Positions 1 to 64,000 of a stretch of 64,000 bases of DNA are shown one piece after another (positions within the stretch are counted from its first letter, which is position 1; the number at the start of each line of letters is the position of its first letter). The notes below the pieces were generated by a model that had not been told where the DNA came from, ran no database searches, and saw nothing but the letters and a program-made list of their open reading frames with translations. The position numbers were made by a program, and so were the translations under genes. Source of the DNA: an uncultured Thermodesulfobacteriota bacterium (GTDB lineage: Bacteria > Desulfobacterota > WTBG01 > CAIYCZ01 > CAIRTM01); contig CAZUMW010000001.1 of the NCBI GenBank assembly GCA_964621615.1, positions 28,464-92,463 on the forward strand, written 5' to 3'.

Positions 1-22
1 TTTCTTTTAATAAGCGTTGAAA

Positions 23-796
23 TCAAAAATTCCGGTCTCCTCCCAGCAGCCCCCCGAGCAGGTCGCCCCCGATCCCGCCGACACCGCGCTGCTCGCCGCG
101 CTGCTGAAATCTCGATGCGGCAAATACGCGGTCCGCAAGGCGGGAAAACGGCAGGCTTTGCAGAAACACGGTTCCCGGCCCGGTCATTTTCGCCAGAAAA
201 ATTCCCTCGCCTCCGAAAAGGGCGTTTTTAAACCCTCCGATAAACTGAATATCATAATCAACAGACGGGGCAAACCCCACCAGGCAGCCGGTGTCTACCC
301 GGAGCGTTTCGCCGGGGCCCAGGTCTTTTTTTACAATGGTGCCCCCGGCATGCAAAAAAGCCAGCCCGTCGCCCTGCAGGCGCTGCAGAATGAATCCCTC
401 TCCGCCGAAAAAGCCGGCCCCAAGGCGCTTGGTAAAGGCAATGTCGATATCGATGCCGTTTGCCGCGCACAGAAAGGCATCCTTCTGGCACAGGTACGTT
501 CCCCCAACTGTTTCAAGGTCAAGGGGAATAATCTTGCCCGGATACGGGGCGCCGAAGGCAACGTGACCCTTGCCGGAGCCGCTGTAGAGAAACGTGGTTA
601 TAAAGAACGACTCCCCGGTTATCATCCGCTTAAAGCCCTTAAACAGGCCGCCGCCGGTGGACGTCTGCATCTCGATGCCCTCTTCCATATACATCATGGC
701 GCCTGCCTCGGCCCTGATGCCCTCTCCCGGATCGAGCTCTATTTCCACAAGCTGCATATCGTCGCCGTGGATTGTGTAGTCTATTACATCAGCCAT
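23..796 (-). CDS. AIM24/TIGR00266 (DUF124) family protein
   Basis: 257-aa ORF, Gly-rich beta-strand-like sequence typical of the AIM24/DUF124 family (GGG..F, repeated G-x-G patterns). The + strand ORF 17..865 is a high-GC shadow ORF. Confidence 0.55.
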
Positions 797-828
797 TGTG
801 CTGTTCCTCCTGAAAAATTCTTTGTTGT

Positions 829-1560
829 TCAGCAGAATTGTATACTGGATTTCGTTGCCCGGTAAGACACCGCTATGCCGTTTGTGAGCATGGTATATTC
901 GATGGGGTCAAAGCCGGTTTTTTGCATCATATCACAGAGCGCATCCGGCAGCGGAAACGACCGGATTGAATCCGGCAGATACGCATATGCATCCCGGGAG
1001 CCGGCAAGAACAGAGCCGGTAAGCGGTATTACCGTGCGGGAGTACAGATTATACAGATACCTGAATACGGGATTTACCGGGCGCGAGAACTCAAGACACA
1101 GAAGCGTGCCGCCCGGCTTAAGCACGCGGTGTATTTCGCGAAGCCCCCGGCACATATCTGCAAGGTTTCTGAGCCCGAACCCGATCAGTACCGCATCAAA
1201 GGATTCGCTTTTGAGCGCAAGCTGCTGCGCATCACCGCACAGGTATGTCAGCGCAGCCCCGTACGGGTTTCGGTCTTTCTTTCCCAGTCCGGCACGAAGC
1301 ATGGCAAAGGAAAAATCATACACGGTCACCAGCCCCGATTTACCTGCAGCCGGGGCCGCCTGCAGGGCAAGATCGGCGGTTCCGCCGCACAGGTCAAGAA
1401 CCCGGTCGCCGGCTTTGATGCCGGCGTGCCTCACCGCATGGCGCTTCCAGCTGAAATGCAGCCCCATGCTCAGCAGCGTATTTATCAGATCGTATTTACC
1501 GGCAATATTTTCAAAATAGCGCTGTACGGTAGTGTGTTTTGACTTGATCATACGCTGCAT
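829..1560 (-). CDS. ubiE: demethylmenaquinone/ubiquinone C-methyltransferase (UbiE/MenG class I SAM methyltransferase)
   Basis: N-terminus [28 protein letters not shown] matches the UbiE/MenG signature. SAM motif [13 protein letters not shown]. Start chosen at an internal ATG (1560; alternative 1551) rather than the ORF maximum. Confidence 0.8.
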
Positions 1561-1923
1561 CTGCGAGTTGTTGTCCGGCAGGAAGTCTTTCCTTGAACAG
1601 GCCGGATTTTGGATCATCGTCCATCCAATGTATTGTCAAACCCAAAAATTGCTTAATTCTTTATCCTTTATTTGTACCAGAAAAACGGCACAGTGTCATG
1701 ATATTATACCGTAAACACCGGTATGGCATTTGTACAATCCGGACAACGTGGCGCCGTGCCATTTTTCGGATATTAACACCAATAAATAGTTCAAACCCTA
1801 AATTAAATAACAAAAATGTATTAAATCGAAAGCTTTTTCTTGCGCAAAAATTATTTTGACAGTAATATGTATACTGTTTGTACATATAAATAGTTCGTTT
1901 ACCGCATTTTCCACTATACATAA

Positions 1924-2030
1924 AAGGCCCGGCAGACATGGCGGCCAATCACTTTCTGCCGGGCGGGGACCCGTATTCATACACGCTGAGGCATACAATC
2001 CGCGGTGGTGTATGAATACGGCTTTTTTTG
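1924..2030 (+). repeat. copy 1 of ~105-nt intergenic repeat family (conserved 5' module GCCCGGCAGACRTGGCGGCCAAT..CTTTCTGC.GGGCGGGGA, 3' perfect hairpin 1971..2022 + T-run)
   Basis: Near-identical 5' module to elements at 13685, 16930 and 31131 (inverted). The 13-bp stem CCGTATTCATACA/TGTATGAATACGG followed by TTTTTTT is an intrinsic-terminator shape. Confidence 0.65.
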
Positions 2031-2095
2031 TGTGAAAAAAACAGGCTGCAGAAGAAAATACATTGACGGTTAACTGATATTAAAAGGAAAAAAGT

Positions 2096-5000
2096 ATGTT
2101 TGTGGCAATTGTGTCAAGAAAAAGAGGCAAACGGATTCTTAAAACCCTGTCCGTGCTTGTCTGCTTGAGCTGTTTTATGCAGTTCAGCGGGCTGGTTAAT
2201 CTTGCCGCAGCCGCAAAAATCGACCGCAACACCCTTAATCTGAAAAAACAACTTCCCGAACCGCCAACGCTGAAACCGCCGAAACGCTCCCCGCTGGGCG
2301 AAAAAATAATGCGGTGTACTGTGATGCTGATGCCTGCGGCGGTAAAAGAATACGTGTACAAGATCGAGTCCATCGAACAGCAGCTCGACCTGCTGGAGCA
2401 GAAGCTTGAAAGCGGTGAAGACATCAATATCGATTACCGCATTGTGCTTGCCAAACTCGCCGGTTTGAAATCGCTAAGAAAAGAAGTGCAGCGTAATTTC
2501 CGTATCAGAAGCCGGCGCCTTAAAGAGCGTCTTGCAAAAAAAGAGATGCCGGTTGTGCGGAATGCTCTTGATGCGCTTCAAAAACAGCGCCGGGAATTCC
2601 GTGAAGCAGCAGCGCCGGTTTTCGAAACACTTGAAGCATTCGGGATCGCCGATGCGGTTGACCGGGTAAAGATAAACCGGCTGCGACGGCTTGTAAAGCG
2701 TCTGAAGGTTTTTAAACGGCGGCTTCCCCGCAGCCACGACAATCCCCTTCCCTGGCGAAGCGTTGAGCGAAATCAGGTCAAGCCCGAAACTGAAAGTTCT
2801 GTTACTCCCGCCTATATGCGATCTTCTAAAAACAGGTATGCAGCGCGGATTACAAGAAAACCGGCTGGTTCAAAAAGCCTTTCTGCTGCGGCGACCGGCG
2901 CGCCGATGCCCGATGACCTTTCAGAAACACCGGATGTTGTCATAACCCGGCAGATGCGAGATATTGTTGAGCGGCTCGGACACTCCCCGGCCCGAATCTA
3001 TGAGTGGGTTAAAAACAATATCCAATCCGAATTCTACCACGGCTCTTTGCGCGGCTCCGCGGGCACCCTTGCCAAACGCGCCGGTAACGATACCGATACC
3101 TGCTCGCTGCTGATAGCGCTTCTTCGGGCAGCCGGTGTGCCGTGCCGCTACGTGCAGGGCACGGTGGAGATACCGATGCAGCGCGCAAAAGCACTTACCG
3201 GTATCGAGCATGAGCCCCATGTGGGCCGGTATTTTGCCAACGCAGGCATTCCCGTCTGGAACACCGGCACCGGCAGGATACGCTTTGAGCACACCTGGGT
3301 TGAAGCCTGGGTTGACTATATGCCCTACGGCGGTGCAAAAGCCGGGACCGGTGACACCTGGGTGCCGCTTTCCCCCTGGTACAAAGACTATGAAAACACC
3401 CCCGGCACCGACCTTGCCGGCCTGACAGGATTTGACCGTGAAATGTTTATCAACGATTATATGCAGACCGTGCGTACCGATGACCCGGCTGATGCATACA
3501 AAATGTATTTTGACAATTGGTTCAGAGAAAACGGGCCGGGCCGGAACTGGCAGGAAGGGCTGGGCAGCCGCAGCCTGAAGCCCGAGCACTTCAGAAAGCT
3601 GCCGGCGACGGTCAATTTCGAGGTCATTTCCTTTCTGGGTGAACATGCAGCCCTGCCGCAGGATCAGCGCCACACGGTGACTATTGAAGTGCCGGAAGCG
3701 GGCATTGCATACACTATGAATATCATGGATTGTATCGGCAAAAAAATTTCTTTTGCCTATCTTCCTGCAGACAACGAAACCCGGGATCTGATTAATGAAA
3801 GGGGCGGTATTGACCATATACACCCCTTAAGTGTCAATCTGCTGCCCACGCTTCTTGTTGACGGGAAGCGGACGGCAGCGGGTAAAACGGTTAACGCAGG
3901 TTTTGAGCACGCGATGCGCGTTACGTTTTATGTGCCCGGTTTCGGAAGCGATGCGGTTATCTATGAAATGGTTTCGGGCGTCTATTATGTTCTCGGGATC
4001 GATCCGCAGCATGTAACAAACAAACTGCTTTCCGACAGGCTTTCTGGCAGGTGTGCTCAGGCTGAAGAACCCGTTTCTGCTTATGAGAATATGGATGAAA
4101 CGCCTGGTGATGCATTATATGTTTCCGTCATGAAGTATTTTCGCGACCGGAATACGGCCGATTACGACATTGCCGCCCTGTCAAAGGTCCGGGTTCTGAA
4201 GGAAACAACCTGTGCATTAATCGGCCGGGACCCACAGGTGATTGTGGACCGGTTCGGCCTGCCGGTCTCACTTGATAGGGGGCTCCTGTTTATTGATTCT
4301 CAGCGCGATTTTGTAACCCCGGTTTCGGTTGCCGGTGACAGCACGGCTGAAAAAGATTTTTTGTATATACGCGGGTATAACGCTTCATATAATGAGCATG
4401 ACATGTTTGAAGATTATGTGGGTATTGAGGCGGTTTCAACGGTTAAGCTGCTTCAGATTGCACGGCAGCACAATATGCCGGTGTATACTATCGATGCAGC
4501 TAACAGCGACAGTATCATCCCGCTTCTGGGACATGATGAAGCGGTGAAGCAGGTGATCCGGAATGCCGTACACAGAGGCCGCATTGTTACGGTACACAAA
4601 GATCCGGTGACGGTTAAGCAGTGGCGGGGAGTCGGGTATATAGAACGTGACCCGGTAACCCATGCCGCCGGGTATTACGGCATCGGCAGGAAAGGGTTTG
4701 CTTCAGCGGTTTTAACCGATATACAAAGCGAGGTGATCTGGCAGACAGGCAAAGTCGGAACGACCTGCGGCAACCCGGTCAGCATGGCAAGCGGCAATAA
4801 ACTGCAAAAGGAAACCGACCTTGTGCTGCCTGCTGCGGGAAAGGATGTTGATATAACGAGATACTACAACTCACGTGGAGACTGGGTCGGGCTGTTCGGG
4901 CACGGCTGGACCTTCACCTGTGATGAGCAGTTGCATGAGCGCTCTGCTGACGGCCAGGTTGTGTACCGGACAGCAGACGGCAGGCTGTATACCTATACCC

Positions 5001-8000
5001 CCGATGCAGACGGCACCTATACGGCTGAGCCGGGAAATTATGCGGTGCTGACAAAAACTGACGAAGGGTTTGTTATCCGCAAAAAGGGCGGCACACGGCA
5101 TCTGTTTAACCCGGCCGGGAAACTGATGCAGATCGTCGACCGGAACGGCAACTCACTGAGTTTCAGCTACAGCGGTGATGCCCTGACCGGCATTACCGAT
5201 GCTGCCGGGCGCAGGATAGACGTTGAGTGCCGGGATGGTAAAATAACACGGATCACTACTCCTGATGACGATAACACGTGGACCTACACCTATAACGGTG
5301 ATGATCTTGTCAAAGCCGTCAATAATGCAGGACAGACTGTATCCTATACATACCGGGACCATAACATGACCTCCCGAACCGGGCCCGGGGGCAAAACGGT
5401 TGTATATGAATATTACAGCAGCGGGAAAGTGCACTGCGAGCTTTTGCCCAACGGTGCCGAAATGGTGTTCAGCTACAACAGCCCGCTCAGGATAGCAACC
5501 ATGCGCGGCGGATGCTGCTCGGTCTCGCATCATTATTACAACCGGTACGGGCTGAATACGGGGCATATGGACGCTCTGGGCTATGAAGAGCTTGTTGAGT
5601 ATGATGACCAATTAAATGTGGTAAAAGTGATCGACAAAAAAGGCGGTGTGGTGAAAAACACCTATGATGAAAACGGCAACCTGCTGACAAAAACAGATCA
5701 GCTGAATCATACGACCGCCTACACCCATGAGCCGGTATATAACCAGGTCCTGACCGTGACCGACGGGGAAGGAAATACCACCACAAACACCTATGATGAC
5801 CGGGGGAATCTGCTTGCCACGGTCGATCCGGAAGGGGTGCGCATTGAACATGCATATTATGAAAACGGTCTGATTAAGACGACCGGCAGAAACGGTATTA
5901 TAAAAGCAGGCTTTACCTATTATGCGGATGGCACCCTTGCAACCGTAACGGATGGGGATAATAATACCGCGCGCTTTACCTATAACGCGCTGGGCAGGCT
6001 CACCGGAAAAACCGATGCAAACGGCAACACAACGGCATACGAGCTTGATAAGGCAGGCAATATTATCACGACGACCGATGCGGAAGGAAACCGGACCGTT
6101 TTTACCTACAACGAACAGAACCTTCGCACCAGCATGACCGATGGGCGCGGAAACACCACCACTTATGAATACAATGCGTATGGCAAACTCATAACAGTGA
6201 CCGATCCCATGGGTTTTGAGAAGAGCTATACCTATACGCCCATGTATGAGCTTGCATCCGAAACGGATAAAAACGGAAACACTACTTTCTATGTATATGA
6301 TGAGCTGCGCCGGGTTGTTGAAAAGCAGTATGCGGACGGCTCCGTTGAAACCTTCACCTACGATCCTGAAGGCAGGCTGATCAGCGCCGCGAACAGTCAG
6401 GGTACCACGGTGCAGGAATATGATGCTGCCGGGCGGCTGGTGAAAACGATCGATACCTTTGGCCAGGAAATTTCCTATACCTATTATGCCGACGGCAGCC
6501 GGAAGTCCATGACAGATCCGCAGGGCGGCGTGACACAATATGACTATTATGCAAACGGACAGATCAAATCGATTACCGGTCCCTCGGGAAAGACAACCGC
6601 CTATGCGTATACGGACGGGCTGCTTGAAAAGATCAGTAATCCAAACGGCACAGAAACCGTTTACGGCTATGATACTGCAGACCGGGTACACAGCCTTATC
6701 ACCCGCAAACAAAACGGCGAGGTGATTTCAGACATCCGGTATGAGTATGACGGTGTCGGCAATCGCCTGAGCATGACCGATACCGAAGGGGTTCACACCT
6801 ATGAATACGACATGCTCGATCAGGTCGTACGGGTCGACTATCCGGACGGTACGTTTACTGAGTATACCTATGATCCGGCATATAACCGGGCGACAATGAC
6901 AACCCCTGATGCAGCCGTTCTGTATGTGTATGACGATAACAACCGCCTGATAGAGGCCGGTGATGTAACCTTCAGCTATGATGCAAACGGCAACCAGATC
7001 AGCAGGCTGGAGGACGGGGAGGTGACCGCCTACCGGTTTGATGCAAAGAATCAGCTCGCAGGAATCTCCTTCAGCAGCGGAACTGAAAATACATTTGCCT
7101 ATAATGCCTTCGGGCAGAGGATCACCCGGAAGGACGGCTCCGCTATCATGCATTATCTGTATGACGGCAGGCAGGTGCTCATGCAGACAAACGGACAGGG
7201 CGTAATAAGCAGCGCATTTGTGAACGGATCCGGGTTAATCGGACCGCTTTATAAAAAGAACGCAAGGGATGAATACACCTGGTATGTCAGGGATGCCCTG
7301 GGCACTGCAACCCATCTGACCGATGAGGCAGGTGACATTGCTGCCTCATACCGGTATGATATATTCGGCGCGGTGCGAAGCTCAACGGTTATTGATGACC
7401 GGGGAATCAGGAATCAATATACGGGAAAAGAGCTTGACGATGAATCGGGCCTCATGTATTTCGGAGCGAGATATTATAACCCGGAGATCGGCCGGTTTGT
7501 TTCTGCTGATACCTACACCTGGGGGCCGGATGATGAGAGGGGGATGAACAGTCGCGGACAGGATCACATTTTGACATATGTTGGTGCTACTCAAACATCG
7601 CAATTAAACCTTTATGTTTATACAGCCAACAATCCTGTCAAACAGATTGATCCAGACGGACATCTAGCGGGCCTTGCTGCAATAGTTGCGTTGATTATGC
7701 TCAGTTTAGTAGCTTCTTCATTGATGGTAATTGCTAGAACTTTTACGGGTACTATAGGAAATAATGCAGCGGAAGTTTTAAGCGGAATGGTTGCTGATTT
7801 CATGACAGCGTACGGTTTGCTTGGTGCGCTTCCTGGGATAGCAACTGCTACTTTGACTTCTTTGTTGGTAAATTTTGTTACTACCCTATGGACAGAGCTT
7901 TATCTTAACCGCACAATTAGAGCAGTAAACAAATTTTACAGTGCTATTGACAGTTTGTTAGCATATTATGAATCTCCGCGTGTACAATGTCCAATTTTTC

Positions 8001-8005
8001 ATTAG
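2096..8005 (+). CDS. Rhs/YD-repeat polymorphic toxin (1969 aa) with N-terminal signal-like segment and a transglutaminase-like cysteine-protease domain; C-terminal hydrophobic toxin tip
   Basis: AGGA-like RBS before ATG. The transglutaminase-like Cys-His core is CSLLIALLRAAGVPCRYVQG ... EHTWVEAWVD (nt ~3080-3330). Dozens of YD repeats (YTYDxxGNL, nt ~4900-7200). Rhs core motif RYYNPEIGRFVSADTY (nt 7471-7518), then DPDGHLAGL (nt ~7648). The last ~110 aa are hydrophobic and Gly/Ala-rich. GC drops sharply from ~7560 to the stop. Confidence 0.85.
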   Translation: MFVAIVSRKRGKRILKTLSVLVCLSCFMQFSGLVNLAAAAKIDRNTLNLKKQLPEPPTLKPPKRSPLGEKIMRCTVMLMPAAVKEYVYKIESIEQQLDLLEQKLESGEDINIDYRIVLAKLAGLKSLRKEVQRNFRIRSRRLKERLAKKEMPVVRNALDALQKQRREFREAAAPVFETLEAFGIADAVDRVKINRLRRLVKRLKVFKRRLPRSHDNPLPWRSVERNQVKPETESSVTPAYMRSSKNRYAARITRKPAGSKSLSAAATGAPMPDDLSETPDVVITRQMRDIVERLGHSPARIYEWVKNNIQSEFYHGSLRGSAGTLAKRAGNDTDTCSLLIALLRAAGVPCRYVQGTVEIPMQRAKALTGIEHEPHVGRYFANAGIPVWNTGTGRIRFEHTWVEAWVDYMPYGGAKAGTGDTWVPLSPWYKDYENTPGTDLAGLTGFDREMFINDYMQTVRTDDPADAYKMYFDNWFRENGPGRNWQEGLGSRSLKPEHFRKLPATVNFEVISFLGEHAALPQDQRHTVTIEVPEAGIAYTMNIMDCIGKKISFAYLPADNETRDLINERGGIDHIHPLSVNLLPTLLVDGKRTAAGKTVNAGFEHAMRVTFYVPGFGSDAVIYEMVSGVYYVLGIDPQHVTNKLLSDRLSGRCAQAEEPVSAYENMDETPGDALYVSVMKYFRDRNTADYDIAALSKVRVLKETTCALIGRDPQVIVDRFGLPVSLDRGLLFIDSQRDFVTPVSVAGDSTAEKDFLYIRGYNASYNEHDMFEDYVGIEAVSTVKLLQIARQHNMPVYTIDAANSDSIIPLLGHDEAVKQVIRNAVHRGRIVTVHKDPVTVKQWRGVGYIERDPVTHAAGYYGIGRKGFASAVLTDIQSEVIWQTGKVGTTCGNPVSMASGNKLQKETDLVLPAAGKDVDITRYYNSRGDWVGLFGHGWTFTCDEQLHERSADGQVVYRTADGRLYTYTPDADGTYTAEPGNYAVLTKTDEGFVIRKKGGTRHLFNPAGKLMQIVDRNGNSLSFSYSGDALTGITDAAGRRIDVECRDGKITRITTPDDDNTWTYTYNGDDLVKAVNNAGQTVSYTYRDHNMTSRTGPGGKTVVYEYYSSGKVHCELLPNGAEMVFSYNSPLRIATMRGGCCSVSHHYYNRYGLNTGHMDALGYEELVEYDDQLNVVKVIDKKGGVVKNTYDENGNLLTKTDQLNHTTAYTHEPVYNQVLTVTDGEGNTTTNTYDDRGNLLATVDPEGVRIEHAYYENGLIKTTGRNGIIKAGFTYYADGTLATVTDGDNNTARFTYNALGRLTGKTDANGNTTAYELDKAGNIITTTDAEGNRTVFTYNEQNLRTSMTDGRGNTTTYEYNAYGKLITVTDPMGFEKSYTYTPMYELASETDKNGNTTFYVYDELRRVVEKQYADGSVETFTYDPEGRLISAANSQGTTVQEYDAAGRLVKTIDTFGQEISYTYYADGSRKSMTDPQGGVTQYDYYANGQIKSITGPSGKTTAYAYTDGLLEKISNPNGTETVYGYDTADRVHSLITRKQNGEVISDIRYEYDGVGNRLSMTDTEGVHTYEYDMLDQVVRVDYPDGTFTEYTYDPAYNRATMTTPDAAVLYVYDDNNRLIEAGDVTFSYDANGNQISRLEDGEVTAYRFDAKNQLAGISFSSGTENTFAYNAFGQRITRKDGSAIMHYLYDGRQVLMQTNGQGVISSAFVNGSGLIGPLYKKNARDEYTWYVRDALGTATHLTDEAGDIAASYRYDIFGAVRSSTVIDDRGIRNQYTGKELDDESGLMYFGARYYNPEIGRFVSADTYTWGPDDERGMNSRGQDHILTYVGATQTSQLNLYVYTANNPVKQIDPDGHLAGLAAIVALIMLSLVASSLMVIARTFTGTIGNNAAEVLSGMVADFMTAYGLLGALPGIATATLTSLLVNFVTTLWTELYLNRTIRAVNKFYSAIDSLLAYYESPRVQCPIFH

Positions 8006-8203
8006 ATCAAAAGTTTTTTTAGAGTCGTGTCAAAAAAATTCAACAACTTTCATCCCGGGCGAATAAAGTGAGATTTGGAATTTATGTTCTGTTAGATTTT
8101 CCATGGATTCCGCATTAATAGAGGGGTGAAAGAATAGATAGTTTTTTGATGCTATGCCGACAAGTGTAAATCAATATCGTACATCATTTAGGGAGTTTTG
8201 AAA

Positions 8204-8578
8204 ATGCCGTTACTGGACATATTGTTAGCCATTTTTGGTTTTGGTTTAATGGTTTTATGTATGCTGTTCCCAGAAAAAGTTAAATCATTTTATTCCACTA
8301 ATAATGAGAAAGAAATAAAACCGCAATTAAAAAAAATTACAATAGGTTTATTTGTTCTTATTATCGATTTCGGAATATGGTCTATATGTTCTTTGGTAGT
8401 TGGAATAAATATTACTGATGAAGGAAAAATATTATTTAATTTTATAACAATAATTATTGTTCCTTTAATATCTTTCATCTTTATTTTCTTTGGGCTTATT
8501 GATTTGATTAAACACTTATTATCAACAAAAAAAACGAAGCAAAAGGAAGCAAGGAATAAACCAGGGGTTACATCTTAA
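8204..8578 (+). CDS. small multi-pass membrane protein, candidate Rhs immunity protein
   Basis: Immediately downstream of the Rhs toxin tip. AGGGAG RBS 8 nt before ATG 8204. 124 aa with about 4 predicted TM helices. Very AT-rich like the toxin tip. No recognisable family. Confidence 0.5.
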   Translation: MPLLDILLAIFGFGLMVLCMLFPEKVKSFYSTNNEKEIKPQLKKITIGLFVLIIDFGIWSICSLVVGINITDEGKILFNFITIIIVPLISFIFIFFGLIDLIKHLLSTKKTKQKEARNKPGVTS

Positions 8579-9660
8579 ATAATAACTATTGCATACAAAA
8601 AGAAGCGACAATAATGTCTCAAAGACACACGATTCAATCAGATTGTATTGTGGGGAGAGATCAATGACACGTGCATTGCGTGTTGAGTATGAAGGGGCGT
8701 TCTATCATATTCTTAATCGAGGCAACGGGGGAGAGAAAGTACTCAAACAAAAGCGGGACAAGGAAAGATTTCTTCAGTATGCAGGAGAAGCCGCTGAACG
8801 ATACAGCTTTGTCATTCACACCTATTGCCTGATGGATAACCATTTTCATGTGGTTGTAGAGACCCGTGAAGCAAATCTGAGTACAGCAATGCAGTGGCTC
8901 AATGTGAGCTATGCGACATGGTATAACAAAAAGCACAGCCGAAGCGGTCATGTATTTCAGGGAAGATTCAAATCATATTTGATAGATGCGGATGAATATT
9001 TGGCAGCGGTATCCCGTTACATACATCTCAATCCGGTTCGGGCGGGGATGGCAGAAAATCCTGCGGTTTATCAATGGAGCAGTTACGGGTGTTTTGTGGA
9101 ACAACGGGAAAAGCCCGGATGTCTGGAGACCCGGAAAGTGCTTTCATATTTCAGCCCAAAGACTTCTGAGGCAATAAAGGAATATAAGAGGTTTGTTGAA
9201 AATATAGAGATAAACGCGCTTGAAAATCCCAGCAAACAAGCTGTTGAGGGATTTATAATCGGGGGAGCTGGTTTTGCAGACCGGGTGCGGCAACAAATGG
9301 TTACAGCAAATCACGAACAGGAAAAAGAGATTCCCCAGCTTAAAAGGCTTAAGCCCAAACCGGCACTTGAAAGCATAATAGAAGCAGCGTCTTATGTGTT
9401 TTGCTGCAGGAGAGAAGATATTGTAAGAAGCGGAAAGAAACATAACCTGGCACGTGATATAGCGATATATATTGCACGAACGTCAACCGGTTTGTCATGC
9501 AGAGAACTCGGGGAGCATTTTGGCGGAATAACGGGTGCCGGGATTACTATGAAGTACAGGCAGATAAAAAATCTGGCGGAAAAGGAAAAAGGTATCAGGG
9601 AAAACATAGCGAATATCAGCAGCCGTATATTTAATATTTAAGATGTGACCCTTGACTATG
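8563..9660 (+). mobile_element. IS200/IS605-like (Y1 HuH transposase + DnaA_C-like HTH) element delimited by 16-bp inverted repeats GGGTTACATCTTAAAT / ATTTAAGATGTGACCC
   Basis: The left repeat at 8563-8578 overlaps the stop of the immunity ORF. The right inverted copy is at ~9639-9656 (15/16 match). Single transposase ORF inside. Low GC. Confidence 0.5.
8664..9641 (+). CDS. IS200-like Y1 (HuH) transposase / RAYT-type protein fused to DnaA C-terminal-like HTH domain
   Basis: HuH motif DNHFHVVVE and Tyr motif RYIHLNPV (Y1 transposase fold). The C-terminal ARDIAIYIARTSTGLSCRELGEHFG resembles the DnaA_C HTH. GGGGAGAGA RBS upstream of ATG 8664. Confidence 0.7.
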   Translation: MTRALRVEYEGAFYHILNRGNGGEKVLKQKRDKERFLQYAGEAAERYSFVIHTYCLMDNHFHVVVETREANLSTAMQWLNVSYATWYNKKHSRSGHVFQGRFKSYLIDADEYLAAVSRYIHLNPVRAGMAENPAVYQWSSYGCFVEQREKPGCLETRKVLSYFSPKTSEAIKEYKRFVENIEINALENPSKQAVEGFIIGGAGFADRVRQQMVTANHEQEKEIPQLKRLKPKPALESIIEAASYVFCCRREDIVRSGKKHNLARDIAIYIARTSTGLSCRELGEHFGGITGAGITMKYRQIKNLAEKEKGIRENIANISSRIFNI

Positions 9661-9801
9661 CTCAAAAAATATTTTTTGGCAAATTTCATTGTGTTTGCTG
9701 TTTTTGTTGTTACCCTGGGTGCAGCAGTTGTACTGATTATTATAGGTCTATTTGATTTGATTCGCCATTGGTTTAAGAAAAGGAAAAGGGTCACATCTTA
9801 A
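9658..9801 (+). CDS. 47-aa hydrophobic mini-ORF, orphan immunity-like fragment (C-terminus homologous to 8204..8578 product)
   Basis: Translation MLKKYFLANFIVFAVFVVTLGAAVVLIIIGLFDLIRHWFKKRKRVTS. The C-terminus (GLFDLIRHW...VTS*) parallels GLIDLIKHLL...GVTS* of the upstream protein. The nucleotide 3' end, including GGGTCACATCTTAAAT, is duplicated. No clear RBS. Below the ORF-track length cutoff. Confidence 0.35.
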   Translation: MLKKYFLANFIVFAVFVVTLGAAVVLIIIGLFDLIRHWFKKRKRVTS

Positions 9802-9886
9802 ATATTAAATATTTCACACAAAGAGAAGCACAAATGATGTCTCATAGGAACACGATTCAGGCAGATTGTATTTTGGGGAACGGTTA

Positions 9887-10131
9887 ATGACACGTGCGTT
9901 GCGGGTTGAATATGAAGGAGTGTTCTATCATATTCTTAATCGAGGCAACGGGGAGAAAAAGCACTCAAACAAAAGCGGGACAAGGAAATATTTCTTCAGT
10001 ATGCAGGAGATGCTGCTGACCGTTACAGCCTTAACATTCATACCTATTGCCTGATGGACAACCATTTTCATCTGGTCATAGAAACCCGAGCAGCAAACCT
10101 GAGTGCGGCAATGCAGTGGCTGAATGTGAGC
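9887..10131 (+). pseudogene. truncated, frameshifted duplicate of the IS200-like transposase 5' end
   Basis: nt 9788-10131 are ~85-90% identical to 8563-8945, including leader and MTRALRVEYEG..YHILNRGNG. A 1-nt deletion (GGGGAGAGAAAG to GGGGAGAAAAAG) shifts the frame. Homology ends abruptly at ~10131. Confidence 0.6.
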
Positions 10132-10162
10132 TGTTTAATTGAAGTTGAGTAGGTTATGAATT

Positions 10163-12190
10163 GTGAAAGTTGAGTTCATGAATAGAAACCAGGCAGAAAA
10201 TGCTTTGTATCGTATTTTTGGTCACAGAGAATTTTACGATGAGCAGTGGCAGACTATCGAAAGGCTCTTTCGCGGTGAGCGTTTGTTGATGATTGAGCGA
10301 ACCGGTTACGGGAAATCCCTTTGTTATCAATTCCCGGCAACGCAGTTTAAGTATACCACCGTTGTTTTTTCGCCGCTTATTGCATTAATGCGTGACCAGA
10401 TTGACTATCTGCAATCAAAAGATATTGCCGCAGAATGCATAAACAGCGAACAGACTCCTGAAGAAAACACCCGGATTATTGCCGAGGCAAAGCAGGGGAA
10501 GATAAAGATTCTCTATATTGCGCCTGAACGCCAGGAGAATCAGGAATGGATTGAAGCTGTTCAAAGCGGACAGATAAAAATATCAATGGCAGTTATTGAT
10601 GAAGCCCACTGTGTCTCTATGTGGGGACATGATTTTCGTCCCGCTTTTCGTCGGATCATAAGTCTTATAAAAATGCTTCCCCGCAATTTTCCTGTACTTG
10701 CCACAACCGCTACCGCAACAGATCGTGTTGCTCAAGACATTATAAAACAGATGGAAGGTCATGTTAGGCTGGTGCGCGGTGATCTCATGCGAAAGAATTT
10801 TCGTTTATCGGTTGTGACTTTTGATTCAGAAGATGCAAAATTTGCCTGGGTGGCTGAATTTCTACAAAAGCAATCTGCGGATGCAACGGGAATTATTTAT
10901 ACCGGCACCAGGGTCAATACGGAACTTTATTCCCGGTGGCTTGGGGCAAACGGTTTTTCCGTGGCAAGTTATAATGCCGGTCTTGATCCGGAATCACGTA
11001 AAGCCATAGAAGAAGGATTGCTCTTAAACAAATATAACTGTATTGTTTCTACAAATGCACTGGGCATGGGGATTGACAAATCAAATATTCGTTTTATCGT
11101 ACACACGCAGCTGCCGGCATCACTGATACATTATTATCAGGAAATCGGCCGGGCAGGCCGTGATGGACTGCCTGCACAAATAGCCTTATTATATAATCAG
11201 AAAGATAGAGAACTTCCTCGATCATTTATCGAAAAAAACCGACCTGACATTAAGCTGTACACAAGAGCTGTAGACGCATTACGCCGGGAGCCTCTGGGTG
11301 AATATGATTTAATGCGCAGAACAAACCTTACCCAGACCCAGATAAGAGTCATCAGAAGCGATCTCATTGATCAGGGTATAATAAATGAGGCTGCTTACGG
11401 GGGTAAAAAGAAATATGAATTGAAACACAATGCCCCGGCTTTAGATACCGAACCCTTCAAAAGACTCCGCGGTTTCAAAGAACAGGAGCTTCAAAAAATG
11501 ATCGACTATGCAGAAGCTGAAAAGGGCGGTATGAATATTTTGTGTGAGTATCTTGGTGATAATCCGGGTGCGGCAACTGACGGCTGTGAACGTTATACTT
11601 ATGCATTAAGTGAATCCTGGAGGAAAGCTATAGCTGCATTTCGAGACGATTATTTTCCGGAGTTGCCGGTCGAGACGAAAAACAGCATTCTTATTAATGG
11701 TGTTGCCGCTTCATATTATGGTGTTTCTAATGTTGGATCGGTAATACATCGTTGTAAATATGAAAATGGTGGTGATTACCCCGGGCATTTAATAAAGCAG
11801 ACGCTAAGGGCCTATAGGGCTCGACTGAGCCAAACCGCATTTGATTTAGTTCTATATGTGCCGCCGGCGGTATCCGGTGATTTGGTTAAGAATTTTTCTG
11901 TTGCTGTAGCTAAGTCATTGGGGCTGCATTTGTCACATGGTCTTGTTAAATTAAGAGAGACTAAACAGCAGAAAATTTTTCAAAACGGCGTTTTGAAACG
12001 TGATAATGTAAAAGATGCCTTTGATTATGCCGGTCCGGAAGATATTGAGGGGAAAAGTATTTTATTAATTGATGATATTTTTGACAGCGGAGCAACAATA
12101 AAAGAGATAGGACGAATGTTAAAGAAAAAAGGAACTGCAAAAGCCGCTCCGTTGGCAATTGCCAGGACGGTTGGGGGTGATTTGTCGTGA
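10163..12190 (+). CDS. RecQ-family DNA helicase fused to a C-terminal ComF/ComFC-type phosphoribosyltransferase (PRTase) domain
   Basis: Walker A TGYGKS. DEAH box VIDEAHCVSMWGHDFRPAF. RecQ motif YYQEIGRAGRDG. No RQC/HRDC. The last ~190 aa carry the ComF signature (LRETKQQKIFQNGVLKRDNVKDAF; PRPP-binding SILLIDDIFDSGATIKE...LAIAR). GTG at 10163 or ATG at 10178. Low GC. Confidence 0.8.
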   Translation: MKVEFMNRNQAENALYRIFGHREFYDEQWQTIERLFRGERLLMIERTGYGKSLCYQFPATQFKYTTVVFSPLIALMRDQIDYLQSKDIAAECINSEQTPEENTRIIAEAKQGKIKILYIAPERQENQEWIEAVQSGQIKISMAVIDEAHCVSMWGHDFRPAFRRIISLIKMLPRNFPVLATTATATDRVAQDIIKQMEGHVRLVRGDLMRKNFRLSVVTFDSEDAKFAWVAEFLQKQSADATGIIYTGTRVNTELYSRWLGANGFSVASYNAGLDPESRKAIEEGLLLNKYNCIVSTNALGMGIDKSNIRFIVHTQLPASLIHYYQEIGRAGRDGLPAQIALLYNQKDRELPRSFIEKNRPDIKLYTRAVDALRREPLGEYDLMRRTNLTQTQIRVIRSDLIDQGIINEAAYGGKKKYELKHNAPALDTEPFKRLRGFKEQELQKMIDYAEAEKGGMNILCEYLGDNPGAATDGCERYTYALSESWRKAIAAFRDDYFPELPVETKNSILINGVAASYYGVSNVGSVIHRCKYENGGDYPGHLIKQTLRAYRARLSQTAFDLVLYVPPAVSGDLVKNFSVAVAKSLGLHLSHGLVKLRETKQQKIFQNGVLKRDNVKDAFDYAGPEDIEGKSILLIDDIFDSGATIKEIGRMLKKKGTAKAAPLAIARTVGGDLS

Positions 12191-13362
12191 TTAATACGCA
12201 CGAGTACTCATATTGGATTGCATTGAGTCATTTACCGAAATGGCGTATCGAGCGTATCAATATGCTTATTGTTGAGATCCTTCATAATAAAAATATGCAG
12301 CTCGCAGAGTTTTTTGAGCTGAGTCCGCCATCCCGGGAAAAAGAGTTTCATTTGGATCATAAGGAAAGTGCAGATATACAAAAGGCCGGGGAATATTTGT
12401 CCAATTACTCTTTCCTTGCTGAACAATTGCTTGTACAAGGCTTTGATATAATTCCTATCAGCTCCCCTGACTATTCTCCAGTGCTGAAAAACAATCTTAA
12501 ACTCAAATATTCTCCGCCCCTGCTTTATGTCAAGGGGAACAGGCGGCTGCTTTACGAGCCATCAGCCGCAATAGTCGGCTGTCGAAAAGCATCTGACATT
12601 TCTTTGCACTTTACCCGTACGATTGCTGAGAAATGTGCCCATGAAGAAAAAGTAGTGGTGAGCGGATTTGCCAAAGGTATTGACCGGCAGGCGCTTGATT
12701 CGGTCCTTGCATATCATGGCAAAAGTATTATTGTTCTGCCGCAGGGGATTATGACATTTGGCAGTGGTATAAAAAAATATTATAAGCAGCTTGTTGACGG
12801 AGATGTGCTGGTTTTAAGCACTTTTTATCCGAAAGCCCCATGGAGCGTAGGCCTTGCTATGGCGCGAAATGTATATATTTACGGTTTAGCCGAAGAAATA
12901 TTTGTGGCCGAATCGGATAATAAAGGGGGCACGTGGTCCGGTGTTCTCGATGGGTTAAAAAAGGGGCGGACAATATTTGTTCGCAAGGCGGACATACAGG
13001 AAAAGAATACAAACAATATTTTGATAGAAAAGGGAGCCCGGGGAGTAGACTTGCAGGGAAATATAATTTCTTTAGAAAAAGAAGGTATGCACCAGCATAT
13101 CATTGCAGACAATGTTGCCGCCTACGGTCTGCAAGCAGAGAATAGTGATTCATTTGAAAGTAAAGTTATACAGTATTTAAATAAGACGAAAGAGCCAAGA
13201 ACCTCCAGGCAGATTAAGGAAGCCATTAACGTAGAGGAACCTGCACAAAAGATAACGCAGAAATTAAAAAAAATAACCGGTATCAATTATACCAAACATA
13301 AAAACAAAATCTTTTTTTTCACTGAACGAACAAATCCATTAAAACAGCAGGAGCTGTTCTGA
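12187..13362 (+). CDS. dprA: DprA/Smf-family DNA-processing protein (SLOG/Rossmann fold) with C-terminal winged-helix-like extension
   Basis: The GTG start overlaps the upstream TGA (GTGA), indicating translational coupling. DprA core PLLYVKGNRRLL...AIVGCRKAS...VVVSGFAKGIDRQA...IIVLPQGI...VYIYGLAEEIFVAESDNKGGTWSG. Low GC. Confidence 0.75.
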   Translation: MINTHEYSYWIALSHLPKWRIERINMLIVEILHNKNMQLAEFFELSPPSREKEFHLDHKESADIQKAGEYLSNYSFLAEQLLVQGFDIIPISSPDYSPVLKNNLKLKYSPPLLYVKGNRRLLYEPSAAIVGCRKASDISLHFTRTIAEKCAHEEKVVVSGFAKGIDRQALDSVLAYHGKSIIVLPQGIMTFGSGIKKYYKQLVDGDVLVLSTFYPKAPWSVGLAMARNVYIYGLAEEIFVAESDNKGGTWSGVLDGLKKGRTIFVRKADIQEKNTNNILIEKGARGVDLQGNIISLEKEGMHQHIIADNVAAYGLQAENSDSFESKVIQYLNKTKEPRTSRQIKEAINVEEPAQKITQKLKKITGINYTKHKNKIFFFTERTNPLKQQELF

Positions 13363-13414
13363 TAGTGATATTTGGCAGCACGCGGGCGGTGGCACATCTT
13401 AAATAAAAAAATTT

Positions 13415-13681
13415 ATGGATGCACTTATTCGTTTTGCAACGTCTGTTTTGTATGTTTTGGCCGGCTGGGGGACAAAGCAATTTTTCAGTGGGAATATAGA
13501 TAAGTATAAAATTCTATATATAGCAGTGCCGATATTATTGGCAATATATTTTTTGGCTATAGAAAAAATGTATGAGATACAAAAGCAAAACAGAAAGATA
13601 ATTGCCAAATCCAGGAATGCCGTGATTCAATTTTTGGCATTAGCAACAATATTTTATTTTTTTGGTCTAATATTTGTGTAA
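13415..13681 (+). CDS. small hypothetical membrane protein (88 aa, 3 TM-like segments)
   Basis: AT-rich ORF at the island edge. No family recognised. Weak RBS. Confidence 0.3.
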   Translation: MDALIRFATSVLYVLAGWGTKQFFSGNIDKYKILYIAVPILLAIYFLAIEKMYEIQKQNRKIIAKSRNAVIQFLALATIFYFFGLIFV

Positions 13682-13684
13682 ATA

Positions 13685-13786
13685 AGCCCGGCAGACGTGG
13701 CGGCCAATTACTTTCTGCAGGGCGGGGATCGGTATTTATTCACCTGAGGACAGCATCCTTTGTGTGCATGAATACGGCTTTTTTTA
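13685..13786 (+). repeat. copy 2 of ~105-nt intergenic repeat family with 3' hairpin + T-run
   Basis: First ~70 nt identical to copy 3 and ~90% to copy 1. Ends GCATGAATACGGCTTTTTTT. Confidence 0.65.
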
Positions 13787-13884
13787 TGAGATGAGCACAG
13801 GGGGGCAAAAAACCGTTATTTAACCTGTGTGTCCTTGTGGTTTTATAAAATGGACGGCGGTTACATGAGTCCCCGGAGCAGTAT

Positions 13885-15057
13885 ATGGATTATGGAAACG
13901 AATTTATAGCAAAAGCAAAGCGCCTTATTTTAGTCACTATTTGTACTGTGCTTGCAGGGATCGGTCTGGTTCTGTACGGGTCCTGGTTCGGCAACCAGCT
14001 GCTGGGCATCCGCGCGCTTTGTACAGACACTGCCGGCAATGTTTATATCATAGCAAATTATACGCTCTATAAGCTGAACCGGTCGGGTGAAATACTGCTG
14101 CAATTCGGCGGAAAGGGCAGCGGGCCGGGCCGGTTTGGACAGGGGATCCCGCTTGATATGTGGGTTGATGAAAAGGGCACTATGTATGTTGCAGACATTC
14201 TTAACTATCGCATTCAAAAATTTGGTTCAAACGGTTTGTTTATCGCCCAATTCGGAAAGGCGGGAACAGAGCCGGGCGCCCTTGGAGATGCTTTTGAGCT
14301 GGCGACGGACAGTGAGGGCTGTCTCTACACGGCTGAGAGCACAAACAACCGAATCCAGAAATTCAGCCCCAGCGGAGAGCTGCTGTGGCATATAGGGAGC
14401 AGTCAGTCCCGTGATTTTAACGCCCCGCATGACCCTTTTGTTGGGCCGGACGGCACTGTGTATATCTGCGACTTTCGAAAGCAGCGAATCCAGAGCTTTT
14501 CCGGCGACGGCGCCTTCATTGCAGAGTATCCCACACGCCCGCCTTCAGATAACAGCACGCTCGGCAGCCAGAAAGATAAAATCAGCGCGTTTTTGTATAT
14601 GCTGCGCTTTCCGCAGCGCATAACCCGGGACAGCAGCGGCAATTTTTATGTGCTCAATTATAATTCAGGCCTGAGTATAGGTGCAATAAACAAATATGAT
14701 TCCGGCTTTAATCTGATCGATATTTTCGATTTATCCGATAAGGGAATACCGTTTATCACGTATCCGGCTGAAATAGCCTGCACCGCCGATGACACCATAC
14801 TGCTTATTATGCATGGCAGCATGAGCATAGAGCAGATAGCAGCAGACGGCACCAGTCTCGGTTCTTTCGGCACCGAGCAGCTTATAGCCGAACTTGATCT
14901 GCTTGGCAAACGAAAGGACCGTTTTCAGCAATTACAGCTGGCAGGAAAGCTGCTGGCGCTCATCGGGCTTGTCATGTCGCTTTTTATTTACCGGCGGTAT
15001 AAAAAAGTGCGTGATAAGGATCGAATCGCCGGCTCTCTGGTTACAAGAATCGATTAG
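13885..15057 (+). CDS. NHL-repeat (six-bladed beta-propeller) protein with N- and C-terminal TM anchors
   Basis: Repeated NYRIQKF / NNRIQKF / KQRIQSF NHL motifs. Hydrophobic N-terminal and C-terminal segments. Confidence 0.7.
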   Translation: MDYGNEFIAKAKRLILVTICTVLAGIGLVLYGSWFGNQLLGIRALCTDTAGNVYIIANYTLYKLNRSGEILLQFGGKGSGPGRFGQGIPLDMWVDEKGTMYVADILNYRIQKFGSNGLFIAQFGKAGTEPGALGDAFELATDSEGCLYTAESTNNRIQKFSPSGELLWHIGSSQSRDFNAPHDPFVGPDGTVYICDFRKQRIQSFSGDGAFIAEYPTRPPSDNSTLGSQKDKISAFLYMLRFPQRITRDSSGNFYVLNYNSGLSIGAINKYDSGFNLIDIFDLSDKGIPFITYPAEIACTADDTILLIMHGSMSIEQIAADGTSLGSFGTEQLIAELDLLGKRKDRFQQLQLAGKLLALIGLVMSLFIYRRYKKVRDKDRIAGSLVTRID

Positions 15058-15069
15058 CTGCGAGAATCC

Positions 15070-15939
15070 ATGAATACCGTTAAAGCGTTTTTTGCCGTAA
15101 ACAGATCTCCGCTCATACAATATATGGCAAGGCGCAGGAGCAACAAAATCCTGAAGCGGCTTGCCCCGCATGTGAAGCGCCTTATGGCCCCGGATGAAGA
15201 GCCGCAGGCCCATTGCCTGCTTGTCCGGTTTGCCTATGATCTGATGTGGGTCGATATGCTGAACCCGCTTTTTGCGATGCTGGCACATATCATCAGAAGC
15301 TGTACGATTGAAAAAAAGCTGGTTCTCGCAACAGATAAAAGGCTGCTGATTTTTAAGCTGACCGTGCGAAGCCGCTATGCCCGGGAGGCATATGAGATTT
15401 TATATTCCTCAATTAAAACGGTTACTCTGTGGGCGCCGGTGCTTTTGCCCTCACAAAAGCTCAGCCTGAAACTGAAGGATAACACCGGCTATGTTCTTGA
15501 AACGGTCAAGCAGTATCCGCTCGACCGCATTTATGCTGCGGTTAGCAAGCGGATTGAAAGCGCCACGGCAGACGAGCCGCAGTATAATGCTGCGTATCAC
15601 CGGCGGTGCGCGGCCTGCGGTGCAGTTTATAATCGATCAGACGCCGCCTGTCCGCTGTGCGGGTTTAAAAACCGCAGTCCGGCAATTGCCGGGATACTGT
15701 CGTTTGTCATTCCCGGCCTGGGGCAGCTCTATCTTGGCCGTGCGGTTCTTGGAGCAGTTTTTATGGCCTATCATGTTTTAATTTTTTGCTTTGTGTACGT
15801 GTATGTTATCCAGTGGATCGGCCGGTGGCATGAAATAGCTTACCTGGTTTTAATTCAGATGGTGATACATATGATTAACAGCGCAGTAAATGCATGCATA
15901 CATACCCATGAATCAAACGTACTGGGAGGCGCACGATGA
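15070..15939 (+). CDS. hypothetical protein with zinc-ribbon (CAACGAVYNRSDAACPLCG) and C-terminal TM2-like membrane domain
   Basis: CxxC...CxxC pair. FVIPGLGQLYLGRAVLGAVFM resembles the TM2 domain motif. Confidence 0.45.
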   Translation: MNTVKAFFAVNRSPLIQYMARRRSNKILKRLAPHVKRLMAPDEEPQAHCLLVRFAYDLMWVDMLNPLFAMLAHIIRSCTIEKKLVLATDKRLLIFKLTVRSRYAREAYEILYSSIKTVTLWAPVLLPSQKLSLKLKDNTGYVLETVKQYPLDRIYAAVSKRIESATADEPQYNAAYHRRCAACGAVYNRSDAACPLCGFKNRSPAIAGILSFVIPGLGQLYLGRAVLGAVFMAYHVLIFCFVYVYVIQWIGRWHEIAYLVLIQMVIHMINSAVNACIHTHESNVLGGAR

Positions 15940-16886
15940 AATTAAAATACTCTATAATGCTTGCTCTCGTTCTTGTTGCTAACAGCTGCAGCCGGACTTC
16001 GCCGGAAGCGGTGTTTGAGTCAATGACGGCAGCAGAAAAAAAGGCCGGCGTCTGCATGGTGGAGCTTCTGTCTAACCATCAGTTTAAGCTGATTGAGCAA
16101 TGCATACGACGTGCTGTGGCGGCGTATGAAAAAGATTGTCAAAAGGAGCGACAGCTGGGGCTTTTGTGGGAAGCATTTCAAAGAAAGGATCCTTTCCTTG
16201 AGCCTCATTTTAATGCATATGTTGCCGCTTTTCCGGATTCCTATGTCGCGCATATGGCGCGGGGAGTATATTATATCGGCATAGCCTGGTTCAAACGGGG
16301 ATCGGCGCCGATAAGCCGGACCTCACAAAAGCAGCTCGAAGGGCTGAAAAAGTATCTTCGCCGTGCCGAGCAGGACCTGCTCAAAGTAAAACAGATGCAG
16401 CCCGGCCTGCCGCATGTGTATGCAGAATTGATAATTATCAAGATGCCCCGGGTAAAGAACAAAGAGCGCATAAAAGAAATAGCGCAAGAGGGGCTCAGGC
16501 ACAGCCCGGTCAGCGTTTCCATACGGCTCAGCTATTTAACGTCGCTGCTGCCGCGCTGGAACGGCTCGATTGAGGAGATGGAGGCGGTTGTCAAAAAAAC
16601 AAAAAAACATATTAAAGACAATCCGGCACTCAGTGTTGTGTGCGGGCGGGTTCTTGCTGAAAAAGGCGATACATATTTCTTTAATCGCGAATACAGCAAA
16701 GCCATTCAATTTTATAATGAGGCGCTTAAGCACGGCGAAACCGCGTTTGTCCTGTGCCAGAAATCGCGGGCCCTTCTGTTTAATGGCGAAAGGGAGGGGG
16801 CGTTAACATGTATTGAGCGGGCGATTGAGCTGCGGCCCTCCTATCAGCAGCTTCATGAGATGAAGATGGGCCTGACATCATCATAA
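15936..16886 (+). CDS. TPR/Sel1-like repeat lipoprotein
   Basis: Lipoprotein signal with lipobox LVANSC. TPR-like helical repeats near the C-terminus. The start overlaps the upstream stop (ATGA). Confidence 0.55.
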   Translation: MKLKYSIMLALVLVANSCSRTSPEAVFESMTAAEKKAGVCMVELLSNHQFKLIEQCIRRAVAAYEKDCQKERQLGLLWEAFQRKDPFLEPHFNAYVAAFPDSYVAHMARGVYYIGIAWFKRGSAPISRTSQKQLEGLKKYLRRAEQDLLKVKQMQPGLPHVYAELIIIKMPRVKNKERIKEIAQEGLRHSPVSVSIRLSYLTSLLPRWNGSIEEMEAVVKKTKKHIKDNPALSVVCGRVLAEKGDTYFFNREYSKAIQFYNEALKHGETAFVLCQKSRALLFNGEREGALTCIERAIELRPSYQQLHEMKMGLTSS

Positions 16887-16929
16887 CCGGCAGGATTTCA
16901 GAATAATGTAAAAAAATCATTGAATAATA

Positions 16930-17027
16930 AGCCCGGCAGACGTGGCGGCCAATTACTTTCTGCAGGGCGGGGATCGGTATTTATTCACCTGAGGACACAC
17001 TCCTGTGTGTGAAGGAGACGGCTTTTT
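16930..17027 (+). repeat. copy 3 of ~105-nt intergenic repeat family
   Basis: Identical 5' module to copy 2. 3' GGAGACGGCTTTTTTT. Confidence 0.6.
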
Positions 17028-17069
17028 TTGTGCCTGTAATCAAAATTTAATTTATAGGAGCAGGAAGAT

Positions 17070-20000
17070 ATGAAGCAGTTAATAAAGACGTGGTACGGTG
17101 TTTGGGGAGCGGTTATTATCTCTACAGTTCTGTTCACGGTGCAGGCACAGGCTCATGAGGCTGCCGTAGAAAGCGGGCTTCAGTGGCTTATAGACAGTCA
17201 GCATCCGGATAACGGCAGCTGGGGCACACTGCCGGAGCTTGATACCCCGGTTGTGCTCTCAGCCTTTCAAAAGCTCGGCGAAACGGGATATGCCTATGAC
17301 GAGGGCCTTTCCTTTCTGGAACAGACGCGGCCGGAGTGCATTGATTTTTTAAGCCGCAAAACGATCGCTTTGAGCGCTGCCGGGCGTGATGTTTCAGAAA
17401 GCCTTGAAAAAATTCTGGCGGCCCAGAATGAAGACGGCGGGTTTGGGTTTGCCCTGGGGTATTGCAGCTCTGTTATCGATTCCCTGATCGCAGCCCGCGC
17501 GCTGTCTGCTGCCGGAGTTGAGCAGCATGAAGTTATCGGCAGACTGGTATATTACATTACCGAATCGCAGAGCCAGGACAACGGCAGCTTTTCCTATGCC
17601 GCAGGCGGCCCGGAAAGCCTTGCAGTGACCTGCTGTGCAGCAATCGTGCTGAGTGACTTTTCACCCCGGTATGATGTTTCAGAACACCTGCGCAGTGCCC
17701 TTCATTTTATTTCAGGCTGTAAAAACCCTGACGGCGGGTACGGTGAGTCCGGAAGCACGGTGATCGAAACCGCGCTTGCGGTTCGGGCTCTGACTGCGGC
17801 AGGCGGCAGTGCACAGGACATTCTTTCCGGGCGGCGGTATCTGACTGCAATGCAGAATCAAAGCAGCGGAGCCTGGAATGATGCGGTTTATGAGACAGCA
17901 CTTGCCCTGCGGGCGCTTAATAATACCGATACAGTTGACCGGGCAAACCTGCAGGTACACCCCGAGGGAATCACCATGGAACCGCAGTACCCGGCCCAGG
18001 GGCAGACGGTGACCGTAACCGGTGAGGTGCGAAACACCGGCTCATCAGCTGCAGAGAATGTAGGGGTTTCTTTCTATCTCGGCGATCCGGAAAACGGCGG
18101 GGTTCATATAGACAGTGCTACCGTTTCAACCATTCTTGCCGGCGACAGCGAAGAGGTTCAGATTACGTTCACCCTTACCGGGGTAGTCGGCGAGCGGGAT
18201 ATGTATGTTGTCGCCGATCCGGATAACAGTATTCCCGAGATAAGCGAACATGATAATACAGCATCAAAAGGGTTTGTTAGCGGTACCATGCCTGATATTG
18301 CGGTGGTTGAGATTACACGGGATGTCGACACCCCTGCGGAAAACGAGCCGTTTACCATAAGCGCCGGGGTGCTCAACCTTGGTGAAAGCGATGCCGGGCC
18401 GGTTACGGTGTTTCTTTATGACGGCGATCCCGGGCAGGAGGATCCGCTGCTTAAGATCAGGCTTGACAACGTGTGCGGCGGCTGCAGCGGACAGGCTGAT
18501 TTTACGCTGCAGCTTTCAGCGGGTACACACACTCTGTATATTACCGCCTATCCGGATGATCCGAACGTAGAGGAGCAATCGCTTTCAAATAACCGGAGAT
18601 CATATACCGCTAATATTGATGGAGCCGTAATCCAGGGTATCGATCTTGCCGTCAGCCCGGCTGACATAGATTTTTCACCGCCCTATCCGCGCGACAACGA
18701 AACCGTAACCATTACCGCAACAGTGCGAAATAGCGGCAGTGAAACGGTAACCGATGCTTCTGTGGAACTGTTCCGTGCAGGTTCAGACGGAACCGGTGTA
18801 CTTATCGGGGAGCCATTTAGGGGCGTTACCGTCCCCGGAGCCGGTGCTGCCGACATTGTTATGCATGATGTGTCATTTGAAGCTGGACTTTTTGATATAT
18901 ATGTGAAGACTGACCCAGACAATACCTATGAGGAACACAGCGAGAATAACAATATAGCCGCAAAACAGCTGAGAGTATTAAGCTCAGCGGATGAGCTTGA
19001 TCTTTCAGTTGGCGAAATGTCATTTGACACTGCAACGCCGTTAGCAGGCGATCCGGTCCGGGTGAGCTGCCGGATAACCAATAACAGCACGGTTCCGCTT
19101 GAAGGGGTGAGCTTCGGCATATACGCAGGAGATCCCCGCTCGGGCGGTGCGCTTCTGATCCCCGAAGTACAGACGGTTTCAGCGCTCGGGATCCAAAGCA
19201 GTATATATATCGAAGGGACCATCGATACGGCCGGACGCGGCGGAGAGCAGCACATCTATATTATGGCGGATGTTGATAATGATATAGCCGAGCGCAACGA
19301 AGAAAACAATCTCGCATCCGCAGCGCTTGTGGTAACCGGTGAATCTGCTCCCGATCTAATCGCAACGGATGCAGATATTATAGTGGAGCCTGCAGACCCG
19401 GCTGTCGGTGACAACATGACCGTCACCTGCCGGATTACAAACGCAGGTTCTGTCGCCGTTTCAGATGATTTTCAGGTCAATGTTTACGACGGCCCGCCAT
19501 CGGAAGACAACCCGCCATTTGCCGGGCTGCCGGTAACCGGCGGTATGCCGGCAAACGGATACTATCTTGACATAACCCTGCCGATTCCTGCAGCACAGCT
19601 TGCCGGAACGCATACCATATATGTGGTGGCAGATGACGGCAATGCCGTCAGTGAGTTTAATGAATATAACAACACCGCAACAAAAGAGGTTACTGTTCAG
19701 GCAGCTGACCTGAGCATTGGTTCTGAGGATATCTCTTTCAGCCTGCCGGCCCCCATGGAAAACGAACTGTTTACCCTTACCGCTGTTGTGCACAATATCG
19801 GAATGCTCAATGTGGAGAGCATGCGGATCGCTGTATATACCGGCGACAACGACACAGCAAATCTCATCGGCGAACAACAGGCAGGGCCGATCGGTGCAGG
19901 AGAAAGCGTGAGTGTTGAAGTGGAAAATCTCGCATTTGATGCTGCCGGCTCCTATAATCTGCAGGTGAAACTCGACCCCGACAACCTGATTGCTGAGGCA

Positions 20001-23000
20001 AGTGAGGATAACAACGAGGCAGAAAAGAATATCACCATAGTATCAGCAGGTGTATGTATAACCGATGCCGACTGTGATGACGGAAATGTATGCAACGGCA
20101 GTGAAATCTGTCAGAAGGGTACCTGCACTGCCGGAGTGCCGCCTGATTGTGATGACAGAGATAACTGTACCACGGATACCTGTGATCCGGTAGAGGGTTG
20201 TAAACACGAACTCATTCCCGGCTGTGTTGTCGACGGAATCGATCTTGTTCCGCTCATTATTGATACAACAGGCGTGACTATGGATGCACAGGCAGGAGAC
20301 GTCGGCGGCACGGCTGCAATTGATATTGAAAACCGCGGCACGCTTCCGGCCGATGCGGGCTTTATGGTGACGGTGTTTGATGATGTGAATGAAAACAGCG
20401 ATTATGACAACGGAACCGATACGATGCTGGGAACGGCAGCGGCAACACAGAGTGTGGCTTCAGGAGGGACAATGTCGGTCACAATAGCCCTGAGCGGCAC
20501 ATTGAGCGGTAATAAAGTCTATGCAGCGGTTGATACGGAAAATCTTATTCCGGAGATAAATGAAGTAAATAATGTTACTGAAGCAGAAATCCTGAACAAA
20601 AAAGACAGCGCAGCCGCCTGCGGAGCAGAATGGCTTGTTGACCATCAGCATGAAAAGGGAGGATGGTCTATCAGTAAACCTGCACGAGGTAATGCTGCAT
20701 CACTACGGGCTCTTGCGGTTACCGGAAATATGCACCTACCCGTATTCGATATCATTAAAAACAGAGTATACGAGCTGCAGGCAACAAACGGAAGCTGGGA
20801 TAATGATGTGGAATCAACCTGTGAATCAATTATGGCGTTGCTGGCAGCAGGTGAAGACAGAAAATCGTCAGTCATTACAAATGCAGTCGCCTGGCTTAAA
20901 AGGATACAAAGAGAAAGTGGGAGCTGGAATAACGTCGCAAGGACAACCGGGATGGCAATTGCAGCGCTCATCGATGCTGGCGAAAATAAATTCTCAGCCG
21001 TTGTCCAGGAAGCAAAGCAGTGGCTGCTGAATACGCAAAATCCTGACGGGTTCTGGGGCCACCATCCGGGATATGATTCGCATGTGGGGCAATTATATTA
21101 TCCTATGACCGGCCTTGTTCTGGCTTTTTCTCCGTCTTCGGATACGGAACAGGTTGCAATAGATAATGCGGTAGCATGGTATACATCAAACTATTACAAT
21201 CGGACAAAATTAAAATACAGCTGTTTGAACATTCTTCGGTATGCCGGAGTGACAAATGGCGATATTGTTGATGATTTGAAGTATGATTTATTAGATGATC
21301 AATATGGTGATGGTGGGTGGGGGATTTCATATCCGCCAAATGCGCCTCTCAGTGAAGCATTGTCCACTGCAGAATCTATTATTACCCTGAGTTTTTTTGA
21401 TGACACAACTGATTCTATATCAGATGGGGTGAGCTGGATTGAAAACAACGTCAATAATATGGGCGATCTAACCTATCCGTATGAAAAGCCCTATCAAACC
21501 GCCATGACTTTACTTGCACTGAACAATAACAAATGGGCTAAATACAACCAGGAAACAGTTAAATCCTTAGAAAGAATAATTAATACACAGAACGATAAGG
21601 GGACCTGGCATGGTCGGTTAATAAAAGATCAAGGGGGGTCGCATACTCCAGGTTGTATATATTTGTTATGGTCCCTTGGAGAAACACACATTGATATTCC
21701 TGCTAAAAATGATGCAATAAGTATGGCAAGGCGCATTCTCATATCATCGCAGTTGGATAATGGAGGCTGGTGTACAAAAATAAGCAAAAACAGACCTGCA
21801 GAAATCGGTCTAACCTGCTATGCGCTCTTGGCTTTATTGTCTTCTGGAAGCAAAAGTAATGATAGCCATATTTACTATGGAATAAACTGGCTGCTTGAAC
21901 AAAGCAATAGCAACGGTTCATGGGATTCAGTTGAAAATACTGCCCTTGCTGCAATGGTTCTGGAAAAGGCTGGCGGGTACCACAGTGAGGTTGATGATGC
22001 AGCTGCCTGGCTGCTTGACAATCAGAATTATGACGGCGGCTGGGGAAACCCCTACAGTACTGCAAGCGACACCTCTTGGACGATTATTTCACTGAGTATG
22101 ACAGGAAACGAAGGGCTTGCACTGGGCAGAGGACTTGAATGGCTGCTTTCCTTGCAGAATGAAGACTGCGGCTGGGCATCTGTCCCTGGTATTCCGGCAA
22201 GTGATACAACCAGAACGGCTCTTGCTGTCTGGGCACTCTCGGTAGCTGACTACAGTCCTGACGTCGAGTTAAACATTTCTTTTGATAAAGAGTATTACTA
22301 TCCCGGTGAGACGGTGGGAATCACCGTAGCGCCACACAATCAGGATGCAGACATACAGTCCATTTGGGGAACGGTATCCGAGTACAATGCCGATACCCAT
22401 AATGTTTCCTTTATTAAACTGGGCAACACATTTATCGGTGAGCACAGGCTAAGCGACACCCATGCCGCCGGCACCGATGTTGTTTCAGTTGAAGCGGTAA
22501 GTGATAACAAAACCGGGCTTGCCGTAAACACCTTTGTGGTTAAAAACGCCCCGTCAGGGTTTGTGGACCTTAAAGCAGGGGATACAATAACGCTTAGTGA
22601 TGACAGCCCTGAGGAAGGCGATGTGCTGACCATAAGCACAGATGTATACAATATCGGCACCGACAACGTCACGGATGTTGTCGTCCGGTTCCTTGACGGC
22701 GCAGAGCAGATCGGCAACGATCAGGCTGTCGATTCTCTGGCCCCGGGTGAACACGCAGCGGCTTCTGTTACGTGGCATACCGTCGGCCAGGCGGGGCGCA
22801 ACTACATCCATGTGCAAATCGACCCGGATAACGAAACCAGGGATGTTAACCGGCTCAACAACGAAGCCATTACGGCTGTTGATGTCGGCAGTCCCGAGAT
22901 GCCGGACCTGGCAGTAAGCAAGACGGATATCAGCGTTTCAAAGCCTGATCCGGCAGAAGGAGAGGAAATAACGGTATCGGCCGTCATCCGCAACCGTGGC

Positions 23001-26000
23001 ACGGCTGTTGACGGCGTGGAGGTGTGTTTTTATGAGGGTGAGCAGACGCCTGAAACACTGATAAGCAGGCAGATCATCTACGAGAATCTTTCATTCGGCG
23101 CACAGCGGACCCTGTGCGCCGCCTATGACACCGCAGGTCGTGCCGGGCTGCACGATATTATTGTCACAGTGGATCCTGAAGACCTGATCGATGAGGAAAA
23201 TGAGTTAAACAACCGTGCACAGATCGGAATCGACGTTCAGGCTAGCGGGCTTTCAGTGGATGTTGCTGTCGGGCCCTGCCGGTATGAGCATGATGAAAAC
23301 GTGCTGATTGAAACGGTTATTACCAACAGCACTGATGCCGAGAGAGTGGTAACGGTTGACCTGACGGTAGTAGACAGTGTCGGCACCATCGTTTCGCAGC
23401 CGGTGCAGGGCTCGGTGGTCACCCTTGCTGCTTCGAGCTCTGTCGTGCTTGATGAACAGGTGTGGAACACCGGCACAAACCTGGCGGGTGATTACACCGT
23501 TGTCGCCGAGGTGTATGAAAATGACATAAAACGGGTTGTTGACAGTACCGGAATTGTGATCCTCGCCGATAAGACCGTTTCGGCGTCCGTGACCACCGAC
23601 CGGCAGTTTTACTATGACCATGAACAGGTCCGGATTGCAAGTCTCATCAAGAGCTTCTCGCCGAACTTTCTTTTCACCGGGCTTACCGCCGCGGTGACCC
23701 TTAAAAACAGTGCAGGAGAAGAGCTGTACAAAGACGAGCGTGATATACGGATTCTCTACTCACTGGGCAGCCGCAGCTGGGATCTGTACTGGAACAGCGC
23801 TCTCAGCCGGCCGGGTGTGTATCATGCCGGCCTGCGCCTTACCAGAGACGGCGAGCTGATCGCTGCCGATAACGCCACGTTCAGTATTCTGGCAAGTGTA
23901 TCAGGCGGGCGCGGCCTGGACGGCAGCCTGAGCGTACAGCCGCAGCAGGTATACCGCGGTATGGAGGCGACCCTGCACTACAGCCTCATCAACACCGGCA
24001 ACATCGCACTTGACCGGGTCCCGGTGCACCTGAAAGCGGTTTTGGTTGCAGATCAGCGTATCGAATACAGCTTTTCGGATAACTGCAGCCTTGCCTCGGA
24101 CACCTGCAATGAAACCATGCAGATGAATACCCTGGAGCTTTCCTGCGGCGACCATATGATAATTCTCAGCGCTGAGGCGGGCGGGGACAATCAAACCGTC
24201 GCCTTTGCACCGCTACGGGTGGTGAACCGCTGCCCTGCTGCCGCTGCAGGTGAAAACCGGCTGCAGCATGTGGGCGATACGGTGCAGGTTGACGGCTCGG
24301 CAAGTGTGGACCCGGACGGGGATTCGCTTACCTACCGATGGGAGCTTGCAGCAAAGCCGGAAACGAGCACTGCCGTGCTGTCACAACCGGATTCACACAA
24401 CCCGGTATTTCAGATTGACCTGCACGGTACCTATGAGCTGAGGCTGACCGTTTCAGACGGGAGGTGCGTGAGCGAGCCCGACACCGTGCTGGTGACCACC
24501 GAGAACCGCCCGCCGATCGCCGTTCCGGGGGAGGCACAGGCTGTGAATGTCGGCTCACTGGTACAGCTTGACGGTTCTGCAAGCCATGATCCGGACAACG
24601 ATACCATCGAGCAGTATGAGTGGACCATGGTGGTTCGGCCGCAGGGAAGCGGAGCTGCGCTGAACGATCGCACAATCGCCGATCCGCAGTTTACAGCCGA
24701 CATGCCGGGTGAGTACCGGCTGCAGCTGGTAGTACGTGATTTTGAATACGAAAGCGATCCGGCTGACATACTGATTACCACCACCAACCGCCGGCCGGTA
24801 GCGGATCCGGGAGCAGACCGCGAGGTCGATGTCGGGGATGTGGTGCAGCTTGACGGGTCCGGCTCATATGACCCCGATTGTGACGAAATCGGCTACCGCT
24901 GGTCCTTTGCAAGTGTTCCGGACAATGCGACCGCGCAGTTTGATAACAATACCATTGCGGCACCTGCCTTCACCGCAGACAAGCCCGGCACTTACATCGT
25001 GCAGCTTATCGTCTCAGACGGAGACATGGACAGTGAGCCGGTAACGTGTGTGATCACCACCCGAAACAGGGCGCCGGTTGCCGATGCCGGACCTGACCGG
25101 GACGTATATGTCGGCAGCGAGGTCACCCTTGACGGTACCGGGAGCTCTGATCCGGATGGAGATCAGCTGACATATTATTGGAAGATCCTTGAGCAGCCGC
25201 CCGGCAGTCAGGTGACGATTGTGGACGGTCATGCTGCGATAGCCCGCATCGTTCCGGATGTTTCAGGCGACTATATTATCGGTCTTACCGTCCATGACAG
25301 TGATGCATTGGATAATGCCACCCTCCTGATTTCAGCAGAAGCTGAGAACCCCCCGCCTGAATGTATGCAGGACCTGGGTGCTGCGGCCAATTACAACGTG
25401 TTTGTCAGTAACAGCTTCACATCGAGCTATTCCTATGCCGACGGACGGATTGCCGCAGGCGGCGATGTGGATCTTCTGTGTTATATTATCGGAGGCGAGC
25501 TGGGAAGTATCCACCCCGCGGAAACCGTATTGCTCTCAGGCGGTAATGTTGTATTTGATGAGGGGATCGTCTACGGCAGCATCCGCGCAGGCGGCAGCGT
25601 AGACGGGGTTGCAGATTCGGTTCGGTCAACCATGCCGTCAGGGGCGACCGTTACCGGACATGCAGAGGTTCCCGAGGATTTTACAGCTGAGCGAGTCCGT
25701 TTAAAGAGCCTGTCCGAACGGCTTGCTGGACTTGGTGCAACAGGAACGGTTAATTCCTTCTGGGGCACGCTGGTTTTAAGCGGAGATGAGGTCAGCGATA
25801 TTCAGATTTTTGATATTACCGGAAGACAGGCCGCGGGGTCGCACACCGTGTTTGTCTGTAACATTCCTGATGATGCAACGATTATCGTTAACATCGACGG
25901 CGAGGAAACCGGCTTTGATCACATGACCATGTGGTCGCTTGCTCTTCGCAATAACCGGGTGCTGTTTAACTTCCATGAGGCGATAACGCTGCGATTTGTT

Positions 26001-26153
26001 GCGGTTGAAGTTCAGGGCAGCGTGCTTGCCCCGCGTGCGGCGATTAACAGCATGGGAGGGGTAATATTCGGTACGGCAATAGCCCGGTCATGGGACGGGC
26101 CGATGTGTTTCGGCAACGAACCGTTCAGGGGAACGCTTCCCGAATGTGAGTAG
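17070..26153 (+). CDS. giant secreted surface protein (3027 aa) with 2 alpha/alpha-toroid prenyltransferase/terpenoid-cyclase-like repeat modules, multiple CARDB domains, Myxococcus-type cysteine-rich repeat, 4 PKD-like domains, and a C-terminal choice-of-anchor-A domain
   Basis: AGGAG RBS and signal peptide. QxxDGGW/F repeats (LAAQNEDGGFGF, DGGWGISYPPN, DGGWGNPYS) at nt ~17160-17940 and ~20600-22250. CARDB-like segments (DLAVSPADIDFSPPYPRDNETVTITATVRNSGSE etc.). Cys-rich CDDGNVCNGSEICQKGTCTAGVPPDCDDRDNCTTDTCDPVEGC. DPDGDSLTYRW x4 at ~24230-25320. C-terminal AANYNVFVSNSFTSSYSYADGRIAAGGDVDL is choice-of-anchor-A-like. Confidence 0.85.
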   Translation: MKQLIKTWYGVWGAVIISTVLFTVQAQAHEAAVESGLQWLIDSQHPDNGSWGTLPELDTPVVLSAFQKLGETGYAYDEGLSFLEQTRPECIDFLSRKTIALSAAGRDVSESLEKILAAQNEDGGFGFALGYCSSVIDSLIAARALSAAGVEQHEVIGRLVYYITESQSQDNGSFSYAAGGPESLAVTCCAAIVLSDFSPRYDVSEHLRSALHFISGCKNPDGGYGESGSTVIETALAVRALTAAGGSAQDILSGRRYLTAMQNQSSGAWNDAVYETALALRALNNTDTVDRANLQVHPEGITMEPQYPAQGQTVTVTGEVRNTGSSAAENVGVSFYLGDPENGGVHIDSATVSTILAGDSEEVQITFTLTGVVGERDMYVVADPDNSIPEISEHDNTASKGFVSGTMPDIAVVEITRDVDTPAENEPFTISAGVLNLGESDAGPVTVFLYDGDPGQEDPLLKIRLDNVCGGCSGQADFTLQLSAGTHTLYITAYPDDPNVEEQSLSNNRRSYTANIDGAVIQGIDLAVSPADIDFSPPYPRDNETVTITATVRNSGSETVTDASVELFRAGSDGTGVLIGEPFRGVTVPGAGAADIVMHDVSFEAGLFDIYVKTDPDNTYEEHSENNNIAAKQLRVLSSADELDLSVGEMSFDTATPLAGDPVRVSCRITNNSTVPLEGVSFGIYAGDPRSGGALLIPEVQTVSALGIQSSIYIEGTIDTAGRGGEQHIYIMADVDNDIAERNEENNLASAALVVTGESAPDLIATDADIIVEPADPAVGDNMTVTCRITNAGSVAVSDDFQVNVYDGPPSEDNPPFAGLPVTGGMPANGYYLDITLPIPAAQLAGTHTIYVVADDGNAVSEFNEYNNTATKEVTVQAADLSIGSEDISFSLPAPMENELFTLTAVVHNIGMLNVESMRIAVYTGDNDTANLIGEQQAGPIGAGESVSVEVENLAFDAAGSYNLQVKLDPDNLIAEASEDNNEAEKNITIVSAGVCITDADCDDGNVCNGSEICQKGTCTAGVPPDCDDRDNCTTDTCDPVEGCKHELIPGCVVDGIDLVPLIIDTTGVTMDAQAGDVGGTAAIDIENRGTLPADAGFMVTVFDDVNENSDYDNGTDTMLGTAAATQSVASGGTMSVTIALSGTLSGNKVYAAVDTENLIPEINEVNNVTEAEILNKKDSAAACGAEWLVDHQHEKGGWSISKPARGNAASLRALAVTGNMHLPVFDIIKNRVYELQATNGSWDNDVESTCESIMALLAAGEDRKSSVITNAVAWLKRIQRESGSWNNVARTTGMAIAALIDAGENKFSAVVQEAKQWLLNTQNPDGFWGHHPGYDSHVGQLYYPMTGLVLAFSPSSDTEQVAIDNAVAWYTSNYYNRTKLKYSCLNILRYAGVTNGDIVDDLKYDLLDDQYGDGGWGISYPPNAPLSEALSTAESIITLSFFDDTTDSISDGVSWIENNVNNMGDLTYPYEKPYQTAMTLLALNNNKWAKYNQETVKSLERIINTQNDKGTWHGRLIKDQGGSHTPGCIYLLWSLGETHIDIPAKNDAISMARRILISSQLDNGGWCTKISKNRPAEIGLTCYALLALLSSGSKSNDSHIYYGINWLLEQSNSNGSWDSVENTALAAMVLEKAGGYHSEVDDAAAWLLDNQNYDGGWGNPYSTASDTSWTIISLSMTGNEGLALGRGLEWLLSLQNEDCGWASVPGIPASDTTRTALAVWALSVADYSPDVELNISFDKEYYYPGETVGITVAPHNQDADIQSIWGTVSEYNADTHNVSFIKLGNTFIGEHRLSDTHAAGTDVVSVEAVSDNKTGLAVNTFVVKNAPSGFVDLKAGDTITLSDDSPEEGDVLTISTDVYNIGTDNVTDVVVRFLDGAEQIGNDQAVDSLAPGEHAAASVTWHTVGQAGRNYIHVQIDPDNETRDVNRLNNEAITAVDVGSPEMPDLAVSKTDISVSKPDPAEGEEITVSAVIRNRGTAVDGVEVCFYEGEQTPETLISRQIIYENLSFGAQRTLCAAYDTAGRAGLHDIIVTVDPEDLIDEENELNNRAQIGIDVQASGLSVDVAVGPCRYEHDENVLIETVITNSTDAERVVTVDLTVVDSVGTIVSQPVQGSVVTLAASSSVVLDEQVWNTGTNLAGDYTVVAEVYENDIKRVVDSTGIVILADKTVSASVTTDRQFYYDHEQVRIASLIKSFSPNFLFTGLTAAVTLKNSAGEELYKDERDIRILYSLGSRSWDLYWNSALSRPGVYHAGLRLTRDGELIAADNATFSILASVSGGRGLDGSLSVQPQQVYRGMEATLHYSLINTGNIALDRVPVHLKAVLVADQRIEYSFSDNCSLASDTCNETMQMNTLELSCGDHMIILSAEAGGDNQTVAFAPLRVVNRCPAAAAGENRLQHVGDTVQVDGSASVDPDGDSLTYRWELAAKPETSTAVLSQPDSHNPVFQIDLHGTYELRLTVSDGRCVSEPDTVLVTTENRPPIAVPGEAQAVNVGSLVQLDGSASHDPDNDTIEQYEWTMVVRPQGSGAALNDRTIADPQFTADMPGEYRLQLVVRDFEYESDPADILITTTNRRPVADPGADREVDVGDVVQLDGSGSYDPDCDEIGYRWSFASVPDNATAQFDNNTIAAPAFTADKPGTYIVQLIVSDGDMDSEPVTCVITTRNRAPVADAGPDRDVYVGSEVTLDGTGSSDPDGDQLTYYWKILEQPPGSQVTIVDGHAAIARIVPDVSGDYIIGLTVHDSDALDNATLLISAEAENPPPECMQDLGAAANYNVFVSNSFTSSYSYADGRIAAGGDVDLLCYIIGGELGSIHPAETVLLSGGNVVFDEGIVYGSIRAGGSVDGVADSVRSTMPSGATVTGHAEVPEDFTAERVRLKSLSERLAGLGATGTVNSFWGTLVLSGDEVSDIQIFDITGRQAAGSHTVFVCNIPDDATIIVNIDGEETGFDHMTMWSLALRNNRVLFNFHEAITLRFVAVEVQGSVLAPRAAINSMGGVIFGTAIARSWDGPMCFGNEPFRGTLPECE

Positions 26154-26887
26154 CATTATAATAAAAAGGTACCCCAATGATGGGTGTAACTTAATACATA
26201 AATTACCGACATATCGATATTTGGAGAGTGTATATCCGGGACAATTCCCCCTGTGATGCTTATGGAGGTTCTACATCCTCGTTTCAGCAAAATGACGGCC
26301 CAGTAGTGTTTAAAATAACTTACGAAGCCGGTTCGGGCGGGGCTCTGCAAAGCCCCCGCAACAAGTTGGACACGTTTGATGACGGCTAAAAAAATATAAG
26401 GATCAACTTGATACTAAAACTGCAGCGCTACCACAATGGGGCGTTAAGAACGGAATAGAGGTGGAGCGTCTGGTGAACGGTTTACACTGCTGCAAAAAAT
26501 GGTATGTTATTCAGGAAGGCATTAAGACGTTTTCTTTGATCAGCCGAATAGTCTTCAACTTTATACCGATTTTTAAAAAAACCAACAAAATATTGGAGCT
26601 TCAATTTGACTGTGCATCTTATGCAGCATAATGGACTTGCATCGCAACAAAGGTCAAACCTAAACCATTGCCTAACTCTTGATGTTTGATAGCAGATGAG
26701 ATATGCATTATGGAAATAAAGCATTAATTTAGCCTCTTAAATGTGCAGTGGTCGGTCAATATGCCAAGAGCATCAAGAATAAGATGATAAAAGCTTGGAA
26801 CATGCAAAACAGGTTAACAGCGTTCTAAAAAAAGCTGTTGCCAAAACAAAGTAAATAGTAAAAGTTTGACCCCATTGCCTTTATTTT

Positions 26888-28219
26888 GTGATTATGGTTC
26901 TTTTTAAAATTGTTTTGAACTACCTGTTCATTGCTACGGCCTGCGCCGTTGGTGCCGCGTGGACCTGCTGTGCCCCGGCAGCGGAACTGAGCGGCACCTG
27001 GAATACCTTTGACAGCTGCTTTCCGGACGACACTCCCTATACCTTTACGCTGACCCAGCAGGGAGCCGCGGTGACGCTTGTGCCCACGGTGGGAACCCGG
27101 CCCGCATGCAGCGGCAGGCTGGAGAATGACGGGCTTACGCTCAGCTGCAGCGACATGGCCGACCCTGCAGGCACCTACACAATGTCTGGAGAGATTATCG
27201 ACAACGCCACTATTGCGCTGACGCGCCCCGGGCAGGACAATGATACGCACTGCTGCACGTTCAGAAAACACACCGTGATCGACCCTGCTGTCGAAGAGAT
27301 GCTTACACGTGTCAACCGCGCCGAAGCACTCTATCCCATGAGTCAAAGAACCCCCCGACAGATGCGCCGCTATATGATGCGTTCGAATCTCTGGACCTAT
27401 TTGTTTCCGGCCACGCCGGTGGCATCCGTGAGCAAAGTATGCATCCCCGGCCCCGGCGGCAGTATACCTGCGCGCGTCTACGTACCCGGGGGCGATGAGC
27501 CGTTTCCTGTGGTGGTCTTTTTCCACGGCGGCGGCTGGGTGGTGGGCAGCTCGCGGGAGTTCGATCACTACAGCCGTATGCTCGCTGCCGAGGCATGCGC
27601 GCTGGTGCTGTCGGTGGACTACCGCCGTGCCCCCGAATATACCTTTCCGGCTGCTCACGAGGACGCCTTCGCCGCCCTGGAGTGGGCCGCTGAGAATGCT
27701 GCCCGATTCGGCGGCGACCCGTCGCTGCTGTGCGTGGCAGGCGAAAGCGCCGGCGGCAGCCTGGCCATAGCGTCCTGCCGCCGGGCCCGCGATGCGGGCA
27801 GCCCGCAGGTGATGCTGCAGGTGCTGATGAGCCCCATCACCAACGTTTCTGAAATGAACACCGATTCGTATTACCGTTACGCAACCGGCTACATGCTCAC
27901 GAAAGAGTGGATGGAGGCCTTCCGGGGCTACTACCTGCCCGACGCACGCGACTGGAGCGACCCCCTGGTTTCGCCGCTGCTGGCGAAGGACTTCGCTGAT
28001 CTGCCGCCAGCGCTGATCATAACGGCCGAGTACGATGTGCTGCGCGACGAGGGCGAGGCCTTTGGCCGGCTGCTGGCGGATGCGGGTGTCGCGGTACGGC
28101 ACTACCGCTGCGGCGGTGTTATCCACGGCTTCACCACCGCGATGGTGGATTTTATTGAGCAGGCCCGCCATGCCGTTCGCCTGACAGCAGATGAAATCGA
28201 ACTCGCCGTCAGCCGGTGA
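26888..28219 (+). CDS. secreted alpha/beta-hydrolase fold-3 esterase/lipase (HSL/arylesterase family) with N-terminal extra domain
   Basis: Signal peptide. Oxyanion motif HGGGW. Nucleophile elbow GESAGG. The antisense ORF 26825..28171 is a shadow. Confidence 0.75.
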   Translation: MIMVLFKIVLNYLFIATACAVGAAWTCCAPAAELSGTWNTFDSCFPDDTPYTFTLTQQGAAVTLVPTVGTRPACSGRLENDGLTLSCSDMADPAGTYTMSGEIIDNATIALTRPGQDNDTHCCTFRKHTVIDPAVEEMLTRVNRAEALYPMSQRTPRQMRRYMMRSNLWTYLFPATPVASVSKVCIPGPGGSIPARVYVPGGDEPFPVVVFFHGGGWVVGSSREFDHYSRMLAAEACALVLSVDYRRAPEYTFPAAHEDAFAALEWAAENAARFGGDPSLLCVAGESAGGSLAIASCRRARDAGSPQVMLQVLMSPITNVSEMNTDSYYRYATGYMLTKEWMEAFRGYYLPDARDWSDPLVSPLLAKDFADLPPALIITAEYDVLRDEGEAFGRLLADAGVAVRHYRCGGVIHGFTTAMVDFIEQARHAVRLTADEIELAVSR

Positions 28220-28328
28220 TAGGCACCGGCCGACATGTCCACCTGCAGGGCAACCCGGTGTTGTCCGCTTCGGCCAGCAGCAATATTCCGCTTGACCCGC
28301 TCGCAGCCAGCTCCTATGGTGGTATGTA

Positions 28329-28772
28329 TTGAGGAGATTTGCGGTGAATGGAAATAAAAAAAGTATAAAGACAATATTTTTTCATACGTTAAAAAGCTTC
28401 GGGAATATAATGCCGGTTTTGACAGGTGTTGTTTTTTTAATAGGGCTTGCGGATATAATAATTACAGAAGAAACATTACAGGCATTCTTCCGTGGAGGTG
28501 TGCTTGATCTTCCTGTTGGAGTTCTTTTCGGGACGGTCATGGCAGGCCATGCATTAAACAGCGTAATTATAGGGGAGCAGCTTTTTGAAACCGGCGTGGG
28601 GCTTATGGCAGTTTCTGCGTTCATGGTATCGTGGGTAACCATAGGGGTAGCATATATTGCAATGGAAGCTGCCTTTCTCGGTAAGAAATTTGCATTTATA
28701 AAAAATATTCTGAGCATACTGTTTGCGATGATCATAAGCTTTCTGACAGTTGTCACTCTGGGTGTATTTTGA
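28329..28772 (+). CDS. predicted permease (DUF318/ArsP-like), N-terminal half of split two-gene permease
   Basis: Polytopic membrane protein. Resembles split two-component membrane permease pairs. Confidence 0.45.
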   Translation: MRRFAVNGNKKSIKTIFFHTLKSFGNIMPVLTGVVFLIGLADIIITEETLQAFFRGGVLDLPVGVLFGTVMAGHALNSVIIGEQLFETGVGLMAVSAFMVSWVTIGVAYIAMEAAFLGKKFAFIKNILSILFAMIISFLTVVTLGVF

Positions 28773-29293
28773 AAGAGGCGAGCAATAACAATAAAAAGCG
28801 GGGCGCCAGGGGGAAAAGCTCAAAGGGCGGTTATGTTTTTTCAGGCACTGTTGCCCTTGTATACATAATCATTTATTGTGCTGCGCCCGAAATTGCCTCC
28901 CGTGCATTTGTATCAGCTATCAACATAATACAGCATATAATACCGATCCTTGTGCTTGTGTTTTTTCTGATATTCGGGATAAATCTTATTCCGGTCAGTA
29001 TGTTGAAAAAACTATTCCATGAAAGACGCCGGAAGCGAGCGTGGCTTATGAGTATTATTGTGGGCGTTTTCAGTCACGGTCCGGTATTTGTATGGTACGC
29101 TTTGCTGGCGGATTTGAGACAGAAGGGCATGACGAATGGTATGGCAGCAACCTTTATATATGCAAGAGCAGTGAAGCTGCCGATAATTCCCGCTCTCGTT
29201 GCAGTGTTCGGTGTTAAGTTCACGGTTATTTTTTATTGCTATATCCTGATAGGGGCGCTTGTTCAAGGCATCATTATTGACAGAATCGTTTAA
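28769..29293 (+). CDS. predicted permease (DUF318/ArsP-like), second half
   Basis: The start overlaps the upstream stop (ATGA). Polytopic membrane protein. Confidence 0.45.
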   Translation: MKEASNNNKKRGARGKSSKGGYVFSGTVALVYIIIYCAAPEIASRAFVSAINIIQHIIPILVLVFFLIFGINLIPVSMLKKLFHERRRKRAWLMSIIVGVFSHGPVFVWYALLADLRQKGMTNGMAATFIYARAVKLPIIPALVAVFGVKFTVIFYCYILIGALVQGIIIDRIV

Positions 29294-29445
29294 AGAAAAA
29301 GCCGGGCTCAGAGAGCCCGGCTCGGGGGGCGTCCTGAGGCTCAACAGCGCCTCAGGCAGGCATAAAGGACGATGCCAAGGGGGCACCGCCTTTGTGCCGT
29401 ACTTAGCACAGCGTGCACGGCTTTCGTAAATAATTAAGCTTTTGT

Positions 29446-29928
29446 TCACTCATTCCTCTTTTGTCCCACCACGTTCGTGTCTTTCAGATTATTTGTCCGG
29501 CTTAACAGTGCATCAACTGAACCGTCTGCCTCCTGGAAGCAATCAGATTTTCGCGCATTAAAAATTCTTCTAAACCATTGATACATATGGTGCATGTAAT
29601 TTTCATCCCCACAGAACATCCTTCTGCCGTTCTTATAGATACATGCATTCTTAATCTCTATTTCGCCGGATGCAATATCTTCATATGAAAAAGACATCTC
29701 TCTGGGATAAAACGTGGGGTTACTTTTGATGTAGAAAAGATCGTCCTGTATACCGTATGCTCTGGGAACATACAGATAGCAGCCAAAAACACCGTCATCT
29801 ATACAGGGAAACGCAGTTAACCAGTATTTAAATTCATAAATGACATCATCGGTGCATTCTGCACTAACAGGAGATGCAGTCAATGAGAGCAATATAAGAA
29901 TGGTGCCGGTTAAATAAAATTTTTTCAT
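29446..29928 (-). CDS. secreted hypothetical protein (Cys-containing, 160 aa)
   Basis: Signal peptide MKKFYLTGTILILLSLTASPVSA. AGGAGGGGGG RBS. Confidence 0.45.
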   Translation of the reverse strand: MKKFYLTGTILILLSLTASPVSAECTDDVIYEFKYWLTAFPCIDDGVFGCYLYVPRAYGIQDDLFYIKSNPTFYPREMSFSYEDIASGEIEIKNACIYKNGRRMFCGDENYMHHMYQWFRRIFNARKSDCFQEADGSVDALLSRTNNLKDTNVVGQKRNE

Positions 29929-29994
29929 ACCCCCCTCCTTTCTGCCGCTTCTTTTTGGTTGAATGTGTTTACCTGTTCGCCCCCCTAAAAAAAA

Positions 29995-30055
29995 CCGGAC
30001 TGGCTGTATAGAGAAGGGATACTCTATCAGGCAGTCCGGCTATCCGCTTTTGTAG
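29995..30055 (-). terminator. hairpin + U7 on minus strand in the leader of 29446..29928 (terminator/attenuator-like)
   Basis: Minus-strand reads CCGGACTGCCTGATAGAGTATCCCTTCTCTATACAGCCAGTCCGG then TTTTTTT, about 65 nt upstream of the start codon. Confidence 0.35.
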
Positions 30056-30479
30056 CGGACCCGCGGCTTTCCGCCACCCGATCACTCGGGATTCGGTTTT
30101 TTTCTGATATCAGTTCACAAATGAAATGTTAAACATATAACAAAGCATATTTTGCCACCATTTAAATTGTTATGTACTAATTATTTCTATTAGTGATATA
30201 TAACAAAAATTCAAGTGCATAATTGAGCTTTGCCGAATAAAGGCTTATAAAAAGCAGCGCCTATGTAACTGTAATAAAGGATATAATCAGCGAAAATGAA
30301 CGGTAAATACGGGGGCAGTGTCCGGAAATGCAGCGCAAAAAAGGTACGAGCTCTCGAGGGTGCACACAAATTTTTTTGATTTGACGTAACGAAACAATTG
30401 ATGACAAACGGTGTTTCATATTAATATAGGCACATAGCATTAAAGCATATATCCATTAACCCGTTCGAGGTGCCCTGTT

Positions 30480-31001
30480 ATGACACGCTTATTCACGCGT
30501 TCACGTTTTAGTGTTGTAATGATATGTCTTTTCAGTATTCTTTATTCAGGAACTTTTGCTTTTGCCGGCGCTCCTTCCCGGGCCGTCATCCACCCGGAGC
30601 TGCTGTGCAGCCTGCTCAAGGCTGCAGGCCTTCAGGCCGAGACACTGCGCAGCGGCGACGAGCGCGGCGTTTCTATCAGCAGCCTGCATGGCAGGCAGCT
30701 TTATATCGGGTTCCCGGAATCCGGGCTGGTTCGCAATCAGCCCTTTTTTCTCCAGATAGATCAGACGGGCATGTACGTGGAACTTACCGACGGGTCAGGC
30801 CTTCTCATCGTTTCGCGTGAGTGTGGTGCGTATGACGCAGCGGATGATGTGGCATATTCTGGCGTGCTCGGCATGGTAGCCTGTATCCTTGATGCCGTAT
30901 TTGATATGGTTGAGGGGATTCTCGCCAATCCGCTCAATGTTCTCGGCATACTGAACGCAGTGTTTGAGGGTGTTCTGGAGATAATGGATTGTGTGCTGTG
31001 A
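30480..31001 (+). CDS. hypothetical secreted protein
   Basis: N-terminal hydrophobic signal-like segment. No family recognised. Confidence 0.4.
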   Translation: MTRLFTRSRFSVVMICLFSILYSGTFAFAGAPSRAVIHPELLCSLLKAAGLQAETLRSGDERGVSISSLHGRQLYIGFPESGLVRNQPFFLQIDQTGMYVELTDGSGLLIVSRECGAYDAADDVAYSGVLGMVACILDAVFDMVEGILANPLNVLGILNAVFEGVLEIMDCVL

Positions 31002-31130
31002 AATCCAGCAATGTGCTCAATCCACCATTGTTTCGCCGGAAACCAATTAAACGTATTTATCAAAATCACCGCCCATAGCCGGTTCACTTTTTCTTTTGCT
31101 TTTTAGCGTATCGGTGCTATTATTTTTAAT

Positions 31131-31232
31131 AAGCCGTATTCATGTACACACGGGATTTTGTCCCCAGTGTATGAATACCGGTCCCCAGCCCGGCAGGAAG
31201 AGCTTGGCCGCCACGCCTGCCGGGCTTTTTTT
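31131..31232 (-). repeat. copy 4 (inverted orientation) of ~105-nt intergenic repeat family
   Basis: The reverse complement matches AAGCCCGGCAGGCGTGGCGGCCAAGCTCTTCCTGCCGGGCTGGGGACCGGTATTCATACAC... It lies just downstream of the minus-strand gene 31262..31531. The plus strand also shows a CCCGGCAGG..CCTGCCGGG hairpin + T7. Confidence 0.6.
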
Positions 31233-31261
31233 ATGTGCAGGCTACTTTTTTTAACAGACAG

Positions 31262-31531
31262 TTATTGCTGAATTGAGCCCCGCCGTGAAGAGATGTTTTT
31301 GCGCATGATGCGATAGCGGGTATAGCCGAATATCGCAACAGCTGCAGCCAGCGGAAGCAGCGCATAGCCGAGAAGCATGATGTGGTAATTGTGGGGGAAC
31401 ACTTTGAGGATGGTTACCCCTGATACCCCGAGCATAATAGCGGTGCGGATATATGCAAGAAATGTGCGCTCATTTGCCAGAAGGGTCCTGTCGGCCGAAA
31501 GATCATCACGCAGGTAGGTCTGATCCGTCAT
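31262..31531 (-). CDS. DUF202/YidH-family small membrane protein
   Basis: LANERTFLAYIRTAIML motif typical of DUF202. Two TM helices. Confidence 0.6.
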   Translation of the reverse strand: MTDQTYLRDDLSADRTLLANERTFLAYIRTAIMLGVSGVTILKVFPHNYHIMLLGYALLPLAAAVAIFGYTRYRIMRKNISSRRGSIQQ

Positions 31532-31563
31532 GGTAATGCGATGGTTGTATTTTTAAGTAGCGT

Positions 31564-33237
31564 TCAGGAGCTTACCTGTTTTTTTGCCTGAAGGTATGCG
31601 CCGCAGGACAGGTAGATCAGCACAAATCCGCTCATCAGAATAAGCCCGCCCACAACCGTCAGAATCCAGTTGCTGTCCCGTATATAGCTTATGATGTTCC
31701 ATATCATAGCGTATATTGTCGTAATTGCCACCAGCACCAGCGGAATAGTGATAAACCATCGCTTTGTCTTGCGCTTCACCAGATAGATTGTGATGGTGGC
31801 AAAGACAAGCGAGGCCAGAAGCTGATTTGTGGTGCCGAACAGCGGCCAGAGCAGAAGTCCCGCGGGCTTGCCGCCGTAAGTGCCCATGGCAAGCATGAAT
31901 GCCAGGCCCGCACAGATCCCGGATCCCACATAGCGGTTTTTCAGGACCGGCGTTTTGTGCTGATCCCCGAACTCGGCGACAATATAGCGCCCGAGGCGGC
32001 ACGCGGAGTCGAGTGTGGTCATGGCAAATGCAATAATAATGAGCGCGATAAAGGTTTTTCCGATTTTGACCGGTATGCCCAGCGGAGCAATGAACAGTGC
32101 CGAGCCGTCGACAAAGGCAGTCAGCTTTGCACCAAGGCCTGCGGCTGCGGTCCAGCTTTTGTAATGCCCCATCCAGTCCCCTGTGCTGTCAAAGCCCGCT
32201 GTGCAGGCGACAACCGCACACAGCGCAAGTGCCGATTCGCCGATCATTCCGCCGTACGCGACAAAGGGCGCATCCTGCTCGCTGTTCAGCTGCTTTGAGG
32301 ATGTTCCGGAAGACACGATCGAGTGAAATCCTGACAGAGCGCCGCAGGCGATGGTGATGAATAAGAAGGGCCACATAGGCGGTGCGCCGGGTACGCTGAG
32401 CCGTATGGCCGGGGCATCCATTGCCGGAGCGGACACGATAATCCCCACAAAAAGAAGCAGCAGGCCGGCATACAGCTTGAATGACTCCAGATAATCCCGG
32501 GGCTGGAGCAGCAGCCAGACGGGAAGAACCGACGCGACCAGGCTGTATACCGCAAGCAGCATAATCCATGTCGATTTTGCAGAGCCGATAATGCAGCTTT
32601 CAGGCAGTTGGTACGGATGATCTGCTCCCCACCAGATGGCAAGCGCCATCAGTATAATGCCTACCGTGCTTGCCGGCCCCAGGCCGATATTTGTTCGGTA
32701 TATCAGCACCCCGATGGCGATGGCGATCACCATGAGGGAAAATACGGGAAAGACCACTTCCGGGTATTCGATCAGCAGGCCGGCGATAACCAGAAGAAAC
32801 ACGGCAAGCACCAGCACGAGCACGAAAAACATGATAATCATGTAGGCGGTTGTTGCCTTTCTGCCGAGCATTTCCCCGGCGATATCACCGATTGAGCGGG
32901 CGCGGTTTCTTACCGACAGTACCAGAGCGCTTAAATCATGGACGCAGCCCATGAGCACGGCTCCGAATACCACCCACAAAAAAGCAGGAACCCATCCCCA
33001 TATGACGGCAAGCGCCGGCCCCACAATCGGTGCGGCGCCGGCAATAGAAGCAAAATGATGACCGAACAGCACGTACTTATTGGTTGGAAGATAGTCGACA
33101 CCATCCTTCATAGTATGAGACGGTACCGGGGCCGACGGGTCGAGCCGGAAGATTTTATCGGCAAGATACCGGGCATACAGCCGGTACCCCAGGACGTATA
33201 ATATAAGACCGCTGACGGTGATGAGTATTGCCTTCAT
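31564..33237 (-). CDS. cstA: carbon starvation protein A (CstA-family peptide/pyruvate transporter)
   Basis: N-terminal ILYVLGYRLYARYLADKIFRLD...VLFGHHFASIAGAAPIVGPALAVIWGW is the CstA signature. Polytopic. Confidence 0.85.
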   Translation of the reverse strand: MKAILITVSGLILYVLGYRLYARYLADKIFRLDPSAPVPSHTMKDGVDYLPTNKYVLFGHHFASIAGAAPIVGPALAVIWGWVPAFLWVVFGAVLMGCVHDLSALVLSVRNRARSIGDIAGEMLGRKATTAYMIIMFFVLVLVLAVFLLVIAGLLIEYPEVVFPVFSLMVIAIAIGVLIYRTNIGLGPASTVGIILMALAIWWGADHPYQLPESCIIGSAKSTWIMLLAVYSLVASVLPVWLLLQPRDYLESFKLYAGLLLLFVGIIVSAPAMDAPAIRLSVPGAPPMWPFLFITIACGALSGFHSIVSSGTSSKQLNSEQDAPFVAYGGMIGESALALCAVVACTAGFDSTGDWMGHYKSWTAAAGLGAKLTAFVDGSALFIAPLGIPVKIGKTFIALIIIAFAMTTLDSACRLGRYIVAEFGDQHKTPVLKNRYVGSGICAGLAFMLAMGTYGGKPAGLLLWPLFGTTNQLLASLVFATITIYLVKRKTKRWFITIPLVLVAITTIYAMIWNIISYIRDSNWILTVVGGLILMSGFVLIYLSCGAYLQAKKQVSS

Positions 33238-33338
33238 CTGTATATTCCTTTTGTAAAAATGATTTTTTTTACTATCTTTGATATACTTTATATGCAGTCA
33301 ATAATATTGTCAATATTCAATGAAAAGCTGGAGCGATT

Positions 33339-35012
33339 ATGAAACCATGTCTGTTTTGTATCATTGCGTGTGCAGTATGGGGGCTGTGTCTCAGTTCGTG
33401 CATCCTGTCACCTCCCCTGGTTCCGGAAGAGCCGGGACCGCCTGCCGCGGCAGAGCCGCTGCCCGCCACGGTGACTGTCGAGGCGATATCCATTCCTGCA
33501 GAGGCTCCCCGAGGCAACGGCACTCCCCCGGATGCCTGCGACAGCATAACCTTTCTGCGGTTCCGCCCGGAAACGCAAACGGGTGACCCGAAACCGGTTC
33601 GGGCGGTTCTTCTGATGATACCCGGTTATCTGGGCGGCGCGAACAATTTTTACTCATTCGGCAGACATCTGGTCGCTCTGGCCGAGCAGGCGGGTGAGGG
33701 GTCTGTTGAGGTGTGGGCGTTTGAGCGGCGCCCGAACTGCCTTGAGGATCTGACCGGAATGAACGCCGCCGAACAGCTGGGGGACCCCGATGTTGCACTT
33801 GATTATTACTACAACGGCCGGACAATCAACGGCTCCGCATTCGCCGGCTTTCTCCAAAGCGGCGAGGCGCCGTATCTGTCAGAATTCGGTCTGCAGCTCG
33901 TTATGGAGGACATCTACCGGATAGCCGTTCATATGATGCCCGACCGCGAGGACCGCGCGCGGTGTCTTTTTGTGGGCGGCCATTCGCTTGGCGCCTATCT
34001 GAGCGCGCTGTTTGCCGGGTGGGATTTTGACAATAACACTGAAACGACAGCAGATGCCGGGTTTAAAAACTGTGCCGGGCTGATAGGGCTTGACCGGCCG
34101 CTGGAAACGATAGCGGGCAGCATAGAGGAGTCGCAGTATGTGCTGGAGCTGGCGGCTCTGCGCCAGGGAACCGCGGGGCGCCTTGATGTGCTGCCCGGGA
34201 TAAGCTTTCCGCCGGAAGCGCTTGCCATTCCGGAAATGCTGGGCCTTTATGCGGCGCGCTTTCCGGACAATGAGTCCGGCTTTTTTCAGAAGGCCGCCGT
34301 TTCTTCTGAAACGGAGGCGCTCGTCCGGCTGTTTCAGTCACAAAGCATTGCCGGCTATTTTGCCGGGCCCGATAATTTTTATGAGCGCAGGTTCACCAAT
34401 GAAGCGATGCTCGGCATATTTCTCGATGACAATTTTCAGCCGGTAACTATCGGCAGGATGAGCATGGGGTTTCTTGCCGGCGGCCCTGTTGCACGGCGTC
34501 GATTCCCGGGGCAGCTGCTTGAAGAGCTCAGGCTGAACACCCTTTTTGACGCCGAGAACATTTTTGTGGCTTGCGGGGATAACGAGTCACTGTATCGGTG
34601 GGCCAATTTTGATACTGTCGGCACAAGCGCGGACCCGCTATACCAGGACTGCTCAGGGATGGTTACGCTGACGACTGTGAACGAGGAGGTAACGGATATA
34701 CAGGAGGCCGCCGCTGCGATGTATGCCGGCCCGCTTAATTTTTTCGAGTGGTATTTTCCCGCGCGGCTGCGCCTTGATATAGAGGCGGCCGGAGCCGATT
34801 ACAGCAAAAGCTACGGCCTGTGGCTCTGTTATGCGGATGCGCTTGACGGAGTTCCGAAATATGAGCTGCTGGAGGAAGATGTCGAGGGGTATGATCATCT
34901 TGACTTTCTTCTGGCCGCTGCCGACCGTCCGCAGCGGCGGGAAAACGAGGTCCTGAAGCCGTTGCTTGAATTTGTGCTTTCCCTCAGCGACGGCACCGTT
35001 ACTGTGCCATGA
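33339..35012 (+). CDS. secreted lipoprotein with alpha/beta-hydrolase (lipase-like GHSLG) motif
   Basis: Lipoprotein signal (LSSC). Nucleophile elbow VGGHSLGAY. Confidence 0.5.
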   Translation: MKPCLFCIIACAVWGLCLSSCILSPPLVPEEPGPPAAAEPLPATVTVEAISIPAEAPRGNGTPPDACDSITFLRFRPETQTGDPKPVRAVLLMIPGYLGGANNFYSFGRHLVALAEQAGEGSVEVWAFERRPNCLEDLTGMNAAEQLGDPDVALDYYYNGRTINGSAFAGFLQSGEAPYLSEFGLQLVMEDIYRIAVHMMPDREDRARCLFVGGHSLGAYLSALFAGWDFDNNTETTADAGFKNCAGLIGLDRPLETIAGSIEESQYVLELAALRQGTAGRLDVLPGISFPPEALAIPEMLGLYAARFPDNESGFFQKAAVSSETEALVRLFQSQSIAGYFAGPDNFYERRFTNEAMLGIFLDDNFQPVTIGRMSMGFLAGGPVARRRFPGQLLEELRLNTLFDAENIFVACGDNESLYRWANFDTVGTSADPLYQDCSGMVTLTTVNEEVTDIQEAAAAMYAGPLNFFEWYFPARLRLDIEAAGADYSKSYGLWLCYADALDGVPKYELLEEDVEGYDHLDFLLAAADRPQRRENEVLKPLLEFVLSLSDGTVTVP

Positions 35013-35020
35013 GAAAAGGG

Positions 35021-38000
35021 CTACGGGCACGCCCGGCTGCCGGCTGCCGACCGGTCGCGGGCGTGGGATGCCTGATGCATGAATGCCTCAATGCGCGTCT
35101 GGTCCCCGGACTGCCTGGTTCCGTCATATACCATTTTGAGTATGGGCAGATGGGGGTAGTCCCGTGCAAAGCGGCACAGCAGCGTGTTCACGATGGTGCC
35201 CGGCATGCAGTTGAAAGGAATGACATTCACTATGCCGTGGCACCCATGCTGGGCATATTCCACGCAGCGGCCCATGCTCAGCGTCGCCTCTCCGCGGATA
35301 TCTTCCGGCAGGTAGGGCCCGCACAGGTGCATGACTTCTGCCGTCGCCGGCTCTGAGAAAAAGTGAGGTATAGCGCCGGCGAACGCCTTTTTGATTTTTT
35401 TAACCTCTCGATTTTGAATGCCGCCCTTAAATAGCTCCAGCAGGAAGCGGCTCAGCGGTCCGTCGCGCCTGAAATCCTTTCGGCGCTCCCAGTCCGTGTA
35501 GGATACCCATTCCTGCAGCGTGGGCATAACAACCTCTCCGCCGCACTGCTCGATCCGCTTGATGATAAAGTCGTTGCTGAACCTGTTTGAGCGGACAAAG
35601 ATCTCCCCCACGATGCCGATAAGCGGCTTTTTTCGGGACCGGTCTGCAGGGATTGCTGTAAACCGCCGGGCGGCATCCTGCGCACAGGAGCCGATTGTGC
35701 CGGCTTGTTCCACGCATGAAACAAGAGCATCAAGGCACTGTGCATATACGGCATCGGTTTCGCCGGGATTGATCTCATAGGGCCGGGTGTGCAGCTGCAG
35801 CTTTTTCAGGTAGTCAATAACGATGAGCCCCTGCCAGCCGAGCAGCCTGAAGCCCGGGCCGAGCGCGCTCAGCGTGCTGTCATAATCGGTAGTCTGATCC
35901 AGCACAAGCAGCTCAACCGAGCCGAGCCCCAGCTCGTTGAGCACATGCCGGTGAAATCGGTTGTACTGGCCGAATCGGCAGGGGCCCATGGCGGAGGGCA
36001 TAAAAAAGCATGAGCGCTCGGGGCTGAAATCATCTGCCAGGGCCTTTCGCACGATGTCGCCGGTGGTGATAATGCAGGGATAGCACTCTTTTCCGGTGGT
36101 GTACCGCCGGCCGAGCGCTATGGAGCTTTCATCGGCCATGGGCAGCGCTTCCGCGTCTATGCCTCTGTGACGCATGGCAGCAGCGAGCATCAGCCCGTGG
36201 TCGTCCATATAGGGTATGTAGACTGTGCGGTGGTTTGTGTTGTTCCGGGCTATGGGCGCAGCGGTGACTTTGCGCCGCCCCGCGCCCGGAGCGGCTGCAG
36301 GGCGAATGCTGTCAAGATAGGCCTCAAGGCGGGTTATGATTCCGGCGTCGGCGCTGTGCTCATCAAGCTCTATGGACAGATACGGCTTTCCCGCCATTTC
36401 CCGGTCAAAATACTTGGTAATAAAGGAATCCGGGCCGCATGAAAAATTGGTAATATACACCGCATGAAGCCGCCGGTCACGGGAAACAGTCCGTGCGGCG
36501 GAAAGAATTCGCTGGCCGTAGCGCCAGTACATGGAAGACATTTCAGGGCCGAAATCATGGTGTACGGGAAGATAGTCAAGGGGAATCGGAAAGGCGCCGA
36601 GCGCGCGGAGCTTGCCGGGTATGTCGAAGTTAAGGCCCGGGTCGCAGCCGTTGTACGGCCTGCTGACAACCGCAATGCAGGGGCGGTCATCGGGCAGGCG
36701 GTCAAGCACCTCCCGGCCCCGCCTGCTCACGTCCGCTCGAAACGAGCGCAGTGAGTCAAACGCTGCTTCGGTGGCTCGGTTTACCGCCTTTTTGCCCCGG
36801 CCGAGCATTTTCCCGAGCCTGTGCAGCTGCGGGGTGTAGACACGCGCACCCCACTCAAAGTGGAGGACAGGGCTGAGCACCCGGCAGCGCGAAGAGCTCT
36901 TTTTTAGCGCGGCGCCGACCAGGTACGGAAGGCTCTGCACAAACGGGCAGTTATAGGACACGCGCGCATCTTTGCTCAGGTGCTCCATGTTTACGATACA
37001 GGGCAAAAACAAAAAATCGACCTCCCGGTCTATCAGCTCGCTCACGTGTCCGTGAGCAACCTTTATGGGAAAGCATATTTCCTCCATGACCGACTCACAC
37101 CCCCGGTTGACAATGCGGCGGGTGGTTTTGGGAGAAGAAACTACACAAAACCCGAGCTCGCTGAAAAAGGCGTTCCAGAACGGATACAGCTCAAAAAAAA
37201 GAGTTGCCCGGGGTATGCCGACTGTGGGGGCATCAGGGGGCACCGGCGCAGAGGGCGTGTACGGGTTGTTCAGGAGCGAGCTGCGCTCGGCAAACAGGTC
37301 GGGTCCGTCCGCGCACGCGGCCTCGCGTTTTTTCTCGTCATATTTGCCGCACCTGCTTCCGTAATATAGCGGGGGCTCACCTTCGATAGATACCTTTCTG
37401 ATTTCACAGGTGTTGGGACAGTCGTGACACTCGAAAGACTCAACCGTATATTGCCGCTGGGCAAGATCGAAGCCTTTAAACCGTGATGGGCCGTCTGAGC
37501 TGTGCTCGAGTGCGATAAGTGCGGCACCCAGCGCCCCGAGAACATCGTGATGCTCGGGAACGGTGATTTTTTTTCCGCATATTTTTTCGAATGCGGCTTT
37601 GACCCCCCGATTGTACGCGGTTCCTCCCTGAAAAAATATAACGTCGCCGATCCGCCGCTCCTCAACAACCCTGTTCAGGTAATTCAGTACGATTGAATAG
37701 CATAGCCCGGCCACCAGATCCTGCTTTTGCAGGCCCTGCTGCTGATAATGGTTGAGGCTCGACTCCATAAACACGGTGCACCGCTCGCCGAGGTTGACCG
37801 GGGCCGTAGAGGACAGGGCCAGTGCGCTGAAATCGTTCTTTATATCAAGGCCGAGCTTCTCGGCCTGCTCTTCAAGAAAAGAGCCGGTTCCGGCAGCGCA
37901 GACCTTGTTCATCGTAAAGTCAACGACCGCACCATGGTCCAGGCTTATGTATTTGGAGTCCTGGCCGCCGATTTCAAAAATGGTATCCACCTGCGGGTTG

Positions 38001-39220
38001 ACAGCTGTAGCGCCGCGGGCGTGTGCGGTGATTTCGTTTTTTACACAGTCCGCTCCGACAAAGTCGCCGATAAGATACCGGCCCGATCCGGTGGTCGCGG
38101 CGCCGTTGATAATCACGCTGTCGCCGACTTCGCTGCCGATTTCCCGCAGACCTCTGCAGACGGCTTCTATCGGGCGACCGCCGGTCATAAGATAGCGCCG
38201 GGCGATAACGCGGCGGGACTCATCGATCACCACCAGGTTGGTGCTGATTGAGCCGACATCAATACCAAGAAACGCGCTGATCGGAGCGGAGCCGCGGACA
38301 GGGGCGGGGTCGATGGTAATGGGGTAGCCGTCGTCTTCAAGGGGCGGATGCCTGCCGCAGTCAAACGATCGGTTGTGCAAATAGGTTTCCAGCGGCTCTG
38401 TGCCGCTGAAAGCGGCAGCCGCTCCGGCCTCCAGCATGGAGATCACCGCGCCGATCGCACCCATGCTGCAGAAGTGCCCGGGTATGACAAGCTCACCAGG
38501 CCGCAGCTCAAGCACGCTTTCAAAGGCGCGCACCATGCCGCGGTTAGCCGCCACCCCTCCCTGGAAGGCAATGGGCTTTTGCAGCTCGATGCCCTTTGCC
38601 TCGTTGCTTTTGAAATTTCTGGCCATTGCCATGCACAGGCCCATAATTATGTCATGGTCCGGCGTGGCTATTTGCTGCAGGTGAATCATGTCTGATTTGG
38701 CAAACACGCTGCAGCGTCCGGCTATGCGCGGCGGGTGCTGGGATTTCAGGGCCAGCCTGCCGAATTCCTCTTCTATGCTTACCCCCAGCCGCGCAGCCTG
38801 CTGGTCGAGAAACGAGCCTGTCCCGGCTGCGCAGACCGTGTTCATGGCAAAGTCTTTAATTCTGGATGTGCCGGTAACCGGGTCCGGCTCCAGCTGTATG
38901 AGCTTTGCGTCCTCGCCGCCTATTTCAATTATTGTTCTGATTTCGGGGCACAGCCGCGCTGTGGCCGTGCTCTGGGCGATTATTTCGTTGACGCAGTGGC
39001 ACCCCAGAACCCCTGCGATCAGCGGGCCGCCGCTGCCCGTAACAGCAGCGGCCTGTATTGCGCCGGTGCCGTGCCGGGTACACATATCCTCCAGCAGCCT
39101 CAGCAGGGTTTCTACCGGCTGGCCGTGCGTGCGCACATAATGCTCCTCCCGGATATGAGCGTCGGCTGTCATGAGAACAGCGTTTATGCTGATTGATCCG
39201 ATATCAATTCCCAGAAACAT
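35021..39220 (-). CDS. 1399-aa fusion of two BadF/BadG/BcrA/BcrD (HgdC-like) ATPase activase domains with an HgdB/DUF2229-like 2-hydroxyacyl-CoA dehydratase D-component-like domain
   Basis: Two ASKHA activase repeats (LGIDIGSISINAVL...CAAGTGSFLDQQAARLG and LGIDVGSISTNLVV...CAAGTGSFLEEQAEKLG). Cys cluster CHDCPNTC...CGKY. C-terminal dehydratase-like region. Confidence 0.8.
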   Translation of the reverse strand: MFLGIDIGSISINAVLMTADAHIREEHYVRTHGQPVETLLRLLEDMCTRHGTGAIQAAAVTGSGGPLIAGVLGCHCVNEIIAQSTATARLCPEIRTIIEIGGEDAKLIQLEPDPVTGTSRIKDFAMNTVCAAGTGSFLDQQAARLGVSIEEEFGRLALKSQHPPRIAGRCSVFAKSDMIHLQQIATPDHDIIMGLCMAMARNFKSNEAKGIELQKPIAFQGGVAANRGMVRAFESVLELRPGELVIPGHFCSMGAIGAVISMLEAGAAAAFSGTEPLETYLHNRSFDCGRHPPLEDDGYPITIDPAPVRGSAPISAFLGIDVGSISTNLVVIDESRRVIARRYLMTGGRPIEAVCRGLREIGSEVGDSVIINGAATTGSGRYLIGDFVGADCVKNEITAHARGATAVNPQVDTIFEIGGQDSKYISLDHGAVVDFTMNKVCAAGTGSFLEEQAEKLGLDIKNDFSALALSSTAPVNLGERCTVFMESSLNHYQQQGLQKQDLVAGLCYSIVLNYLNRVVEERRIGDVIFFQGGTAYNRGVKAAFEKICGKKITVPEHHDVLGALGAALIALEHSSDGPSRFKGFDLAQRQYTVESFECHDCPNTCEIRKVSIEGEPPLYYGSRCGKYDEKKREAACADGPDLFAERSSLLNNPYTPSAPVPPDAPTVGIPRATLFFELYPFWNAFFSELGFCVVSSPKTTRRIVNRGCESVMEEICFPIKVAHGHVSELIDREVDFLFLPCIVNMEHLSKDARVSYNCPFVQSLPYLVGAALKKSSSRCRVLSPVLHFEWGARVYTPQLHRLGKMLGRGKKAVNRATEAAFDSLRSFRADVSRRGREVLDRLPDDRPCIAVVSRPYNGCDPGLNFDIPGKLRALGAFPIPLDYLPVHHDFGPEMSSMYWRYGQRILSAARTVSRDRRLHAVYITNFSCGPDSFITKYFDREMAGKPYLSIELDEHSADAGIITRLEAYLDSIRPAAAPGAGRRKVTAAPIARNNTNHRTVYIPYMDDHGLMLAAAMRHRGIDAEALPMADESSIALGRRYTTGKECYPCIITTGDIVRKALADDFSPERSCFFMPSAMGPCRFGQYNRFHRHVLNELGLGSVELLVLDQTTDYDSTLSALGPGFRLLGWQGLIVIDYLKKLQLHTRPYEINPGETDAVYAQCLDALVSCVEQAGTIGSCAQDAARRFTAIPADRSRKKPLIGIVGEIFVRSNRFSNDFIIKRIEQCGGEVVMPTLQEWVSYTDWERRKDFRRDGPLSRFLLELFKGGIQNREVKKIKKAFAGAIPHFFSEPATAEVMHLCGPYLPEDIRGEATLSMGRCVEYAQHGCHGIVNVIPFNCMPGTIVNTLLCRFARDYPHLPILKMVYDGTRQSGDQTRIEAFMHQASHARDRSAAGSRACP

Positions 39221-41141
39221 ATGCAGCGCCTTTCTGAACGAAGGTCGAACACGCGTCGTTTTCCAGAAAAAGGTGATGCCACAGCTGTACGAAAAAACAG
39301 GTAATCACAAGACCGGAATAGTCAACCTGGCCCTTTTTGCCGGGGGCTGCAAGCATAGTTTCGATATAGCGGGGGTTGAAAATCCCGGCTTTTTTGATTT
39401 GTGCAGGCGAAAGCATATCGCGGAGCATATCCCCTGCGGCTGAGATGAGCACAGAAGCGGGCGGCTGCAGGGGCTGCTTTCTGCGCGTGCACACACCGTC
39501 AGGAAGAAGGCGGCGCATGCTTTTTTTGAGGATGTATTTTTCGGTAAGGCCGCGGATTTTGACGTGGTGGGGCAGCGTAAAGAAAAAATCAACCAGCTCG
39601 TGGTCAAGAAAAAGCGGCCGCATTTCAACCCCGTTTGCCATGCTCATTTTGTCAGAAAGCGGCAGCGTAAGATTTAAAAGACGCATTTTAGTGTCTATAT
39701 ACAGGGCCTGGTCTATGAGGGGGCGGCATGCGCACCTGCTCAGGTCAAAGAAAAACGGGCTGCTGCCTGCAGAATGAGCGTGCATAGCTGCATCATAAAA
39801 ATCAGACGTCAGCAGCTGGCTTTTTTGCTGAAAAGCCTGAAAGCGGTATGGGACGGCAGGGTGTGAAACCGGAAACGCGCTGCCGGATTGCTTGAGGCGC
39901 TCATACAGCGCCTCCGCATCTCGCGGTGTGTTAATAAACGGAAACAGAGACTGCAGTATGTTTTTTCGGAACAGGCTCTCTGTTTTTTTTATAAAATCCA
40001 TAGCCTTGATGATTTTGAAATACCGATAGCCGCCGATGGTTTCATCTGCCCCGTCCCCGGAAAGCACGACGCGGATGCCCAGCTCGCGGGCCTTTTTTGA
40101 GAGCAGAAACAGGGGCAAATTCAGCAGGGATACCAGCGGGTTCTCAAGGTGATAGACAAGCCGGGAAATGTCATCGCGGCCTATGGTGCAGGGGAACTCG
40201 ATATTGTTTGTGTTGAACAATGAGGCAACCTGCCGCGAATATGCGGTTTCATCATAATCTGCTCCCGCAAAGGTGATCGTAAGCGCAGTGACCGGATCGT
40301 CGCGCAGGCCAGAGTACAGCCCTGTTATGACGCTCGAGTCAATACCGCCGCTTAAATAGGCAGCAACCGGCACATCTGAGACAAGGCTGTTTTGAACGGC
40401 GCGGGTGACTGCATCCCGGGTTTTCTCCGCAAGCTCGTTATCGTCCTCGGTGCTGATTGGGGCCTCAAGATTGATGTCCCAGTATTCAACGGTTTTTTCG
40501 CCGCCCGGGGTTTTTTTAAGCCAGTGTCCGGGAAGCAGCTGATCTATTGAGTCAAAAAATGTGTGCGGCGCGGGGTTGAAGCCGTAGGTTAACAGGTGGT
40601 CGACAGCTTGTGGGTTGAGCCGGCGGGGGACCTTGGGATGCTGCAGCAGCGATTTTATTTCGGACGCAAAAAGGAACGTCCCGTCCGGCAGGCAGGTTGT
40701 ATAGACCGGCTTGATGCCGAACCGGTCACGCGCAAGAAACAGCTCCCGGCTTCGGGTGTTCCAGATTGCAAAGGCAAACATCCCGCGAAAGCGCTCAAGG
40801 CAGGAGGGGCCCCAGGTGACATAGGCGGCCAGCACCACCTCGGTATCCGTGCCGGTGGAGAATGCATAGCTGCGCCCTGCGAGGTGCTCTCTGATCTCGC
40901 GGTAATTGTACAGCTCTCCGTTATATACGATGCAGTGGGATCGGTCAGGTGAATAAATGGGCTGCGCACCTTCCTGGAGATCGATGATGCGCAGCCTGCG
41001 CGCGGCCAGGTGGATGGACGGGTCGATATGGAAGCCTTCCTGGTCCGGCCCGCGGTGTTCAAGCGCCGCCGACATATGTGTAATGAGCCGTGCGTCGGTA
41101 TCCAGTCCGTTTTTGTTATATATGCCTGCGATTCCACACAT
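39204..41141 (-). CDS. asparagine synthetase B-like glutamine-hydrolysing amidotransferase (class II GATase + PP-loop ATP pyrophosphatase)
   Basis: N-terminal MCGIAGI nucleophile. PP-loop SGGIDSS. Its 3' end overlaps the start of 35021..39220 by 17 nt. Confidence 0.8.
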   Translation of the reverse strand: MCGIAGIYNKNGLDTDARLITHMSAALEHRGPDQEGFHIDPSIHLAARRLRIIDLQEGAQPIYSPDRSHCIVYNGELYNYREIREHLAGRSYAFSTGTDTEVVLAAYVTWGPSCLERFRGMFAFAIWNTRSRELFLARDRFGIKPVYTTCLPDGTFLFASEIKSLLQHPKVPRRLNPQAVDHLLTYGFNPAPHTFFDSIDQLLPGHWLKKTPGGEKTVEYWDINLEAPISTEDDNELAEKTRDAVTRAVQNSLVSDVPVAAYLSGGIDSSVITGLYSGLRDDPVTALTITFAGADYDETAYSRQVASLFNTNNIEFPCTIGRDDISRLVYHLENPLVSLLNLPLFLLSKKARELGIRVVLSGDGADETIGGYRYFKIIKAMDFIKKTESLFRKNILQSLFPFINTPRDAEALYERLKQSGSAFPVSHPAVPYRFQAFQQKSQLLTSDFYDAAMHAHSAGSSPFFFDLSRCACRPLIDQALYIDTKMRLLNLTLPLSDKMSMANGVEMRPLFLDHELVDFFFTLPHHVKIRGLTEKYILKKSMRRLLPDGVCTRRKQPLQPPASVLISAAGDMLRDMLSPAQIKKAGIFNPRYIETMLAAPGKKGQVDYSGLVITCFFVQLWHHLFLENDACSTFVQKGAAYVSGN

Positions 41142-41357
41142 ACGAACAAATCTGCAACAGGTGAGCGGTAATGTATATTAATGGTAACGGGTCTGTCAGG
41201 ATGCTGACGTCTTAGAATCGTTCAGAACGGCAGGGGCAGTCCCTGTGGGATGAAAGTATAGGTAAATGCACGGGGGGTGTCAAGCGCTTGTGTACAACAA
41301 AAAAGCCCTGCAGAAATACTGCAGGGCTTTTTTGCATATTTATGCGGCCCGCATACA

Positions 41358-42911
41358 TTACACGGGGATGTTGCCGTGGCGTTTGGCCGGCCTGGTCTCC
41401 CGCTTGTTTTTGATTGCATCAAGCGACCGGGACAGAATTTTACGCGTTTCCGAGGGAAGAATAATGTCGTCCACATAGCCCCTTGATGCCGCGATATAGG
41501 GGTTTGAAAAAAGATCCTCGTACTCTTTGATTTTTTCTTCGCGCTTTGCCTTGGGGTCATCGGCTTCCTTGATCTCACGCCGGTGAATGATGTTTGCGGC
41601 ACCTGCTGCGCCCATAACGGCAATTTCAGCGCTGGGCCAGGCATAGACAAAGTCCGCGCCGAGATGCTTGCTGCACATTGCAATGTAGGATCCGCCGTAT
41701 GCTTTGCGGGTGATCAGCGTCATTTTAGGGACAGTTGCCTCGGAGTAGCACCACAGCAGCTTTGCGCCGTGTCTGATGATCCCGCTGAATTCCTGATCGG
41801 TGCCGGGAAGATAGCCGGGCACATCCATTATCGTCAGGAGGGGAATGTTAAACGCATCGCAGAAGCGGATAAACCGGGTTGCCTTATCAGAGGCGTTGAC
41901 ATCCAGGGCGCCGCCCAGATTGGACGGCTGATTGGCAATGATGCCGATAACGTTGCCGTTGAGCCGGGCGAAGCAGATAACCATATTCAGGGCATAATAT
42001 TCATGCGGCTCAAAGAAAACGCCCTTGTCAACGATTCCGGCGATAACCTGCTTTATATCGTAGGGCTGATTGGGATTGTCGGGGATGAGATTTTCCATCT
42101 CCGGCGTTTCGCGGTCGGCGGGATCCCCCGTATCAACGTATGGCGGGTCCTCCATGTTGTTGTTCGGGAGGTAGCTGAGCAGCTCCTTTATCAGATCAAG
42201 GGCATGCTTGTCGTTTTCAGCGGCGAAGTGGGCAACGCCGCTTTTTGTGTTGTGTACCATGGCGCCGCCGAGCTCGTTGTGGGTAACCTCCTCACCGGTA
42301 ACCGCCTGAATAACCTGAGGGCCGGTAATGTACATATAGCTTGAGTTTTTCACCATGACGATCCAGTCGGTCATTGCCGGGGAATACACAGCGCCGCCCG
42401 CTGTCGGGCCCATGATGCAGGTGATCTGCGGAATAACACCGGATGCTGCGGAATTTCTGAAAAAAATTTCACCGAACCCGCACAGGGCATCGATCCCCTC
42501 CTGGATGCGTGCGCCTCCCGAGTCGTTCAGACCGACGCAGGGACATCCGGCTTTCATGGCAAGATCCATGATTTTTGTTATTTTTTTTGCGTGCATTTCA
42601 CCCAGAGATCCGCCGCGGGCTGTGAAATCCTGTGCAAAAATATACACGGTACGGCCGCTTACCTTACCGTATCCGATAATGACGCCGTCTGCGGGAATCT
42701 GGTTTTTTTCCATATTGAAATAGGTGCAGCGGTGCTTTACAAACATGTCTATTTCCTGGAAAGTGCCGGCATCAAAAAAATAGTCTATTCTTTCGCGCGC
42801 GGTCATCTTGCCCTTCGCATGCTGGCTGTCAATGCCTTTCTGGCCGCCCATTGCCTGCAGTTTTTCTTTTGTTTGTTTCAGTTCCTCTATTTTGTCATTA
42901 ATAACACCCAT
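41358..42911 (-). CDS. acyl-CoA carboxyltransferase (methylmalonyl-CoA decarboxylase alpha / propionyl-CoA carboxylase beta family)
   Basis: 517 aa. N-terminal EELKQTKEKLQAMGGQKGIDSQHAKGKMTARERIDYFFD typical of the family. Confidence 0.85.
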   Translation of the reverse strand: MGVINDKIEELKQTKEKLQAMGGQKGIDSQHAKGKMTARERIDYFFDAGTFQEIDMFVKHRCTYFNMEKNQIPADGVIIGYGKVSGRTVYIFAQDFTARGGSLGEMHAKKITKIMDLAMKAGCPCVGLNDSGGARIQEGIDALCGFGEIFFRNSAASGVIPQITCIMGPTAGGAVYSPAMTDWIVMVKNSSYMYITGPQVIQAVTGEEVTHNELGGAMVHNTKSGVAHFAAENDKHALDLIKELLSYLPNNNMEDPPYVDTGDPADRETPEMENLIPDNPNQPYDIKQVIAGIVDKGVFFEPHEYYALNMVICFARLNGNVIGIIANQPSNLGGALDVNASDKATRFIRFCDAFNIPLLTIMDVPGYLPGTDQEFSGIIRHGAKLLWCYSEATVPKMTLITRKAYGGSYIAMCSKHLGADFVYAWPSAEIAVMGAAGAANIIHRREIKEADDPKAKREEKIKEYEDLFSNPYIAASRGYVDDIILPSETRKILSRSLDAIKNKRETRPAKRHGNIPV

Positions 42912-43074
42912 TAACGTCTCCTTTCCTCTAAAGCCGATTTGGTCATTGACTGTGAGTAATATGCGTGGTCAGACTCATTAGTTTATCGTTATTCTGGGTT
43001 TTTTGTCAAGAAAAAGGGACCGGTAAAAGGGGGTCTTCCAGGGAGCGACCCTGTCTCCGGGAGGCCTGATACAG

Positions 43075-44016
43075 CTACTGAAAAGCAGGCGGCGGCGGAT
43101 CAGCATCCGGCTGCTCCCGCAGGGTTTCCTGCTGCTCCCAGTCGAGCAGGCGCTGCCTGGTTTTTCGCTTTTTGTGAACATAGCATACAATAAAAACAAT
43201 GCTTGCCACAAACCACAGAAACCCTGAGCTGGTCAGCAGGGGAATCCAGCTGAAGCGAAGGTGGACATAGCGCAGCCAGCGGTCCTCCATGCGGTGCCAG
43301 CTCATATGGTAGGTGCTTTGAACAGCACGCCCGAAATCACGGTTCCTGCTGTATGAGCCCAGAAAGGCCTTGAACGTATCGGCGCCGAACTCGCCTTTCA
43401 GAAAGGATATAAAATAAAAGCTCTGGCAATACGCGATCCTGGCCTTTCTGAGGTCAACAGGGAATGATTTGGCGATCTCATCCATGGGAAGCAGCGAATC
43501 GGTCAGGGCTGCGAAGGTAAGGGTTGACAGGCGGGAAAGCGTCCACTCGTCGGCGAAAATAATTGCCAGGCCCTCATCGAGCCAGCGCGGAATCCGGTGC
43601 TTTGACCCGAAGGCATGGCCCAGGATAATGTGGCTCAGCTCGTGCCTGAATGTTTTTAGAAGATCGACTCGCTCCTTGTGGAGCAGGATTATGCTGTTGT
43701 GTGCGGGATAGGCTACCCCTATCGCCCAGTCCGGAATGTAGGTTCCCTCAGGCTGAGACCGGTTGAATTGTTCCCGGTTGGAGACAATGGTAACGGAGAC
43801 TCTTGCCGGGAGTGAAAAGCCGGTTATGCTGCAGATACGATCCGCAGCCGGCCGGGCCTGCCTGGCAAGAAACCGGGCTGCTTTTTTTTCTGCCGGGGGG
43901 AAAATAAAGCAAAACGGGCCGGCTTCCAGACGCTGAAGCGAGGCTGCCCGGCAGGGAAAGGTACAGCAGAGAACGAGCAGCACTGTGCCTGTGAATGCGC
44001 GTGTTTTGTTATTCAT
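43075..44016 (-). CDS. secreted/membrane-anchored HExxH zinc metallopeptidase-like protein
   Basis: Signal peptide. HELSHIILGH + downstream Glu (WLDEGLA). C-terminal TM helix then basic tail. Confidence 0.45.
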   Translation of the reverse strand: MNNKTRAFTGTVLLVLCCTFPCRAASLQRLEAGPFCFIFPPAEKKAARFLARQARPAADRICSITGFSLPARVSVTIVSNREQFNRSQPEGTYIPDWAIGVAYPAHNSIILLHKERVDLLKTFRHELSHIILGHAFGSKHRIPRWLDEGLAIIFADEWTLSRLSTLTFAALTDSLLPMDEIAKSFPVDLRKARIAYCQSFYFISFLKGEFGADTFKAFLGSYSRNRDFGRAVQSTYHMSWHRMEDRWLRYVHLRFSWIPLLTSSGFLWFVASIVFIVCYVHKKRKTRQRLLDWEQQETLREQPDADPPPPAFQ

Positions 44017-44423
44017 TACATTTATCCGGAATATGGGTAAGGGGTTCTGCTGAGCATCCTGTCGGCACTTTCCCGGGAATACACAATCACCGCGCCATGG
44101 CTTTTCGCTTATTTTCGCCCGCCGTCCATGGCGGCATCCGGGGGGATCATTTCATGTGACCCTCGTGGTGAAGCTGATCAGATTTTTAAATCCGCTCCAT
44201 ACCATAGAGGTGCCTGTTCAGCAGCCAAAACTCCAGATGAAAAAGCATTAATTTTTTTGACTGCTCCGGGGTTTTGATATAAGGTGATCTCTGTTTACAT
44301 AAGTATACCGCTATTATCACCCGGCCTGCAATGGTATTGTGCCGGGCGGCTATCTTCCTGCGCTGTATGCTTTCCGTATTGCGCAAAGCGTTTTTTTCAG
44401 CACCATATGAGCGGTTGTGATTT

Positions 44424-47084
44424 ATGAGCCAAAAGCCGAAGCTTTTTTTGATAGACGCGAGCTCCTATTTTTATCGGGCATTTTTTGCGCTGCCGCCCCT
44501 GAGCACTGCTTCCGGGTTTCCCACCAATGCGCTGTACGGTTTTATTACCATGCTCAGAAAGCTCATAAACGATCATGCGCCGGAGTATCTTGCAGCCGTT
44601 CTTGACCGCCCCGAGCCCACCTTCCGCCACGAGGCATATGAGCACTATAAAGCCCACCGGGAGGAAATGCCGGATGACCTTGCAGCGCAGCTTCCCTGTA
44701 TGAAAGACGTGCTTCAGGCATTTAATGTTGCAGCGGTAGAAAAGCCGGGCTATGAGGCAGATGACGTTATCGGCACGCTGGCCCTGCAGGCTGCGGCAGA
44801 GGGAGCCGATGTGGTGATTGTGACCGGCGACAAGGATATGTTTCAGCTGGTGAGGCCGGGCATATTCATACTGGATACTCTGAAAAATGCCTTCTATGAC
44901 CGCGAGGCCGTTGTCAGAAAATATGACCTTGAGCCTGACCGCCTGGTCGATATGTTCGGCCTTATGGGAGACGCCTCCGACAATGTGCCCGGCGTGCCCG
45001 GTATCGGGCCGAAGACTGCGGTAGGCCTTCTGAAGCAGTACGGCAGCATTGATAATATTTATTTGCATGTGGAAGAATTAACAAGAAAAAAGCTCAAGCA
45101 GTCCCTGATCGAGAATAAGGGCCAGGCGCTGCTGAGCCGCGACCTGGTCCGGATCGATGCAGGCGTTGCGCTTGACTGCACCTGGAAGGATTTCCGTCTT
45201 GACGGCTGTGATGAGCAGCAGCTCAGGCAGCTGTATAAGCGCTTTGAGTTCACAAGCCTGCTGCGCGAGCTGGGGCCGGGCGAGCAGAAGCAGGCAAACT
45301 ACCGGCTGCTTACCGATATGCAGGATATACAGAATTCTCTTGCTGCATGTGCAGGAAAAAAGCGCTTTGCCGTGGACCTTGAAACCACCTCGGAGCGCCC
45401 TATGGAAGCCGCAATAGTGGGTATTGCGTTGTGCTGTGAGGAGGGCGAGGCGTATTATATTCCTGTGGCACATACAAGGCTTGGTGGCCAGCCGGACCGT
45501 GACGCCGTGCTGTCGCTTCTCAAGCCGCTTCTTGAGGATCCTGCTATAGAAAAAATCTGCCACAACATGAAATATGAATATGTGCTGTTTGCCAGAAACG
45601 GCATTCAGCTGCGCGGCATGGCCTGTGACACCATGGTTGCATCATATGTTCTCAACCCCTCAAAATACCGCCACAGCCTTGACGAGGTCGCCCTCGATCA
45701 CCTGGATTACCGGACCATTTCTTATAAGGATGTGGTCGGGTCCGGCAAGAAGGCGCTTCGGTTCGATGCGGTGCCGATAGAAAAGGCGGTCCGGTATGCC
45801 TGTGAGGATGCCGATATAACAGGGCGGCTTGCGAATCTCCTTCTGCCGAGAATTGACCGTGAGGGGTTCCGGAGGCTGTTTTCCGGCATAGAAATGCCGC
45901 TTGTACCCGTGCTTGCGCAGATGGAAATGCACGGCGTGCGCATCGATACGGGTCAGCTTGCCGAGCTTTCCCGCGAGTTCGCCGGGAAGCTTGCAGTAAT
46001 CGAGCAGGAGATATTTTCCCTGACAGGCGTGACCTTCAATGTGAATTCTCCCAAACAGCTCGGAGAGATACTGTTTGAAAAGCTTCAGCTCCCGGTGGGC
46101 AAGCGAACCAAAACGGGGTATGCCACGGATGTGACCACGCTGACCGGCCTTGCAAAAGTTCATCCGCTGCCGGCGAGGGTGCTTGAGTACCGCAGCCTGG
46201 CAAAGCTTGTGTCAACGTATGTTGACGCCATGCCCGCTTTGATAAACCCCGAGACGGGGCGCATTCACACCTCATACAATCAGACCGTGACCGCAACCGG
46301 GCGGCTGAGCTCAAGCGACCCGAATCTGCAGAATATACCCATCCGCACCGAGGAGGGCATCCGCATCCGCGAGGCTTTTGTCCCGGAGCCGGGATGGAGG
46401 ATGCTTGCAGCCGATTACTCTCAGATCGAGCTTCGCCTTCTTGCACATCTTTCCGGTGACCGGACGTTGATCGACGCGTTCTTGAACAATGAGGACATAC
46501 ACGCCCGGACTGCAGCCGAGCTGTGGGCGGACGGCGGCCCGGTGAGCTCCGGCATGCGGCGGGATGCAAAAGTGATTAATTTCGGGATTATTTACGGCAT
46601 GAGCGCCTACGGCCTCAGCAACGAGCTGGGTATCGACCAGCAGACCGCACAGGAATATATTGATGCCTATTTTGCTCGATACCCGGATGTGCGGCGGTTT
46701 CTTGACAGCATTCTTGAGCAGGCTCGCCGCGAAGGCTATGTGGAAACGCTTATGGGGCGCCGCCGGTATCTTCCTGATATCAATGCGCGAAGCGGTGCCG
46801 CGCGGAAGTTTGCAGAGCGCATGGCAATCAACGCACCTATTCAGGGCGCTGCTGCCGATATGATAAAAATAGCCATGATCCGCATTCACGACGCCCTTGT
46901 CAGCGGCGGCATGCAAAGCCGCATGATCATGCAGGTTCACGACGAGCTTGTTTTTGAAGTGCCCGGGCGCGAGGTGAAAGCGCTGACAGAGCTTGTTCGC
47001 CGGGAGATGGAGGGCGTGGCCGATCTGCATGTACCGCTGACGGTTGATATCAGCACGGGTGATAACTGGCGCCAGGCGCATTAG
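44424..47084 (+). CDS. polA: DNA polymerase I
   Basis: 886 aa. 5'-3' exonuclease N-terminus, 3'-5' exonuclease, and family A polymerase motifs (RRxAKxxNFGxxYG, QVHDELVFE). Confidence 0.95.
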   Translation: MSQKPKLFLIDASSYFYRAFFALPPLSTASGFPTNALYGFITMLRKLINDHAPEYLAAVLDRPEPTFRHEAYEHYKAHREEMPDDLAAQLPCMKDVLQAFNVAAVEKPGYEADDVIGTLALQAAAEGADVVIVTGDKDMFQLVRPGIFILDTLKNAFYDREAVVRKYDLEPDRLVDMFGLMGDASDNVPGVPGIGPKTAVGLLKQYGSIDNIYLHVEELTRKKLKQSLIENKGQALLSRDLVRIDAGVALDCTWKDFRLDGCDEQQLRQLYKRFEFTSLLRELGPGEQKQANYRLLTDMQDIQNSLAACAGKKRFAVDLETTSERPMEAAIVGIALCCEEGEAYYIPVAHTRLGGQPDRDAVLSLLKPLLEDPAIEKICHNMKYEYVLFARNGIQLRGMACDTMVASYVLNPSKYRHSLDEVALDHLDYRTISYKDVVGSGKKALRFDAVPIEKAVRYACEDADITGRLANLLLPRIDREGFRRLFSGIEMPLVPVLAQMEMHGVRIDTGQLAELSREFAGKLAVIEQEIFSLTGVTFNVNSPKQLGEILFEKLQLPVGKRTKTGYATDVTTLTGLAKVHPLPARVLEYRSLAKLVSTYVDAMPALINPETGRIHTSYNQTVTATGRLSSSDPNLQNIPIRTEEGIRIREAFVPEPGWRMLAADYSQIELRLLAHLSGDRTLIDAFLNNEDIHARTAAELWADGGPVSSGMRRDAKVINFGIIYGMSAYGLSNELGIDQQTAQEYIDAYFARYPDVRRFLDSILEQARREGYVETLMGRRRYLPDINARSGAARKFAERMAINAPIQGAAADMIKIAMIRIHDALVSGGMQSRMIMQVHDELVFEVPGREVKALTELVRREMEGVADLHVPLTVDISTGDNWRQAH

Positions 47085-47115
47085 GAAATCTTGTTAGATT
47101 TTGCTGATAGGCTTT

Positions 47116-47883
47116 TTACTCGAAGTCGGCGATAACCGGCGCGTGATCGGAGGGCTTTTTCCCCTTCCGCTCCTCCCTGTCAATTATAATTTCCCGGCAC
47201 CGCTCGGCAAGCGGCTGCGTTGCCAGTATGTGATCAATCCGGAGCCCGTTGTTTTTGGGGAATGCCAGCTGACGGTAATCCCACCATGAGAACGCGCCCC
47301 CCTCAGGATGCCGGCGGGCAAACAGATCGATCAGCCCCCAGTCGCATATGCGCTGCAGGCGGTCGCGAACCGCCGGAACGCACAGCACCGATCCGGACCA
47401 CTGGTCCGGATGTGCCACGTCGGCGTCGGAAAGCGCGACATTGGTATCCCCGCACACCAGAAGAGGTTCGTCGGCTGTGTGCGCCTTTTCAAGATACTGC
47501 CTGAAGCGATCAAGCCAGGTCAGCTTGTACAGAAACTTGTCACTTTCAGTTGTTCCGCCGTTCGGCACATATATGCTGATGACGCGGCTGCTCCCTATTG
47601 AAGCAGCTATGAAACGCGCCTGGCTGTCGCCCTCATTGTCACTAAGGCCTTTTTGCACCTGCGCAGGCGGGGTGCGGCTCAAAACGGCAACGCCGTTGTA
47701 TGTTTTCTGACCGAATACACAGCAATGATAGCCCAGTGACTGCAGATGCTCATATGGGAACGAGCTTTCGCCGGCCTTGAGCTCCTGGAGGCATACAATA
47801 TCGGGCTTCCGGCGCTCAAGCCATCGGCTCACGCGCTCAAGGCGAGCTTTTATGGAGTTGACGTTCCAGGTAGCCACGCGCAT
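47116..47883 (-). CDS. xthA: exodeoxyribonuclease III (AP endonuclease)
   Basis: MRVATWNVNS...CLQELK..., typical ExoIII/EEP family, 255 aa. Confidence 0.9.
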   Translation of the reverse strand: MRVATWNVNSIKARLERVSRWLERRKPDIVCLQELKAGESSFPYEHLQSLGYHCCVFGQKTYNGVAVLSRTPPAQVQKGLSDNEGDSQARFIAASIGSSRVISIYVPNGGTTESDKFLYKLTWLDRFRQYLEKAHTADEPLLVCGDTNVALSDADVAHPDQWSGSVLCVPAVRDRLQRICDWGLIDLFARRHPEGGAFSWWDYRQLAFPKNNGLRIDHILATQPLAERCREIIIDREERKGKKPSDHAPVIADFE

Positions 47884-48010
47884 GGAACCGCTTCCTGATC
47901 GGGATCGTTTCGTGCATACTCCGCACGGCAGTGCGGAGTTAATCGGAATGTATCAAGATAAATAAGAAATGATTGCCGAAACACACCGCAGCGCGCTGCG
48001 GGGAGTATCA

Positions 48011-49996
48011 TTACTGCTGGTTGCTTTTTTTGTCCAGTGCCGCACGAATAGTGTCGGCAAGCTCTGTTCGGCTGAACGGTTTTGTGATAATGGTGCTTAC
48101 ACCGATGTCCCGGGCTTTGCGCATGTCCTCATCGCTTTGAAAGCCCGTGCATATTACCACGGGGATGCCCCGGTGAAGCGTTCGTATGCGGCCGGCAAGC
48201 TCAAAGCCGGTCATGCGGGGCATTGTCTTGTCGCTGATAACAAGGTCATAGGAGTCGGGATCAGCTGAAAATGCCTGCAGGGCTTCCTCGGGAGACTGCA
48301 CTGCCATGACCCTGTAGCCCAGGCTTTTCAGCATTTGTCCGCCCATATCACATACATCAGGCTCATCTTCAACAAAAAGAATGCGCTCGCTGCCGCATGG
48401 GTCACGAGAAGCGTCTTCCTGCGGCAGCTCGCCGGTTATGTCAATCAGGGGCATGTACAGATGAAATGCGGTCCCCGTGCCCGGCTCGCTTTTTACGGTA
48501 ATCGCGCCGTTCAGCGATTTTACAATGCCGTGCACCACAGCAAGGCCCATGCCGGTACCTTCGGCTTTCGGCTTGGTGGTGAAGTATGGCTCAAATATGC
48601 GCTCGACGATGTCGGTGCTCATGCCCGGACCCGTATCGCTGACGACAAGGTGAACGTACCGGCCCGGATCGAGATCGGGAAGAGGTGCTGCCATGCCCCC
48701 GTCGAGCTCGATTTCAAATAGCGATACTTCAAGCGTTCCGCCTGAGCTGTGCATGGCGTGGGAGGCATTGGTGCACAGGTTCATGAGTATCTGGTGGAGC
48801 TGAGTCGGCGCAGCTATAATTATGTCGTGCTTTGCAGTGAGGTTACACCTGATGTCAATAGTTGCCGGGACAGAGGCCCGTATCAGCTTAATGATTTCCT
48901 TGACGATCGGCGTAACGGCAACGGGCTTCATTTCCTCTTCGGTTTGTCTGCTGAAGGTCAGTATCTGCCGCACAAGATCCCGTGCCCGGCTGCTGGCTTT
49001 CAGCACCATGCTCAGATTGTCGTGCTGTTTCGAGTTTGCTGCGGCCTCGGCACGGGCAAGTTCGGTGAATCCCATGACCGCAGAAAGAATATTGTTGAAA
49101 TCATGAGCGATGCCGCCCGCCATGGTCCCGAGCGCCTCCATTTTCTGCGCCTGCCGGAGCTGCTGCTCGAGCCGTGTTTCCCGGGTTGCATCTCTGCCGA
49201 TGGAAACATATCCGGTAATGTTCCCTTCGCTGTCGCGAATGGGCGAAAGCGTTGCTTCAAACTCGATCAGGGCCCCGTCATTTTTGCGGTTTTTCAAACG
49301 GCCGCTCCAGACACAGCCTCGGGAAATAGTTTCCCAGATATGCTGATAAAAACTGTTGCTGTAAATGCCCCTTTCGGTAAAAAAGGGGTTAAGGCCCACG
49401 ACCTCTTCGCGTGTGTATCCCAGAATCTGCGTCATCGCAGGGTTTATATATCCTATTGTGCCGTCGGCGCCCATGATCATTACTGTTTCAGTGGTCTGCT
49501 CGATAGCGGATATCAGGCGGTTATATTTCCGCTCTGCCTGCTTGCGCTCGGTGATATCTCTGATGATTGCGACGGAACCGATCCGTTCCCCGCTTTTATC
49601 GTGCATAAACGTTATATTCAGCTCAACCGGAACCACGCGGCCGTCTTTGCGAAGCACGTAAATGGCCCAGTTTTTTATGTACCCTTTTTCAAAGAGGCTG
49701 TCTATTATGCCTGCGGCTTTTGTCATATACTGGTCGTCTATGTGAACCTGCTCCCCGGAGGCCGTTTCATAGACCCCTTTTTCTAAAACGGAAAAAACGG
49801 AGGGTGTTGCGCCGAGTATCTCCTGCCGGGAATAGCCGAGCAGCCGGTCGAAAGCTGCATTGACACGGGTTATGCACCCTGACATATCGCCGACTACGAT
49901 GCTGTCAAATGAGCTGTCGATAATATTGTCCAGATAATCGCTTATACGGCAGGGGCCATCATGCAGCGGCTGTTTGTTTCCTTTATCAGGTGCCAT
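48011..49996 (-). CDS. PAS-domain sensor hybrid histidine kinase with C-terminal receiver domain
   Basis: Multiple PAS repeats. H-box GGIAHDFNNIL. HATPase G1/G2 motifs. Receiver with ILFVEDE...D...K. Confidence 0.8.
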   Translation of the reverse strand: MAPDKGNKQPLHDGPCRISDYLDNIIDSSFDSIVVGDMSGCITRVNAAFDRLLGYSRQEILGATPSVFSVLEKGVYETASGEQVHIDDQYMTKAAGIIDSLFEKGYIKNWAIYVLRKDGRVVPVELNITFMHDKSGERIGSVAIIRDITERKQAERKYNRLISAIEQTTETVMIMGADGTIGYINPAMTQILGYTREEVVGLNPFFTERGIYSNSFYQHIWETISRGCVWSGRLKNRKNDGALIEFEATLSPIRDSEGNITGYVSIGRDATRETRLEQQLRQAQKMEALGTMAGGIAHDFNNILSAVMGFTELARAEAAANSKQHDNLSMVLKASSRARDLVRQILTFSRQTEEEMKPVAVTPIVKEIIKLIRASVPATIDIRCNLTAKHDIIIAAPTQLHQILMNLCTNASHAMHSSGGTLEVSLFEIELDGGMAAPLPDLDPGRYVHLVVSDTGPGMSTDIVERIFEPYFTTKPKAEGTGMGLAVVHGIVKSLNGAITVKSEPGTGTAFHLYMPLIDITGELPQEDASRDPCGSERILFVEDEPDVCDMGGQMLKSLGYRVMAVQSPEEALQAFSADPDSYDLVISDKTMPRMTGFELAGRIRTLHRGIPVVICTGFQSDEDMRKARDIGVSTIITKPFSRTELADTIRAALDKKSNQQ

Positions 49997-50197
49997 GAAA
50001 TACCATAAGGGTGGTGTGCTTTTTCAAAGGCCCTGCCCGCGCAGTGGGGGGCATCCGGTACTACTTTGTTTTCGGATATAAATGAAATATGTTGAGTTTT
50101 TAAATGTCTGAAATTATTTGACGCATCCAATTGTTTCGTATATATATATCAAACATTCGACATTATCCTTTCTTTTTTTATCCTTGGAAGTTCAGAG

Positions 50198-50551
50198 ATG
50201 AGTATACAGCGGAAAGCGCCGCGTGTCAGGCCGGCCGACAATGAACCCATTGAGATTCAGATAAACGGTGCCGGCTTCATGGAAATTCTTTACGCCCGGG
50301 ATATCAGTACCGAGGGCGTCGGTATATGGGTTCCGCACAAATTCAAAGGCTGCCAGATTCCGGGCGAGGTTGCCGTGGTGGTTACGCTTCCCGGCATTGA
50401 GCCCTTTATCGGTATCGGCATGCTGCGGCACCGGACTCCTGACGAAGAGCAGGAAGTGTTCGGTATCGAGTTCACTCAGATAGCAAACCTTGATCGCTCG
50501 CACATCGATGCCTATGTGAAGCGCCGGCTTGCTGAACAGTGCGATGAGTAA
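50198..50551 (+). CDS. PilZ-domain (c-di-GMP binding) protein
   Basis: RKAPRVRP ... ARDISTEGVGI fits the RxxxR / DxSxxG PilZ motifs. Confidence 0.55.
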   Translation: MSIQRKAPRVRPADNEPIEIQINGAGFMEILYARDISTEGVGIWVPHKFKGCQIPGEVAVVVTLPGIEPFIGIGMLRHRTPDEEQEVFGIEFTQIANLDRSHIDAYVKRRLAEQCDE

Positions 50552-50598
50552 GCCTGGGGCGTTCTGAAAGCGGCACGGTCGGCTTTTTTCTGGTTGCA

Positions 50599-51138
50599 GT
50601 GCCCCGATTTCTGTGCGGATACACGCTCATGTATCGTTTCCGGAACACAGAAACCTTCCGTATTTGCTCTTATGCCTGCCGGGCAGGAGCGTCAGCGCTG
50701 GGGCTTTTTTTGTTTGTAAGCGGATGTATGCACGGGAGCTCCGGAGCGGATGTTCCACCTGAAAAAGCGGCGCGGCTTCTGATCGGCGGCGGCATAGTGG
50801 TCAAGAAAATCGATGGGCGGACACACACGCGCATCAGCCTTGACACCTTTGATCGCTCCTGGCGCTATCCTGATACAGTTCCCCTTCCCCCGGGAACCCA
50901 TACGCTTACCGTATCCTGCGAAGGCGGCTTTCTGGATTCGCAGCCCGCGGCCGGCATGACGCTTGAGGCACAGCCGGGGCACACCTATGTGCTTGGAAAG
51001 GTTGTGTATGTGGACCGGAACGGCAGCAAAAAAGCCTGGCGCGCCGTCATTATCGATAAGGGCCTGAACTATGCCGGCGGTGTCAGTGAGCGCCCGGCCT
51101 ACCGCATAAGAAAAAGCGATGGAACAGATGCTCCCTGA
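50599..51138 (+). CDS. hypothetical lipoprotein
   Basis: Hydrophobic N-terminus with Cys. No family recognised. Confidence 0.35.
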   Translation: MPRFLCGYTLMYRFRNTETFRICSYACRAGASALGLFLFVSGCMHGSSGADVPPEKAARLLIGGGIVVKKIDGRTHTRISLDTFDRSWRYPDTVPLPPGTHTLTVSCEGGFLDSQPAAGMTLEAQPGHTYVLGKVVYVDRNGSKKAWRAVIIDKGLNYAGGVSERPAYRIRKSDGTDAP

Positions 51139-51234
51139 CGGAGCGCTGAGCATCCGTGAGGCGGCGTCATTTTTTGAAGAGAAGCCGGCGTGTATTATGC
51201 AGGCGGGCATGCGCCTGCTCATCAATGAGAGGAG

Positions 51235-52230
51235 ATGCATGTGGAAACGCGTGAGGAGGTATTACAGCTCATCGGCTGCTATATGAAAGCACGGGCGGTG
51301 CTGACAGCAGCGGAGCTTGATGTATTCGGTGCTCTTGAGCAGGGTCCGCTCAGCGCCGAGGCTGTCGCCGGCCGGGTCGGGGCAGAGACCCGCGCGCTCA
51401 CCCGGCTGCTTGACTGCCTTGCTGCTATGGGGCTGCTCACCAAGGACGCAGGCGATTACGCTCTTGCCGGCTCCGGGGCGCTGCTTGCGCCGGGCAGACC
51501 GGACACTGTGAACCCGATGGCAATGCACATGAATGCTGTATGGAAAAACTGGAGCAATCTGACGGAGGCTGTTCGGCAGGGCGCTAATCCGGCGCTTCAG
51601 CCGGTGATCGGCGAACATAATCTTGAGGATCTCGATTCGTTTATCGGGGCTATGCACACTATCGGCAGCAGGCTTGCTCACACGATTGCAGCGGCGTATA
51701 ACGCGGAGTCGCGAACGCACCTGCTTGATGTCGGCGGCGCGCTCGGAACCTATACGGTAGCGTTTCTGGAGCGCTACCCGGGCTTGCGGGCAACGCTTTT
51801 TGACTTTCCCGCGGTAATCGATCGCGCCCGGAGCGCGCTTGGATCCTCGCCGTACCGCGACCGCATCGAGTTTGCTGCGGGCGATTTCTATCGCGATCCC
51901 CTTCCCCGGGGCAGCGATCTGGCCCTGCTTTCAGCCATTATCCACCAGAACAGCCCTGAAGAAAACCGTGCTCTTTTCGAGAGCGTGTATCAGTGCCTTG
52001 TTCCGGGCGGAAGCATTCTCATTCGTGATCATGTTATGGATGAGTCCCGCACAGAGCCCGCTGCCGGTACGGTTTTTGCTCTGAATATGCTGGTAAATAC
52101 TCCCGGCGGCGACACCTACACGTTCCATGAAATCAGCGATATGCTTCAGGAAGCTGGATTTGTCGAAGCCAGGCTTCTGCGGCGCGGGGATGCAATGGAC
52201 TGCCTTGTGGAAGCCTGCAAGCTCTCCTGA
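51235..52230 (+). CDS. SAM-dependent O-methyltransferase (family 2, dimerisation + MTase domains)
   Basis: LLDVGGALGTYTVAFLERYPGLRATLFDFPAVI and later motifs typical of PF00891-type OMTs. The true start may be an internal ATG. Confidence 0.75.
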   Translation: MHVETREEVLQLIGCYMKARAVLTAAELDVFGALEQGPLSAEAVAGRVGAETRALTRLLDCLAAMGLLTKDAGDYALAGSGALLAPGRPDTVNPMAMHMNAVWKNWSNLTEAVRQGANPALQPVIGEHNLEDLDSFIGAMHTIGSRLAHTIAAAYNAESRTHLLDVGGALGTYTVAFLERYPGLRATLFDFPAVIDRARSALGSSPYRDRIEFAAGDFYRDPLPRGSDLALLSAIIHQNSPEENRALFESVYQCLVPGGSILIRDHVMDESRTEPAAGTVFALNMLVNTPGGDTYTFHEISDMLQEAGFVEARLLRRGDAMDCLVEACKLS

Positions 52231-52454
52231 ACGCATCGTGCCATAACCAGGTCCCCGGACATGTCAGCCGGCACCCCCTTGCAGCCGGCTTGAGGGATGT
52301 TTGACGATGGCATGCAATAACAAATATTTTTACCGCGACCGGTAAAGTCTTACCCGATTTGTCCGAAAACTAAGCAGTAGATCTTGGAAGCGGCTTTTTT
52401 AAAAAAACACCGGTAGCATACGTAAATCCGGTAACGCGTTAAGCGGATCACTGC

Positions 52455-52781
52455 ATGCCCAGAAAAACAAAGCCGAGCAAGCCGCCAGCTGATAGAGTTA
52501 TTAAAGCGGGGATTATCTCTTCGCCTAAAGCGCCCGCCGCTGCCCCACACCTCACCGGAAAGATCATTTTTTTCCCCGGGTGGTGTAAAAGATGCGGAAT
52601 GTGTTCGGTGATCTGTCCCCGGGAAGCGATTCGGCCCGGACCGGACGGAACACCTGTTCTGGCCGCTCCCGAAAAATGCACCCTGTGCTCGCTGTGCTGG
52701 CGGATCTGTCCGGACTTCGCTATCATAAAAAACCCGAATTACCGCGAGGAAAAGGATGGTTCTGCAGAAAACGACACCTGA
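52455..52781 (+). CDS. 2x[4Fe-4S] ferredoxin, delta subunit of 2-oxoacid:ferredoxin oxidoreductase (N-terminally extended; start uncertain)
   Basis: Two CxxCxxCxxxCP clusters (CKRCGMCSVICP, CTLCSLCWRICP). Overlaps the alpha subunit start. Confidence 0.55.
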   Translation: MPRKTKPSKPPADRVIKAGIISSPKAPAAAPHLTGKIIFFPGWCKRCGMCSVICPREAIRPGPDGTPVLAAPEKCTLCSLCWRICPDFAIIKNPNYREEKDGSAENDT

Positions 52782-53925
52782 TGGATATCCCCTTACGTTT
52801 ATTCAGGGAAATGAAGCCTGCGTATTCGGAGCGCTTCATGCGGGGTGTAATTTTTTTGCAGGGTACCCCATTACCCCCTCAACGGAAATAGCGGAGGGTA
52901 TGGCCTGGGATTTGCCGCAGACCGGCGGCAGCTTTATCCAGATGGAGGATGAAATCGCCTCGATAAATGCCGTGATTGGGGCTTCGGCCGCAGGCGCGGT
53001 TGCAATGACGGCAACATCCGGCCCCGGCTTTTCGCTTATGCAGGAGGCTGTCGGGTATGCATATATGACGCAGCTTCCCCTGGTAATCGTTGACGTTCAG
53101 CGCGGCGGGCCGTCAACGGGGCTTCCCACCAGGCTTTCTCAGTCAGATACCATGCAGTCGCGGTGGGGCACGCATGGCGACTATGTCGCAATAGCGCTGG
53201 CCGCCTCATCCGTCCAGGAAACCTACGATACCACGCTGCGCGCGTTCAGGCTGGCAGAGCGCTTCAGCACGCCGGTCATCGTGCTGCTTGATGAGCTGAT
53301 CGGGCATATGCGGGAAAAAGTCGTTCTGCACGAAGCGGGGAACACCGTTGCCGTGCAGCGGCGCTATCCGGAAATTCCTCCCGAGTGGTATGTGCCCTAT
53401 AAGCAGTCGCTTGACATGGTGGCGCACCCCGCACCGCTGGGCAAGGGATTCAGGTATAACATTACGGGGCTTGTCCACGACAATTCCGGCTTCCCCACTG
53501 CGGTGCCTCATGAAATAAACGAGCGCCTCGAAAGCCTGAGAAACAAAATAATGATGCACTGCCAGGAGATCTGGGACTGGCGGGAATATTACACCGGTGA
53601 TGCGCGCTACCTCATTATCGGATACGGGAGCGCCGCACGTGCGGCGCGCGGTGCGGTTGAGGCGCTGCGGAAAAAAAGAGTTAAAGCGGGCCTGATGGAT
53701 CTTAAAACAATATGGCCATTTCCCGTCAGGCCGCTGGCTCAGCTTGCTGAAAGGGCCGGGGTGAAAGCCGTTGTCGTAGCTGAAAACAACATGGGGCAGC
53801 TGATTCATTCAGTGCGCGAAGCGCTGCCCCACAGCGTTGCCGTTCGCGGGGCTAACCGCTATGACGGGCACTGTCTGGATGTTTCCATGATAACAAATGC
53901 GGTAAAGGAAGCTATATATGCATGA
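52756..53925 (+). CDS. 2-oxoacid:ferredoxin oxidoreductase alpha subunit (Kor/Vor/Por-type)
   Basis: GNEACVFGALHAGCNFFAGYPITPSTEI N-terminal signature of OFOR alpha. Confidence 0.85.
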   Translation: MVLQKTTPDGYPLTFIQGNEACVFGALHAGCNFFAGYPITPSTEIAEGMAWDLPQTGGSFIQMEDEIASINAVIGASAAGAVAMTATSGPGFSLMQEAVGYAYMTQLPLVIVDVQRGGPSTGLPTRLSQSDTMQSRWGTHGDYVAIALAASSVQETYDTTLRAFRLAERFSTPVIVLLDELIGHMREKVVLHEAGNTVAVQRRYPEIPPEWYVPYKQSLDMVAHPAPLGKGFRYNITGLVHDNSGFPTAVPHEINERLESLRNKIMMHCQEIWDWREYYTGDARYLIIGYGSAARAARGAVEALRKKRVKAGLMDLKTIWPFPVRPLAQLAERAGVKAVVVAENNMGQLIHSVREALPHSVAVRGANRYDGHCLDVSMITNAVKEAIYA

Positions 53926-54757
53926 GCTGTCAGAGGTATACGGGTACCTGCGGTGGAGCAAGCGCTTTCCCGCAGTGTGGTGTCCGGGCTGCGGTATCGG
54001 CACGGTTATGGGTGCGCTTATCCGCGCGATCAAAGACCTCGGCATTGAAAAAGATGCTGTGGCCGTTGTTGCGGGGATCGGCTGCGCGGGCCGCATGCCG
54101 GTGTATCTTGACTTTAATACCATGCATACCACACACGGCCGGGCCCCGGCTGTTGCGACCGGGATAAAAATGCACCGCCCCGACATGATGGTTATTGTTG
54201 TGTGCGGGGACGGAGACGCTCTTGCAATCGGCGGAAACCACTTTATTCATGCAGCGCGCCGTAACATCGATATAAACATCTTACTGGTTAACAACGGTAT
54301 TTACGGAATGACGGGAGGGCAGACCGCTCCCACGACACCAAGCGGGGCGTTTTCTCACACGATGCCCTGGGGAAACATTGAGCCCCCGTTTGACGCAGTG
54401 GCGCTTGCCTGCACTGCCGGGGCGACCTTTGTTGCGCGCGGGACGATCAGCGGCATCGTGCAGACAACAAACTACATGAAGCGCGCTTTCAGCCATAAAG
54501 GCTTTTCTCTTATGGAGGTTCTTTCGCCCTGTCCGACACAGTACGGGCGCCTTAATAAATCCGGCAGCGCCGCCGATATGCTTCGCCGGCAAAAAGAGCT
54601 TTCTATATCACGCGAGCGGGCCGAGCGCCTGCCGGAAGAACAGCGAAGCGGTAAAATTATAACCGGTGTGTTTAAAGACGAGCAGCGGGCTGAATATACC
54701 GATGCATACCGCGATTATGTAAAGCGCGCACAAAAATATACTCAGCAGAGCACATAG
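53918..54757 (+). CDS. 2-oxoacid:ferredoxin oxidoreductase beta subunit (TPP-binding)
   Basis: WCPGCGIG ... GDGDALAIGGNHFIHAARRNIDINILLVNNGIYGMTGGQ TPP motif. Confidence 0.85.
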   Translation: MHELSEVYGYLRWSKRFPAVWCPGCGIGTVMGALIRAIKDLGIEKDAVAVVAGIGCAGRMPVYLDFNTMHTTHGRAPAVATGIKMHRPDMMVIVVCGDGDALAIGGNHFIHAARRNIDINILLVNNGIYGMTGGQTAPTTPSGAFSHTMPWGNIEPPFDAVALACTAGATFVARGTISGIVQTTNYMKRAFSHKGFSLMEVLSPCPTQYGRLNKSGSAADMLRRQKELSISRERAERLPEEQRSGKIITGVFKDEQRAEYTDAYRDYVKRAQKYTQQST

Positions 54758-54759
54758 CC

Positions 54760-55353
54760 ATGCCGCGAACGGGTTCGAAAAAAAATGTTTCCCGAAAGCC
54801 GCGCCTGTCTTTTCCGCTCAATATACGTCTTTCCGGATCGGGCGGACAGGGTATTATTTCTGCGGGCATGCTTCTGGGAGAGGCGGTTGCAATCGGGGAT
54901 GGAAAAAATGTTGCGCAGAGCCAGTCATATGGCCCGGAGGCCCGCGGCGGGGCAACCCGTGCGGATATTATTGTGAGCAGCGAGGAAATATTTTTCCCTG
55001 AGTGCAGCAGCCTGGACATTCTGGTTGCCCTGACCCCCGAAGCCTATGAAAAATATGCCCCGGCGGTTATCCCGGAGGGGCTTATTCTTGTTGAAGCCAG
55101 CGCGATTGATGTCCTGGTGGGCAGTGCGTCCACTGTGCGTGCGCCATTTCTCGAGCAGGCTTCAAAGACGCTTGGCAACCCCCTTGCTGCAAATATGATG
55201 GCTCTGGGGTTTTTTGCAGCATATACGGAAATCGTGACAAGGCAGGCGCTCAGAAATGTTGTCGCGGCTCAGTTCTCAGGGACCAGATACAAAGAGGTCA
55301 ATCTTAAAGCTCTTGAGGCAGGCTTTCGGATGGGTGCACACGCTGGGCAATAG
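54760..55353 (+). CDS. 2-oxoacid:ferredoxin oxidoreductase gamma subunit
   Basis: LSGSGGQGIISAGMLLGEAV...YGPEARGG signature. Confidence 0.8.
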   Translation: MPRTGSKKNVSRKPRLSFPLNIRLSGSGGQGIISAGMLLGEAVAIGDGKNVAQSQSYGPEARGGATRADIIVSSEEIFFPECSSLDILVALTPEAYEKYAPAVIPEGLILVEASAIDVLVGSASTVRAPFLEQASKTLGNPLAANMMALGFFAAYTEIVTRQALRNVVAAQFSGTRYKEVNLKALEAGFRMGAHAGQ

Positions 55354-55401
55354 GTGCCGCGCCCGCATAAGCGGTGAACAATTTTATATGGAAAGGCGCC
55401 A

Positions 55402-56541
55402 ATGGCAGACAAGCCTTCATTTGCCGGCGATAAAAGAAAGGGGCCCGGAGCGCTGCTGCTGCTGTGCTTTTTTGCGGGCACAGCGGTGGTTGCTGTGCTG
55501 CTGTTCGGCGAGCGGCTGATGCTGTTCAATCTTGGGCTTTCAGCGGTTTTTACGGGCTTTTTGTGGGCATGCGCGATATTGATTGATTCCTCGCGCAGCA
55601 CCGGATTCAGCCTAAACGACGAGAGCCGCTGCATTATCACTGCAAAAGGAGAAACAATTCCCTACAGCGCTGTGCGGGCTGTAACCATCGCCCGCGCTGC
55701 CGACGGCGTGTGCGCCTATGTTGTTGTCGGCGGACTCGGCTTGAAAAAGCATATATTTTATTCACGCGATCCGTCCTGCGGTGACTATCTGAAAGAGCAG
55801 CTTCGGGCCCGGTTTGAGAGCCTTCGGGTAAAGCATGCGACCCTGCGGCTGGCAACCCTTGACTTTCTGCCACTTGCTGTTGTCCCGCTTACCGCAGTCA
55901 TTCTTGCCGGAATGAGCGGCTATTTTTACTGGTCCTATCCGTCCCTTTCGGTTTTCCCGCAGGAGCTGGTGCTTACTTACGGCGGGCAGGCCGATCCGGT
56001 ACATCAGAAGCGCTTCAGGCTCGGCAGGATATTCTTTAGCCTGCCGGATACGTTTCTGCCGGTCCAGAAGGGCCAGGGCACGCTGCTGCTGCAGTCATAC
56101 AGTACCGGAGCCACGCTGCTTGCCGATACGACCCGTATGATTGTCCGTCAAAACAAGGCTCCTCTGCTTGTGCCGGTTTTATATGCGGCGGGACTGCAAA
56201 GCGATTATGCTTTTATTGAAATGGCGTACTGCAGCCGGCTGGGACTCGTGCCCCTGGTTTTTAAGGCGGCGCTGCTGTCAATGATAGAGCCCGAAACACT
56301 GCATATTTACCGGGTGCGAAGGGGTCCGTGGACGGGTTTTGTGACGCAGGGGCTGTGCGATTCGGCGGGCAGCCGCTTGTGCAAGACAGACATAGTGCTT
56401 ACACACGATCAGGGCTCCGGCCATATGTATATGTCACTGCGCACGTCCGGCCGCTGCCCGGACAAGAGCCGAGTTGCTGATATTGTATATGGAATTAACA
56501 CGGCCGGCAGTAAATCTGATACGCCGGAAGATATGCTGTGA
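55402..56541 (+). CDS. hypothetical integral membrane protein
   Basis: Several TM segments. No recognised family. Confidence 0.4.
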   Translation: MADKPSFAGDKRKGPGALLLLCFFAGTAVVAVLLFGERLMLFNLGLSAVFTGFLWACAILIDSSRSTGFSLNDESRCIITAKGETIPYSAVRAVTIARAADGVCAYVVVGGLGLKKHIFYSRDPSCGDYLKEQLRARFESLRVKHATLRLATLDFLPLAVVPLTAVILAGMSGYFYWSYPSLSVFPQELVLTYGGQADPVHQKRFRLGRIFFSLPDTFLPVQKGQGTLLLQSYSTGATLLADTTRMIVRQNKAPLLVPVLYAAGLQSDYAFIEMAYCSRLGLVPLVFKAALLSMIEPETLHIYRVRRGPWTGFVTQGLCDSAGSRLCKTDIVLTHDQGSGHMYMSLRTSGRCPDKSRVADIVYGINTAGSKSDTPEDML

Positions 56542-56762
56542 TGCGTCAGGGAACACATCCATTGCATTCCGGTACGTAAGATGGATATTTCCAATTGTGC
56601 CCGCGGCGGCAGGCGAAATTCTGTGAACCACAACATATGGGAGCATTTTTCTGTTGACACACAATTAAGGGTTTTTTATACTGTGCCCAAACAAATCAAA
56701 TAGAATATATTTTTTTTGTTTGAATTATATATCACTATTATTTAGCCCTTTTCCCGACGAAA

Positions 56763-57605
56763 ATGCATCGCCGCGATTTTTTAAAAGCAGCGCTCTCCGG
56801 GCTGGCATTGTGTCAGTGGCTGCCGGTTCGGTCTTTTGCTGCCTGCGTGCATCCTCCTTGTTCACACCCCTATCCGTATGATGAGCACCTCCGGGAATAT
56901 CTTATCAAAATGCGTAACTTTGATAAGCCCCACAAAGGCGATTTCTGCCTCGAGCCGGAACTGCTTCCTGTGCTGAGCAGAACGGTGAATCGTCTGAAGC
57001 GACTGCAGCGTATTGTCGGATACGGTAATTTTCATCTGCTTGATTTTGATTATGCCCTGCTGTATGCCCGCAACTATTCCTCTATCGGAGATTTTCCGAA
57101 AGAGGAGCTTGATTTTCTTGAAATGATTTTTTACACGGACGCACGAACCTACGGATTTTACGGAGAAAAGCCGCTCAAGAATCTGAGCGACCGGGTGCAG
57201 GAACAAAACGTGACCAAAATTCCGGGAACCGGGCACTATATTTACCGCGGGGAGTCTCTTGAGCTGTATAGAAAAATCAAAAAAGAAATCGGCGATGATC
57301 TGATTTTGACCTCGGGCGTTCGGGGCGTTATAAAGCAGTTTTTATTATTTCTGAACAAAGCCGACAAAAACAGAGGGAACCTCTCCCTTGCCTCGCGGCA
57401 GCTGGCACCTCCCGGGTATTCCTTTCATGGTACAGCCGACTTTGATGTCGGGAAAGGCGGATTCGGCGCTGCTAATTTTACCGCCCGCTTTATGAGAACC
57501 GATGTGTATAAAAGTCTCAAGGAGCGGGGCTATCTCACGCTGCGCTATCCGCAGGACAATATGCTCGGGGTGCGCTTTGAGCCCTGGCATATAAAAGTAA
57601 GCTGA
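56763..57605 (+). CDS. Tat-exported peptidase M15-like (D-Ala-D-Ala carboxypeptidase/VanY-like) protein
   Basis: Twin-arginine signal MHRRDFLKAALSGLAL. SFHGTADFDV and EPWHI zinc-binding motifs. Confidence 0.55.
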   Translation: MHRRDFLKAALSGLALCQWLPVRSFAACVHPPCSHPYPYDEHLREYLIKMRNFDKPHKGDFCLEPELLPVLSRTVNRLKRLQRIVGYGNFHLLDFDYALLYARNYSSIGDFPKEELDFLEMIFYTDARTYGFYGEKPLKNLSDRVQEQNVTKIPGTGHYIYRGESLELYRKIKKEIGDDLILTSGVRGVIKQFLLFLNKADKNRGNLSLASRQLAPPGYSFHGTADFDVGKGGFGAANFTARFMRTDVYKSLKERGYLTLRYPQDNMLGVRFEPWHIKVS

Positions 57606-57832
57606 TGCCGCCATATAGCTGTCTGTACCTGCTCCGGCAGGCACTTTTATGTACACGTCTATAACGTGTTTCATCAGGGGATTGGCTGTCTTTTCGGGCT
57701 GTGAAAGAATAATCAACGAAAAGCGCAGACGGAATGACCGGGCTATGCCCGGGAGGTAATGAGGTCATTTTTCCGCGTTTGTTTTTTGCAGCTCCTTCCA
57801 GCCATATCGCAGTGGCCGGTGGCGACGCCCAT

Positions 57833-58897
57833 TTAGTCGCTGCCTGACGCTGAAGAGCCCGCTCCGTCAGCGTCCTTTTTCGTCTGCTGCTGTTTGCCGA
57901 GCACTCCGGCGCACGCCTCCATGACAGCCTCTACCGTAATGGCGCTCATGCATTTGCGGTCCCTGCATTTTTTCAGATAGCAGGGAATGCAGTCAAGTGC
58001 GGTGTTTCTGACCACACGGCTCTGTGCATTCTGCGGTCCGACATAAAAGGGGTCTGTGGGGCCGAAAAGCGCAACAACCGGAATGTCGGCGCAGGAGGCA
58101 AGATGCATGACCCCGGAATCTATGCCCACAAAAAGCCGGGCTTTTTTAAGCACAGCACACAGGGTGATCAGGCTGACGCTGCCGGTCAGGTTTATGACAG
58201 GAGCAGGGGGGACATCCGGGGACGGTGTTTCAGCAATTTTCCGGATCGCGACGTTTGCCGAAGCATCGGCGGGGCTTCCTACCAGAACGGGTGTAAGCCC
58301 CCATCGCCGGTACACCTGCTGCATTACAGCAGCAAATTTCTCCGGGAGCCATGCCTTGGCAGTCCGCCGTGCGGACGTGGCCGGAGATATTACGGCATAG
58401 CCGGGGGGAAGCTGCAAAGAGGAAACATCTTCATCCATATCAAGCAGGCCGACGTAGTCGTTTTTGACGGTCGGAATACCCAGCCTGTGCAGCAGGGCGG
58501 CGTTGTTCTTCCAGCTGTTGTGGCCGTGAAGCGGCTCTGTGATGTTCAGGAATGCGTCCCAGGGGCTGCGTGCAAATCCTGCTTTTATCCCGGCCCGGCT
58601 TGCTGCAGCAAGCAGCATGGCCTCTTCGGAGCGGGGAAGCGAGATAAGCAGGTCGTAGCGTTCGTTTCGAATTGTTCTGAGCAGGCGCATTTTTTCTCTC
58701 AGCCCGTGCTTTCGTATTATCGTGCGCGATATCCAGGGCGCCCTGGCGAAAAGCTCCTGAAGGTTGGGGCGTACGACGGAGTCAATGGACGCATGGGGAA
58801 ATTGATCGCGAAGCGCCTTGAGCAGCGGCAGGGAAAACACAAAATCGCCGATCTGGTTTAAGTGGATAATGCATATTGAGCTAACGGGGTGTTTCAT
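57833..58897 (-). CDS. glycosyltransferase family 9 (LPS heptosyltransferase-like)
   Basis: ICIIHLNQIGDFVFSLPLLKALR N-terminus and overall GT9 pattern. Confidence 0.75.
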   Translation of the reverse strand: MKHPVSSICIIHLNQIGDFVFSLPLLKALRDQFPHASIDSVVRPNLQELFARAPWISRTIIRKHGLREKMRLLRTIRNERYDLLISLPRSEEAMLLAAASRAGIKAGFARSPWDAFLNITEPLHGHNSWKNNAALLHRLGIPTVKNDYVGLLDMDEDVSSLQLPPGYAVISPATSARRTAKAWLPEKFAAVMQQVYRRWGLTPVLVGSPADASANVAIRKIAETPSPDVPPAPVINLTGSVSLITLCAVLKKARLFVGIDSGVMHLASCADIPVVALFGPTDPFYVGPQNAQSRVVRNTALDCIPCYLKKCRDRKCMSAITVEAVMEACAGVLGKQQQTKKDADGAGSSASGSD

Positions 58898-58932
58898 GGG
58901 CGTTTGTGTCGAACCCTTTTAATAAAGATCAA

Positions 58933-59886
58933 TTAATCATTGTGCACGTATTTTTGCGGCTGCGTGTTGTGTGCCCGGGCGCAGGTAAAAATTTCATGCA
59001 GCAGGGCGTTATTGCACGATATATGGTCGGGGGCGATGCCGGGCGAGGTGCCGCGCTCAACCGATGCAATAAAATCGCACACCGACAGCTCAAGCGGGTC
59101 GGGCACGCGGCGGCAGGTGCTGCCGCAGGAAAAAGAAATGGCGTACGACTCCGGATCAAGCTCGCGGTTGACGGTTTTTCCGTCAAAGCCGAACGCAAAT
59201 GCCCGTGGCTGCTCATTCTTCTGCGTGAGCGTGATGTTTGCTGTACACCGGACCCGATCGGTTGTATAGCAACAGCGTATGGCTGCAGCATCGGATCCGA
59301 AGGCGGTTTCTATATCGCATATAGTTCCGGGACCGAACACGCAGTAAAGCAGGCTGAGCGCGTGCGGAACAGCATCCGGTATCATATCGATACCTGTGCA
59401 GGCAGGCTGCATGATGATGCTAAACGTGTGATCGCCCGTTTCAGTCACGTGTCCGCACAGCTTGCTGTATGACGGCAGCGCAAACGGCCACTGCGAGTTC
59501 ATGGCAACGGTTATGTTTTGCTGTTTTGCCGGGCGGAATATCTGCTCTTCCAGCTCGCCATGAGAAGCGGGCGGCCACACAAACGGCTTTTCACAGAATA
59601 TGTGTGCCCCGGCATTGAGGGCCCTGATAATATAATTCCGGTGGGTGTGCGCCGGCGAGGCGATCACTACGGCGTCGGGGCGGTGCCGGCGGATCATGCT
59701 GTCAAAATCGCTGAAGGAGGCGGCACGAATGCCGTATTGTGAAAGGCTCTCGGCGGCATGCCGGGCAGACTCATCCGTGCTGCCCACCACGGCGGCGACC
59801 TGCACGCCGTGTAGGTGAAAATATTTTGCTATGTATTGTCCGATTCCGTTTCTGGTGCGCCCCGCACCAATAATGGCTATGTTCAT
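58933..59886 (-). CDS. Gfo/Idh/MocA-family NAD(P)-dependent oxidoreductase
   Basis: MNIAIIGAGRTRNGIGQ Rossmann motif. Start set at the internal ATG 59886. Confidence 0.75.
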   Translation of the reverse strand: MNIAIIGAGRTRNGIGQYIAKYFHLHGVQVAAVVGSTDESARHAAESLSQYGIRAASFSDFDSMIRRHRPDAVVIASPAHTHRNYIIRALNAGAHIFCEKPFVWPPASHGELEEQIFRPAKQQNITVAMNSQWPFALPSYSKLCGHVTETGDHTFSIIMQPACTGIDMIPDAVPHALSLLYCVFGPGTICDIETAFGSDAAAIRCCYTTDRVRCTANITLTQKNEQPRAFAFGFDGKTVNRELDPESYAISFSCGSTCRRVPDPLELSVCDFIASVERGTSPGIAPDHISCNNALLHEIFTCARAHNTQPQKYVHND

Positions 59887-60488
59887 ATAAGGGGAAAGAT
59901 AAATTTTTTCTATATGCGGGGGAATTATAGTATCGGACGTGCCCTGGGTCAAGAAATTCGCGAACGGCTCCGGCGCAGACGATATTCCGGCACCTGCGGT
60001 GTGCGCCGGTGGACTATAAAAAAAGGCTCGTTATTTGCCGGATACCGCGCGCTGTGGGCGCGAAGGCAAAATGAAACCATCCGCTCCCGTGGAGTTTTAT
60101 TTATGTCCATAAAAACAGGGACGCCAGGAAAAATCCGAAGCAGACAAAAGCCAGGACCAGAAACACCCTTTTTGCGGATACTGTTTCCATTTCTACCGTC
60201 TCATATGTGCTGTTCGGGGATGTCCGGTGCCAGAGATATAGAAACAAAACAGCGCCGATAAGGCTTATTTTTGTTATTATGGAAATATTTTCCACGGCAT
60301 GCTTTGTGTCAGTACTCTTTTTGTTGATGTAGCGGTGAAAGATGCTCAGATTACATCAGCATATCTTATTGCGTGATTTCCGAAGGCGTACCTTTTCGTG
60401 CTCTTTATAAGCCCCCTCTTTTTTTCCGCAGAGAACCATAGCACCGTTATAATGGTGCGTTCATTAGAAGAATGATACGAATTCGTGC

Positions 60489-61385
60489 CTAGAAATAGCA
60501 GCCCAGGGCCAGGGCAAAATAGTGGCCCGTTAAATCAATGTCCATTCGCTGGCTTTTGGTCACATCGATTCCCAGAGGTCTCCCGCCCAGTTGCAGCCCG
60601 TCCGTAAGGTGCATGCTGGAATGACCCTTGAGCCGGTTCCATATAAGAAATGTCGAAAAGGTGACGACCCATCCCTTCAGCCGCGGTGTGGCATTCCCCA
60701 GGTCCAGGTTGAAGCCGGTCATAAGCTTGGTGGCCCACTCGCCACCGTTCCAGTTGTTTCTGATCCGGTTATAAAAAAGGTTTTTCCTGCGGAGCTTAAA
60801 GACCGACTCGCTTCTGAAAAATGTATATCCGAAACCAATTGCAATGAACGGTTCAAAAATATGGCCGGCCTCATATACGCCGTTTACGTCTGTTGTAAGG
60901 GGGTAAAAATAAAGGTTGGACCACAGCTCAAGGACTGTGTATCGCTGCCGCATTCGGATGCCCATCTCAAAGGGCGTCCCCTTAAAGCCGCTGCTGGAGG
61001 AAAGCAGCGAGCCTGAGGAAAAAGCGGCCGCGACATCGATTTTAAAATATTTTGAGAGATCCTTCCACAAAACAAGATCAAGCGTTTGAATCGTTATGGT
61101 GTCCCAGTCTCTCAGGCTGCTGCCGGTGAGCCGGTTGATGTCCCCGATCATGTGGTTGGCATTGGTAAGCTTGGGATGGCAGTTTGTGCTTTGAAGCTTA
61201 ACCCCGTCAAAGAAGGGAATTTCAAAATGCGGGTCTCTCCCGTTTTTGTCTTCGACGCCGTTTGCCGGTCCGCTGCCGCCATAAGCGCTCGGCCGGGGAT
61301 CGGATAATACACATAAAAACGCAAGCAGGATGACAGCTGTGAAGGTGAAATATTTTATGGCGGGCTCCTTTTTCAGTTTTTTCAT
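60489..61385 (-). CDS. putative outer-membrane beta-barrel protein
   Basis: Signal peptide after MKKLKK. C-terminal ...GCYF aromatic terminus typical of OMPs. No family. Confidence 0.4.
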   Translation of the reverse strand: MKKLKKEPAIKYFTFTAVILLAFLCVLSDPRPSAYGGSGPANGVEDKNGRDPHFEIPFFDGVKLQSTNCHPKLTNANHMIGDINRLTGSSLRDWDTITIQTLDLVLWKDLSKYFKIDVAAAFSSGSLLSSSSGFKGTPFEMGIRMRQRYTVLELWSNLYFYPLTTDVNGVYEAGHIFEPFIAIGFGYTFFRSESVFKLRRKNLFYNRIRNNWNGGEWATKLMTGFNLDLGNATPRLKGWVVTFSTFLIWNRLKGHSSMHLTDGLQLGGRPLGIDVTKSQRMDIDLTGHYFALALGCYF

Positions 61386-61437
61386 AAATATCAATTCCGG
61401 ATCGGGGGCAGACCGGTAGGACACAAAAGCAGCAGCC

Positions 61438-63429
61438 CTAATGCGGCTTTTCAAAGCGGGTGTCGTGATATCCGCCCGGGTCATTGACGTTGTCCAGGGC
61501 GCTGCGAACCATCTCTGCCATATCCCGCATCACAAACGGTTTGTGTATTATCGCTCGAAGGCCCATTGATTCGGCCCTCATCTCTTCGGCTTCATTGCTT
61601 GCACCTGAACAGAGCAAAACAGGCACCATGGGGCGAATTTTAAAGACTTCCTCCGCGAGCTCGAACCCCGTCATCCCGGGCATGTTTTTGTCTGTAATCA
61701 CTAAATCGAATTGAGACGGATCAATTCGAAATCGCTCCAGTGCCTCAAAGGGGTCAGTTACCGTATCCACCCGGTACCCGAACTCCTCGAGCATCTCAAA
61801 GGCAATATCCGCGACCGCCCTTTCGTCATCAACAAAAAGCAGCCGCTCGCTGCCCCCCCGCGGCATCGGCCCGGACTGCTCCTGTGCAGACGTGCCTGCG
61901 TTTTCCAGAACCGGGAAGAGCAGCTCAAAGACCGATCCGTGTCCCGGCCGGCTTTGAACGCGGATATCGCCGCCGTTGCTTTTCACGATTCCATGGGCTG
62001 CCGACAGGCCCAGCCCGGTTCCCTCCCCCGGACGCTTGGTTGAAAAAAAGGGATCAAAGATTCGCTGCCTGGTTGCCTCATCCATGCCGGTCCCTGTGTC
62101 TTTCACGCTGACACGAATATATGTTCCGCTTTGAAGGCAGCCCGCGTGGTCCCCGTTTCCATTGCCGAAGAATATATCGTCAACGATTACGTCCAGCGCC
62201 CCCCCCTTCCCGCTCATGGCATGGACGGCATTGGTGCATAGATTCATAAGAACCTGGTGTACCTGCGTGGGATCCGCCAGGATCATGTCTTTGGCTGTAT
62301 GAATTTCATAGGAGATAGTAATGTTTTTGGGCTGTGTTGCTTTCATGAGTTTGAGTGTCTCTTTGACAAGAGAAGACATGCTTACAGCGATGCGCTCCTG
62401 CTCCTGATGGCGACTGAAGGTCAGGATTTGCCTGATCAAATCTTTTGCCCGGCTGCTGGCCTGGATGATCTGCTGAAAACAGTATTTGATTCTGCTTTGA
62501 TCGATATTCTTTTTGTGCAGCCCTATCTCTGAATAACCCATGATGCCCGTGAGAATATTATTGAAATCGTGAGCGATCCCGCCCGCAAGCGTCCCGATAG
62601 CCTCCATTTTATGTGTATGCATCAGCTCCTGCTCCGCTTTCTTGCGCTCTTCCATTTCTCTCAGGAGCGCTTTGTTTTTTTCCTGGAGCTCGGCGGTGCG
62701 CTCCCGAACCCGCTGCTCAAGCTCGCGGTTGACCGCTTTTACTTTTTCCTGTTCCTGCTCAAGCAGCCGGGCCAGAAAGAAGTCCCTGCGCGCATAGAAC
62801 TCAATGGAATAACAGGCAAACATGCCGATTATGTTTGCGGTTATGAAGAAAAAGTTGTTGTTAATGAACATTGTTACGGGCGTGGTGCTCATGGCGGCAA
62901 CTTCATAGAACATCACTATTGCCCAACCTGCAGCGGATGCCCATATAAACCGGGCCTGCATTAATGTATATCCAAAAATAAATACAATGATAAGGCCGGC
63001 ATAGTAGGAAAAGGTGATCGGCGGCGGAGCGATAATAATCATATAAATGATACCCAGACCGGTCAGGAACATCATCAATGCAAAAACCGGCTGCATGAAT
63101 TTTTTAAAATTTTTATGAAAGCTCAGCAGCATGAGCCCGAAAAGGCCGGGACATATCCCGGCATAGCGGATCGTCCATAAACGGGCTTTCATCTCGGGAA
63201 CCAGAAATGCATCCAGTATCCCGAATATGACCCAGACAAAAATGGCCAGCACAAGCGATAACCGGAAAAGCGGCAGTGATTTGCGAAAGTAGTGCTCTAA
63301 AAATTTTGATTCAAGCTCTTCCGGAAATGAGAGCGTGAGCGGGTTTAATCGCATTTCGCGAATACCGGGAGTGGCAAAGAACAAAATGGATTCTTCTGAT
63401 TTCATCATAGCAATCTTCCGGTTTTGCAA
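61438..63429 (-). CDS. membrane-anchored hybrid sensor histidine kinase with C-terminal receiver
   Basis: About 6 N-terminal TM helices. Coiled coil. H-box GGIAHDFNNIL. HATPase. Receiver LLFVDDE. Confidence 0.8.
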   Translation of the reverse strand: MQNRKIAMMKSEESILFFATPGIREMRLNPLTLSFPEELESKFLEHYFRKSLPLFRLSLVLAIFVWVIFGILDAFLVPEMKARLWTIRYAGICPGLFGLMLLSFHKNFKKFMQPVFALMMFLTGLGIIYMIIIAPPPITFSYYAGLIIVFIFGYTLMQARFIWASAAGWAIVMFYEVAAMSTTPVTMFINNNFFFITANIIGMFACYSIEFYARRDFFLARLLEQEQEKVKAVNRELEQRVRERTAELQEKNKALLREMEERKKAEQELMHTHKMEAIGTLAGGIAHDFNNILTGIMGYSEIGLHKKNIDQSRIKYCFQQIIQASSRAKDLIRQILTFSRHQEQERIAVSMSSLVKETLKLMKATQPKNITISYEIHTAKDMILADPTQVHQVLMNLCTNAVHAMSGKGGALDVIVDDIFFGNGNGDHAGCLQSGTYIRVSVKDTGTGMDEATRQRIFDPFFSTKRPGEGTGLGLSAAHGIVKSNGGDIRVQSRPGHGSVFELLFPVLENAGTSAQEQSGPMPRGGSERLLFVDDERAVADIAFEMLEEFGYRVDTVTDPFEALERFRIDPSQFDLVITDKNMPGMTGFELAEEVFKIRPMVPVLLCSGASNEAEEMRAESMGLRAIIHKPFVMRDMAEMVRSALDNVNDPGGYHDTRFEKPH

Positions 63430-63707
63430 TAATAAGCCGGATAAGCCATTGCAAAAAAAACAAAAAAACCTCGTACAGGTTTTTTTAAGTTAATAATATT
63501 TTAGTACAAAAAAGTATAGGCTTAATAATTATCGGAAGAAAAAGTAAATTCTTAAAGGTAAATTTTAAATAGATGTCAAGCACACGTTTGGCAGGATTGT
63601 GCAGAATCGGTAAGGATAAAAAAGACCGGGAGGGCCGGTATCAGAGAAACAGCTCGGCCGGGGAGAAATCCGGTAACGTGTCGCGCACGACTGGGCTTCG
63701 ATGGTTT

Positions 63708-63992
63708 TTAACAAGCAGAAAGGTGCTTATACGGCATATCGTTATGCGGCAAGGGTTGACGGCTGTCCATTGCTTCGCCTGCGGTGCCGACAGCAATATT
63801 GTATATGCCCCATTTGTCCGTCGTGCATCGTATGTTATTGAACAAGGGTTCCATGAGCGCTTTCATTTCCGCTTCGGAGCGATACCTGAGCTTCCATGAA
63901 GTGCCGCTTGTCGTCTGGCACACTTTTTCCATCAGCTTACGGCTGGGGTTGTCAAGCTGATTGTCAACCAGAATTGTTCCATGCGGCCGCAA
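63708..63992 (-). CDS. hypothetical protein (possibly 5'-truncated by window end)
   Basis: ORF only. The upstream part may lie beyond position 64000. Confidence 0.2.
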   Translation of the reverse strand: MRPHGTILVDNQLDNPSRKLMEKVCQTTSGTSWKLRYRSEAEMKALMEPLFNNIRCTTDKWGIYNIAVGTAGEAMDSRQPLPHNDMPYKHLSAC

Positions 63993-64000
63993 AAGGGCTG

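Follow-up and report, generated by a model that had tools for sequence, protein, structure and literature searches.

A family of two-hairpin intergenic repeats with terminator-like anatomy in an uncultured Desulfobacterota lineage

Gene context and anatomy of the four copies

A non-coding repeat of ~105 nt occurs in four copies (c1 to c4; Table 1) in the intergenic DNA of a 64-kb stretch that was analysed as a whole (the window) and that comes from an uncultured, sulfate-reducer-like bacterium in a deltaproteobacterium-like lineage of the Desulfobacterota. The genes around the copies were assigned using Pfam, NCBIfam and PADLOC together with a codon-usage score trained on the window's confident genes. 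The copy c1 lies inside the 478-nt gap between two divergent genes, one UbiE-like (829-1617, minus strand) and the other encoding an Rhs protein (2096-8005, plus strand), and it ends 66 nt before the ATG of Rhs (2096), in agreement with an earlier note on this DNA that had placed it in the Rhs promoter region. The plus-strand ORF upstream of this copy (1593-1859) is non-coding by codon score, and the sequence of c1 recurs identically in two Logan contigs, L033 and L034, both of them identical to the window. The next copy, c2, begins directly after the TAA of an 88-aa ORF (13415-13681), the last ORF of a low-GC island, and ends ~100 nt upstream of an NHL-repeat gene starting at 13885. The copy c3 begins 40 nt past the stop of a TPR gene (16886) and ends 40 nt ahead of a gene (17070) encoding a 3027-aa adhesin with CARDB, PKD and ice-binding-like domains. 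The inverted copy, c4, is found between convergent genes, namely a DUF202 gene (31262-31531, minus strand), which is the last of a cstA-DUF202 pair (Pfam DUF202 and CstA), and a gene for a 173-aa protein (30480-31001, plus strand), which is coding by codon score and has a signal-peptide-like N-terminus; a 108-aa ORF downstream of c4 (30761-31087, minus strand) is non-coding by the same score. The gaps occupied are co-directional at c2 and c3, convergent at c4 and divergent at c1, with three of the four copies following a same-strand gene and three preceding one. The earlier note was correct in placing three copies on the 3' side of an ORF of their own strand, the copies being c2, c3 and c4.

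Table 1. Positions, parts, folding energies and tails of the four copies of the repeat, with a transposase-like gene of the same window and the repeat around it
Feature	Positions	Strand	Parts or description	Folding energy (kcal/mol)	Forward tail	Opposite-strand tail after hairpin 1
c1	1920..2030	+	hairpin 1 1927-1964; GGGGA 1965-1969; hairpin 2 1970-2021; C + T7 2022-2029	hairpin 1 -20.6; hairpin 2 -26.9	CTTTTTTTG	CTTTTATG
c2	13679..13786	+	hairpin 1 13686-13723; GGGGA 13724-13728; hairpin 2 13729-13777; C + T7 13778-13785	hairpin 1 -14.3; hairpin 2 -15.5	CTTTTTTTA	TTATTTAC
c3	16924..17030	+	5' module 16931-16973; hairpin-2 region 16974-17021; C + T7 17022-17029	hairpin 1 -14.3; homologous hairpin 2 lost	CTTTTTTTG	TTATTATT
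c4	31124..31236	- (inverted)	A7; hairpin 1 31225-31188; TGGGGA 31187-31182; hairpin 2 31181-31134	hairpin 1 -26.3; hairpin 2 -19.1	CTTATTAAAA	TTTTTTTATG
c4 tail (CTTATTAAAA)	31133-31124	-	read from the sequence			
RAYT-like Y1 transposase gene	8664-9641		73 bits with NF047646, whose cutoff is 80; carries a fused DnaA-type HTH			
GGGTYACATCTTAAATA repeat around the RAYT-like gene	8565(+), 9635(-), 9788(+), 13389(+)		unrelated to the ~105-nt element			

The low-GC island begins where the GC content drops at ~7.6 kb, inside the 3' end of the Rhs gene, and ends where it recovers at ~13.8-14.0 kb. The copy c2 lies at the right edge of the island, as had been proposed, whereas c1, the supposed left boundary, lies 5.6 kb to the left of the GC drop with the Rhs core in between. 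These two copies can be said to bracket the island only when the entire Rhs gene is included in it, because the drop falls within its 3' end.

Each copy is laid out as a stretch rich in A, which reads ATAAAAG in c1 and reaches A7 in c4, followed by a first hairpin, an invariant GGGGA linker, a second hairpin and finally a C with a T-run. Hairpin 1, with the form GCCCGGCAGR ... YCTGCMGGGC, measures 38 nt and has a GC stem of 9-10 bp and a loop of 17-18 nt, the first ten bases of which, TGGCGGCCAA, are identical in all four copies; the loop segment UGGCGGCCAA is invariant, as is the GGGGA linker. Hairpin 2, CCGGTATTCATACAC ... GTGTATGAATACGG, spans 48-52 nt, with ~14 bp and a small apical stem. 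The earlier note had described a shared 5' module and a CCCGGCAG/CTGCCGGG stem within it. The module is indeed conserved, though c1 reads ACATGG where RCGTGG had been given, and the stem forms but carries a G/A mismatch in c2 and c3. A small ORF that might be read within the element, an ATG/GTG frame beginning MAANHFLPGG, was rejected, being broken by an indel in c4 and having non-synonymous substitutions.

That each element contains two stems is borne out by folding, with the qualification that hairpin 2 of c3 has decayed. In this copy the 3' arm of hairpin 2 has changed from ATGAATAC to AAGGAGAC and the homologous hairpin does not form, while the T7 is kept. In c2, hairpin 1 has one G/A mismatch and hairpin 2 contains wobble pairs as well as mismatches. 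In c4 the forward T-run is broken, and the opposite strand has hairpin 1 followed by TTTTTTT, the layout of a textbook terminator. The description of every copy as ending in a terminator hairpin therefore fits c1 and c2, with a hairpin and T7, and fails at c3, with its decayed hairpin, and at c4, with its broken forward T-run. Folded as a whole, the element reaches -50.5 kcal/mol in c1 (z = -4.5 against shuffles) and -50.9 kcal/mol in c4 (z = -5.5), both well beyond the shuffles; c2 (z = -1.4) and c3 (z = +0.25) do not stand out in this way. On direct reading, the element termini form an imperfect inverted repeat of ~12-14 nt, CAYAAAAAAAGCC...GGCTTTTTTTRTG; c2 and c3 have a degenerate 5' end, and c4 has a degenerate 3' end. 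Such termini are expected of a MITE and equally of any bidirectional terminator composed of an A-run, a stem and a T-run.

RNAalifold applied to the four copies recovers both hairpins with 34 pairs in total, and in a control with slid partners the paired cells fall from 94% to 37-48%. Both hairpins are clearly present as palindromes. Two pairs show compensatory changes, both distinguishing c4 from the other three copies, one being an A-U to G-C exchange at the base of the hairpin 1 loop and the other an A-U to G-C exchange in the apical stem of hairpin 2. At four further pairs the change is one-sided and leaves a G-U pair, which exists on the forward strand only. The covariation is not significant: with four sequences, effectively three lineages, values as high as those observed came up in 70 of 500 shuffles. 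The check for compensatory changes proposed in the earlier note consequently yields two pairs and no statistical support, and covariation in four copies does not demonstrate selection for the hairpins.

Descent of the copies and searches beyond the window

A 22-nt core, GCCCGGCAGRCRTGGCGGCCAA, matches the window with up to three mismatches at 1927(+), 13686(+), 16931(+) and 31225(-) only, and its chance expectation in 100 dinucleotide-preserving shuffles is 0.00 compared with the four matches observed. In an unbiased repeat search, the ~105-nt family made up the largest direct repeat (D1) as well as the longest inverted repeats (I1 and I2). A covariance model was built from the four copies and applied without filters to the window in both orientations; it scored c1 at 101, c2 at 119, c3 at 110 and c4 at 108.5 bits, the best non-member in the window reaching 17 bits. 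By both core match and covariance model, the four copies given in the earlier note were located correctly to within a few bases. A possible fifth copy at 60175-60271 on the minus strand, scoring 17 bits, was set aside after inspection by eye found convincing homology to be absent, and the 13-bit matches of the model at 41298-41341 correspond to an ordinary terminator rather than to copies of the repeat. All four copies are contained in 30 kb, the other 32 kb of the window being free of them according to the model; they are confined to the accessory half, and the core-gene half is devoid of them.

Across the whole element, pairwise identity among the copies ranges from 79 to 92%, with 84-100% in the 5' module (hairpin 1 and GGGGA) and 69-85% in the 3' module, and ~69% of the alignment columns are invariant in all four. 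The closest pair is formed by c2 and c3, which lie 3.2 kb apart and are 92% identical overall and 100% identical in the 5' module, compared to 79-83% identity of either with c1 and c4. These two copies have several derived changes in common: a C-to-A change that produces the G/A mismatch in the 3' arm of hairpin 1, C-to-U changes at two positions of the hairpin 2 5' arm, and a change from TCAC to TTAC in the loop. The presence of the same derived stem defects in c2 and c3 shows directly that the copies arose by DNA copying and not by convergent evolution of terminators; either an already-defective copy was duplicated or one of the two converted the other. What the earlier note had proposed at the outset, that these are structured repeats of one family, located between genes and resembling terminators in anatomy, is upheld, and the common defects of c2 and c3 together with the mixed types of gap point to copying over independent origin. 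The four copies demonstrably descend from one sequence, and a local duplication history may account for all four of them, given their position within 30 kb.

The searches extended from RNA families to genomes, metagenomes, viruses, plasmids and proteins. At the gathering threshold, Rfam has no match on the repeat anywhere in the window, the sole result being a c-di-GMP-I riboswitch at 30027-30107(-), and c1 and c4 searched at E values up to 10 gave sub-threshold noise of at most 18.5 bits; comparison with Rfam, one of the checks suggested in the earlier note, thus leaves the repeat without a matching family at either setting. The core sequence has 32 singleton matches in one genome each of 185,579 species, all in unrelated high-GC taxa and none genuine, one match in JGI metagenome contigs, which lies inside a coding region and is due to chance, and one in IMG/VR viral contigs, likewise due to chance. 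These core matches in public collections are regarded as chance because none of them extends beyond the 21-25 nt pattern when examined by BLAST. Among the plasmids of PLSDB, blastn returned three matches only, with E values of 0.3 or worse. A profile of the repeat's six-frame translation, which sees only copies called as spurious ORFs, found nothing at E values up to 10 among 5.8 billion proteins. The nearest relatives of the organism have a PolA that is 66% identical or less. In three such species (PolA 63-66% identical), one of which came from the same sequencing run, 76 kb surrounding polA were searched with the covariance model without filters; it scored at most 15.5 bits and found no members. 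Within the reach of these searches, the repeat family appears to be lineage-specific.

Known repeat classes and alternative readings

Among known bacterial repeats, a REP unit is an imperfect palindrome of 20-40 nt with a conserved GTAG or CGTC at one end (PMC3733652), a BIME consists of the same REP in alternating orientation with short linkers between the units (PMC2817692, PMC3333891), and more than 100 copies of a REP per genome are usual (PMC3733652, PMC2817692, PMC3333891). The present element is similar in that its palindromes are GC-rich, intergenic and located mostly after genes, in that a role in termination or mRNA stabilisation is proposed for it, and in that a RAYT-like gene is encoded in the window. 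It differs in having two unrelated hairpins of 38 and 48-52 nt, a loop of 17-18 nt in hairpin 1, and no tag. Neither GTAG nor CGTC nor their complements are conserved at the foot of either hairpin across the four copies, GACG being present only in c2 and c3 and there at the stem-loop junction, and hairpins 1 and 2 share no sequence, with arms that pair only within their own hairpin. The element was also rejected as the REP of the RAYT-like gene, as this gene is bounded by an unrelated repeat (Table 1). The REP/BIME likeness suggested in the earlier note is accordingly not supported in the strict sense, given the mutually unrelated hairpins, the lack of a conserved tag and the other repeat accompanying the RAYT-like gene. 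A cognate enzyme may be encoded elsewhere in the genome.

The element comes closer to MITE-type and stem-loop families, those compared here being the Correia elements (CREE) of Neisseria, the pneumococcal RUP, BOX and SPRITE elements, the enterobacterial ERIC sequences and the 92 SLS families. As a class, stem-loop repeats are widespread, with 92 families described in 40 genomes and two thirds of them intergenic (Cozzuto et al. 2008, PMC2267715), and the roles of MITEs and REPs in termination and mRNA stability have been reviewed (PMC3184786, PMC10969869). The likeness comprises a length of ~100 nt, the lack of coding capacity, a strictly intergenic location, several diverged copies, stable RNA hairpins and, with the ambiguity noted above, short imperfect inverted termini, as well as the influence on neighbouring genes that would be expected via termination or RNA stability (PMC2267715, PMC3184786, PMC10969869, PMC2649163, PMC3049150). 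In contrast to these families, the element has no sequence similarity to any of them, neither a target-site duplication nor a parental IS was found for it, its body consists of two unrelated hairpins instead of one long terminal-inverted-repeat hairpin, and four copies are known.

With ordinary bidirectional terminators the element has in common the A-run, the GC-rich stem and the T-run, and the stem of hairpin 1, GCCCGGCAG/CTGCMGGGC, nearly equals that of the unique terminator at 41298-41334, GCCCTGCAG/CTGCAGGGC. However, ordinary terminators are single, short-looped hairpins that have no homology between sites, while the repeat is a 105-nt unit of two hairpins with 79-92% identity from site to site and with one copy located in a divergent promoter region.

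Multicopy families of small RNAs such as LhrC1-5 and Qrr1-5 comprise several copies of ~100 nt that each combine a hairpin at the 5' end with a terminator hairpin; both their promoters and the families themselves are conserved, the latter from one related species to the next. It is unlikely that the repeat represents such a family, in which RNAs of ~100 nt would derive from the upstream 3' UTR or from transcription of their own, use the UGGCGGCCAA loop or GGGGA as a seed and end at hairpin 2 and the U-run. Many small RNAs have this anatomy, with a 5' hairpin joined to a terminator by a single-stranded linker, the loop segment TGGCGGCCAA and the linker are invariant in a 5' module more conserved than the 3' module, and several one-sided changes preserve G-U pairs on the forward strand only. 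Nonetheless, an invariant block of 10 nt is unremarkable where ~69% of the columns are invariant, and the terminator required by this reading has lost its hairpin in c3 and its U-run in c4. Although the start of c2, c3 and c4 at 0-40 nt past a stop codon would fit an origin from 3' UTRs, c1 has no upstream same-strand gene from which an RNA could be processed. Homology between the copies begins at the A-run, the sequences upstream of it being unrelated, and a sigma-70-like promoter was not found upstream on the element strand at any of the four copies; these two observations speak against the small-RNA gene family offered as an option in the earlier note. The repeat also has no match in Rfam and, within the 76 kb searched, no conservation in three related species, so that it departs from the LhrC1-5 and Qrr1-5 type in both promoter homology and conservation in relatives. 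On present evidence, the repeat is not a REP or BIME, is not a known RNA family and is not supported as a small-RNA gene family.

Three copies (c1-c3) end 40-100 nt ahead of a gene that is on their own strand and has a good Shine-Dalgarno sequence, the genes that follow all encode surface or toxin-type proteins, and a conserved 5' module preceding a terminator hairpin and T-run is the layout of an attenuator, all of which would agree with a cis-regulatory 5' leader, an attenuator or antitermination target, placed before genes whose large products are secreted or belong to the cell surface (Rhs, the 3027-aa adhesin and the NHL-repeat operon). We regard such a leader as very unlikely. No gene of the same strand lies downstream of c4, where the 108-aa ORF is non-coding and the ORF on the opposite strand is the real one; the folds contain no alternative, antiterminator pairing between the modules; and the terminator is lost in c3, the very copy that precedes the largest gene. 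The near-identity of the copies, loops included, suggests recent copying rather than an old regulatory family, and the element is absent from the 76 kb searched in relatives and from Rfam. No single cis-role fits all four copies, because a role as 3' terminator only fails at c1 and a role as 5' leader only fails at c4.

The arrangement of the copies could alternatively mark recombination or boundary sites of gene cassettes, comparable to integron attC or island att sites, with c1 followed by a module of Rhs and the low-GC island with PsyrTA, c2 by the NHL-TPR operon and c3 by the adhesin. The direct repeats c1-c3 do separate modules of accessory type, the right edge of the island falls exactly at c2, and the restriction of every copy to the accessory half of the window agrees with such a role. 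Yet no integrase or tyrosine recombinase domain was detected in the ORFs scanned between 1 and 35 kb, attC core sites are absent, with neither GTTRRRY nor RYYYAAC in c1, the putative cassettes would be multi-gene units of 3-12 kb, and c4 is inverted while c1 is 5.6 kb from the GC drop. Boundary sites of this kind are highly improbable, and an integron attC array in particular was rejected on the absence of GTT/AAC cores (c1), the absence of an integrase (ORFs of 1-35 kb), the 3-12 kb units and the inversion of c4.

A probable dispersed repeat with a terminator-like body

The ~105-nt element is probably, if by no means securely, a lineage-restricted, dispersed repeat of the MITE-like or stem-loop-containing type with a two-hairpin, terminator-like body, for which we infer mobility, termination and abundance. 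A copied element that survives only in intergenic DNA explains all four gene contexts. In such an element, hairpin 2 and the U-run on the forward strand would act as a Rho-independent terminator and as a protector of the 3' end of the upstream gene, as at c2 and in the anatomy of c1. On the opposite strand, hairpin 1 and the U-run derived from the A-run would terminate transcription likewise, an arrangement that is best developed in c4, where the cassette, placed between convergent genes, may work as a two-way terminator. The layout of c4 would suit its convergent site, with T7 after hairpin 1 on the plus strand and hairpin 2 facing the cstA-DUF202 genes. Copies at sites where termination is useless or harmful would be free to drift, and relaxed or reversed selection on termination would be expected to lead to a loss such as that of hairpin 2 in c3, which directly precedes the giant adhesin gene. 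Candidate means of spread include a trans-acting enzyme encoded elsewhere in the genome and recombination or gene conversion between copies. At none of the four copies does a flanking direct repeat indicate a target-site duplication when the junctions are read, with 1-2 nt being undecidable at the A/T-run ends, and neither empty sites nor a partner transposase nor a parental IS were found for the repeat.

Terminator activity of the elements is predicted from their anatomy. A GC-rich hairpin followed by a U-run and lying 3' of a same-strand gene is present at c2 on the forward strand and at c4 on the opposite strand, where it would serve the gene at 30480-31001; c1 has the anatomy without an upstream gene, and c3 has the T7 with a decayed hairpin. 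The conservation of the 5' module (84-100%) is above what a pure terminator would need and hints at an additional, sequence-specific role. It is quite unlikely that the module is the specific recognition module of an undescribed element, which might then be either a new non-autonomous, portable two-way terminator marking the borders of accessory modules, these being the Rhs toxin with the PsyrTA island, the NHL-TPR operon and the giant adhesin, or a new family of small RNAs borne in 3' UTRs and tied to surface or toxin genes.

As a two-hairpin, terminator-like intergenic repeat, the family is real but of an ordinary kind for bacteria, where families of stem-loop intergenic repeats are already common and well documented (PMC2267715, PMC3184786, PMC10969869), and no long-standing question depends on it. 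If abundant genome-wide, the repeat would provide a marker, and possibly a driver, of rearrangement of accessory regions in a poorly known, uncultured deltaproteobacterial lineage, and would be a further example of a repeat supplying ready-made terminators to adjoining genes. For annotation, the four sites are best labelled as repeat or terminator-like elements and not as genes, riboswitches or REP sequences.

A simple terminator scan left the homologous hairpins of the elements unflagged because their loops exceed its 8-nt limit, and its one match inside the elements is a different stem of five pairs in c3. Canonical signals in the window include the terminator at 41298-41334, which is bidirectional and has 16 pairs, and, after it, a sigma-70 promoter matching at 11 of 12 positions (41283-41255, minus strand).

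The Rhs gene and the low-GC island

The features considered here are collected in the table. The Rhs gene encodes a protein of 1969 aa with a transglutaminase-like domain at the N-terminus as well as a DUF6531 domain, and its GC content, about 0.50, falls to 0.31-0.40 across the final 400 nt and further downstream. It is followed by an ORF for a membrane protein of 124 aa, with a GC content of 0.26, which could be an immunity gene. The late drop in GC together with this small ORF matches the usual arrangement of a swapped toxin tip with an immunity gene.

Features in the window
Feature	Position	Strand	Details
Rhs protein gene and downstream membrane ORF	2096-8578	+	
Membrane ORF, 124 aa	8204-8578	+	
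RAYT-like Y1 (IS200-type) transposase fused to DnaA-type HTH	8664-9641		
RecQ-like helicase fused to ComF-type phosphoribosyltransferase, 675 aa	within 10163-13362	+	PsyrT model, 795 bits
DprA-like gene, 391 aa, overlapping the preceding gene	within 10163-13362	+	PsyrA model, 259 bits
Surface protein, 3027 aa	17070-26153	+	
ORF, 160 aa	29446-29928	-	
c-di-GMP-I riboswitch aptamer	30027-30107	-	RF01051, 49 bits (gathering score 35)
Ordinary bidirectional terminator, unique	41298-41334		AAAAAAGCCCTGCAG-AAATA-CTGCAGGGCTTTTTT

The RAYT-like gene is flanked by inverted repeats of 27-28 nt (8562-8589 and 9627-9654). Their motif, GGGTYACATCTTAAATA, occurs a third time at 9788, at the start of a truncated second copy of the 5' part of the gene (9788-10132, 85-88% identity to 8565-8910), and a fourth, degenerate copy (13389-13405) is positioned after the PsyrA gene. 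The motif alone forms no hairpin, and in lacking one of their own the flanking motifs differ from REPs and from IS200/IS605 ends. PsyrTA is an anti-phage toxin-antitoxin defence system; the gene pair matching it is located in the low-GC island, flanked by the motif copies at 9788 and 13389.

Surface protein and the ORF downstream of the riboswitch aptamer

The giant surface protein combines eight CARDB stretches and PKD domains with alpha-alpha toroid segments of the prenyltransferase/squalene-cyclase type and TED-like segments, ending in an adhesive, ice-binding-like C-terminal domain. About 100 nt downstream of the c-di-GMP-I aptamer, the 160-aa ORF encodes a protein with a signal-peptide-like N-terminus, for which searches of Pfam and NCBIfam gave no matches.

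A similar terminator and a related species

The terminator stem differs by one base from that of hairpin 1, the first stem-loop of the ~105-nt intergenic repeat; in the second and third copies of the repeat (c2 and c3), the 3' arm of hairpin 1 matches it exactly. This likeness may be coincidental, or it may hint at an origin of hairpin 1 from a plain terminator.

Two records, L041 (Logan, SRR7048224) and L040 (GCA_964518865.1), bear on a relative. The sequencing run that contains the window's organism also contains a second, related species, the PolA of which is 65% identical. The polA region of this second species has the same gene order: BcrAD/BadFG-type activase, asparagine synthase, carboxyltransferase, Peptidase_MA_2 and polA.

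Follow-up and report, generated by a model that had tools for sequence, protein, structure and literature searches.

A predicted Sec-exported Rhs toxin with a catalytically dead transglutaminase-like domain inside a widespread N-terminal module

WapA-type toxins of Gram-positive bacteria consist of a signal peptide, YD repeats and a polymorphic C-terminal toxin, and they act in a contact-dependent manner without a type VI secretion system (T6SS). Tse5 carries a short hydrophobic toxin tail and is paired with an immunity protein embedded in the membrane. This tail, Tse5-CT of P. aeruginosa, is a pore-forming toxin that is encapsulated, released by Asp-dependent cleavage and able to depolarise membranes (PMC9637101, PMC10684867). 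Among the polymorphic toxins, those exported by the Sec pathway (‘T2SS-class’) are the class for which the display of the toxin and its hand-over to the target are least understood. Zhang et al. 2012 (Biol Direct 7:18; PMC3482391) described Sec-dependent RHS polymorphic toxins with inactive transglutaminase (TGase) domains in their N-terminal parts, and the same inactive-TGase/RHS architecture appears in Iyer et al. 2011 NAR (PMC3239186); in both papers a non-catalytic, surface-anchoring role has already been proposed. A preliminary description of the locus studied here had called an N-terminal TGase module unusual for an Rhs protein, but the architecture is already present in the two papers, and the gene itself is a further example of it. 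What is new here is that the dead TGase domain sits in a larger, widespread and unstudied toxin-carrier module. Surface anchoring, as proposed in PMC3482391 and PMC3239186, is also one of the three roles that the preliminary description had guessed at.

Layout of the gene and its Rhs region

The window (the whole stretch of 64,000 nucleotides that was analysed) contains an Rhs/YD polymorphic toxin gene at 2096..8005, on the + strand like every feature located below. The gene is preceded by an AAGGA-type ribosome-binding site and encodes 1969 aa with a Sec-type leader and an N-terminal inactive-TGase carrier, as assigned from the open reading frame (ORF), Pfam and NCBIfam. The predicted Sec signal peptide (aa 1-40; 2096..2215) has an RKRGKR n-region, a hydrophobic core and a predicted end at AAA before K. 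It was called from hydropathy, which peaks at aa 13-37 as fits a Sec signal, and from reading the sequence by eye. Leaders of a similar kind are found in the closest related clusters, P0183-P0189, and together with the hydropathy they bear out the earlier suggestion of a Sec-type signal at the level of prediction. A lipoprotein signal was considered and rejected from the sequence, in which neither C23 nor C26 stands in a lipobox.

Behind the leader comes a basic, probably helical lead (aa 41-283; 2216..2944) with 22% K+R, whose motif H-D-N-P-L-P-W-R at aa 214-221 is, in the family alignment, the conserved ‘LDPNxLPxR’ motif of the family. The catalytically dead TGase-like (papain-fold) domain (2945..3415) follows, and then the rest of the conserved carrier module (aa 441-872; 3416..4711), which the AF2 model resolves into a beta-sandwich and helical subdomains and which ends, in the junction alignment, with the motif W-x-G-x-GYI-x-x-DP.

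The N-terminal edge of the Rhs region is formed by DUF6531 (PF20148, E 3e-20) at aa 892-967 (4769..4996). The YD-repeat shell, from aa ~968 to 1753 (4997..7354), comprises 17 RHS_repeat stretches (PF05593, E 1.8e-73; TIGR01643, E 1e-60) and YD_repeat_2x, and is homologous to the solved Rhs cages 8h8a, 8qja and 7q97 and to Tse5 (8cp6). The Rhs-associated core (TIGR03696, E 1e-16) at aa 1754-1856 (7355..7663) contains a predicted autoproteolysis site. It keeps both Asp motifs, GRFVSAD at aa 1799-1805 and NNPVKQIDPDGH ending at aa 1856, and in alignments their counterparts in solved Rhs, TcC and SGS1 proteins are GRFxQxDP and DPDG; the boundary motif, DPDGH, ends in H in place of L. With the 17 repeat stretches, DUF6531 and Rhs_assc_core all in place, the original assignment as an Rhs/YD toxin stands.

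The transglutaminase-like domain and its carrier module

The N-terminal domain has a transglutaminase/papain-like fold, as seen in Pfam, the AF2 model and the comparison with PDB structures. Transglut_core (PF01841) matches aa 299-427 at E 5.8e-12 with a score of 46.3 bits (gathering cut-off 23), a significant match that upholds one part of the preliminary description, namely a TGase-like domain well upstream of the YD shell. The two strings from which a catalytic Cys/His arrangement had been read are also present, CSLLIALLRAAGVPCRYVQG at aa 336-355 and EHTWVEAWVD at aa 398-407. The catalytic reading itself, however, does not survive alignment, and unaligned catalytic residues were what the preliminary description had itself named as grounds for refutation. 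In both sequence and profile alignments the catalytic Cys of 3isr (GVCRDFA) aligns with D332 and not with C336, which lies one helical turn past this position; S426 occupies the position of the catalytic Asp, and H399 is the sole match to the triad. Since both Cys and Asp are lost, the domain cannot act as a Cys-His-Asp enzyme, and such an enzyme was ruled out by the residue-level alignments. Given D332 and S426 at the canonical positions, a Cys-His-Asp triad is very unlikely to account for cross-linking or proteolytic processing here, and the earlier suggestion of a cross-linking enzyme at the N-terminus is mistaken.

An active domain could also be imagined with a shifted nucleophile, either C336 or, in some members, a Cys two residues before the canonical position, which would then cross-link or process proteins. 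In the family, H399 hardly varies, nor does the EHxWxEAW motif around it; C336 lies on the same helix as the canonical Cys position, and about 12 of 62 relatives have a Cys at position 330. We regard this reading as highly improbable all the same. Of the 62 family members, 60 carry A, V or S in place of C336, as do all eight of the closest relatives, and a residue that varies in this way between near relatives cannot be the nucleophile of the family. Across the family, the canonical Cys column contains A, D, S or G, with A as the consensus, and the Asp position is Ser or Ala in the entire Rhs-fused clade, which is uniform in its GND.DT[A/V/S]SL and WxP[LV][S/A]P motifs. For domains of this kind Zhang et al. 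2012 (PMC3482391) came to the same conclusion.

The inactive TGase domain lies inside a conserved N-terminal region of ~870 aa. With its ~160 aa it opens a ~590-aa module, which AF2 models with confidence. Beyond the TGase part, no PDB match to the module was found, leaving ~430 aa without a solved relative. This non-TGase part matches 2741, 1426 and 228 protein clusters at E<=1e-3, 1e-10 and 1e-30, respectively. The module is found in at least 257 species, in Desulfobacterota, Nitrospirota, Acidobacteriota, Myxococcota, Gammaproteobacteria, Chloroflexota, Bacillota, Actinomycetota and Planctomycetota and also in at least one archaeon, with diderm and monoderm lineages both represented; Methylobacter luteus, Cellvibrio fibrivorans, Archangium and Geotalea are among its culturable carriers. 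Most relatives are non-Rhs proteins of ~1000 aa with hypervariable tails and orphan cassettes. Among 62 first-pass homologs, the conserved junction is followed by unrelated tails of 60-350 aa, and the tail domains of the family include NlpC/P60, CHAP, NucA/NucB DNase and DUF6310. Some loci have such orphan cassettes downstream, in which a copy of the final 40-200 aa of the module leads into a new tail. Fusion to Rhs is recurrent, being found in 7 of 79 loci and in the closest clusters, P0183-P0189. Hypervariable tails in well over a thousand clusters from many phyla, together with the orphan cassettes, mark the module by its sequence context as a carrier of polymorphic effectors; in the present protein, an Rhs cage is inserted between the carrier and the predicted toxin.

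The C-terminal tail and a candidate immunity gene

The C-terminal toxin tail (aa 1857-1969, 113 aa; 7664..8005) was assigned from hydropathy, GC and position, and its hydropathy profile shows a single strong TM-like segment along with another hydrophobic stretch. The fall in GC, from 0.50 to 0.36 across the tail, coincides exactly with the boundary between core and toxin. A search of 5.8 billion proteins found no homologs of the tail at E<=1e-3, Pfam gave no match, and the resemblance to other TM-rich tails is one of composition only. TM-rich tails recur in relatives (P0184, P0186, P0189, L035, L041 and L048), and the tails of P0183-P0189 differ from one another and from that of the window. 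A candidate immunity gene of 126 aa (8198..8578), recognised from its ORF, hydropathy and GC profile, starts 190 bp 3' of the Rhs gene; its product has three TM-like segments, and its low GC of 0.30-0.31 matches the tail. This ORF has no detectable homologs, all of its Pfam matches are sub-threshold, and it is physically tied to a duplicated Y1-transposase-like unit.

By analogy, we take the tail to be a probable membrane-active toxin, with the 8198-8578 product as its probable immunity protein. Given that neither has detectable homologs, the two roles rest on position, composition and analogy. The reading is weakened by the two closest TM-tailed relatives, L083 and L084, in which no obvious small TM ORF follows the Rhs gene. 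The tail could instead serve a surface Rhs adhesin or receptor-like protein (cf. teneurins and mosquito SGS1) as its membrane anchor or insertion element, with the 126-aa ORF as unrelated cargo of an adjacent mobile island. At its end, the core is matched best in the PDB by SGS1 (8fjp), in which DPDGQ likewise precedes hydrophobic helices, and the missing TM ORF in L083 and L084, the link of the 126-aa ORF to the transposase-like unit and the lack of a tail homolog all speak for such an anchor. We nevertheless consider it unlikely, because the tail follows the conserved self-cleavage motif, which is the site of encapsulated toxins in Rhs proteins, and because GC falls exactly at the junction, as in exchanged toxin cassettes. 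In addition, clear toxins (DNase, NlpC/P60) and orphan cassettes occur in the same carrier family, and an encapsulated tail that forms pores is already known from Tse5.

A giant toroid-domain neighbour, proposed delivery and comparison with known systems

Past a low-GC island and 9 kb from the Rhs gene, the window encodes a giant secreted protein of 3027 aa (17070..26153), a candidate partner identified by Pfam, blastp and synteny. It combines an N-terminal TED/prenyltransferase-like toroid with eight CARDB domains, PKD and an adhesive C-terminus, and no thioester motif (CGEQ) was found in its TED-like region. In blastp it matches the neighbours of TGase-module genes in loci L011, L075 and L013 at E 1e-97 to 5e-67, and a giant neighbour also adjoins the Rhs-fused relatives in L083 and L084. 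Where the flanks reach 4 kb or more on either side, 28 of 41 loci have a giant or toroid-domain neighbour on the same strand, and a toroid HMM matches neighbours in 29 of 79 loci. Such neighbours share the strand of the module gene in 39 of 39 cases and lie less than 400 bp away in 28 of the 39. The evidence that ties the module to the toroid protein is synteny. A literature search for a TGase/CARDB or toroid toxin system found nothing relevant. From the gene neighbourhoods, we infer that the most attractive candidate ligand of the dead TGase module would be this co-encoded giant protein.

The module might alternatively bind or enter the target cell, for instance through peptidoglycan stem peptides or a prey envelope protein, without anchoring anything to the producer, and the giant neighbour would then be functionally unrelated. 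Its spread over diderm and monoderm lineages and one archaeon fits a ligand common to many targets, and 9 kb separate the giant gene from the Rhs gene in the window. The strict strand agreement and proximity of the giant neighbour across distant phyla are, however, hard to explain without a functional link, which makes a pure target-binding role distinctly unlikely.

With moderate confidence, we favour a polymorphic Rhs toxin that uses Sec export instead of a T6SS and is built on a conserved carrier at its N-terminus, in which the dead TGase domain would bind, the tail would be toxic and the three-TM protein would protect. The dead TGase module would act as a binding module that holds the toxin at the cell surface through a peptide ligand, for which the giant surface protein with its TED/prenyltransferase-like toroid start is a candidate. 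The cage would cut itself after DPDGH and enclose the 113-aa hydrophobic tail; on contact with a target, the tail would enter the membrane and dissipate the membrane potential, as Tse5-CT does, and the three-TM protein (8198-8578) would shield the producer. Delivery by a T6SS was rejected, given that no match to PAAR, prePAAR, VgrG, Eag or T6SS components was found in the Rhs protein or among the genes of the 64-kb window. A GT9 heptosyltransferase encoded in the window points to LPS and suggests that the organism is diderm. By its PolA, whose relatives are about 63-66% identical, the organism falls near MAGs of uncultured ‘Deltaproteobacteria’. Against the Sec-export view, a protein of more than 200 kDa still has the outer membrane of a diderm to cross. 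More tentatively, the ~870-aa region with the dead TGase domain and the giant toroid protein may form a widespread two-component surface delivery system that is Sec-dependent and distinct from T5SS, T6SS and T7SS, in which the module would dock the toxin on the scaffold and the Rhs cage would be one of several payload formats.

The value of the locus lies in the large family that it defines, with 1426 clusters at E<=1e-10, at least 257 species, a sharp recombination junction and orphan cassettes. The family also brings a strongly syntenic partner protein and a ~590-aa module of which ~430 aa have no solved relative. Together these features open T6SS-independent toxin delivery to experiment in environmental anaerobes, methanotrophs and myxobacteria.

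With the toxins described by Zhang et al. 2012, the present protein shares a leader, a TGase fold with lost triad residues, RHS repeats, a variable toxin and Sec export. In that paper the domain directly follows the leader, whereas here a conserved basic lead of ~240 aa comes first, and beyond its initial TGase domain of ~160 aa the module extends to ~590 aa. The RHS repeats do follow the TGase domain, but ~450 aa of further module intervene, and most members of the present family have no RHS repeats. A linkage to giant toroid proteins is not mentioned in the available part of Zhang et al. 2012, whose examples are compared here by description. The T6SS Rhs effectors (RhsA, Tse5/RhsP1 and Tre23) share DUF6531, the YD shell, the core with two Asp residues, the DPxG site and a toxin after that motif. 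Their N-termini, however, are of the PAAR, prePAAR or VgrG-binding type, in contrast to the Sec leader and TGase carrier found here; their cleavage motif is DPxGL instead of DPDGH, and their Asp motifs lie ~30 residues closer together. The likeness to Tse5-CT is that of an analogous tail in an Rhs cage, hydrophobic here by hydropathy and with no sequence similarity detected; the window's toxin would not be delivered by a T6SS. WapA, finally, has cell-wall-binding repeats at its N-terminus, whereas the toxin described here has a TGase-fold module and an apparently diderm host.

The Rhs protein and its transglutaminase-like domain

The gene at 2096–8005 (+) is an intact open reading frame of 1969 aa, preceded by an AAGGA-type ribosome-binding site and, farther 5', by a terminator-like hairpin. 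A Pfam/NCBIfam scan identifies DUF6531 (aa 892–967), 17 RHS_repeat stretches together with YD_repeat_2x, and an Rhs-associated core (aa 1754–1856), and the solved Rhs cages 8h8a, 8qja, 7q97 and 8cp6 (Tse5) are homologs of the Rhs part, as are teneurin-like proteins and TcB/TcC, which bears out the Rhs/YD identity given in the preliminary description. Both Asp motifs are retained at the end of the core: GRFVSAD pairs with GRFxQxDP in the alignment, and NNPVKQIDPDGH with the DPxG boundary. The top PDB match of this end (7646–7720, aa 1851–1875) is the mosquito salivary gland surface protein SGS1/SGS4 (8fjp, 9on3), in which hydrophobic helices likewise directly follow the DPDG motif. At the N-terminus, RKRGKR, a hydrophobic core and an AAA/K junction look like a Sec leader on sequence and hydropathy; the closest relatives have the same leader type, and no lipobox was found on reading the N-terminal sequence.

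A transglutaminase-like fold had been proposed upstream of the YD shell, and Pfam places Transglut_core at aa 299–427 (E 5.8e-12; score 46.3 bits, cut-off 23). The catalytic Cys/His arrangement proposed with it is contradicted by the triad alignment. In both single-sequence and profile alignments, the column of the 3isr catalytic Cys (G-V-C-R-D-F-A) is occupied by D332 in the Rhs protein, at the third position of the family motif G-N-A-F-D-T-A. C336 lies four residues farther along the helix; in its column 60 of 62 family members have Ala or Ser, and each of the eight closest relatives (P0001 and P0183–P0189; 37–52% identity) has A, V or S. The triad Asp position (family motif W-V-P-L-D) is S426, with Ser or Ala across the whole Rhs-fused clade, and H399 is the only triad residue left. 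D332, S426 and the non-conserved C336 rule out a catalytic Cys-His-Asp reading. Judged from the alignments, the transglutaminase fold is real but the active site is not. Because N331, D334, R344, Y352, W401, W422 and K430 are also invariant in the family, the domain appears to keep a conserved surface other than a thiol active site. The preliminary description is hence supported in part: fold, Rhs identity and apparent leader stand, and the catalytic residues do not.

A carrier module with exchangeable tails

A word-index search with the first 890 aa of the Rhs protein returned 62 homologs, and the alignment spans the N-terminal lead (conserved motif LDPNxLPxR, here HDNPLPWR), the transglutaminase-like domain and about 430 aa more, up to a sharply conserved junction (W-x-G-x-GYI-x-x-DP-x-TGAGAY-x-ISGG). 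By this measure the homology of the carrier family extends past the transglutaminase-like domain; in an exhaustive HMMER search, the other part of the module (aa 441–872) matches 2741 clusters at E<=1e-3, 1426 at 1e-10 and 228 at 1e-30. Sequences 3' of the junction are mutually unrelated. Usual members have about 1000–1150 aa and a tail of 60–350 aa, the tails including NlpC/P60, CHAP, NucA/NucB DNase, DUF6310 and Cys/Pro-rich domains; many tails are TM-rich.

With each species represented by a single genome, a scan found the module in at least 257 species, in Desulfobacterota, Nitrospirota, Acidobacteriota, Myxococcota, Gammaproteobacteria, Chloroflexota, Planctomycetota, Bacillota and Actinomycetota, and in one Methanosarcinaceae MAG. 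On that archaeal contig (L045, 7773–17792) the module begins a protein of >3339 aa, which would stem either from a transfer of the carrier between domains of life or from faulty binning. At several loci (L043, L063, L044, L056 and L076) orphan ORFs downstream of the module gene repeat the module end in their first 40–200 residues and continue into new tails of 100–135 aa; these putative cassettes are the classic signature of polymorphic-toxin loci. Arrays of such fragments, each with a different tail, occur in Moraxella macacae (L043 11079–14678), an Alcanivorax MAG (L063 11197–13990) and a gammaproteobacterial MAG (L044 5487–10408). A tail recurring in the Thermoanaerobaculia-like P0025, P0026, P0028 and P0036 has a TM segment and then a Cys/Pro-rich domain of ~70 aa that contains an HWH motif and, C-terminally, the conserved IPPPxPVPCPP; precomputed annotation of these proteins holds PF01841 only. 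The NlpC/P60-tailed P0005 is directly preceded by a conserved 85-aa ORF (L001 7634–7891; L002 72–329) and followed by a YARHG-domain protein gene.

The putative toxin tail and the low-GC island

Past the DPxG boundary, the Rhs protein has 113 residues with two hydrophobic segments, the one strong and the other weaker, and no homologs of this tail were found at E<=1e-3. TM-rich tails past the DPxG motif also occur in P0184, P0186, P0189, L035, L041 and L048. The next ORF (8198–8578, +; 126 aa) has three TM-like segments and is a candidate immunity gene. GC falls from ~0.50–0.53 in the Rhs core to 0.43, 0.36 and 0.30, starting exactly at the core/toxin junction and continuing across this ORF, a drop of the kind typical for exchanged toxin-immunity cassettes. 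The toxin/immunity reading is qualified because no obvious TM ORF lies 3' of the Rhs gene in the TM-tailed relatives L083 and L084.

The tail opens a low-GC island (~7600–13800; GC 0.30–0.47 versus 0.52–0.57 in the flanks). Within it, 8565–8910, comprising the 3' end of the 126-aa ORF and the 5' part of a Y1 (IS200-like) transposase/DnaA-HTH gene, recurs at 9788–10132 with 85–88% identity, leaving a 49-aa TM fragment (9652–9801) and a truncated transposase copy; inverted repeats of 27–28 nt lie at 8562–8589, 9627–9654 and 9786–9812. A RecQ-like DEAD helicase fused to a ComF-type phosphoribosyltransferase domain (10163–12190) overlaps a DprA gene (12187–13362). The remaining window genes are chromosomal housekeeping genes (PolA, which groups near uncultured 'Deltaproteobacteria'-type MAGs, AsnB, CstA, POR and a GT9 heptosyltransferase, among others), and no T6SS, T5SS or T7SS genes were found in the rest of the 64-kb window.

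A candidate toroid-domain partner and known systems

When ORFs lying up to 5 kb from the module gene were clustered across 79 loci, a single neighbour recurred, a protein of large to giant size (300 to >2300 aa). It occurs at 39 loci, and at 28 of the 41 where each flank reaches 4 kb or more. The two genes share a strand in every case and lie within 400 bp in 28/39, with the neighbour upstream at 30 loci and downstream at nine. These proteins open with a TED/prenyltransferase-like alpha-alpha toroid domain, followed by CARDB, MG2/bMG3, CarboxypepD_reg, and NHL or FG-GAP propellers. The two TM-tailed Rhs relatives share this linkage: L083 encodes a 646-aa toroid protein that begins 330 bp past the Rhs gene, and the Rhs gene of L084 is flanked by toroid-protein genes on both sides, 10 bp upstream and 4 bp downstream. 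The window has a clear homolog of these neighbours, found in many phyla, at 17070–26153 (+): a secreted 3027-aa protein with an N-terminal toroid, eight CARDB domains, PKD and an ice-binding-like adhesive C-terminus, and no CGEQ thioester motif. The low-GC island separates its gene from the Rhs gene, and NHL-propeller, bPH-like and TPR genes (13885–16886, +) lie 5' of it. The linkage of module and toroid genes is correlative, yet strong and across phyla, and our literature search found no paper on it. The worthwhile lead is at the family level: the carrier module is large and uncharacterised, and it has a conserved partner.

The established part of the mechanism comprises the fold, the triad loss, the organisation into carrier and polymorphic tail, the motifs of the Rhs core, and the synteny. 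Beyond these, we propose that the Rhs toxin would be exported via Sec and displayed through binding of a ligand, possibly the giant toroid-domain protein, by the inactive module; the protein would cleave itself after DPDGH, the tail would insert into the membrane and depolarise, and the 3-TM protein (8198–8578) would protect the producer.

The architecture had been called unusual. Zhang et al. 2012 (PMC3482391), however, describe N-terminal transglutaminase domains that lack at least one of C, H and D, and weigh and dismiss a catalytic interpretation for such domains; Iyer et al. 2011 (PMC3239186) describe RHS deaminase toxins “associated with an inactive transglutaminase”. An Rhs toxin with an inactive N-terminal transglutaminase domain is therefore an already described kind and, as stated, ordinary. 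For a TM-rich or hydrophobic tail in an Rhs cage, the characterised precedent is Tse5, whose cage delivers an encapsulated pore-forming fragment, with depolarisation of target cells (PMC10684867, PMC9637101).

Follow-up and report, generated by a model that had tools for sequence, protein, structure and literature searches.

In enterobacterial orphan rhs-CT/rhsI loci, a new tip/immunity cassette is recombined onto the rhs core and remnants of the old module are left downstream. Tse5-CT, the hydrophobic tail of an Rhs protein of Pseudomonas aeruginosa (PA2684), forms cation-preferring pores and is neutralized by the membrane protein Tsi5; the YD shell encapsulates this tip until the aspartyl protease of the plug frees it, and its insertion into the membrane depolarizes the cell (PMC9637101, PMC10684867). 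Ionophore toxins of contact-dependent inhibition (CDI) systems (CdiA-CT EC93 family) are likewise paired with small, very hydrophobic and polymorphic membrane immunity proteins (PMC11630599). The survey of Zhang et al. 2012 described Tox-WTIP, a pore-forming domain of two transmembrane (TM) helices found on RHS carriers, as well as an architecture of the Sec/T2SS class consisting of a signal peptide or TM segment, an inactive transglutaminase, RHS repeats and a variable toxin (PMC3482391). Here we analyzed a 64-kb stretch of DNA (the window) in which nt ~7545–8578 probably constitute a horizontally exchanged toxin/immunity cassette, coding for a pore-type membrane toxin and carried by an Rhs protein that is exported by Sec and has a transglutaminase-like domain near its N-terminus. 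The closest functional analogue of its tip and partner is Tse5-CT/Tsi5.

The Rhs/YD-repeat polymorphic toxin gene (nt 2096–8005, + strand) codes for 1969 aa and was assigned using Pfam and NCBIfam profiles (RHS_repeat, E 1.8e-73 over 17 stretches; DUF6531; Transglut_core). The closest PDB relatives of the protein are Rhs cage structures, Tse5 among them. Its first 39 residues (nt 2096–2212, + strand, ...LVNLAAA↓AK) probably serve as a Sec signal peptide or as a signal anchor, judging from a basic n-region, a hydrophobic core and an AxA site recognized by eye, a pattern that is kept (..LVNIAYA↓YK) in P0003, a full-length ortholog encoded at locus L082 and 60% identical overall. A transglutaminase-like domain follows (aa 299–427, nt 2990–3376, + strand, PF01841, E 5.8e-12), in which a Ser appears to occupy the expected position of the catalytic Asp (..WVPLSPW.., read by eye without a family alignment). 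This layout matches the architecture with an inactive transglutaminase described in PMC3482391. It differs from that of Tse5, which is delivered by a T6SS and has a PAAR-like N-terminus and VgrG4, and no T6SS protein family was matched among the large open reading frames (ORFs) annotated by Pfam in the window. The YD shell starts with DUF6531 (aa 892–967, nt 4769–4996, + strand, PF20148, E 3e-20) and is followed by the Rhs-associated core, or aspartyl-protease plug (aa 1754–1856, nt 7355–7663, + strand, TIGR03696, 61.2 bits against a cut-off of 32.5). The match covers 103 aa for a 76-position profile, and the plug contains a subfamily-specific insert of ~25 aa (YTWGPDDERG...) that is common to the window, L082, L002/L083/L084 and L085. 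The second half of the aspartyl-protease/cleavage motif, DPDGH, was read at aa 1852–1856 (nt 7649–7663, + strand). By analogy with Tse5, in which the motif is DPXGX19DPXG and the cut lies between L1168 and I1169 (PMC10684867), cleavage is predicted after H1856. It is not assured because the motif is non-canonical, DTYTWG-X46-DPDG, with DTYTWG in place of the first DPXG and 46 residues between the two Asp.

The preliminary description of this DNA had placed an abrupt drop in GC near nt 7560 inside the Rhs ORF, about 30 codons before DPDG, and had followed the low GC through the tip and the downstream 124-aa ORF. Computation bears this out. GC is 0.523 over the Rhs body (nt 2096–7559), 0.392 over its 3′ end (nt 7560–8005), 0.333 in the intergenic region (nt 8006–8203) and 0.264 in the small ORF (nt 8204–8578). 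Composition is not uniform along the Rhs ORF: the maximum-likelihood change point is a sharp step in GC3 from 0.59 to 0.27 at codon 1826 (nt 7574), with a log-likelihood gain of 25.5 that none of 5000 codon permutations reached (best permuted gain 11.1), and the break lies 26–35 codons ahead of DPDG. In blastn, the alignment between the Rhs bodies of the window and L082 stops at nt 7544, and protein identity to P0003 changes at aa 1817–1820, being 87% over aa 1700–1816 and 39% from aa 1817. Together these three breaks place a cassette junction, or recombination break, at nt 7544–7574 (no strand). L082 shows an equivalent GC3 break at its own codon 1796 (0.64 to 0.225). Both low-GC reading frames are real, since the frame of the tail stays open in 0.055% of shuffles and that of the small ORF in 0 of 20 000. 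The view that the last ~150 Rhs codons and the gene of the small membrane protein form a low-GC, exchangeable cassette holds.

The candidate immunity protein (nt 8204–8578, + strand), whose ATG is preceded by GGGAG at a distance of 8 nt, is 124 aa long and was delineated by hydropathy, AF2 and homology. Hydropathy and the AF2 helices (2–21, 39–67 and 72–117; low confidence, pLDDT 64.1) predict three TM helices rather than the four initially proposed. As had been suspected for both tip and partner, no curated family was recognized: the partner matched nothing in Pfam, NCBIfam or PADLOC, and neither did the tip. The tails of the window and L082 are homologous (45% identity, E 2e-23), and the partner resembles a 107-aa ORF located after the L082 tail (33% identity, E 2e-13); tail and partner of L082 are likewise low in GC. 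The tip is thus conserved in the nearest ortholog insofar as it is homologous there, but beyond a sharp junction its divergence greatly exceeds that of the body. The Rhs bodies of the two loci share 65% nucleotide identity, their third codon positions being saturated at 44%. The gradient of identity from the whole protein (60%) to the tail (45%) and the partner (33%) is as expected for co-diversifying toxin/immunity pairs, which supports the interpretation that tail and small membrane protein go together as a linked pair. Counting against the pair is the distance between the Rhs stop and the partner start, which at 198 nt is long for a toxin/immunity pair and compares with 43 nt in L082. Large-scale searches returned no further relatives of either the tail or the partner, and statistics on conservation are thin for a family of two members and one remnant.

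The hydrophobic C-terminal tip, a candidate membrane-inserting toxin delineated by hydropathy, AF2 and homology, comprises the 113 residues that follow DPDGH (aa 1857–1969, nt 7664–8002, or 7664–8005 with the stop, + strand). It had been called Gly/Ala-rich and strongly hydrophobic; hydrophobicity (GRAVY +0.91, a value unmatched in a comparison of about 30 related Rhs tails) and the Ala content (14%, along with L 16% and T 10%) agree with that portrait, whereas Gly accounts for just 6%. The AF2 model, of low confidence (pLDDT 58.8), has four helices (2–30, 32–54, 61–80 and 84–103), the first of which is TM-like and the fourth amphipathic (muH about 0.5); there is one classic TM helix, the others being moderately hydrophobic and amphipathic. 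Gly and polar positions are conserved relative to the L082 tail in this family of two members and one remnant, including a Gly-rich hinge (GLxGxLxG), a polar motif (TGTxGxNxxEVxxGMxxDFxT) and residues R25, N34, E37, D45, N70 and E78. At ~12 kDa, the tip fits the cargo size of solved Rhs cages, which is ~15–16 kDa (PMC10684867). Like the tip of Tse5, it is hydrophobic with predicted TM and amphipathic helices, and like Tsi5 its partner is a small membrane protein; the two tips differ in length (149 aa in Tse5, 113 aa here) and share no detectable sequence similarity, and Tsi5 has two TM helices compared with three. CDI ionophore tips are also polymorphic, all-helical and membrane-spanning (as predicted here), and have diverged while keeping a short Gly motif, GxxxGxxxG in CDI toxins and GxxGxxxG in the window. 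Their CdiI proteins are, like the partner, small, very hydrophobic and as polymorphic as the tips, but are two-helix hairpins of 72–100 aa, and their carrier is CdiA instead of an Rhs protein without VENN demarcation or a separate entry domain. The tail matched no Pfam toxin model and, as read from its sequence, has neither the RxxR nor the Wx[ST]IP motif of Tox-WTIP, with four predicted helices compared with two. A search against the PDB gave nothing significant and no match to Tse5, and homology to a characterized pore-former was not detectable in Pfam, NCBIfam or the PDB.

From these features, the tip is most likely a membrane-inserting toxin and the small ORF its immunity protein. A membrane-located toxin could also act without forming a pore, by inhibiting a protein or lipid carrier that is essential in the inner membrane, or could be mainly a domain for entry that works by hijacking a membrane protein. 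CDI ionophore toxins do rely on specific inner-membrane receptor proteins and on separate entry domains (PMC11630599), and the conserved polar motif could be a protein–protein interface instead of a pore lining. We consider this unlikely given that 113 aa and four helices leave no room for distinct entry and effector domains, and that searches of Pfam, NCBIfam and the PDB detected neither an enzymatic nor a known binding domain.

Comparison of the tip with related Rhs C-termini revealed polymorphism. L002/L083/L084 and L085 belong to the same Rhs subfamily, defined by the shared YTWGPDDERG insert, but have unrelated hydrophobic tails and different multi-TM partners, and 20-plus members of the wider transglutaminase-Rhs family carry unrelated, mostly hydrophilic tails. 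Hydrophobic, multi-TM-like tails occur in 4/4 members of the insert subfamily, their sequence differing while hydrophobicity is kept, a pattern also predicted by a conserved structural role. Accordingly, the tail could serve at the C-terminus as a module for membrane anchoring or insertion that holds the exported Rhs cage on the producer's inner membrane or on a target membrane, with the multi-TM protein as an assembly or partner subunit; a C-terminal TM helix behind a Sec-type N-terminus would behave as a stop-transfer segment, a behaviour exploited experimentally by the authors of the Tse5 study (PMC9637101). This role is rather improbable. Simple anchors need no conserved intramembrane Arg, Asn, Glu, Asp and Gly, yet these positions are kept at 45% identity even though synonymous sites are saturated. 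Both plug Asp (D1805 and D1852, in 4/4 subfamily members) and the DxxG site are retained, and release of the tail rather than tethering is therefore predicted. Each type of tail has its own co-varying partner, and the foreign GC of the cassette favours exchange over a conserved structural part.

Also difficult to reconcile with an anchor is an orphan fragment of a partner gene, a hallmark of immunity-gene displacement, located downstream of a RAYT/IS200-like element (nt 8562–9654, + strand). The gene of the element (nt 8664–9641) matches Y1_Tnp (E 8.8e-15) and Bac_DnaA_C (DnaA C-terminal HTH, E 1.4e-6), and scores 73 bits, under the cut-off of 80, with NF047646 REP_Tyr_transpos. It is bracketed by 28-nt inverted repeats (nt 8562–8589 and 9627–9654), the left of which provides the immunity candidate with its stop codon; a 17-mer occurs in 4 copies versus 0.12 expected. 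A truncated second copy comprising the repeat and the 5′ third of the gene (nt 9786–10135, + strand) was delimited by direct repeats (8565–8910 vs 9788–10132, 85–88% identical). GC remains low (0.38–0.44) beyond nt 8578 to about nt 14 000, over a stretch that includes a defence gene pair as well as the transposase-like element. The remnant itself corresponds to the last ~40 codons of a second, L082-type immunity gene (nt 9654–9801, + strand, by homology to L082): 110 nt (9661–9770) are 89% identical to L082:10086–10195, and the protein 86% over 36 aa, while windows of equal length across the Rhs bodies reach 82% nucleotide identity at most. By its sequence this is an orphan immunity fragment, in which displacement is directly visible. 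The organization recalls enterobacterial orphan rhs-CT/rhsI loci, with a cassette joined to a conserved core and a remnant of the former module downstream. Unlike in those loci, the junction is not at PxxxxDPxGL but ~35–40 residues upstream, inside the subfamily-specific insert of the plug, and what remains of the former immunity gene is just its 3′ end, adjoining the RAYT-like element. That no exchange took place, the 3′ end being vertically inherited under relaxed or different constraint and the small ORF an unrelated membrane protein, is highly improbable: that the nearest ortholog has homologues of tail and partner in the corresponding place would, alone, fit vertical descent, but a GC3 step at one codon cannot stem from amino-acid usage and coincides with the end of nucleotide homology, the orphan fragment is closer to its counterpart in L082 than any stretch of one Rhs body is to the other, and other subfamily members have non-homologous tails.

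Under the proposed exchange of a toxin/immunity cassette, the incoming DNA would have brought the last ~40 plug residues with the DPDG motif, the 113-aa tail, the spacer and the three-TM protein. By analogy with Tse5, the YD shell would enclose the hydrophobic tail and keep it soluble, the plug aspartyl protease would cut after DPDGH, and the released tail would partition into the target-cell membrane on contact. The hinge and the conserved intramembrane polar residues may allow an ion-conducting assembly that would dissipate the membrane potential, and the partner, in the producer's inner membrane, would neutralize its cognate tail there. The protein would leave by Sec and a putative further export step. 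The combination of a Sec signal with a C-terminal TM-like helix of 24 residues poses a difficulty, in that the tail, exported unfolded, could stop transfer and become anchored in the producer's own membrane. The computationally testable parts of the preliminary description, including its signature of C-terminal tip/immunity displacement, which is seen in the junction, the linked pair, the orphan remnant and the subfamily tail polymorphism, were upheld save for the TM count and the Gly content, and from them we infer toxicity and pore formation by the tip and protection by its partner. The tail and its partner form a sequence family that is new, within a class of bacterial weapons already known.

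The window's Rhs gene (2096..8005, + strand) encodes a 1969-aa protein in which a profile search found RHS/YD repeats (PF05593, E 1.8e-73, 17 stretches; TIGR01643, E 9.7e-61) and an Rhs-associated core (TIGR03696, 61.2 bits; cut-off 32.5) that spans aa 1754-1856 and ends in ...NPVKQIDPDGH. Its best solved relatives in the PDB are bacterial Rhs cages, Tse5 among them. The protein also carries a transglutaminase-like domain (Pfam Transglut_core, aa 299-427), DUF6531 (aa 892-967) and a basic/hydrophobic N-terminal segment with an AxA site that is likewise present in P0003, a full-length ortholog. Inspected by eye, the transglutaminase-like domain still has Cys (..DTCSLL..) and His (..EHTWVEAW..) in place, and its catalytic-Asp position is apparently occupied by Ser (..WVPLSPW.., 3365-3376, aa ~424-427), as would agree with the "inactive transglutaminase" found in Rhs toxins of the Sec type. 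Toxins of the Sec/T2SS class combine a signal peptide or transmembrane (TM) segment, an inactive transglutaminase, RHS repeats and a variable toxin (Zhang et al. 2012, PMC3482391), and the N-terminal architecture of the window protein matches that of these Sec-type "inactive transglutaminase-RHS" toxins. Judged by this architecture, the N-terminus is of the Sec/T2SS class and not of the T6SS type; no T6SS protein family was found among the large Pfam-annotated ORFs of the window. The exact 1969-aa product is absent from the protein and gene-position collections, in which the small ORF downstream of it is present (NCBI, Logan SRR7048228), and it is possible that the source annotation left the Rhs gene uncalled or flagged it. 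Neighbouring genes have matches only in short Logan contigs (SRR7048225 and SRR7048228), and the nearest relative in the species representative set is a Deltaproteobacteria MAG (53% identity).

The abrupt fall in GC at ~7560 within the Rhs ORF, proposed in the preliminary description, is borne out by a GC3 change point most likely at codon 1826 (nt 7574), where GC3 goes from 0.59 down to 0.27; the log-likelihood gain is 25.5, against a maximum of 11.1 in 5000 codon permutations. This break is not due to chance, and because codon positions 1 and 2 shift little across it, amino-acid usage does not explain the GC shift. GC is 0.523 in the Rhs body, 0.392 at 7560-8005, 0.333 in the intergenic stretch 8006-8203 and 0.264 in the small ORF at 8204-8578, in agreement with the low values described for the tail region and the ORF that follows; the placement at 7560, ~30 codons 5′ of DPDG, and the length of the tail (~110 aa expected, 113 aa found) were also correct. 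The tail comprises the 113 residues between H1856 and the stop codon (7664-8002, + strand). Its frame remained open in 0.055% of shuffles and that of the small ORF in none, and the two low-GC frames are truly coding; read-through of the tail ORF into non-coding AT-rich DNA is rejected on the strength of this frequency together with conservation at the protein level in L082, the contig that carries P0003.

P0003 (1956 aa, 60% identity, 99% coverage) was recovered solely with the whole Rhs protein as query, and searches with the tail missed this true homolog. In a sliding comparison the two proteins are 87% identical across aa 1700-1816, and identity falls to 39% for the remainder, beginning with aa 1817. 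The change point is at aa 1817-1820, and the cassette junction lies just 3′ of the invariant YTWGPDDERG. In DNA, the gene bodies align (69% identity) as far as window nt 7544 and no further. At the equivalent codon of L082, GC3 steps from 0.64 to 0.225; the L082 tail has a GC of 0.335, and a 107-aa ORF of GC 0.29 starts 43 nt 3′ of it. The tails of the two loci (45% identity over 98 aa, E 2e-23) and the proteins encoded downstream, here called partners (33% identity over 91 aa, E 2e-13), are homologous, with divergence increasing from body to tail to partner. These comparisons indicate that in both loci a low-GC block made of the plug end, the tail and a three-TM protein is joined at the same residue to an Rhs body of ~52-53% GC. 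The two loci have reached saturation at synonymous sites, with 43-44% identity at third positions. Because both cassettes retain a GC3 of 0.22-0.27 despite this saturation, we infer that each came fairly recently into its present genome from a low-GC pool. Low-GC hosts of related Rhs proteins do exist, since one of them, L002, comes from a Deltaproteobacteria MAG of 33% GC.

The Rhs aspartyl-protease motif DPXGX18-19DPXG is followed by the cleavage site (PMC10684867). The corresponding plug of the window protein (7508-7663, aa 1805-1856) reads as a non-canonical version, DTYTWG-X46-DPDG, in which the first DPXG is replaced by D1805-T-Y-T-W-G and the second is D1852-P-D-G with H in place of the following L. 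The two aspartates are separated by 46 residues instead of the usual 18-19 because the plug contains an insert of ~25 aa (...SAD[TS][YF]TWGPDD...) that is common to only four known loci: the window, L082, L002/L083/L084 and L085. Both Asp positions are retained in 4/4 members of this subfamily, which argues for the predicted release of the tail. The second motif reads DKSG in L002 and DLTG in L085.

The L002-type loci end in an unrelated hydrophobic tail of 85 aa, then an overlapping 271-aa multi-TM ORF. The L085 protein ends in a hydrophobic tail of 159 aa, rich in Gly, Ala and Ile and likewise unrelated, with a multi-TM ORF of ~110 aa directly after it. Similarity between tail types was non-significant by BLASTP and hhalign, and what they share is limited to a short Gly motif (GLLGALPG, GLGGILAG, GLAGILAG). 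Homology among these hydrophobic tails is not claimed: aligned by hhalign to the L085 and L002 tails, the tail alignment gave a single 14-column match to the Gly motif, at 6.5% probability. Some 27 complete tails (92-425 aa) from the wider transglutaminase-Rhs family are unrelated and, for the most part, hydrophilic. Unrelated tails on a shared core indicate that the tips are polymorphic and, within the insert subfamily, apparently variations on a membrane-active theme. The same pattern of variable tip and conserved core holds for the window protein, given its break at aa 1817 and the unrelated tails of L002 and L085.

The tail and the partner had been described as lying outside recognised families, and indeed neither matches any model in Pfam, NCBIfam or PADLOC; nor did the tail match Pfam toxin models at E<=0.1. 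A word-indexed search of 5.8 billion proteins returned no match for the tail and only the partner itself for the partner. When the tail was run exhaustively with HMMER against 1.84 billion cluster representatives, a single match came up (E 3e-4); the protein is a low-complexity repeat protein, and we take the match to be spurious. No match was obtained in a metagenome scan with the tail alignment, in viral contigs, or in plasmids searched by tblastn with tail and partner, and phmmer of the tail against all PDB chains (E<=10) gave only non-significant matches to gp41 (E 0.67) and guanylate cyclase (E 2).

The tail is rich in Leu, Ala and Thr, so that its description as Gly/Ala-rich stands for Ala and fails for Gly (only 6%); its sole Trp sits in TLWTELY. 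A low-confidence single-sequence AF2 model (pLDDT 58.8) places helices at residues 2-30, 32-54, 61-80 and 84-103. With a mean Eisenberg hydrophobicity of 0.78, the first of these is a classic TM segment; hydrophobicity is moderate in the second and third, and the fourth is a poorly conserved amphipathic helix with muH about 0.5. Among the positions invariant in both members of the tail family (n=2) are R25, TGTxGxNxxEVxxGMxxDFxT, N70, T73, T74, E78 and a hinge, G51-x-x-G54-x-x-x-G58. Such a hydrophobic tail could instead act as a membrane anchor, as a Sec-threaded Rhs protein might lodge a TM-like tail in the producer's own membrane. We consider this reading quite improbable, and the polar and Gly positions kept within hydrophobic helices would fit an oligomerising or ion-conducting assembly more readily than a passive anchor.

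The partner (124 aa, 8204-8578, + strand) starts with an ATG at 8204, with GGGAG upstream at 8-nt spacing. Hydropathy and a low-confidence AF2 model (pLDDT 64.1; helices 2-21, 39-67 and 72-117) both give three TM helices and not the four initially counted, and the Lys-rich loops suggest an outside N-terminus and a cytoplasmic C-terminus. The spacer between the Rhs stop codon and the partner (8006-8203; 198 nt, 33% GC; 43 nt in L082) has no detected homology, RNA family, or promoter or terminator signal above background: an Rfam scan of 7000-14500 found no relevant match, and promoter and terminator scans of 7500-10300 stayed within shuffled expectation. The C-terminal end of the 271-aa L002 partner (L002:2522-3337), PPKTNLKKITIGF..., resembles KPQLKKITIGLF of the window partner (8318-8370) and likewise PPQWKKIVLGLF of the L082 partner. 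This similarity (E 0.24, non-significant alone) hints at a possible distant relationship among the partners that go with the various tail types.

Directly 3′ of the small ORF lies a RAYT/IS200-like element (8562-9654), whose gene (8664-9641) encodes Y1_Tnp and DnaA C-terminal HTH domains and which is bounded by inverted 28-nt repeats (8562-8589 and 9627-9654); the small ORF has its stop codon within the left one. Past the right one comes a stretch (nt 9661-9770) that matches the L082 partner gene at its 3′ end with 89% identity, and the encoded protein is 86% identical to the L082 partner over its last 36 residues; a truncated second RAYT-like copy (9786-10135) follows. Because the remnant reaches 89% whereas the Rhs bodies attain at most 82% nucleotide identity in any window of the same length, the remnant and the L082 partner must share a more recent ancestor than the two Rhs genes. 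The segment has the look of a displaced orphan immunity gene, a candidate whose presence indicates that an L082-type cassette was formerly carried in the lineage of the window. The repeats coincide exactly with the 3′ ends of the partner gene and of the orphan remnant, and the RAYT-like element may mark or mediate the right boundary of the cassette. Altogether the 17-mer GGGTCACATCTTAAATA occurs in 4 copies against 0.12 expected, the fourth at 13389-13405, just past the PsyrA gene. The earlier reading of the locus as a displacement of C-terminal tip and immunity gene gains from the identity break at aa 1817, the homologous low-GC tail and partner in L082 and the orphan remnant; conserved together with the tip in the window and L082 and left as an orphan copy, the partner gene is a candidate immunity gene.

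The low-GC island of the Rhs cassette also includes a PsyrTA defence/toxin-antitoxin pair by PADLOC models (10163-13362), made of a RecQ-like helicase fused to a phosphoribosyltransferase (10163-12190; PsyrT, E 1.9e-239) and an overlapping DprA-like gene (12187-13362; PsyrA, E 2.1e-77). Further on, a 3027-aa surface protein (17070-26153) carries 7 CARDB domains, PKD domains, alpha-alpha toroid repeats resembling those of prenyltransferases and squalene cyclases, and, at its C-terminus, an ice-binding-like adhesive domain.

In Tse5, the Rhs shell holds a hydrophobic 16-kDa tail that two plug aspartates cleave off; the tail enters membranes and makes cation-preferring pores, and the membrane protein Tsi5 shields the producer (PMC9637101, PMC10684867). 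By analogy, the ~12-kDa tail of the window protein would fit inside the Rhs cage, would be severed by D1805 and D1852, and once released could insert into membranes and form pores, the three-TM partner shielding the producer as Tsi5 does. The tail and partner resemble Tse5-CT/Tsi5 in physicochemical terms; the tail has no sequence match to Tse5-CT by phmmer against PDB chains, among which the presence of the full Tse5-CT is not assured. The carriers also differ: Tse5 is T6SS-delivered, with a PAAR-like N-terminus and a VgrG partner, whereas the window protein has a probable signal peptide and a transglutaminase-like domain. CDI ionophores of the CT-EC93 family, paired with CdiI immunity proteins, offer a functional comparison (PMC11630599). 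Unlike the window tail, which has only GxxGxxxG (G51, G54, G58) and four AF2 helices (low confidence) on an Rhs protein, they have a GxxxGxxxG glycine zipper and a five-helix bundle on CdiA. The pore-forming toxin domain Tox-WTIP has two TM helices, RxxR and Wx[ST]IP; the window tail has neither an RxxR nor a WTIP motif. We propose that the tail and partner may work like Tse5-CT/Tsi5 and CDI ionophores/CdiI; they belong to neither. Taken on its sequence features, the locus qualifies as a genuine Rhs polymorphic toxin locus whose tail/partner family lies outside the curated libraries.

To our knowledge, characterised membrane-depolarising Rhs tips are few and T6SS-delivered, with Tse5 as the reference case. 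The locus described here adds a sequence-orphan family of tip and candidate immunity protein on a Sec-type Rhs carrier, with an unusually clean cassette junction and a displaced immunity remnant, in uncultured bacteria of hydrothermal sediments that are probably sulfate-reducer-like. Rhs proteins with the YTWGPDDERG insert could conceivably be a dedicated Sec-exported, T6SS-independent lineage with solely membrane-inserting tails, a reading that we regard as speculative and rather unlikely. Its exchangeable cassette may take in part of the plug, with the junction between the catalytic Asp pair, its cassettes may circulate from a low-GC gene pool, and RAYT-like elements may mark their 3′ boundary. 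If this were true, delivery of a hydrophobic pore-former free of any injection machine would be a mechanism undescribed for Rhs toxins, as would a tail anchored first in the producer membrane and restrained there by its three-TM partner. Whether or not the tail is toxic, the conceptual framework pre-exists and the gain is incremental; some originality lies in the junction within the protease plug, the low GC of two diverged cassettes and the Sec-type carrier for strongly hydrophobic cargo. Should the tail be non-toxic, some Rhs cages would carry membrane anchors. If it is toxic, the locus would provide a small membrane-active module (113 aa) together with its specific antidote (124 aa), and a test case for the export of strongly hydrophobic cargo without a T6SS.

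Follow-up and report, generated by a model that had tools for sequence, protein, structure and literature searches.

IS200/IS605 elements insert on the 3' side of a defined tetra- or pentanucleotide, and the target is not duplicated. RAYT/REPIN systems were reportedly described by Nunvar in 2010 and by Bertels and Rainey in 2011. The TIRYT/TIRtron class has been defined as a RAYT-like gene with terminal inverted repeats bearing a GGGGWSAS motif, and these repeats are also found without the gene, singly, in pairs or in clusters (Di Nocera, De Gregorio & Rocco 2013, PMC3733652). In a survey of the TnpA_REP-like HuH/Y1 superfamily, subclass 2.1.2 gathers long Y1 proteins with a C-terminal Bac_DnaA_C-like helix-turn-helix, the domain types being Bac_DnaA_C, HTH_23 or HTH_28 (Quentin et al. 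2018, PMC6006769). The flanking repeats were not definable automatically in that survey, and the link to TIRYTs was left "to be confirmed" (PMC6006769).

Here, we analyzed an element of this kind in the window, i.e. the whole 64-kb stretch of DNA under study. Sequence, fold and end structure assign it to the TIRYT/TIRtron class, subclass 2.1.2. It is probably a TIRtron, in which the gene of a TIR-associated tyrosine transposase (TIRYT), a REP-transposase-like HuH/Y1 single-strand DNA nuclease with a DnaA-domain-IV-type DNA-binding domain, is bracketed by its own terminal inverted repeats of 26-28 nt, with a second copy decayed downstream. The features of the locus are as follows:

2096..8005, + strand: Rhs/YD-repeat toxin of 1969 aa (RHS_repeat, DUF6531, transglutaminase core)
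8204..8578, + strand: 124-aa multi-helix membrane ORF with its stop codon within TIR-a, a candidate for immunity to the Rhs tip, which is of membrane type
8563..8589, + strand: TIR-a, left terminal inverted repeat, AGGGGTTACATCTTAAATAATAACTAT
8664..9641, + strand: intact TIRYT gene, 325 aa (Pfam, NCBIfam, homologue alignment, DnaA profile, AlphaFold and Foldseek)
9627..9653, - strand: TIR-b, right terminal inverted repeat, equal to the family consensus
9658..9801, + strand: 47-codon single-helix membrane mini-ORF between the units, its final residues VTS-stop encoded by TIR-c
9786..9812, + strand: TIR-c, left inverted repeat belonging to unit 2, equal to the family consensus
9887..10132, + strand: pseudogene with codons 1-82 of a paralogous TIRYT gene, frameshifted and truncated, its 3' junction independently assembled
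10178..13362, + strand: PsyrTA toxin-antitoxin/defence pair, with the truncated copy on its left and TIR-d on its right
10178-12190, + strand: PsyrT, RecQ-type helicase fused to a phosphoribosyltransferase
12187-13362, + strand: PsyrA, DprA-like
13389..13409, + strand: TIR-d, candidate degenerate solo repeat copy (17/21 positions; ~0.06 expected per window by chance)

The initial annotation had recognized the fusion of a Y1/HuH protein with a DnaA-like helix-turn-helix, and the Pfam scan, the DnaA profile and the fold bear this out. The N-terminal part is a RAYT-like HuH/Y1 nuclease domain, with the HuH motif H60-F-H62 and the catalytic Y119 within SRYIHLNP; H60, H62 and Y119 were invariant in an alignment of 30 homologues. 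On the 325-aa protein, Pfam Y1_Tnp scored 55.3 bits (cut-off 23) and NCBIfam REP_Tyr_transpos 73 bits, under its cut-off of 80, the match covering model positions 4-146 of 146. The C-terminus carries a DnaA-domain-IV-like helix-turn-helix at about residues 230-322. Despite a Pfam Bac_DnaA_C score of 28.7 bits on the same protein, under the cut-off of 31.5, the DnaA relationship of this domain is confirmed by the family profile, which matched solved DnaA structures with an E value of 1.5e-10 (8BTG), and by the fold. In the AlphaFold model (pLDDT 82), the C-terminal part matched the DnaA DNA-binding domains 3PVP and 1J1V with TM scores of 0.85-0.87. The best structural match of the model with Foldseek was the E. 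coli RAYT 4ER8 (E 1e-7, TM 0.73), followed by the IS608 and ISDra2 transposases. A single-sequence PDB search with the 325-aa protein matched only DnaA, weakly, the nuclease domain being visible by fold search, and no exact-sequence database match was found for the Y1 protein. In comparison with DnaA domain IV (PDB 1J1V, 3PVP, 8BTG), the domain has a matching fold and retains the arginine of the basic loop (R264, aligned with E. coli DnaA R399), whereas (S/T)GA(G/A)IT stands in place of the base-reading signature DHTTV, and the repeat is not a DnaA box.

The 16-bp inverted repeats first placed at 8563 and 9641 do exist, but at 8565-8580 and 9636-9651 and as part of arms of 26-28 nt. We observed copies of the 16-nt GGGTYACATCTTAAAT at 8565-8580 (+), 9636-9651 (-) and 9788-9803 (+) and a 2-mismatch copy at 13389-13404 (+), i.e. 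four matches in the 64-kb window compared to 0.06 expected from shuffles. The arms exceed 16 nt: 8562-8589 and 9627-9654 are 86% complementary over 28 nt, and 9627-9653 and 9786-9812 are 100% complementary over 27 nt. This perfect complementarity of TIR-b and TIR-c arises because both equal the family consensus, and it was therefore rejected as a sign of recency. TIR-a takes in the stop codon and final codons of the 124-aa ORF upstream, differs at two positions from the 21-nt repeat family core and agrees with the GGGGWSAS motif of TIRYT repeats at 7/8 positions. The motif is present in the window arms as GGGGTTAC and AGGGTCAC, each at 7/8 positions. The inner half of TIR-b codes for the conserved protein C-terminus IFNI-stop, and its outer end is the exact right edge of unit 1. 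TIR-d lies 26 nt 3' of the stop of the DprA-like PsyrA gene, and its position and orientation agree with those of solo repeats at other loci. The window contains only these three copies and the degenerate one, and the four punctuate its low-GC island.

The outer flanks of the repeat are purine-rich, without a fixed word, and no target duplication was seen. Subterminal hairpins were absent from both ends, whose single-strand DNA folds were no better than shuffles (z -1.5 to +1.7). A sigma-70 promoter and terminator scan of 8000-10300 gave nothing above chance, and Rfam returned no match in the region. In relatives, the left repeat often terminates in TTGACA; that it supplies a -35 box, as seen in relatives, is not supported in the window by the promoter scan.

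More than 4,740 homologues were found, nearly all of 324 aa with both domains. Inverted repeats of 20-40 nt starting GGGGTCA were present in about 60 of 69 related loci from many phyla, at the same positions as in the window: the left repeat stands 20-90 nt before the start codon and the right repeat overlaps the stop codon. Among the 69 loci, the repeats of the closest relatives are nearly identical to those of the window, and the repeat is strongly conserved across hosts whose proteins are only ~50% identical. The repeat class tracks the recognition-helix motif of the helix-turn-helix, as a raw correlation in which the kinship of the loci is ignored. Identical homologues from many samples occupied one fixed locus each, with the same neighbours. 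A phage-borne family was considered and rejected, a viral-contig scan having given only two distant matches. We found no functional study of TIRYTs in the literature.

As in the described TIRYTs, the window combines a RAYT-like gene with GGGGWSAS inverted repeats rather than REP hairpins, the repeats being compared by motif; PMC3733652 mentions neither a tandem decayed copy nor an Rhs/defence-island setting. The protein shares with subclass 2.1.2 a serine near the catalytic tyrosine (S117-R118-Y119) and the lack of REP sequences nearby, whereas the flanking repeats, left undefined in the 2018 survey, were seen here in ~60/69 loci. The likeness to RAYT/REPIN systems extends beyond the best structural match, E. 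coli TnpA_REP (PDB 4ER8), to a gene at a fixed locus, flanking inverted short repeats and, in metagenomes, dispersal of the repeat as inverted doublets. In contrast to REP hairpins, which have a conserved GTAG/CGTC head, the window repeat is not palindromic and is without a GTAG head; it is conserved across distant hosts, whereas the repeat of RAYT/REPIN systems is species-specific, and the window protein has an extra DnaA-type domain. Two distant relatives (L060 and L066) do carry hairpin-forming repeats. The HuH/Y1 fold and the catalytic motifs are also common to the IS200/IS605 transposases (IS608 and ISDra2 TnpA), which measure ~130-155 aa compared to ~325 aa in the window.

The 21-nt repeat core was found in at least 120 metagenome stretches, and 69 of the 119 assessable copies were without a gene on the inner side. 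Like REP/REPIN elements, the core is thus widespread mostly without a gene in metagenomes. Without the gene, the repeat occurred singly, as short inverted pairs or as derivatives with internal deletions, with several copies on some contigs. Inverted pairs lay 38-70 nt apart (L100, L111, L122, L130, L131, L136, L141, L158, L173, L184, L185 and others), and miniature units of 59-90 nt were seen, as were deletion derivatives bounded by both repeats. Solo repeats adjoined the 3' ends of co-oriented genes.

Within 8500-10200, extended self-identity was found between 8563-8910 and 9786-10132 (86% over 346 nt, blastn E 4e-114), in agreement with the second copy of ~345 nt at 85-90% identity, frameshifted and abruptly truncated, that had been proposed initially. 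This copy begins 132 nt downstream of the first unit. The frame of the pseudogene is shifted because a run of G has lost one base (GGGGG at 8727-8731, GGGG at 9950-9953), and the likeness of the copies stops abruptly at 10132, where the PsyrTA module starts. The copies diverge at 14% of bases; 14 of the changes are synonymous and 13 non-synonymous (pS ~0.27, pN ~0.067, pN/pS ~0.25), and identity was 79% in the leader versus ~57% over 51 nt in the flank. They are each other's nearest relatives, with 71/82 residues in common versus at most 66/82 with any database protein. As judged from these substitutions, this pattern indicates that the copies evolved separately for a long time under purifying selection and so were long separate working genes. 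The description of the tandem duplication as recent is not supported at such divergence.

An assembly artefact had been raised as a concern. Logan assemblies of three other runs reproduced 6727-8730, 9924-13171 and 11766-13710 at 100%, leaving 8731-9923 outside, and they break only inside a 32-nt stretch common to both copies. The locus structure is not an assembly artefact, and independent assemblies cover all of it but 8731-9923.

The mini-ORF between the units had been read as a duplicate of the end of the immunity gene, in its C-terminus and its 3' nucleotides. The ORF exists and a residual protein similarity stands, but the shared 3' nucleotides, 14-16 nt at the very end, belong to the repeat. 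Over its final ~50 residues, the 124-aa ORF can be aligned with the mini-ORF; the match is weak (17/51 residues, pairwise E 0.007), the repeat accounts for part of it, and 1/2000 shuffles reached the score. At the DNA level, p was ~0.045 and the best match fell in another part of the gene. Unrelated metagenome ORFs also finish in ...VTS-stop where the repeat abuts them, and the purine-rich run preceding the repeat is its usual flank. The mini-ORF may be what is left of an older gene of the immunity type. The splitting of an immunity gene by TIRtron 1 was rejected: when 8563-9653 is removed, the ORF stops two codons earlier at a TGA and does not fuse with the mini-ORF. The 124-aa ORF had no homologue except itself among 5.8 billion proteins, and the mini-ORF had no exact or family database match. 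A third small membrane ORF, at 13415-13681, showed no clear relation to either of the two.

In E. coli Rhs elements, IS-like H-rpt/ISAs1 elements lie downstream of the Rhs genes. Similarly, the window has a transposase-type gene at the distal edge of a variable Rhs tip/immunity region, although the enzyme family differs. The hydrophobic C-terminal tip of the Rhs toxin begins in the low-GC zone, and no exact database match was found for the Rhs protein. The same-strand order of Rhs gene, candidate immunity ORF and TIRtron was observed in the window and again at L037, L218 and L188, three unrelated loci whose Rhs proteins are only ~26% identical to that of the window; these were the only Rhs genes found in ~1.3 Mb of flanks. 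The link between TIRtrons and Rhs-immunity modules seems real, and we found no literature report linking TIRYTs to Rhs loci. The "Rhs orphan array" of the initial annotation was not recovered, since tblastn with the last 330 Rhs residues matched only the gene itself and no orphan Rhs C-terminal fragment in the window.

By analogy with RAYT/REPIN and IS200/IS605 systems, the helix-turn-helix domain would dock the protein on the repeat, and the Y1 tyrosine would nick and rejoin one DNA strand at the repeat ends. By the same analogy, this reaction may spread mainly short gene-less repeat units, and the gene itself only rarely. For the history of the locus, we tentatively favor a scenario in which a block made of the Rhs tip, the immunity gene and TIRtron 1 arrived beside a resident immunity gene with TIRtron 2. 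Of the resident pair, the immunity gene would have persisted as its 3' end, i.e. the mini-ORF, and TIRtron 2 as a redundant copy, which would then have decayed and been cut by the insertion of PsyrTA.

A somewhat less likely alternative is an old in-place tandem duplication, in which a segment starting midway in the immunity gene and reaching the right end of the element was copied once in this genome, both copies stayed functional for long and the downstream one then decayed. The head-to-tail geometry fits, each copy is the nearest relative of the other, and the alignment of the mini-ORF with the end of the 124-aa ORF is rarely equalled by shuffles. However, a redundant tandem copy should quickly decay or homogenise, yet pN/pS is ~0.25 at a pS of ~0.27; in addition, the flank is far more diverged than the leader, and random unequal crossover would not predict a boundary that coincides with the outer repeat end. 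It is very unlikely that the element is instead an autonomous IS200/IS605-type insertion sequence, recently tandem-duplicated with the end of the immunity gene in a rearranging Rhs orphan array. A Y1_Tnp domain and a truncated second copy are present, Rhs-linked occurrences recur, and the metagenome deletion derivatives bounded by both repeats resemble transposon-derived miniature elements. Nevertheless, the best matches are RAYTs, the ends lack subterminal hairpins and are inverted repeats, which IS200/IS605 elements do not have, and identical homologues keep to fixed loci: no identical multi-site copies were found, the two copies here being adjacent and 86% identical. The element is not a classical IS200, and the label "IS200-like" is for these reasons not supported. 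The 14% divergence with its signature of selection, the lack of orphan Rhs tips in the window and a shared ORF end encoded by the repeat also oppose this reading, and its "recent" and "orphan array" parts are already largely refuted.

The protein could also be a domesticated regulator that no longer moves DNA and acts on the repeats as a binding factor linked to transcription or replication, the repeats persisting after genes as binding or terminator-like sites. Homologues at single, fixed loci, solo repeats just 3' of co-oriented genes (TIR-d included), the frequent TTGACA at the end of the left repeat of relatives and the strong conservation of the repeat are in line with this. We consider it unlikely: the invariant HuH motif and tyrosine argue, at the level of conserved residues, for a probably retained nuclease chemistry, the existence of miniature pairs and of deletion derivatives implies that the units were once mobile, and the promoter scan of the window was not above chance.

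IS91/ISCR elements, which are HuH elements, carry out one-ended mobilisation. A comparable role for TIRtrons is distinctly unlikely on present evidence: instead of being random passengers, they would serve as markers, and perhaps as the origin, of the distal boundary of exchangeable cassettes of Rhs tip and immunity gene and of other conflict modules such as PsyrTA and toxin-antitoxin pairs. Y1 nicking at the repeat would let the upstream block travel with the element or recombine there. Hints in this direction are the same-strand order of Rhs gene, candidate immunity ORF and TIRtron in the window and at L037, L218 and L188, the finding of no further Rhs genes in the ~1.3 Mb of flanks, the exact coincidence of the end of unit 1 with the repeat terminus and the four repeat copies in the low-GC island. 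The enzyme family differs from that of IS91/ISCR, and movement of adjacent DNA by a TIRtron would be an extension by analogy.

On its own, the element is ordinary, one more member of a class that was established bioinformatically in 2013-2018. Overall, the ~60 loci confirm that subclass 2.1.2, with its DnaA-tailed Y1 proteins, corresponds to the TIRYTs flanked by inverted repeats, a link open since the 2018 survey. The repeat of 21-26 nt, conserved across hosts and mostly gene-less, offers a tractable REPIN-like system for biochemistry. To our knowledge, the right-hand junction in Rhs "C-terminal displacement" is not known at present. The recurrence of TIRtrons just after Rhs toxin-immunity pairs and beside defence/toxin-antitoxin modules is a testable lead on the delimiting or exchange of cassettes and, if true, the cassette-boundary proposal would give a mechanism for this displacement.

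We scanned the window with the motif GGGTYACATCTTAAAT and observed it four times, where chance predicts 0.06 matches. The initial annotation had described a Y1 gene flanked by inverted repeats, a partial second copy and a mini-ORF between the two, and all of these sequence features are present. The repeat arms were found, but longer than stated: the inverted pair bracketing the gene (8562-8589 with 9627-9654) measures 28 nt at 86% identity, and the mini-ORF, of 47 codons (9658-9801), is bracketed by a perfect 27-nt inverted pair (9627-9653 with 9786-9812).

Repeat copies and neighbouring genes in the window
8565-8580, plus strand, motif in TIR-a, left repeat of TIRtron 1
8664-9641, intact Y1 gene of TIRtron 1
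9636-9651, minus strand, motif in TIR-b, right repeat of TIRtron 1
9788-9803, plus strand, motif in TIR-c, left repeat of TIRtron 2 (the decayed second copy)
10178-13362, complete PsyrTA toxin-antitoxin/anti-phage pair (PADLOC: PsyrT 794 bits, PsyrA 259 bits)
13389-13409, plus strand, TIR-d, degenerate repeat copy (17/21 positions)
13415-13681, 88-aa membrane ORF

As initially described, the second copy is frameshifted and truncated: 9786-10132 repeats 8563-8910 (86% identical over 346 nt), its G run at 9950-9953 is one G shorter than that at 8727-8731, which shifts the frame, and the likeness ends abruptly at 10132. Logan assemblies of three other, independent sequencing runs matched window 6727-8730, 9924-13171 and 11766-13710 with zero differences, and their breaks fall exactly within the 32 nt common to both copies. 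This establishes that both copies and both outer junctions are real and excludes a collapsed repeat.

The 325-aa product of the intact gene passed Pfam Y1_Tnp (55 bits) and was slightly below the threshold for Bac_DnaA_C. Its top NCBIfam match, over the whole model, was the REP-associated tyrosine transposase (73 bits, cut-off 80) and not IS200. In a database search we obtained more than 4,740 homologues, nearly all of 324 aa with both domains, from Desulfobacterota, Nitrospirota, Planctomycetota and other hosts; the nearest is 67-68% identical. In an alignment of 30 homologues, H60 and H62 (HuH) and Y119 (the tyrosine of SRYIHLNP) are invariant; R264, aligned with the arginine that contacts the minor groove in DnaA, is likewise invariant. 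When an AlphaFold model of the product (pLDDT 82) was compared with solved structures, the closest was the REP-associated transposase of E. coli in complex with a REP hairpin (4ER8; E 1e-7, TM 0.73), followed by the IS608, ISDra2 and IS200 transposases. The C-terminal third of the model overlays the DNA-binding domains of DnaA (TM 0.85-0.87, rmsd 1.3-1.4 Å), and the family profile retrieved DnaA structures at E 1.5e-10, in agreement with the proposed fusion of Y1 to a DnaA-type C-terminus. The base-reading signature of DnaA, DHTTV, is replaced by (S/T)GA(G/A)IT, and a DNA target other than that of DnaA is therefore expected.

TIRYTs (TIR-associated tyrosine transposases) are RAYT-like genes with flanking terminal inverted repeats of motif GGGGWSAS, forming "TIRtrons", and their repeats sometimes make families of single, paired and clustered copies (Di Nocera et al., 2013, PMC3733652). 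Subclass 2.1.2 of the TnpA_REP-like proteins, defined by a Bac_DnaA_C-like tail, has been suggested to be the TIRYT group (Quentin et al., 2018, PMC6006769). We analyzed repeat placement at 80 loci from species-representative genomes, 69 of them analysable. For approximately 60 of the 69, the best inverted repeat between upstream region and gene end was 20-40 nt beginning (G)GGGTCA, the left repeat lying 20-90 nt ahead of the start codon and the right one overlapping the stop codon. The right repeat encodes the conserved C-terminus (...IFNI-stop), and the closest relatives among these loci (45-53% protein identity) have almost the repeat of the window (GGGGTCACATCTTAAATATTAAGTATT). IS200/IS605 elements are defined by subterminal hairpins, whereas folding both ends of the window element revealed none. 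With these ends and its NCBIfam match, the element loses its earlier label "IS200-type" and is a further member of the already described TIRYT/TIRtron class, to which the clean family-wide repeat definition adds slight value. Some distant relatives (L030 490-587 and 1578-1681, L047, L060, L066) carry two to three tandem repeats per side or long-hairpin repeats, and bridge TIR-type and REP-type arrangements.

Metagenome contigs were then scanned with the 21-nt repeat core, yielding at least 120 stretches with 183 repeat copies among the matches listed. A Y1 gene or fragment was on the inner side of 50 of these copies, 69 had an inner flank of at least 1.2 kb with no gene, and 64 were too near a contig end to be judged. 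Among these listed matches, the gene-less forms comprised solo repeats, direct arrays, several units per contig and inverted pairs 38-70 nt apart (such as a 59-nt unit in L158), together with internally deleted derivatives of 130-750 nt that kept both ends. One contig, L143, has five solo copies in one orientation (346, 3263, 4432, 4490, 5510), each directly 3' of a housekeeping gene of the same orientation; at ~3330, 70 nt from one of them, lies a repeat of another TIRYT class. The conserved stretch of the repeat is 26 nt (GGGTCACATCTTAAATATTAAnTATT), with a purine-rich outer flank. This flank often shows short local tandem duplications including partial repeat starts, such as GGGCTTCA-GGGTCACATCTTA-GGGCTTCA-GGGTCACATCTTAAAT (L141 490-560; L117 ~10520-10600; L100 325-353; L097; L142; L218 ~7040-7110), which look like scars from repeated events at the element end. 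Identical TIRYT proteins from many samples had the same neighbours every time, and the family was nearly absent from viral contigs. This picture fits RAYT/REPIN, where the gene is fixed at one locus and the repeat spreads, and such dispersal slightly raises the value of the finding. Since our literature search found no experimental study of any TIRYT, cleavage and mobility would be attributed to these proteins by analogy only. In the L001-L080 alignment, phylogeny ignored, the repeat class (CATCT, GGTCT, AACCT or GCCCT after GGGGTCA) tracks the recognition-helix motif (GGITGAGIT, G-IGESAVSQ, G-VKGPAVSG and GGLSYSAVAK, respectively), which, kinship aside, is compatible with the helix-turn-helix domain reading the repeat.

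Both TIRtrons lie in a low-GC island (7500-14000, 28-46% compared to 52% for the window). From left to right, it comprises the Rhs tip and candidate immunity gene, the two TIRtron units, PsyrTA, TIR-d and the 88-aa membrane ORF. PsyrTA consists of a RecQ-type helicase with a fused phosphoribosyltransferase and of a DprA-like protein, and starts 45 nt past the point where the second Y1 copy is truncated. TIR-d follows the PsyrA stop by 26 nt in the orientation typical for solo copies, so that PsyrTA has a repeat copy on either side, both pointing the same way. A separate repeat of ~105 nt (four copies, 82-92% identical) forms two hairpins with a T run after the second; three of the four copies are 40-100 nt upstream of genes for large secreted proteins (Rhs, an NHL-repeat protein and a 3027-aa adhesin). 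It had no Rfam match up to E 1 and is a candidate leader or attenuator.

The ~105-nt repeat and other features of the window
1927-2035, plus strand, ~105-nt repeat
13681-13788, plus strand, ~105-nt repeat
16926-17032, plus strand, ~105-nt repeat
31128-31231, minus strand, ~105-nt repeat
17070-26153, 3027-aa surface protein (CARDB, PKD, prenyltransferase-like toroid and ice-binding-like adhesin domains), ~105-nt repeat copy ahead
30027-30107, minus strand, c-di-GMP-I riboswitch (49 bits, gathering score 35)

The two Y1 copies are mutual closest relatives, sharing 71 of 82 residues compared to at most 66 of 82 with any database protein. We observed 14 synonymous and 13 non-synonymous coding differences (pS ~0.27, pN ~0.067) and leaders 79% identical. 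The duplication, initially called recent, is not recent, and most of the divergence accrued with both copies under selection. That TIR-b and TIR-c match perfectly was rejected as a sign of youth because each equals the family consensus. An old in-place duplication fits this structure. So does the arrival of a block, in which Rhs tip, immunity gene and TIRtron 1 would have come to lie beside a resident immunity gene and TIRtron 2. We slightly prefer the block arrival, because it explains both the divergence under selection, in separate genomes, and the end of unit 1 exactly at the repeat terminus. The search for an orphan Rhs tip in the window revealed none, and the idea of an orphan array was abandoned.

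A resident immunity gene might have left the mini-ORF, whose end had been read as a duplicate of that of the 124-aa ORF (8204-8578), the candidate immunity gene. The last 14-16 nt of the mini-ORF are repeat sequence, and unrelated ORFs abutting the repeat elsewhere also end ...VTS-stop or ...GSHLKY-stop (23 of 109 copies). The shared ending is largely a repeat artefact, and the lysine/arginine-rich ORF tails derive from the purine-rich repeat flank. With the repeat-encoded residues removed, the likeness of the mini-ORF to the last ~50 residues of the 124-aa ORF beats 1,999 of 2,000 shuffles; the DNA-level signal is marginal (p ~0.045), with its best match elsewhere in the gene. What stands is this residual protein likeness, suggesting a possible immunity-gene remnant.

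Most relatives of the TIRtron have unrelated housekeeping genes as neighbours. The same-strand order of the window (2096-9653), Rhs toxin, candidate immunity ORF and TIRtron, was found at three further loci.

Further loci with a repeat or TIRtron after an Rhs gene
L037 (Nitrospiraceae genome), 90-5985, Rhs, 127-aa membrane ORF, repeat 6 nt on
L218, 1342-8193, Rhs, 328-aa beta-propeller ORF, TIRtron
L188, 1-1942, reverse strand, Rhs gene end with glycine-rich membrane tip, 164-aa ORF, repeat 30 nt on

The Rhs proteins of these loci are ~26% identical to that of the window, so the three are independent cases. In L218, GC falls at the Rhs tip from 0.52-0.57 to 0.32-0.34. The arrangement was present at 3 of 74 loci with sufficient upstream sequence, and ~1.3 Mb of flanks held no other Rhs genes; with a chance rate of 0.05-0.3% assumed, not measured, for each locus, three or more such cases would arise with a probability of 8e-6 to 1.5e-3. 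L195 (11379-14279), read by eye, is an island where two pairs of small, toxin-antitoxin-like ORFs are interspersed with a repeat mini, a deleted TIRtron and a different Y1 gene; one of the ORFs ends within a repeat. All such placements could be explained if TIRtrons favour AT-rich accessory DNA. The literature search returned no report linking TIRtrons with Rhs-immunity loci. Overall, the recurrent position after Rhs-immunity pairs slightly raises the value of the finding, and TIRtrons might, with low probability, help to delimit or move Rhs/immunity and similar cassettes.
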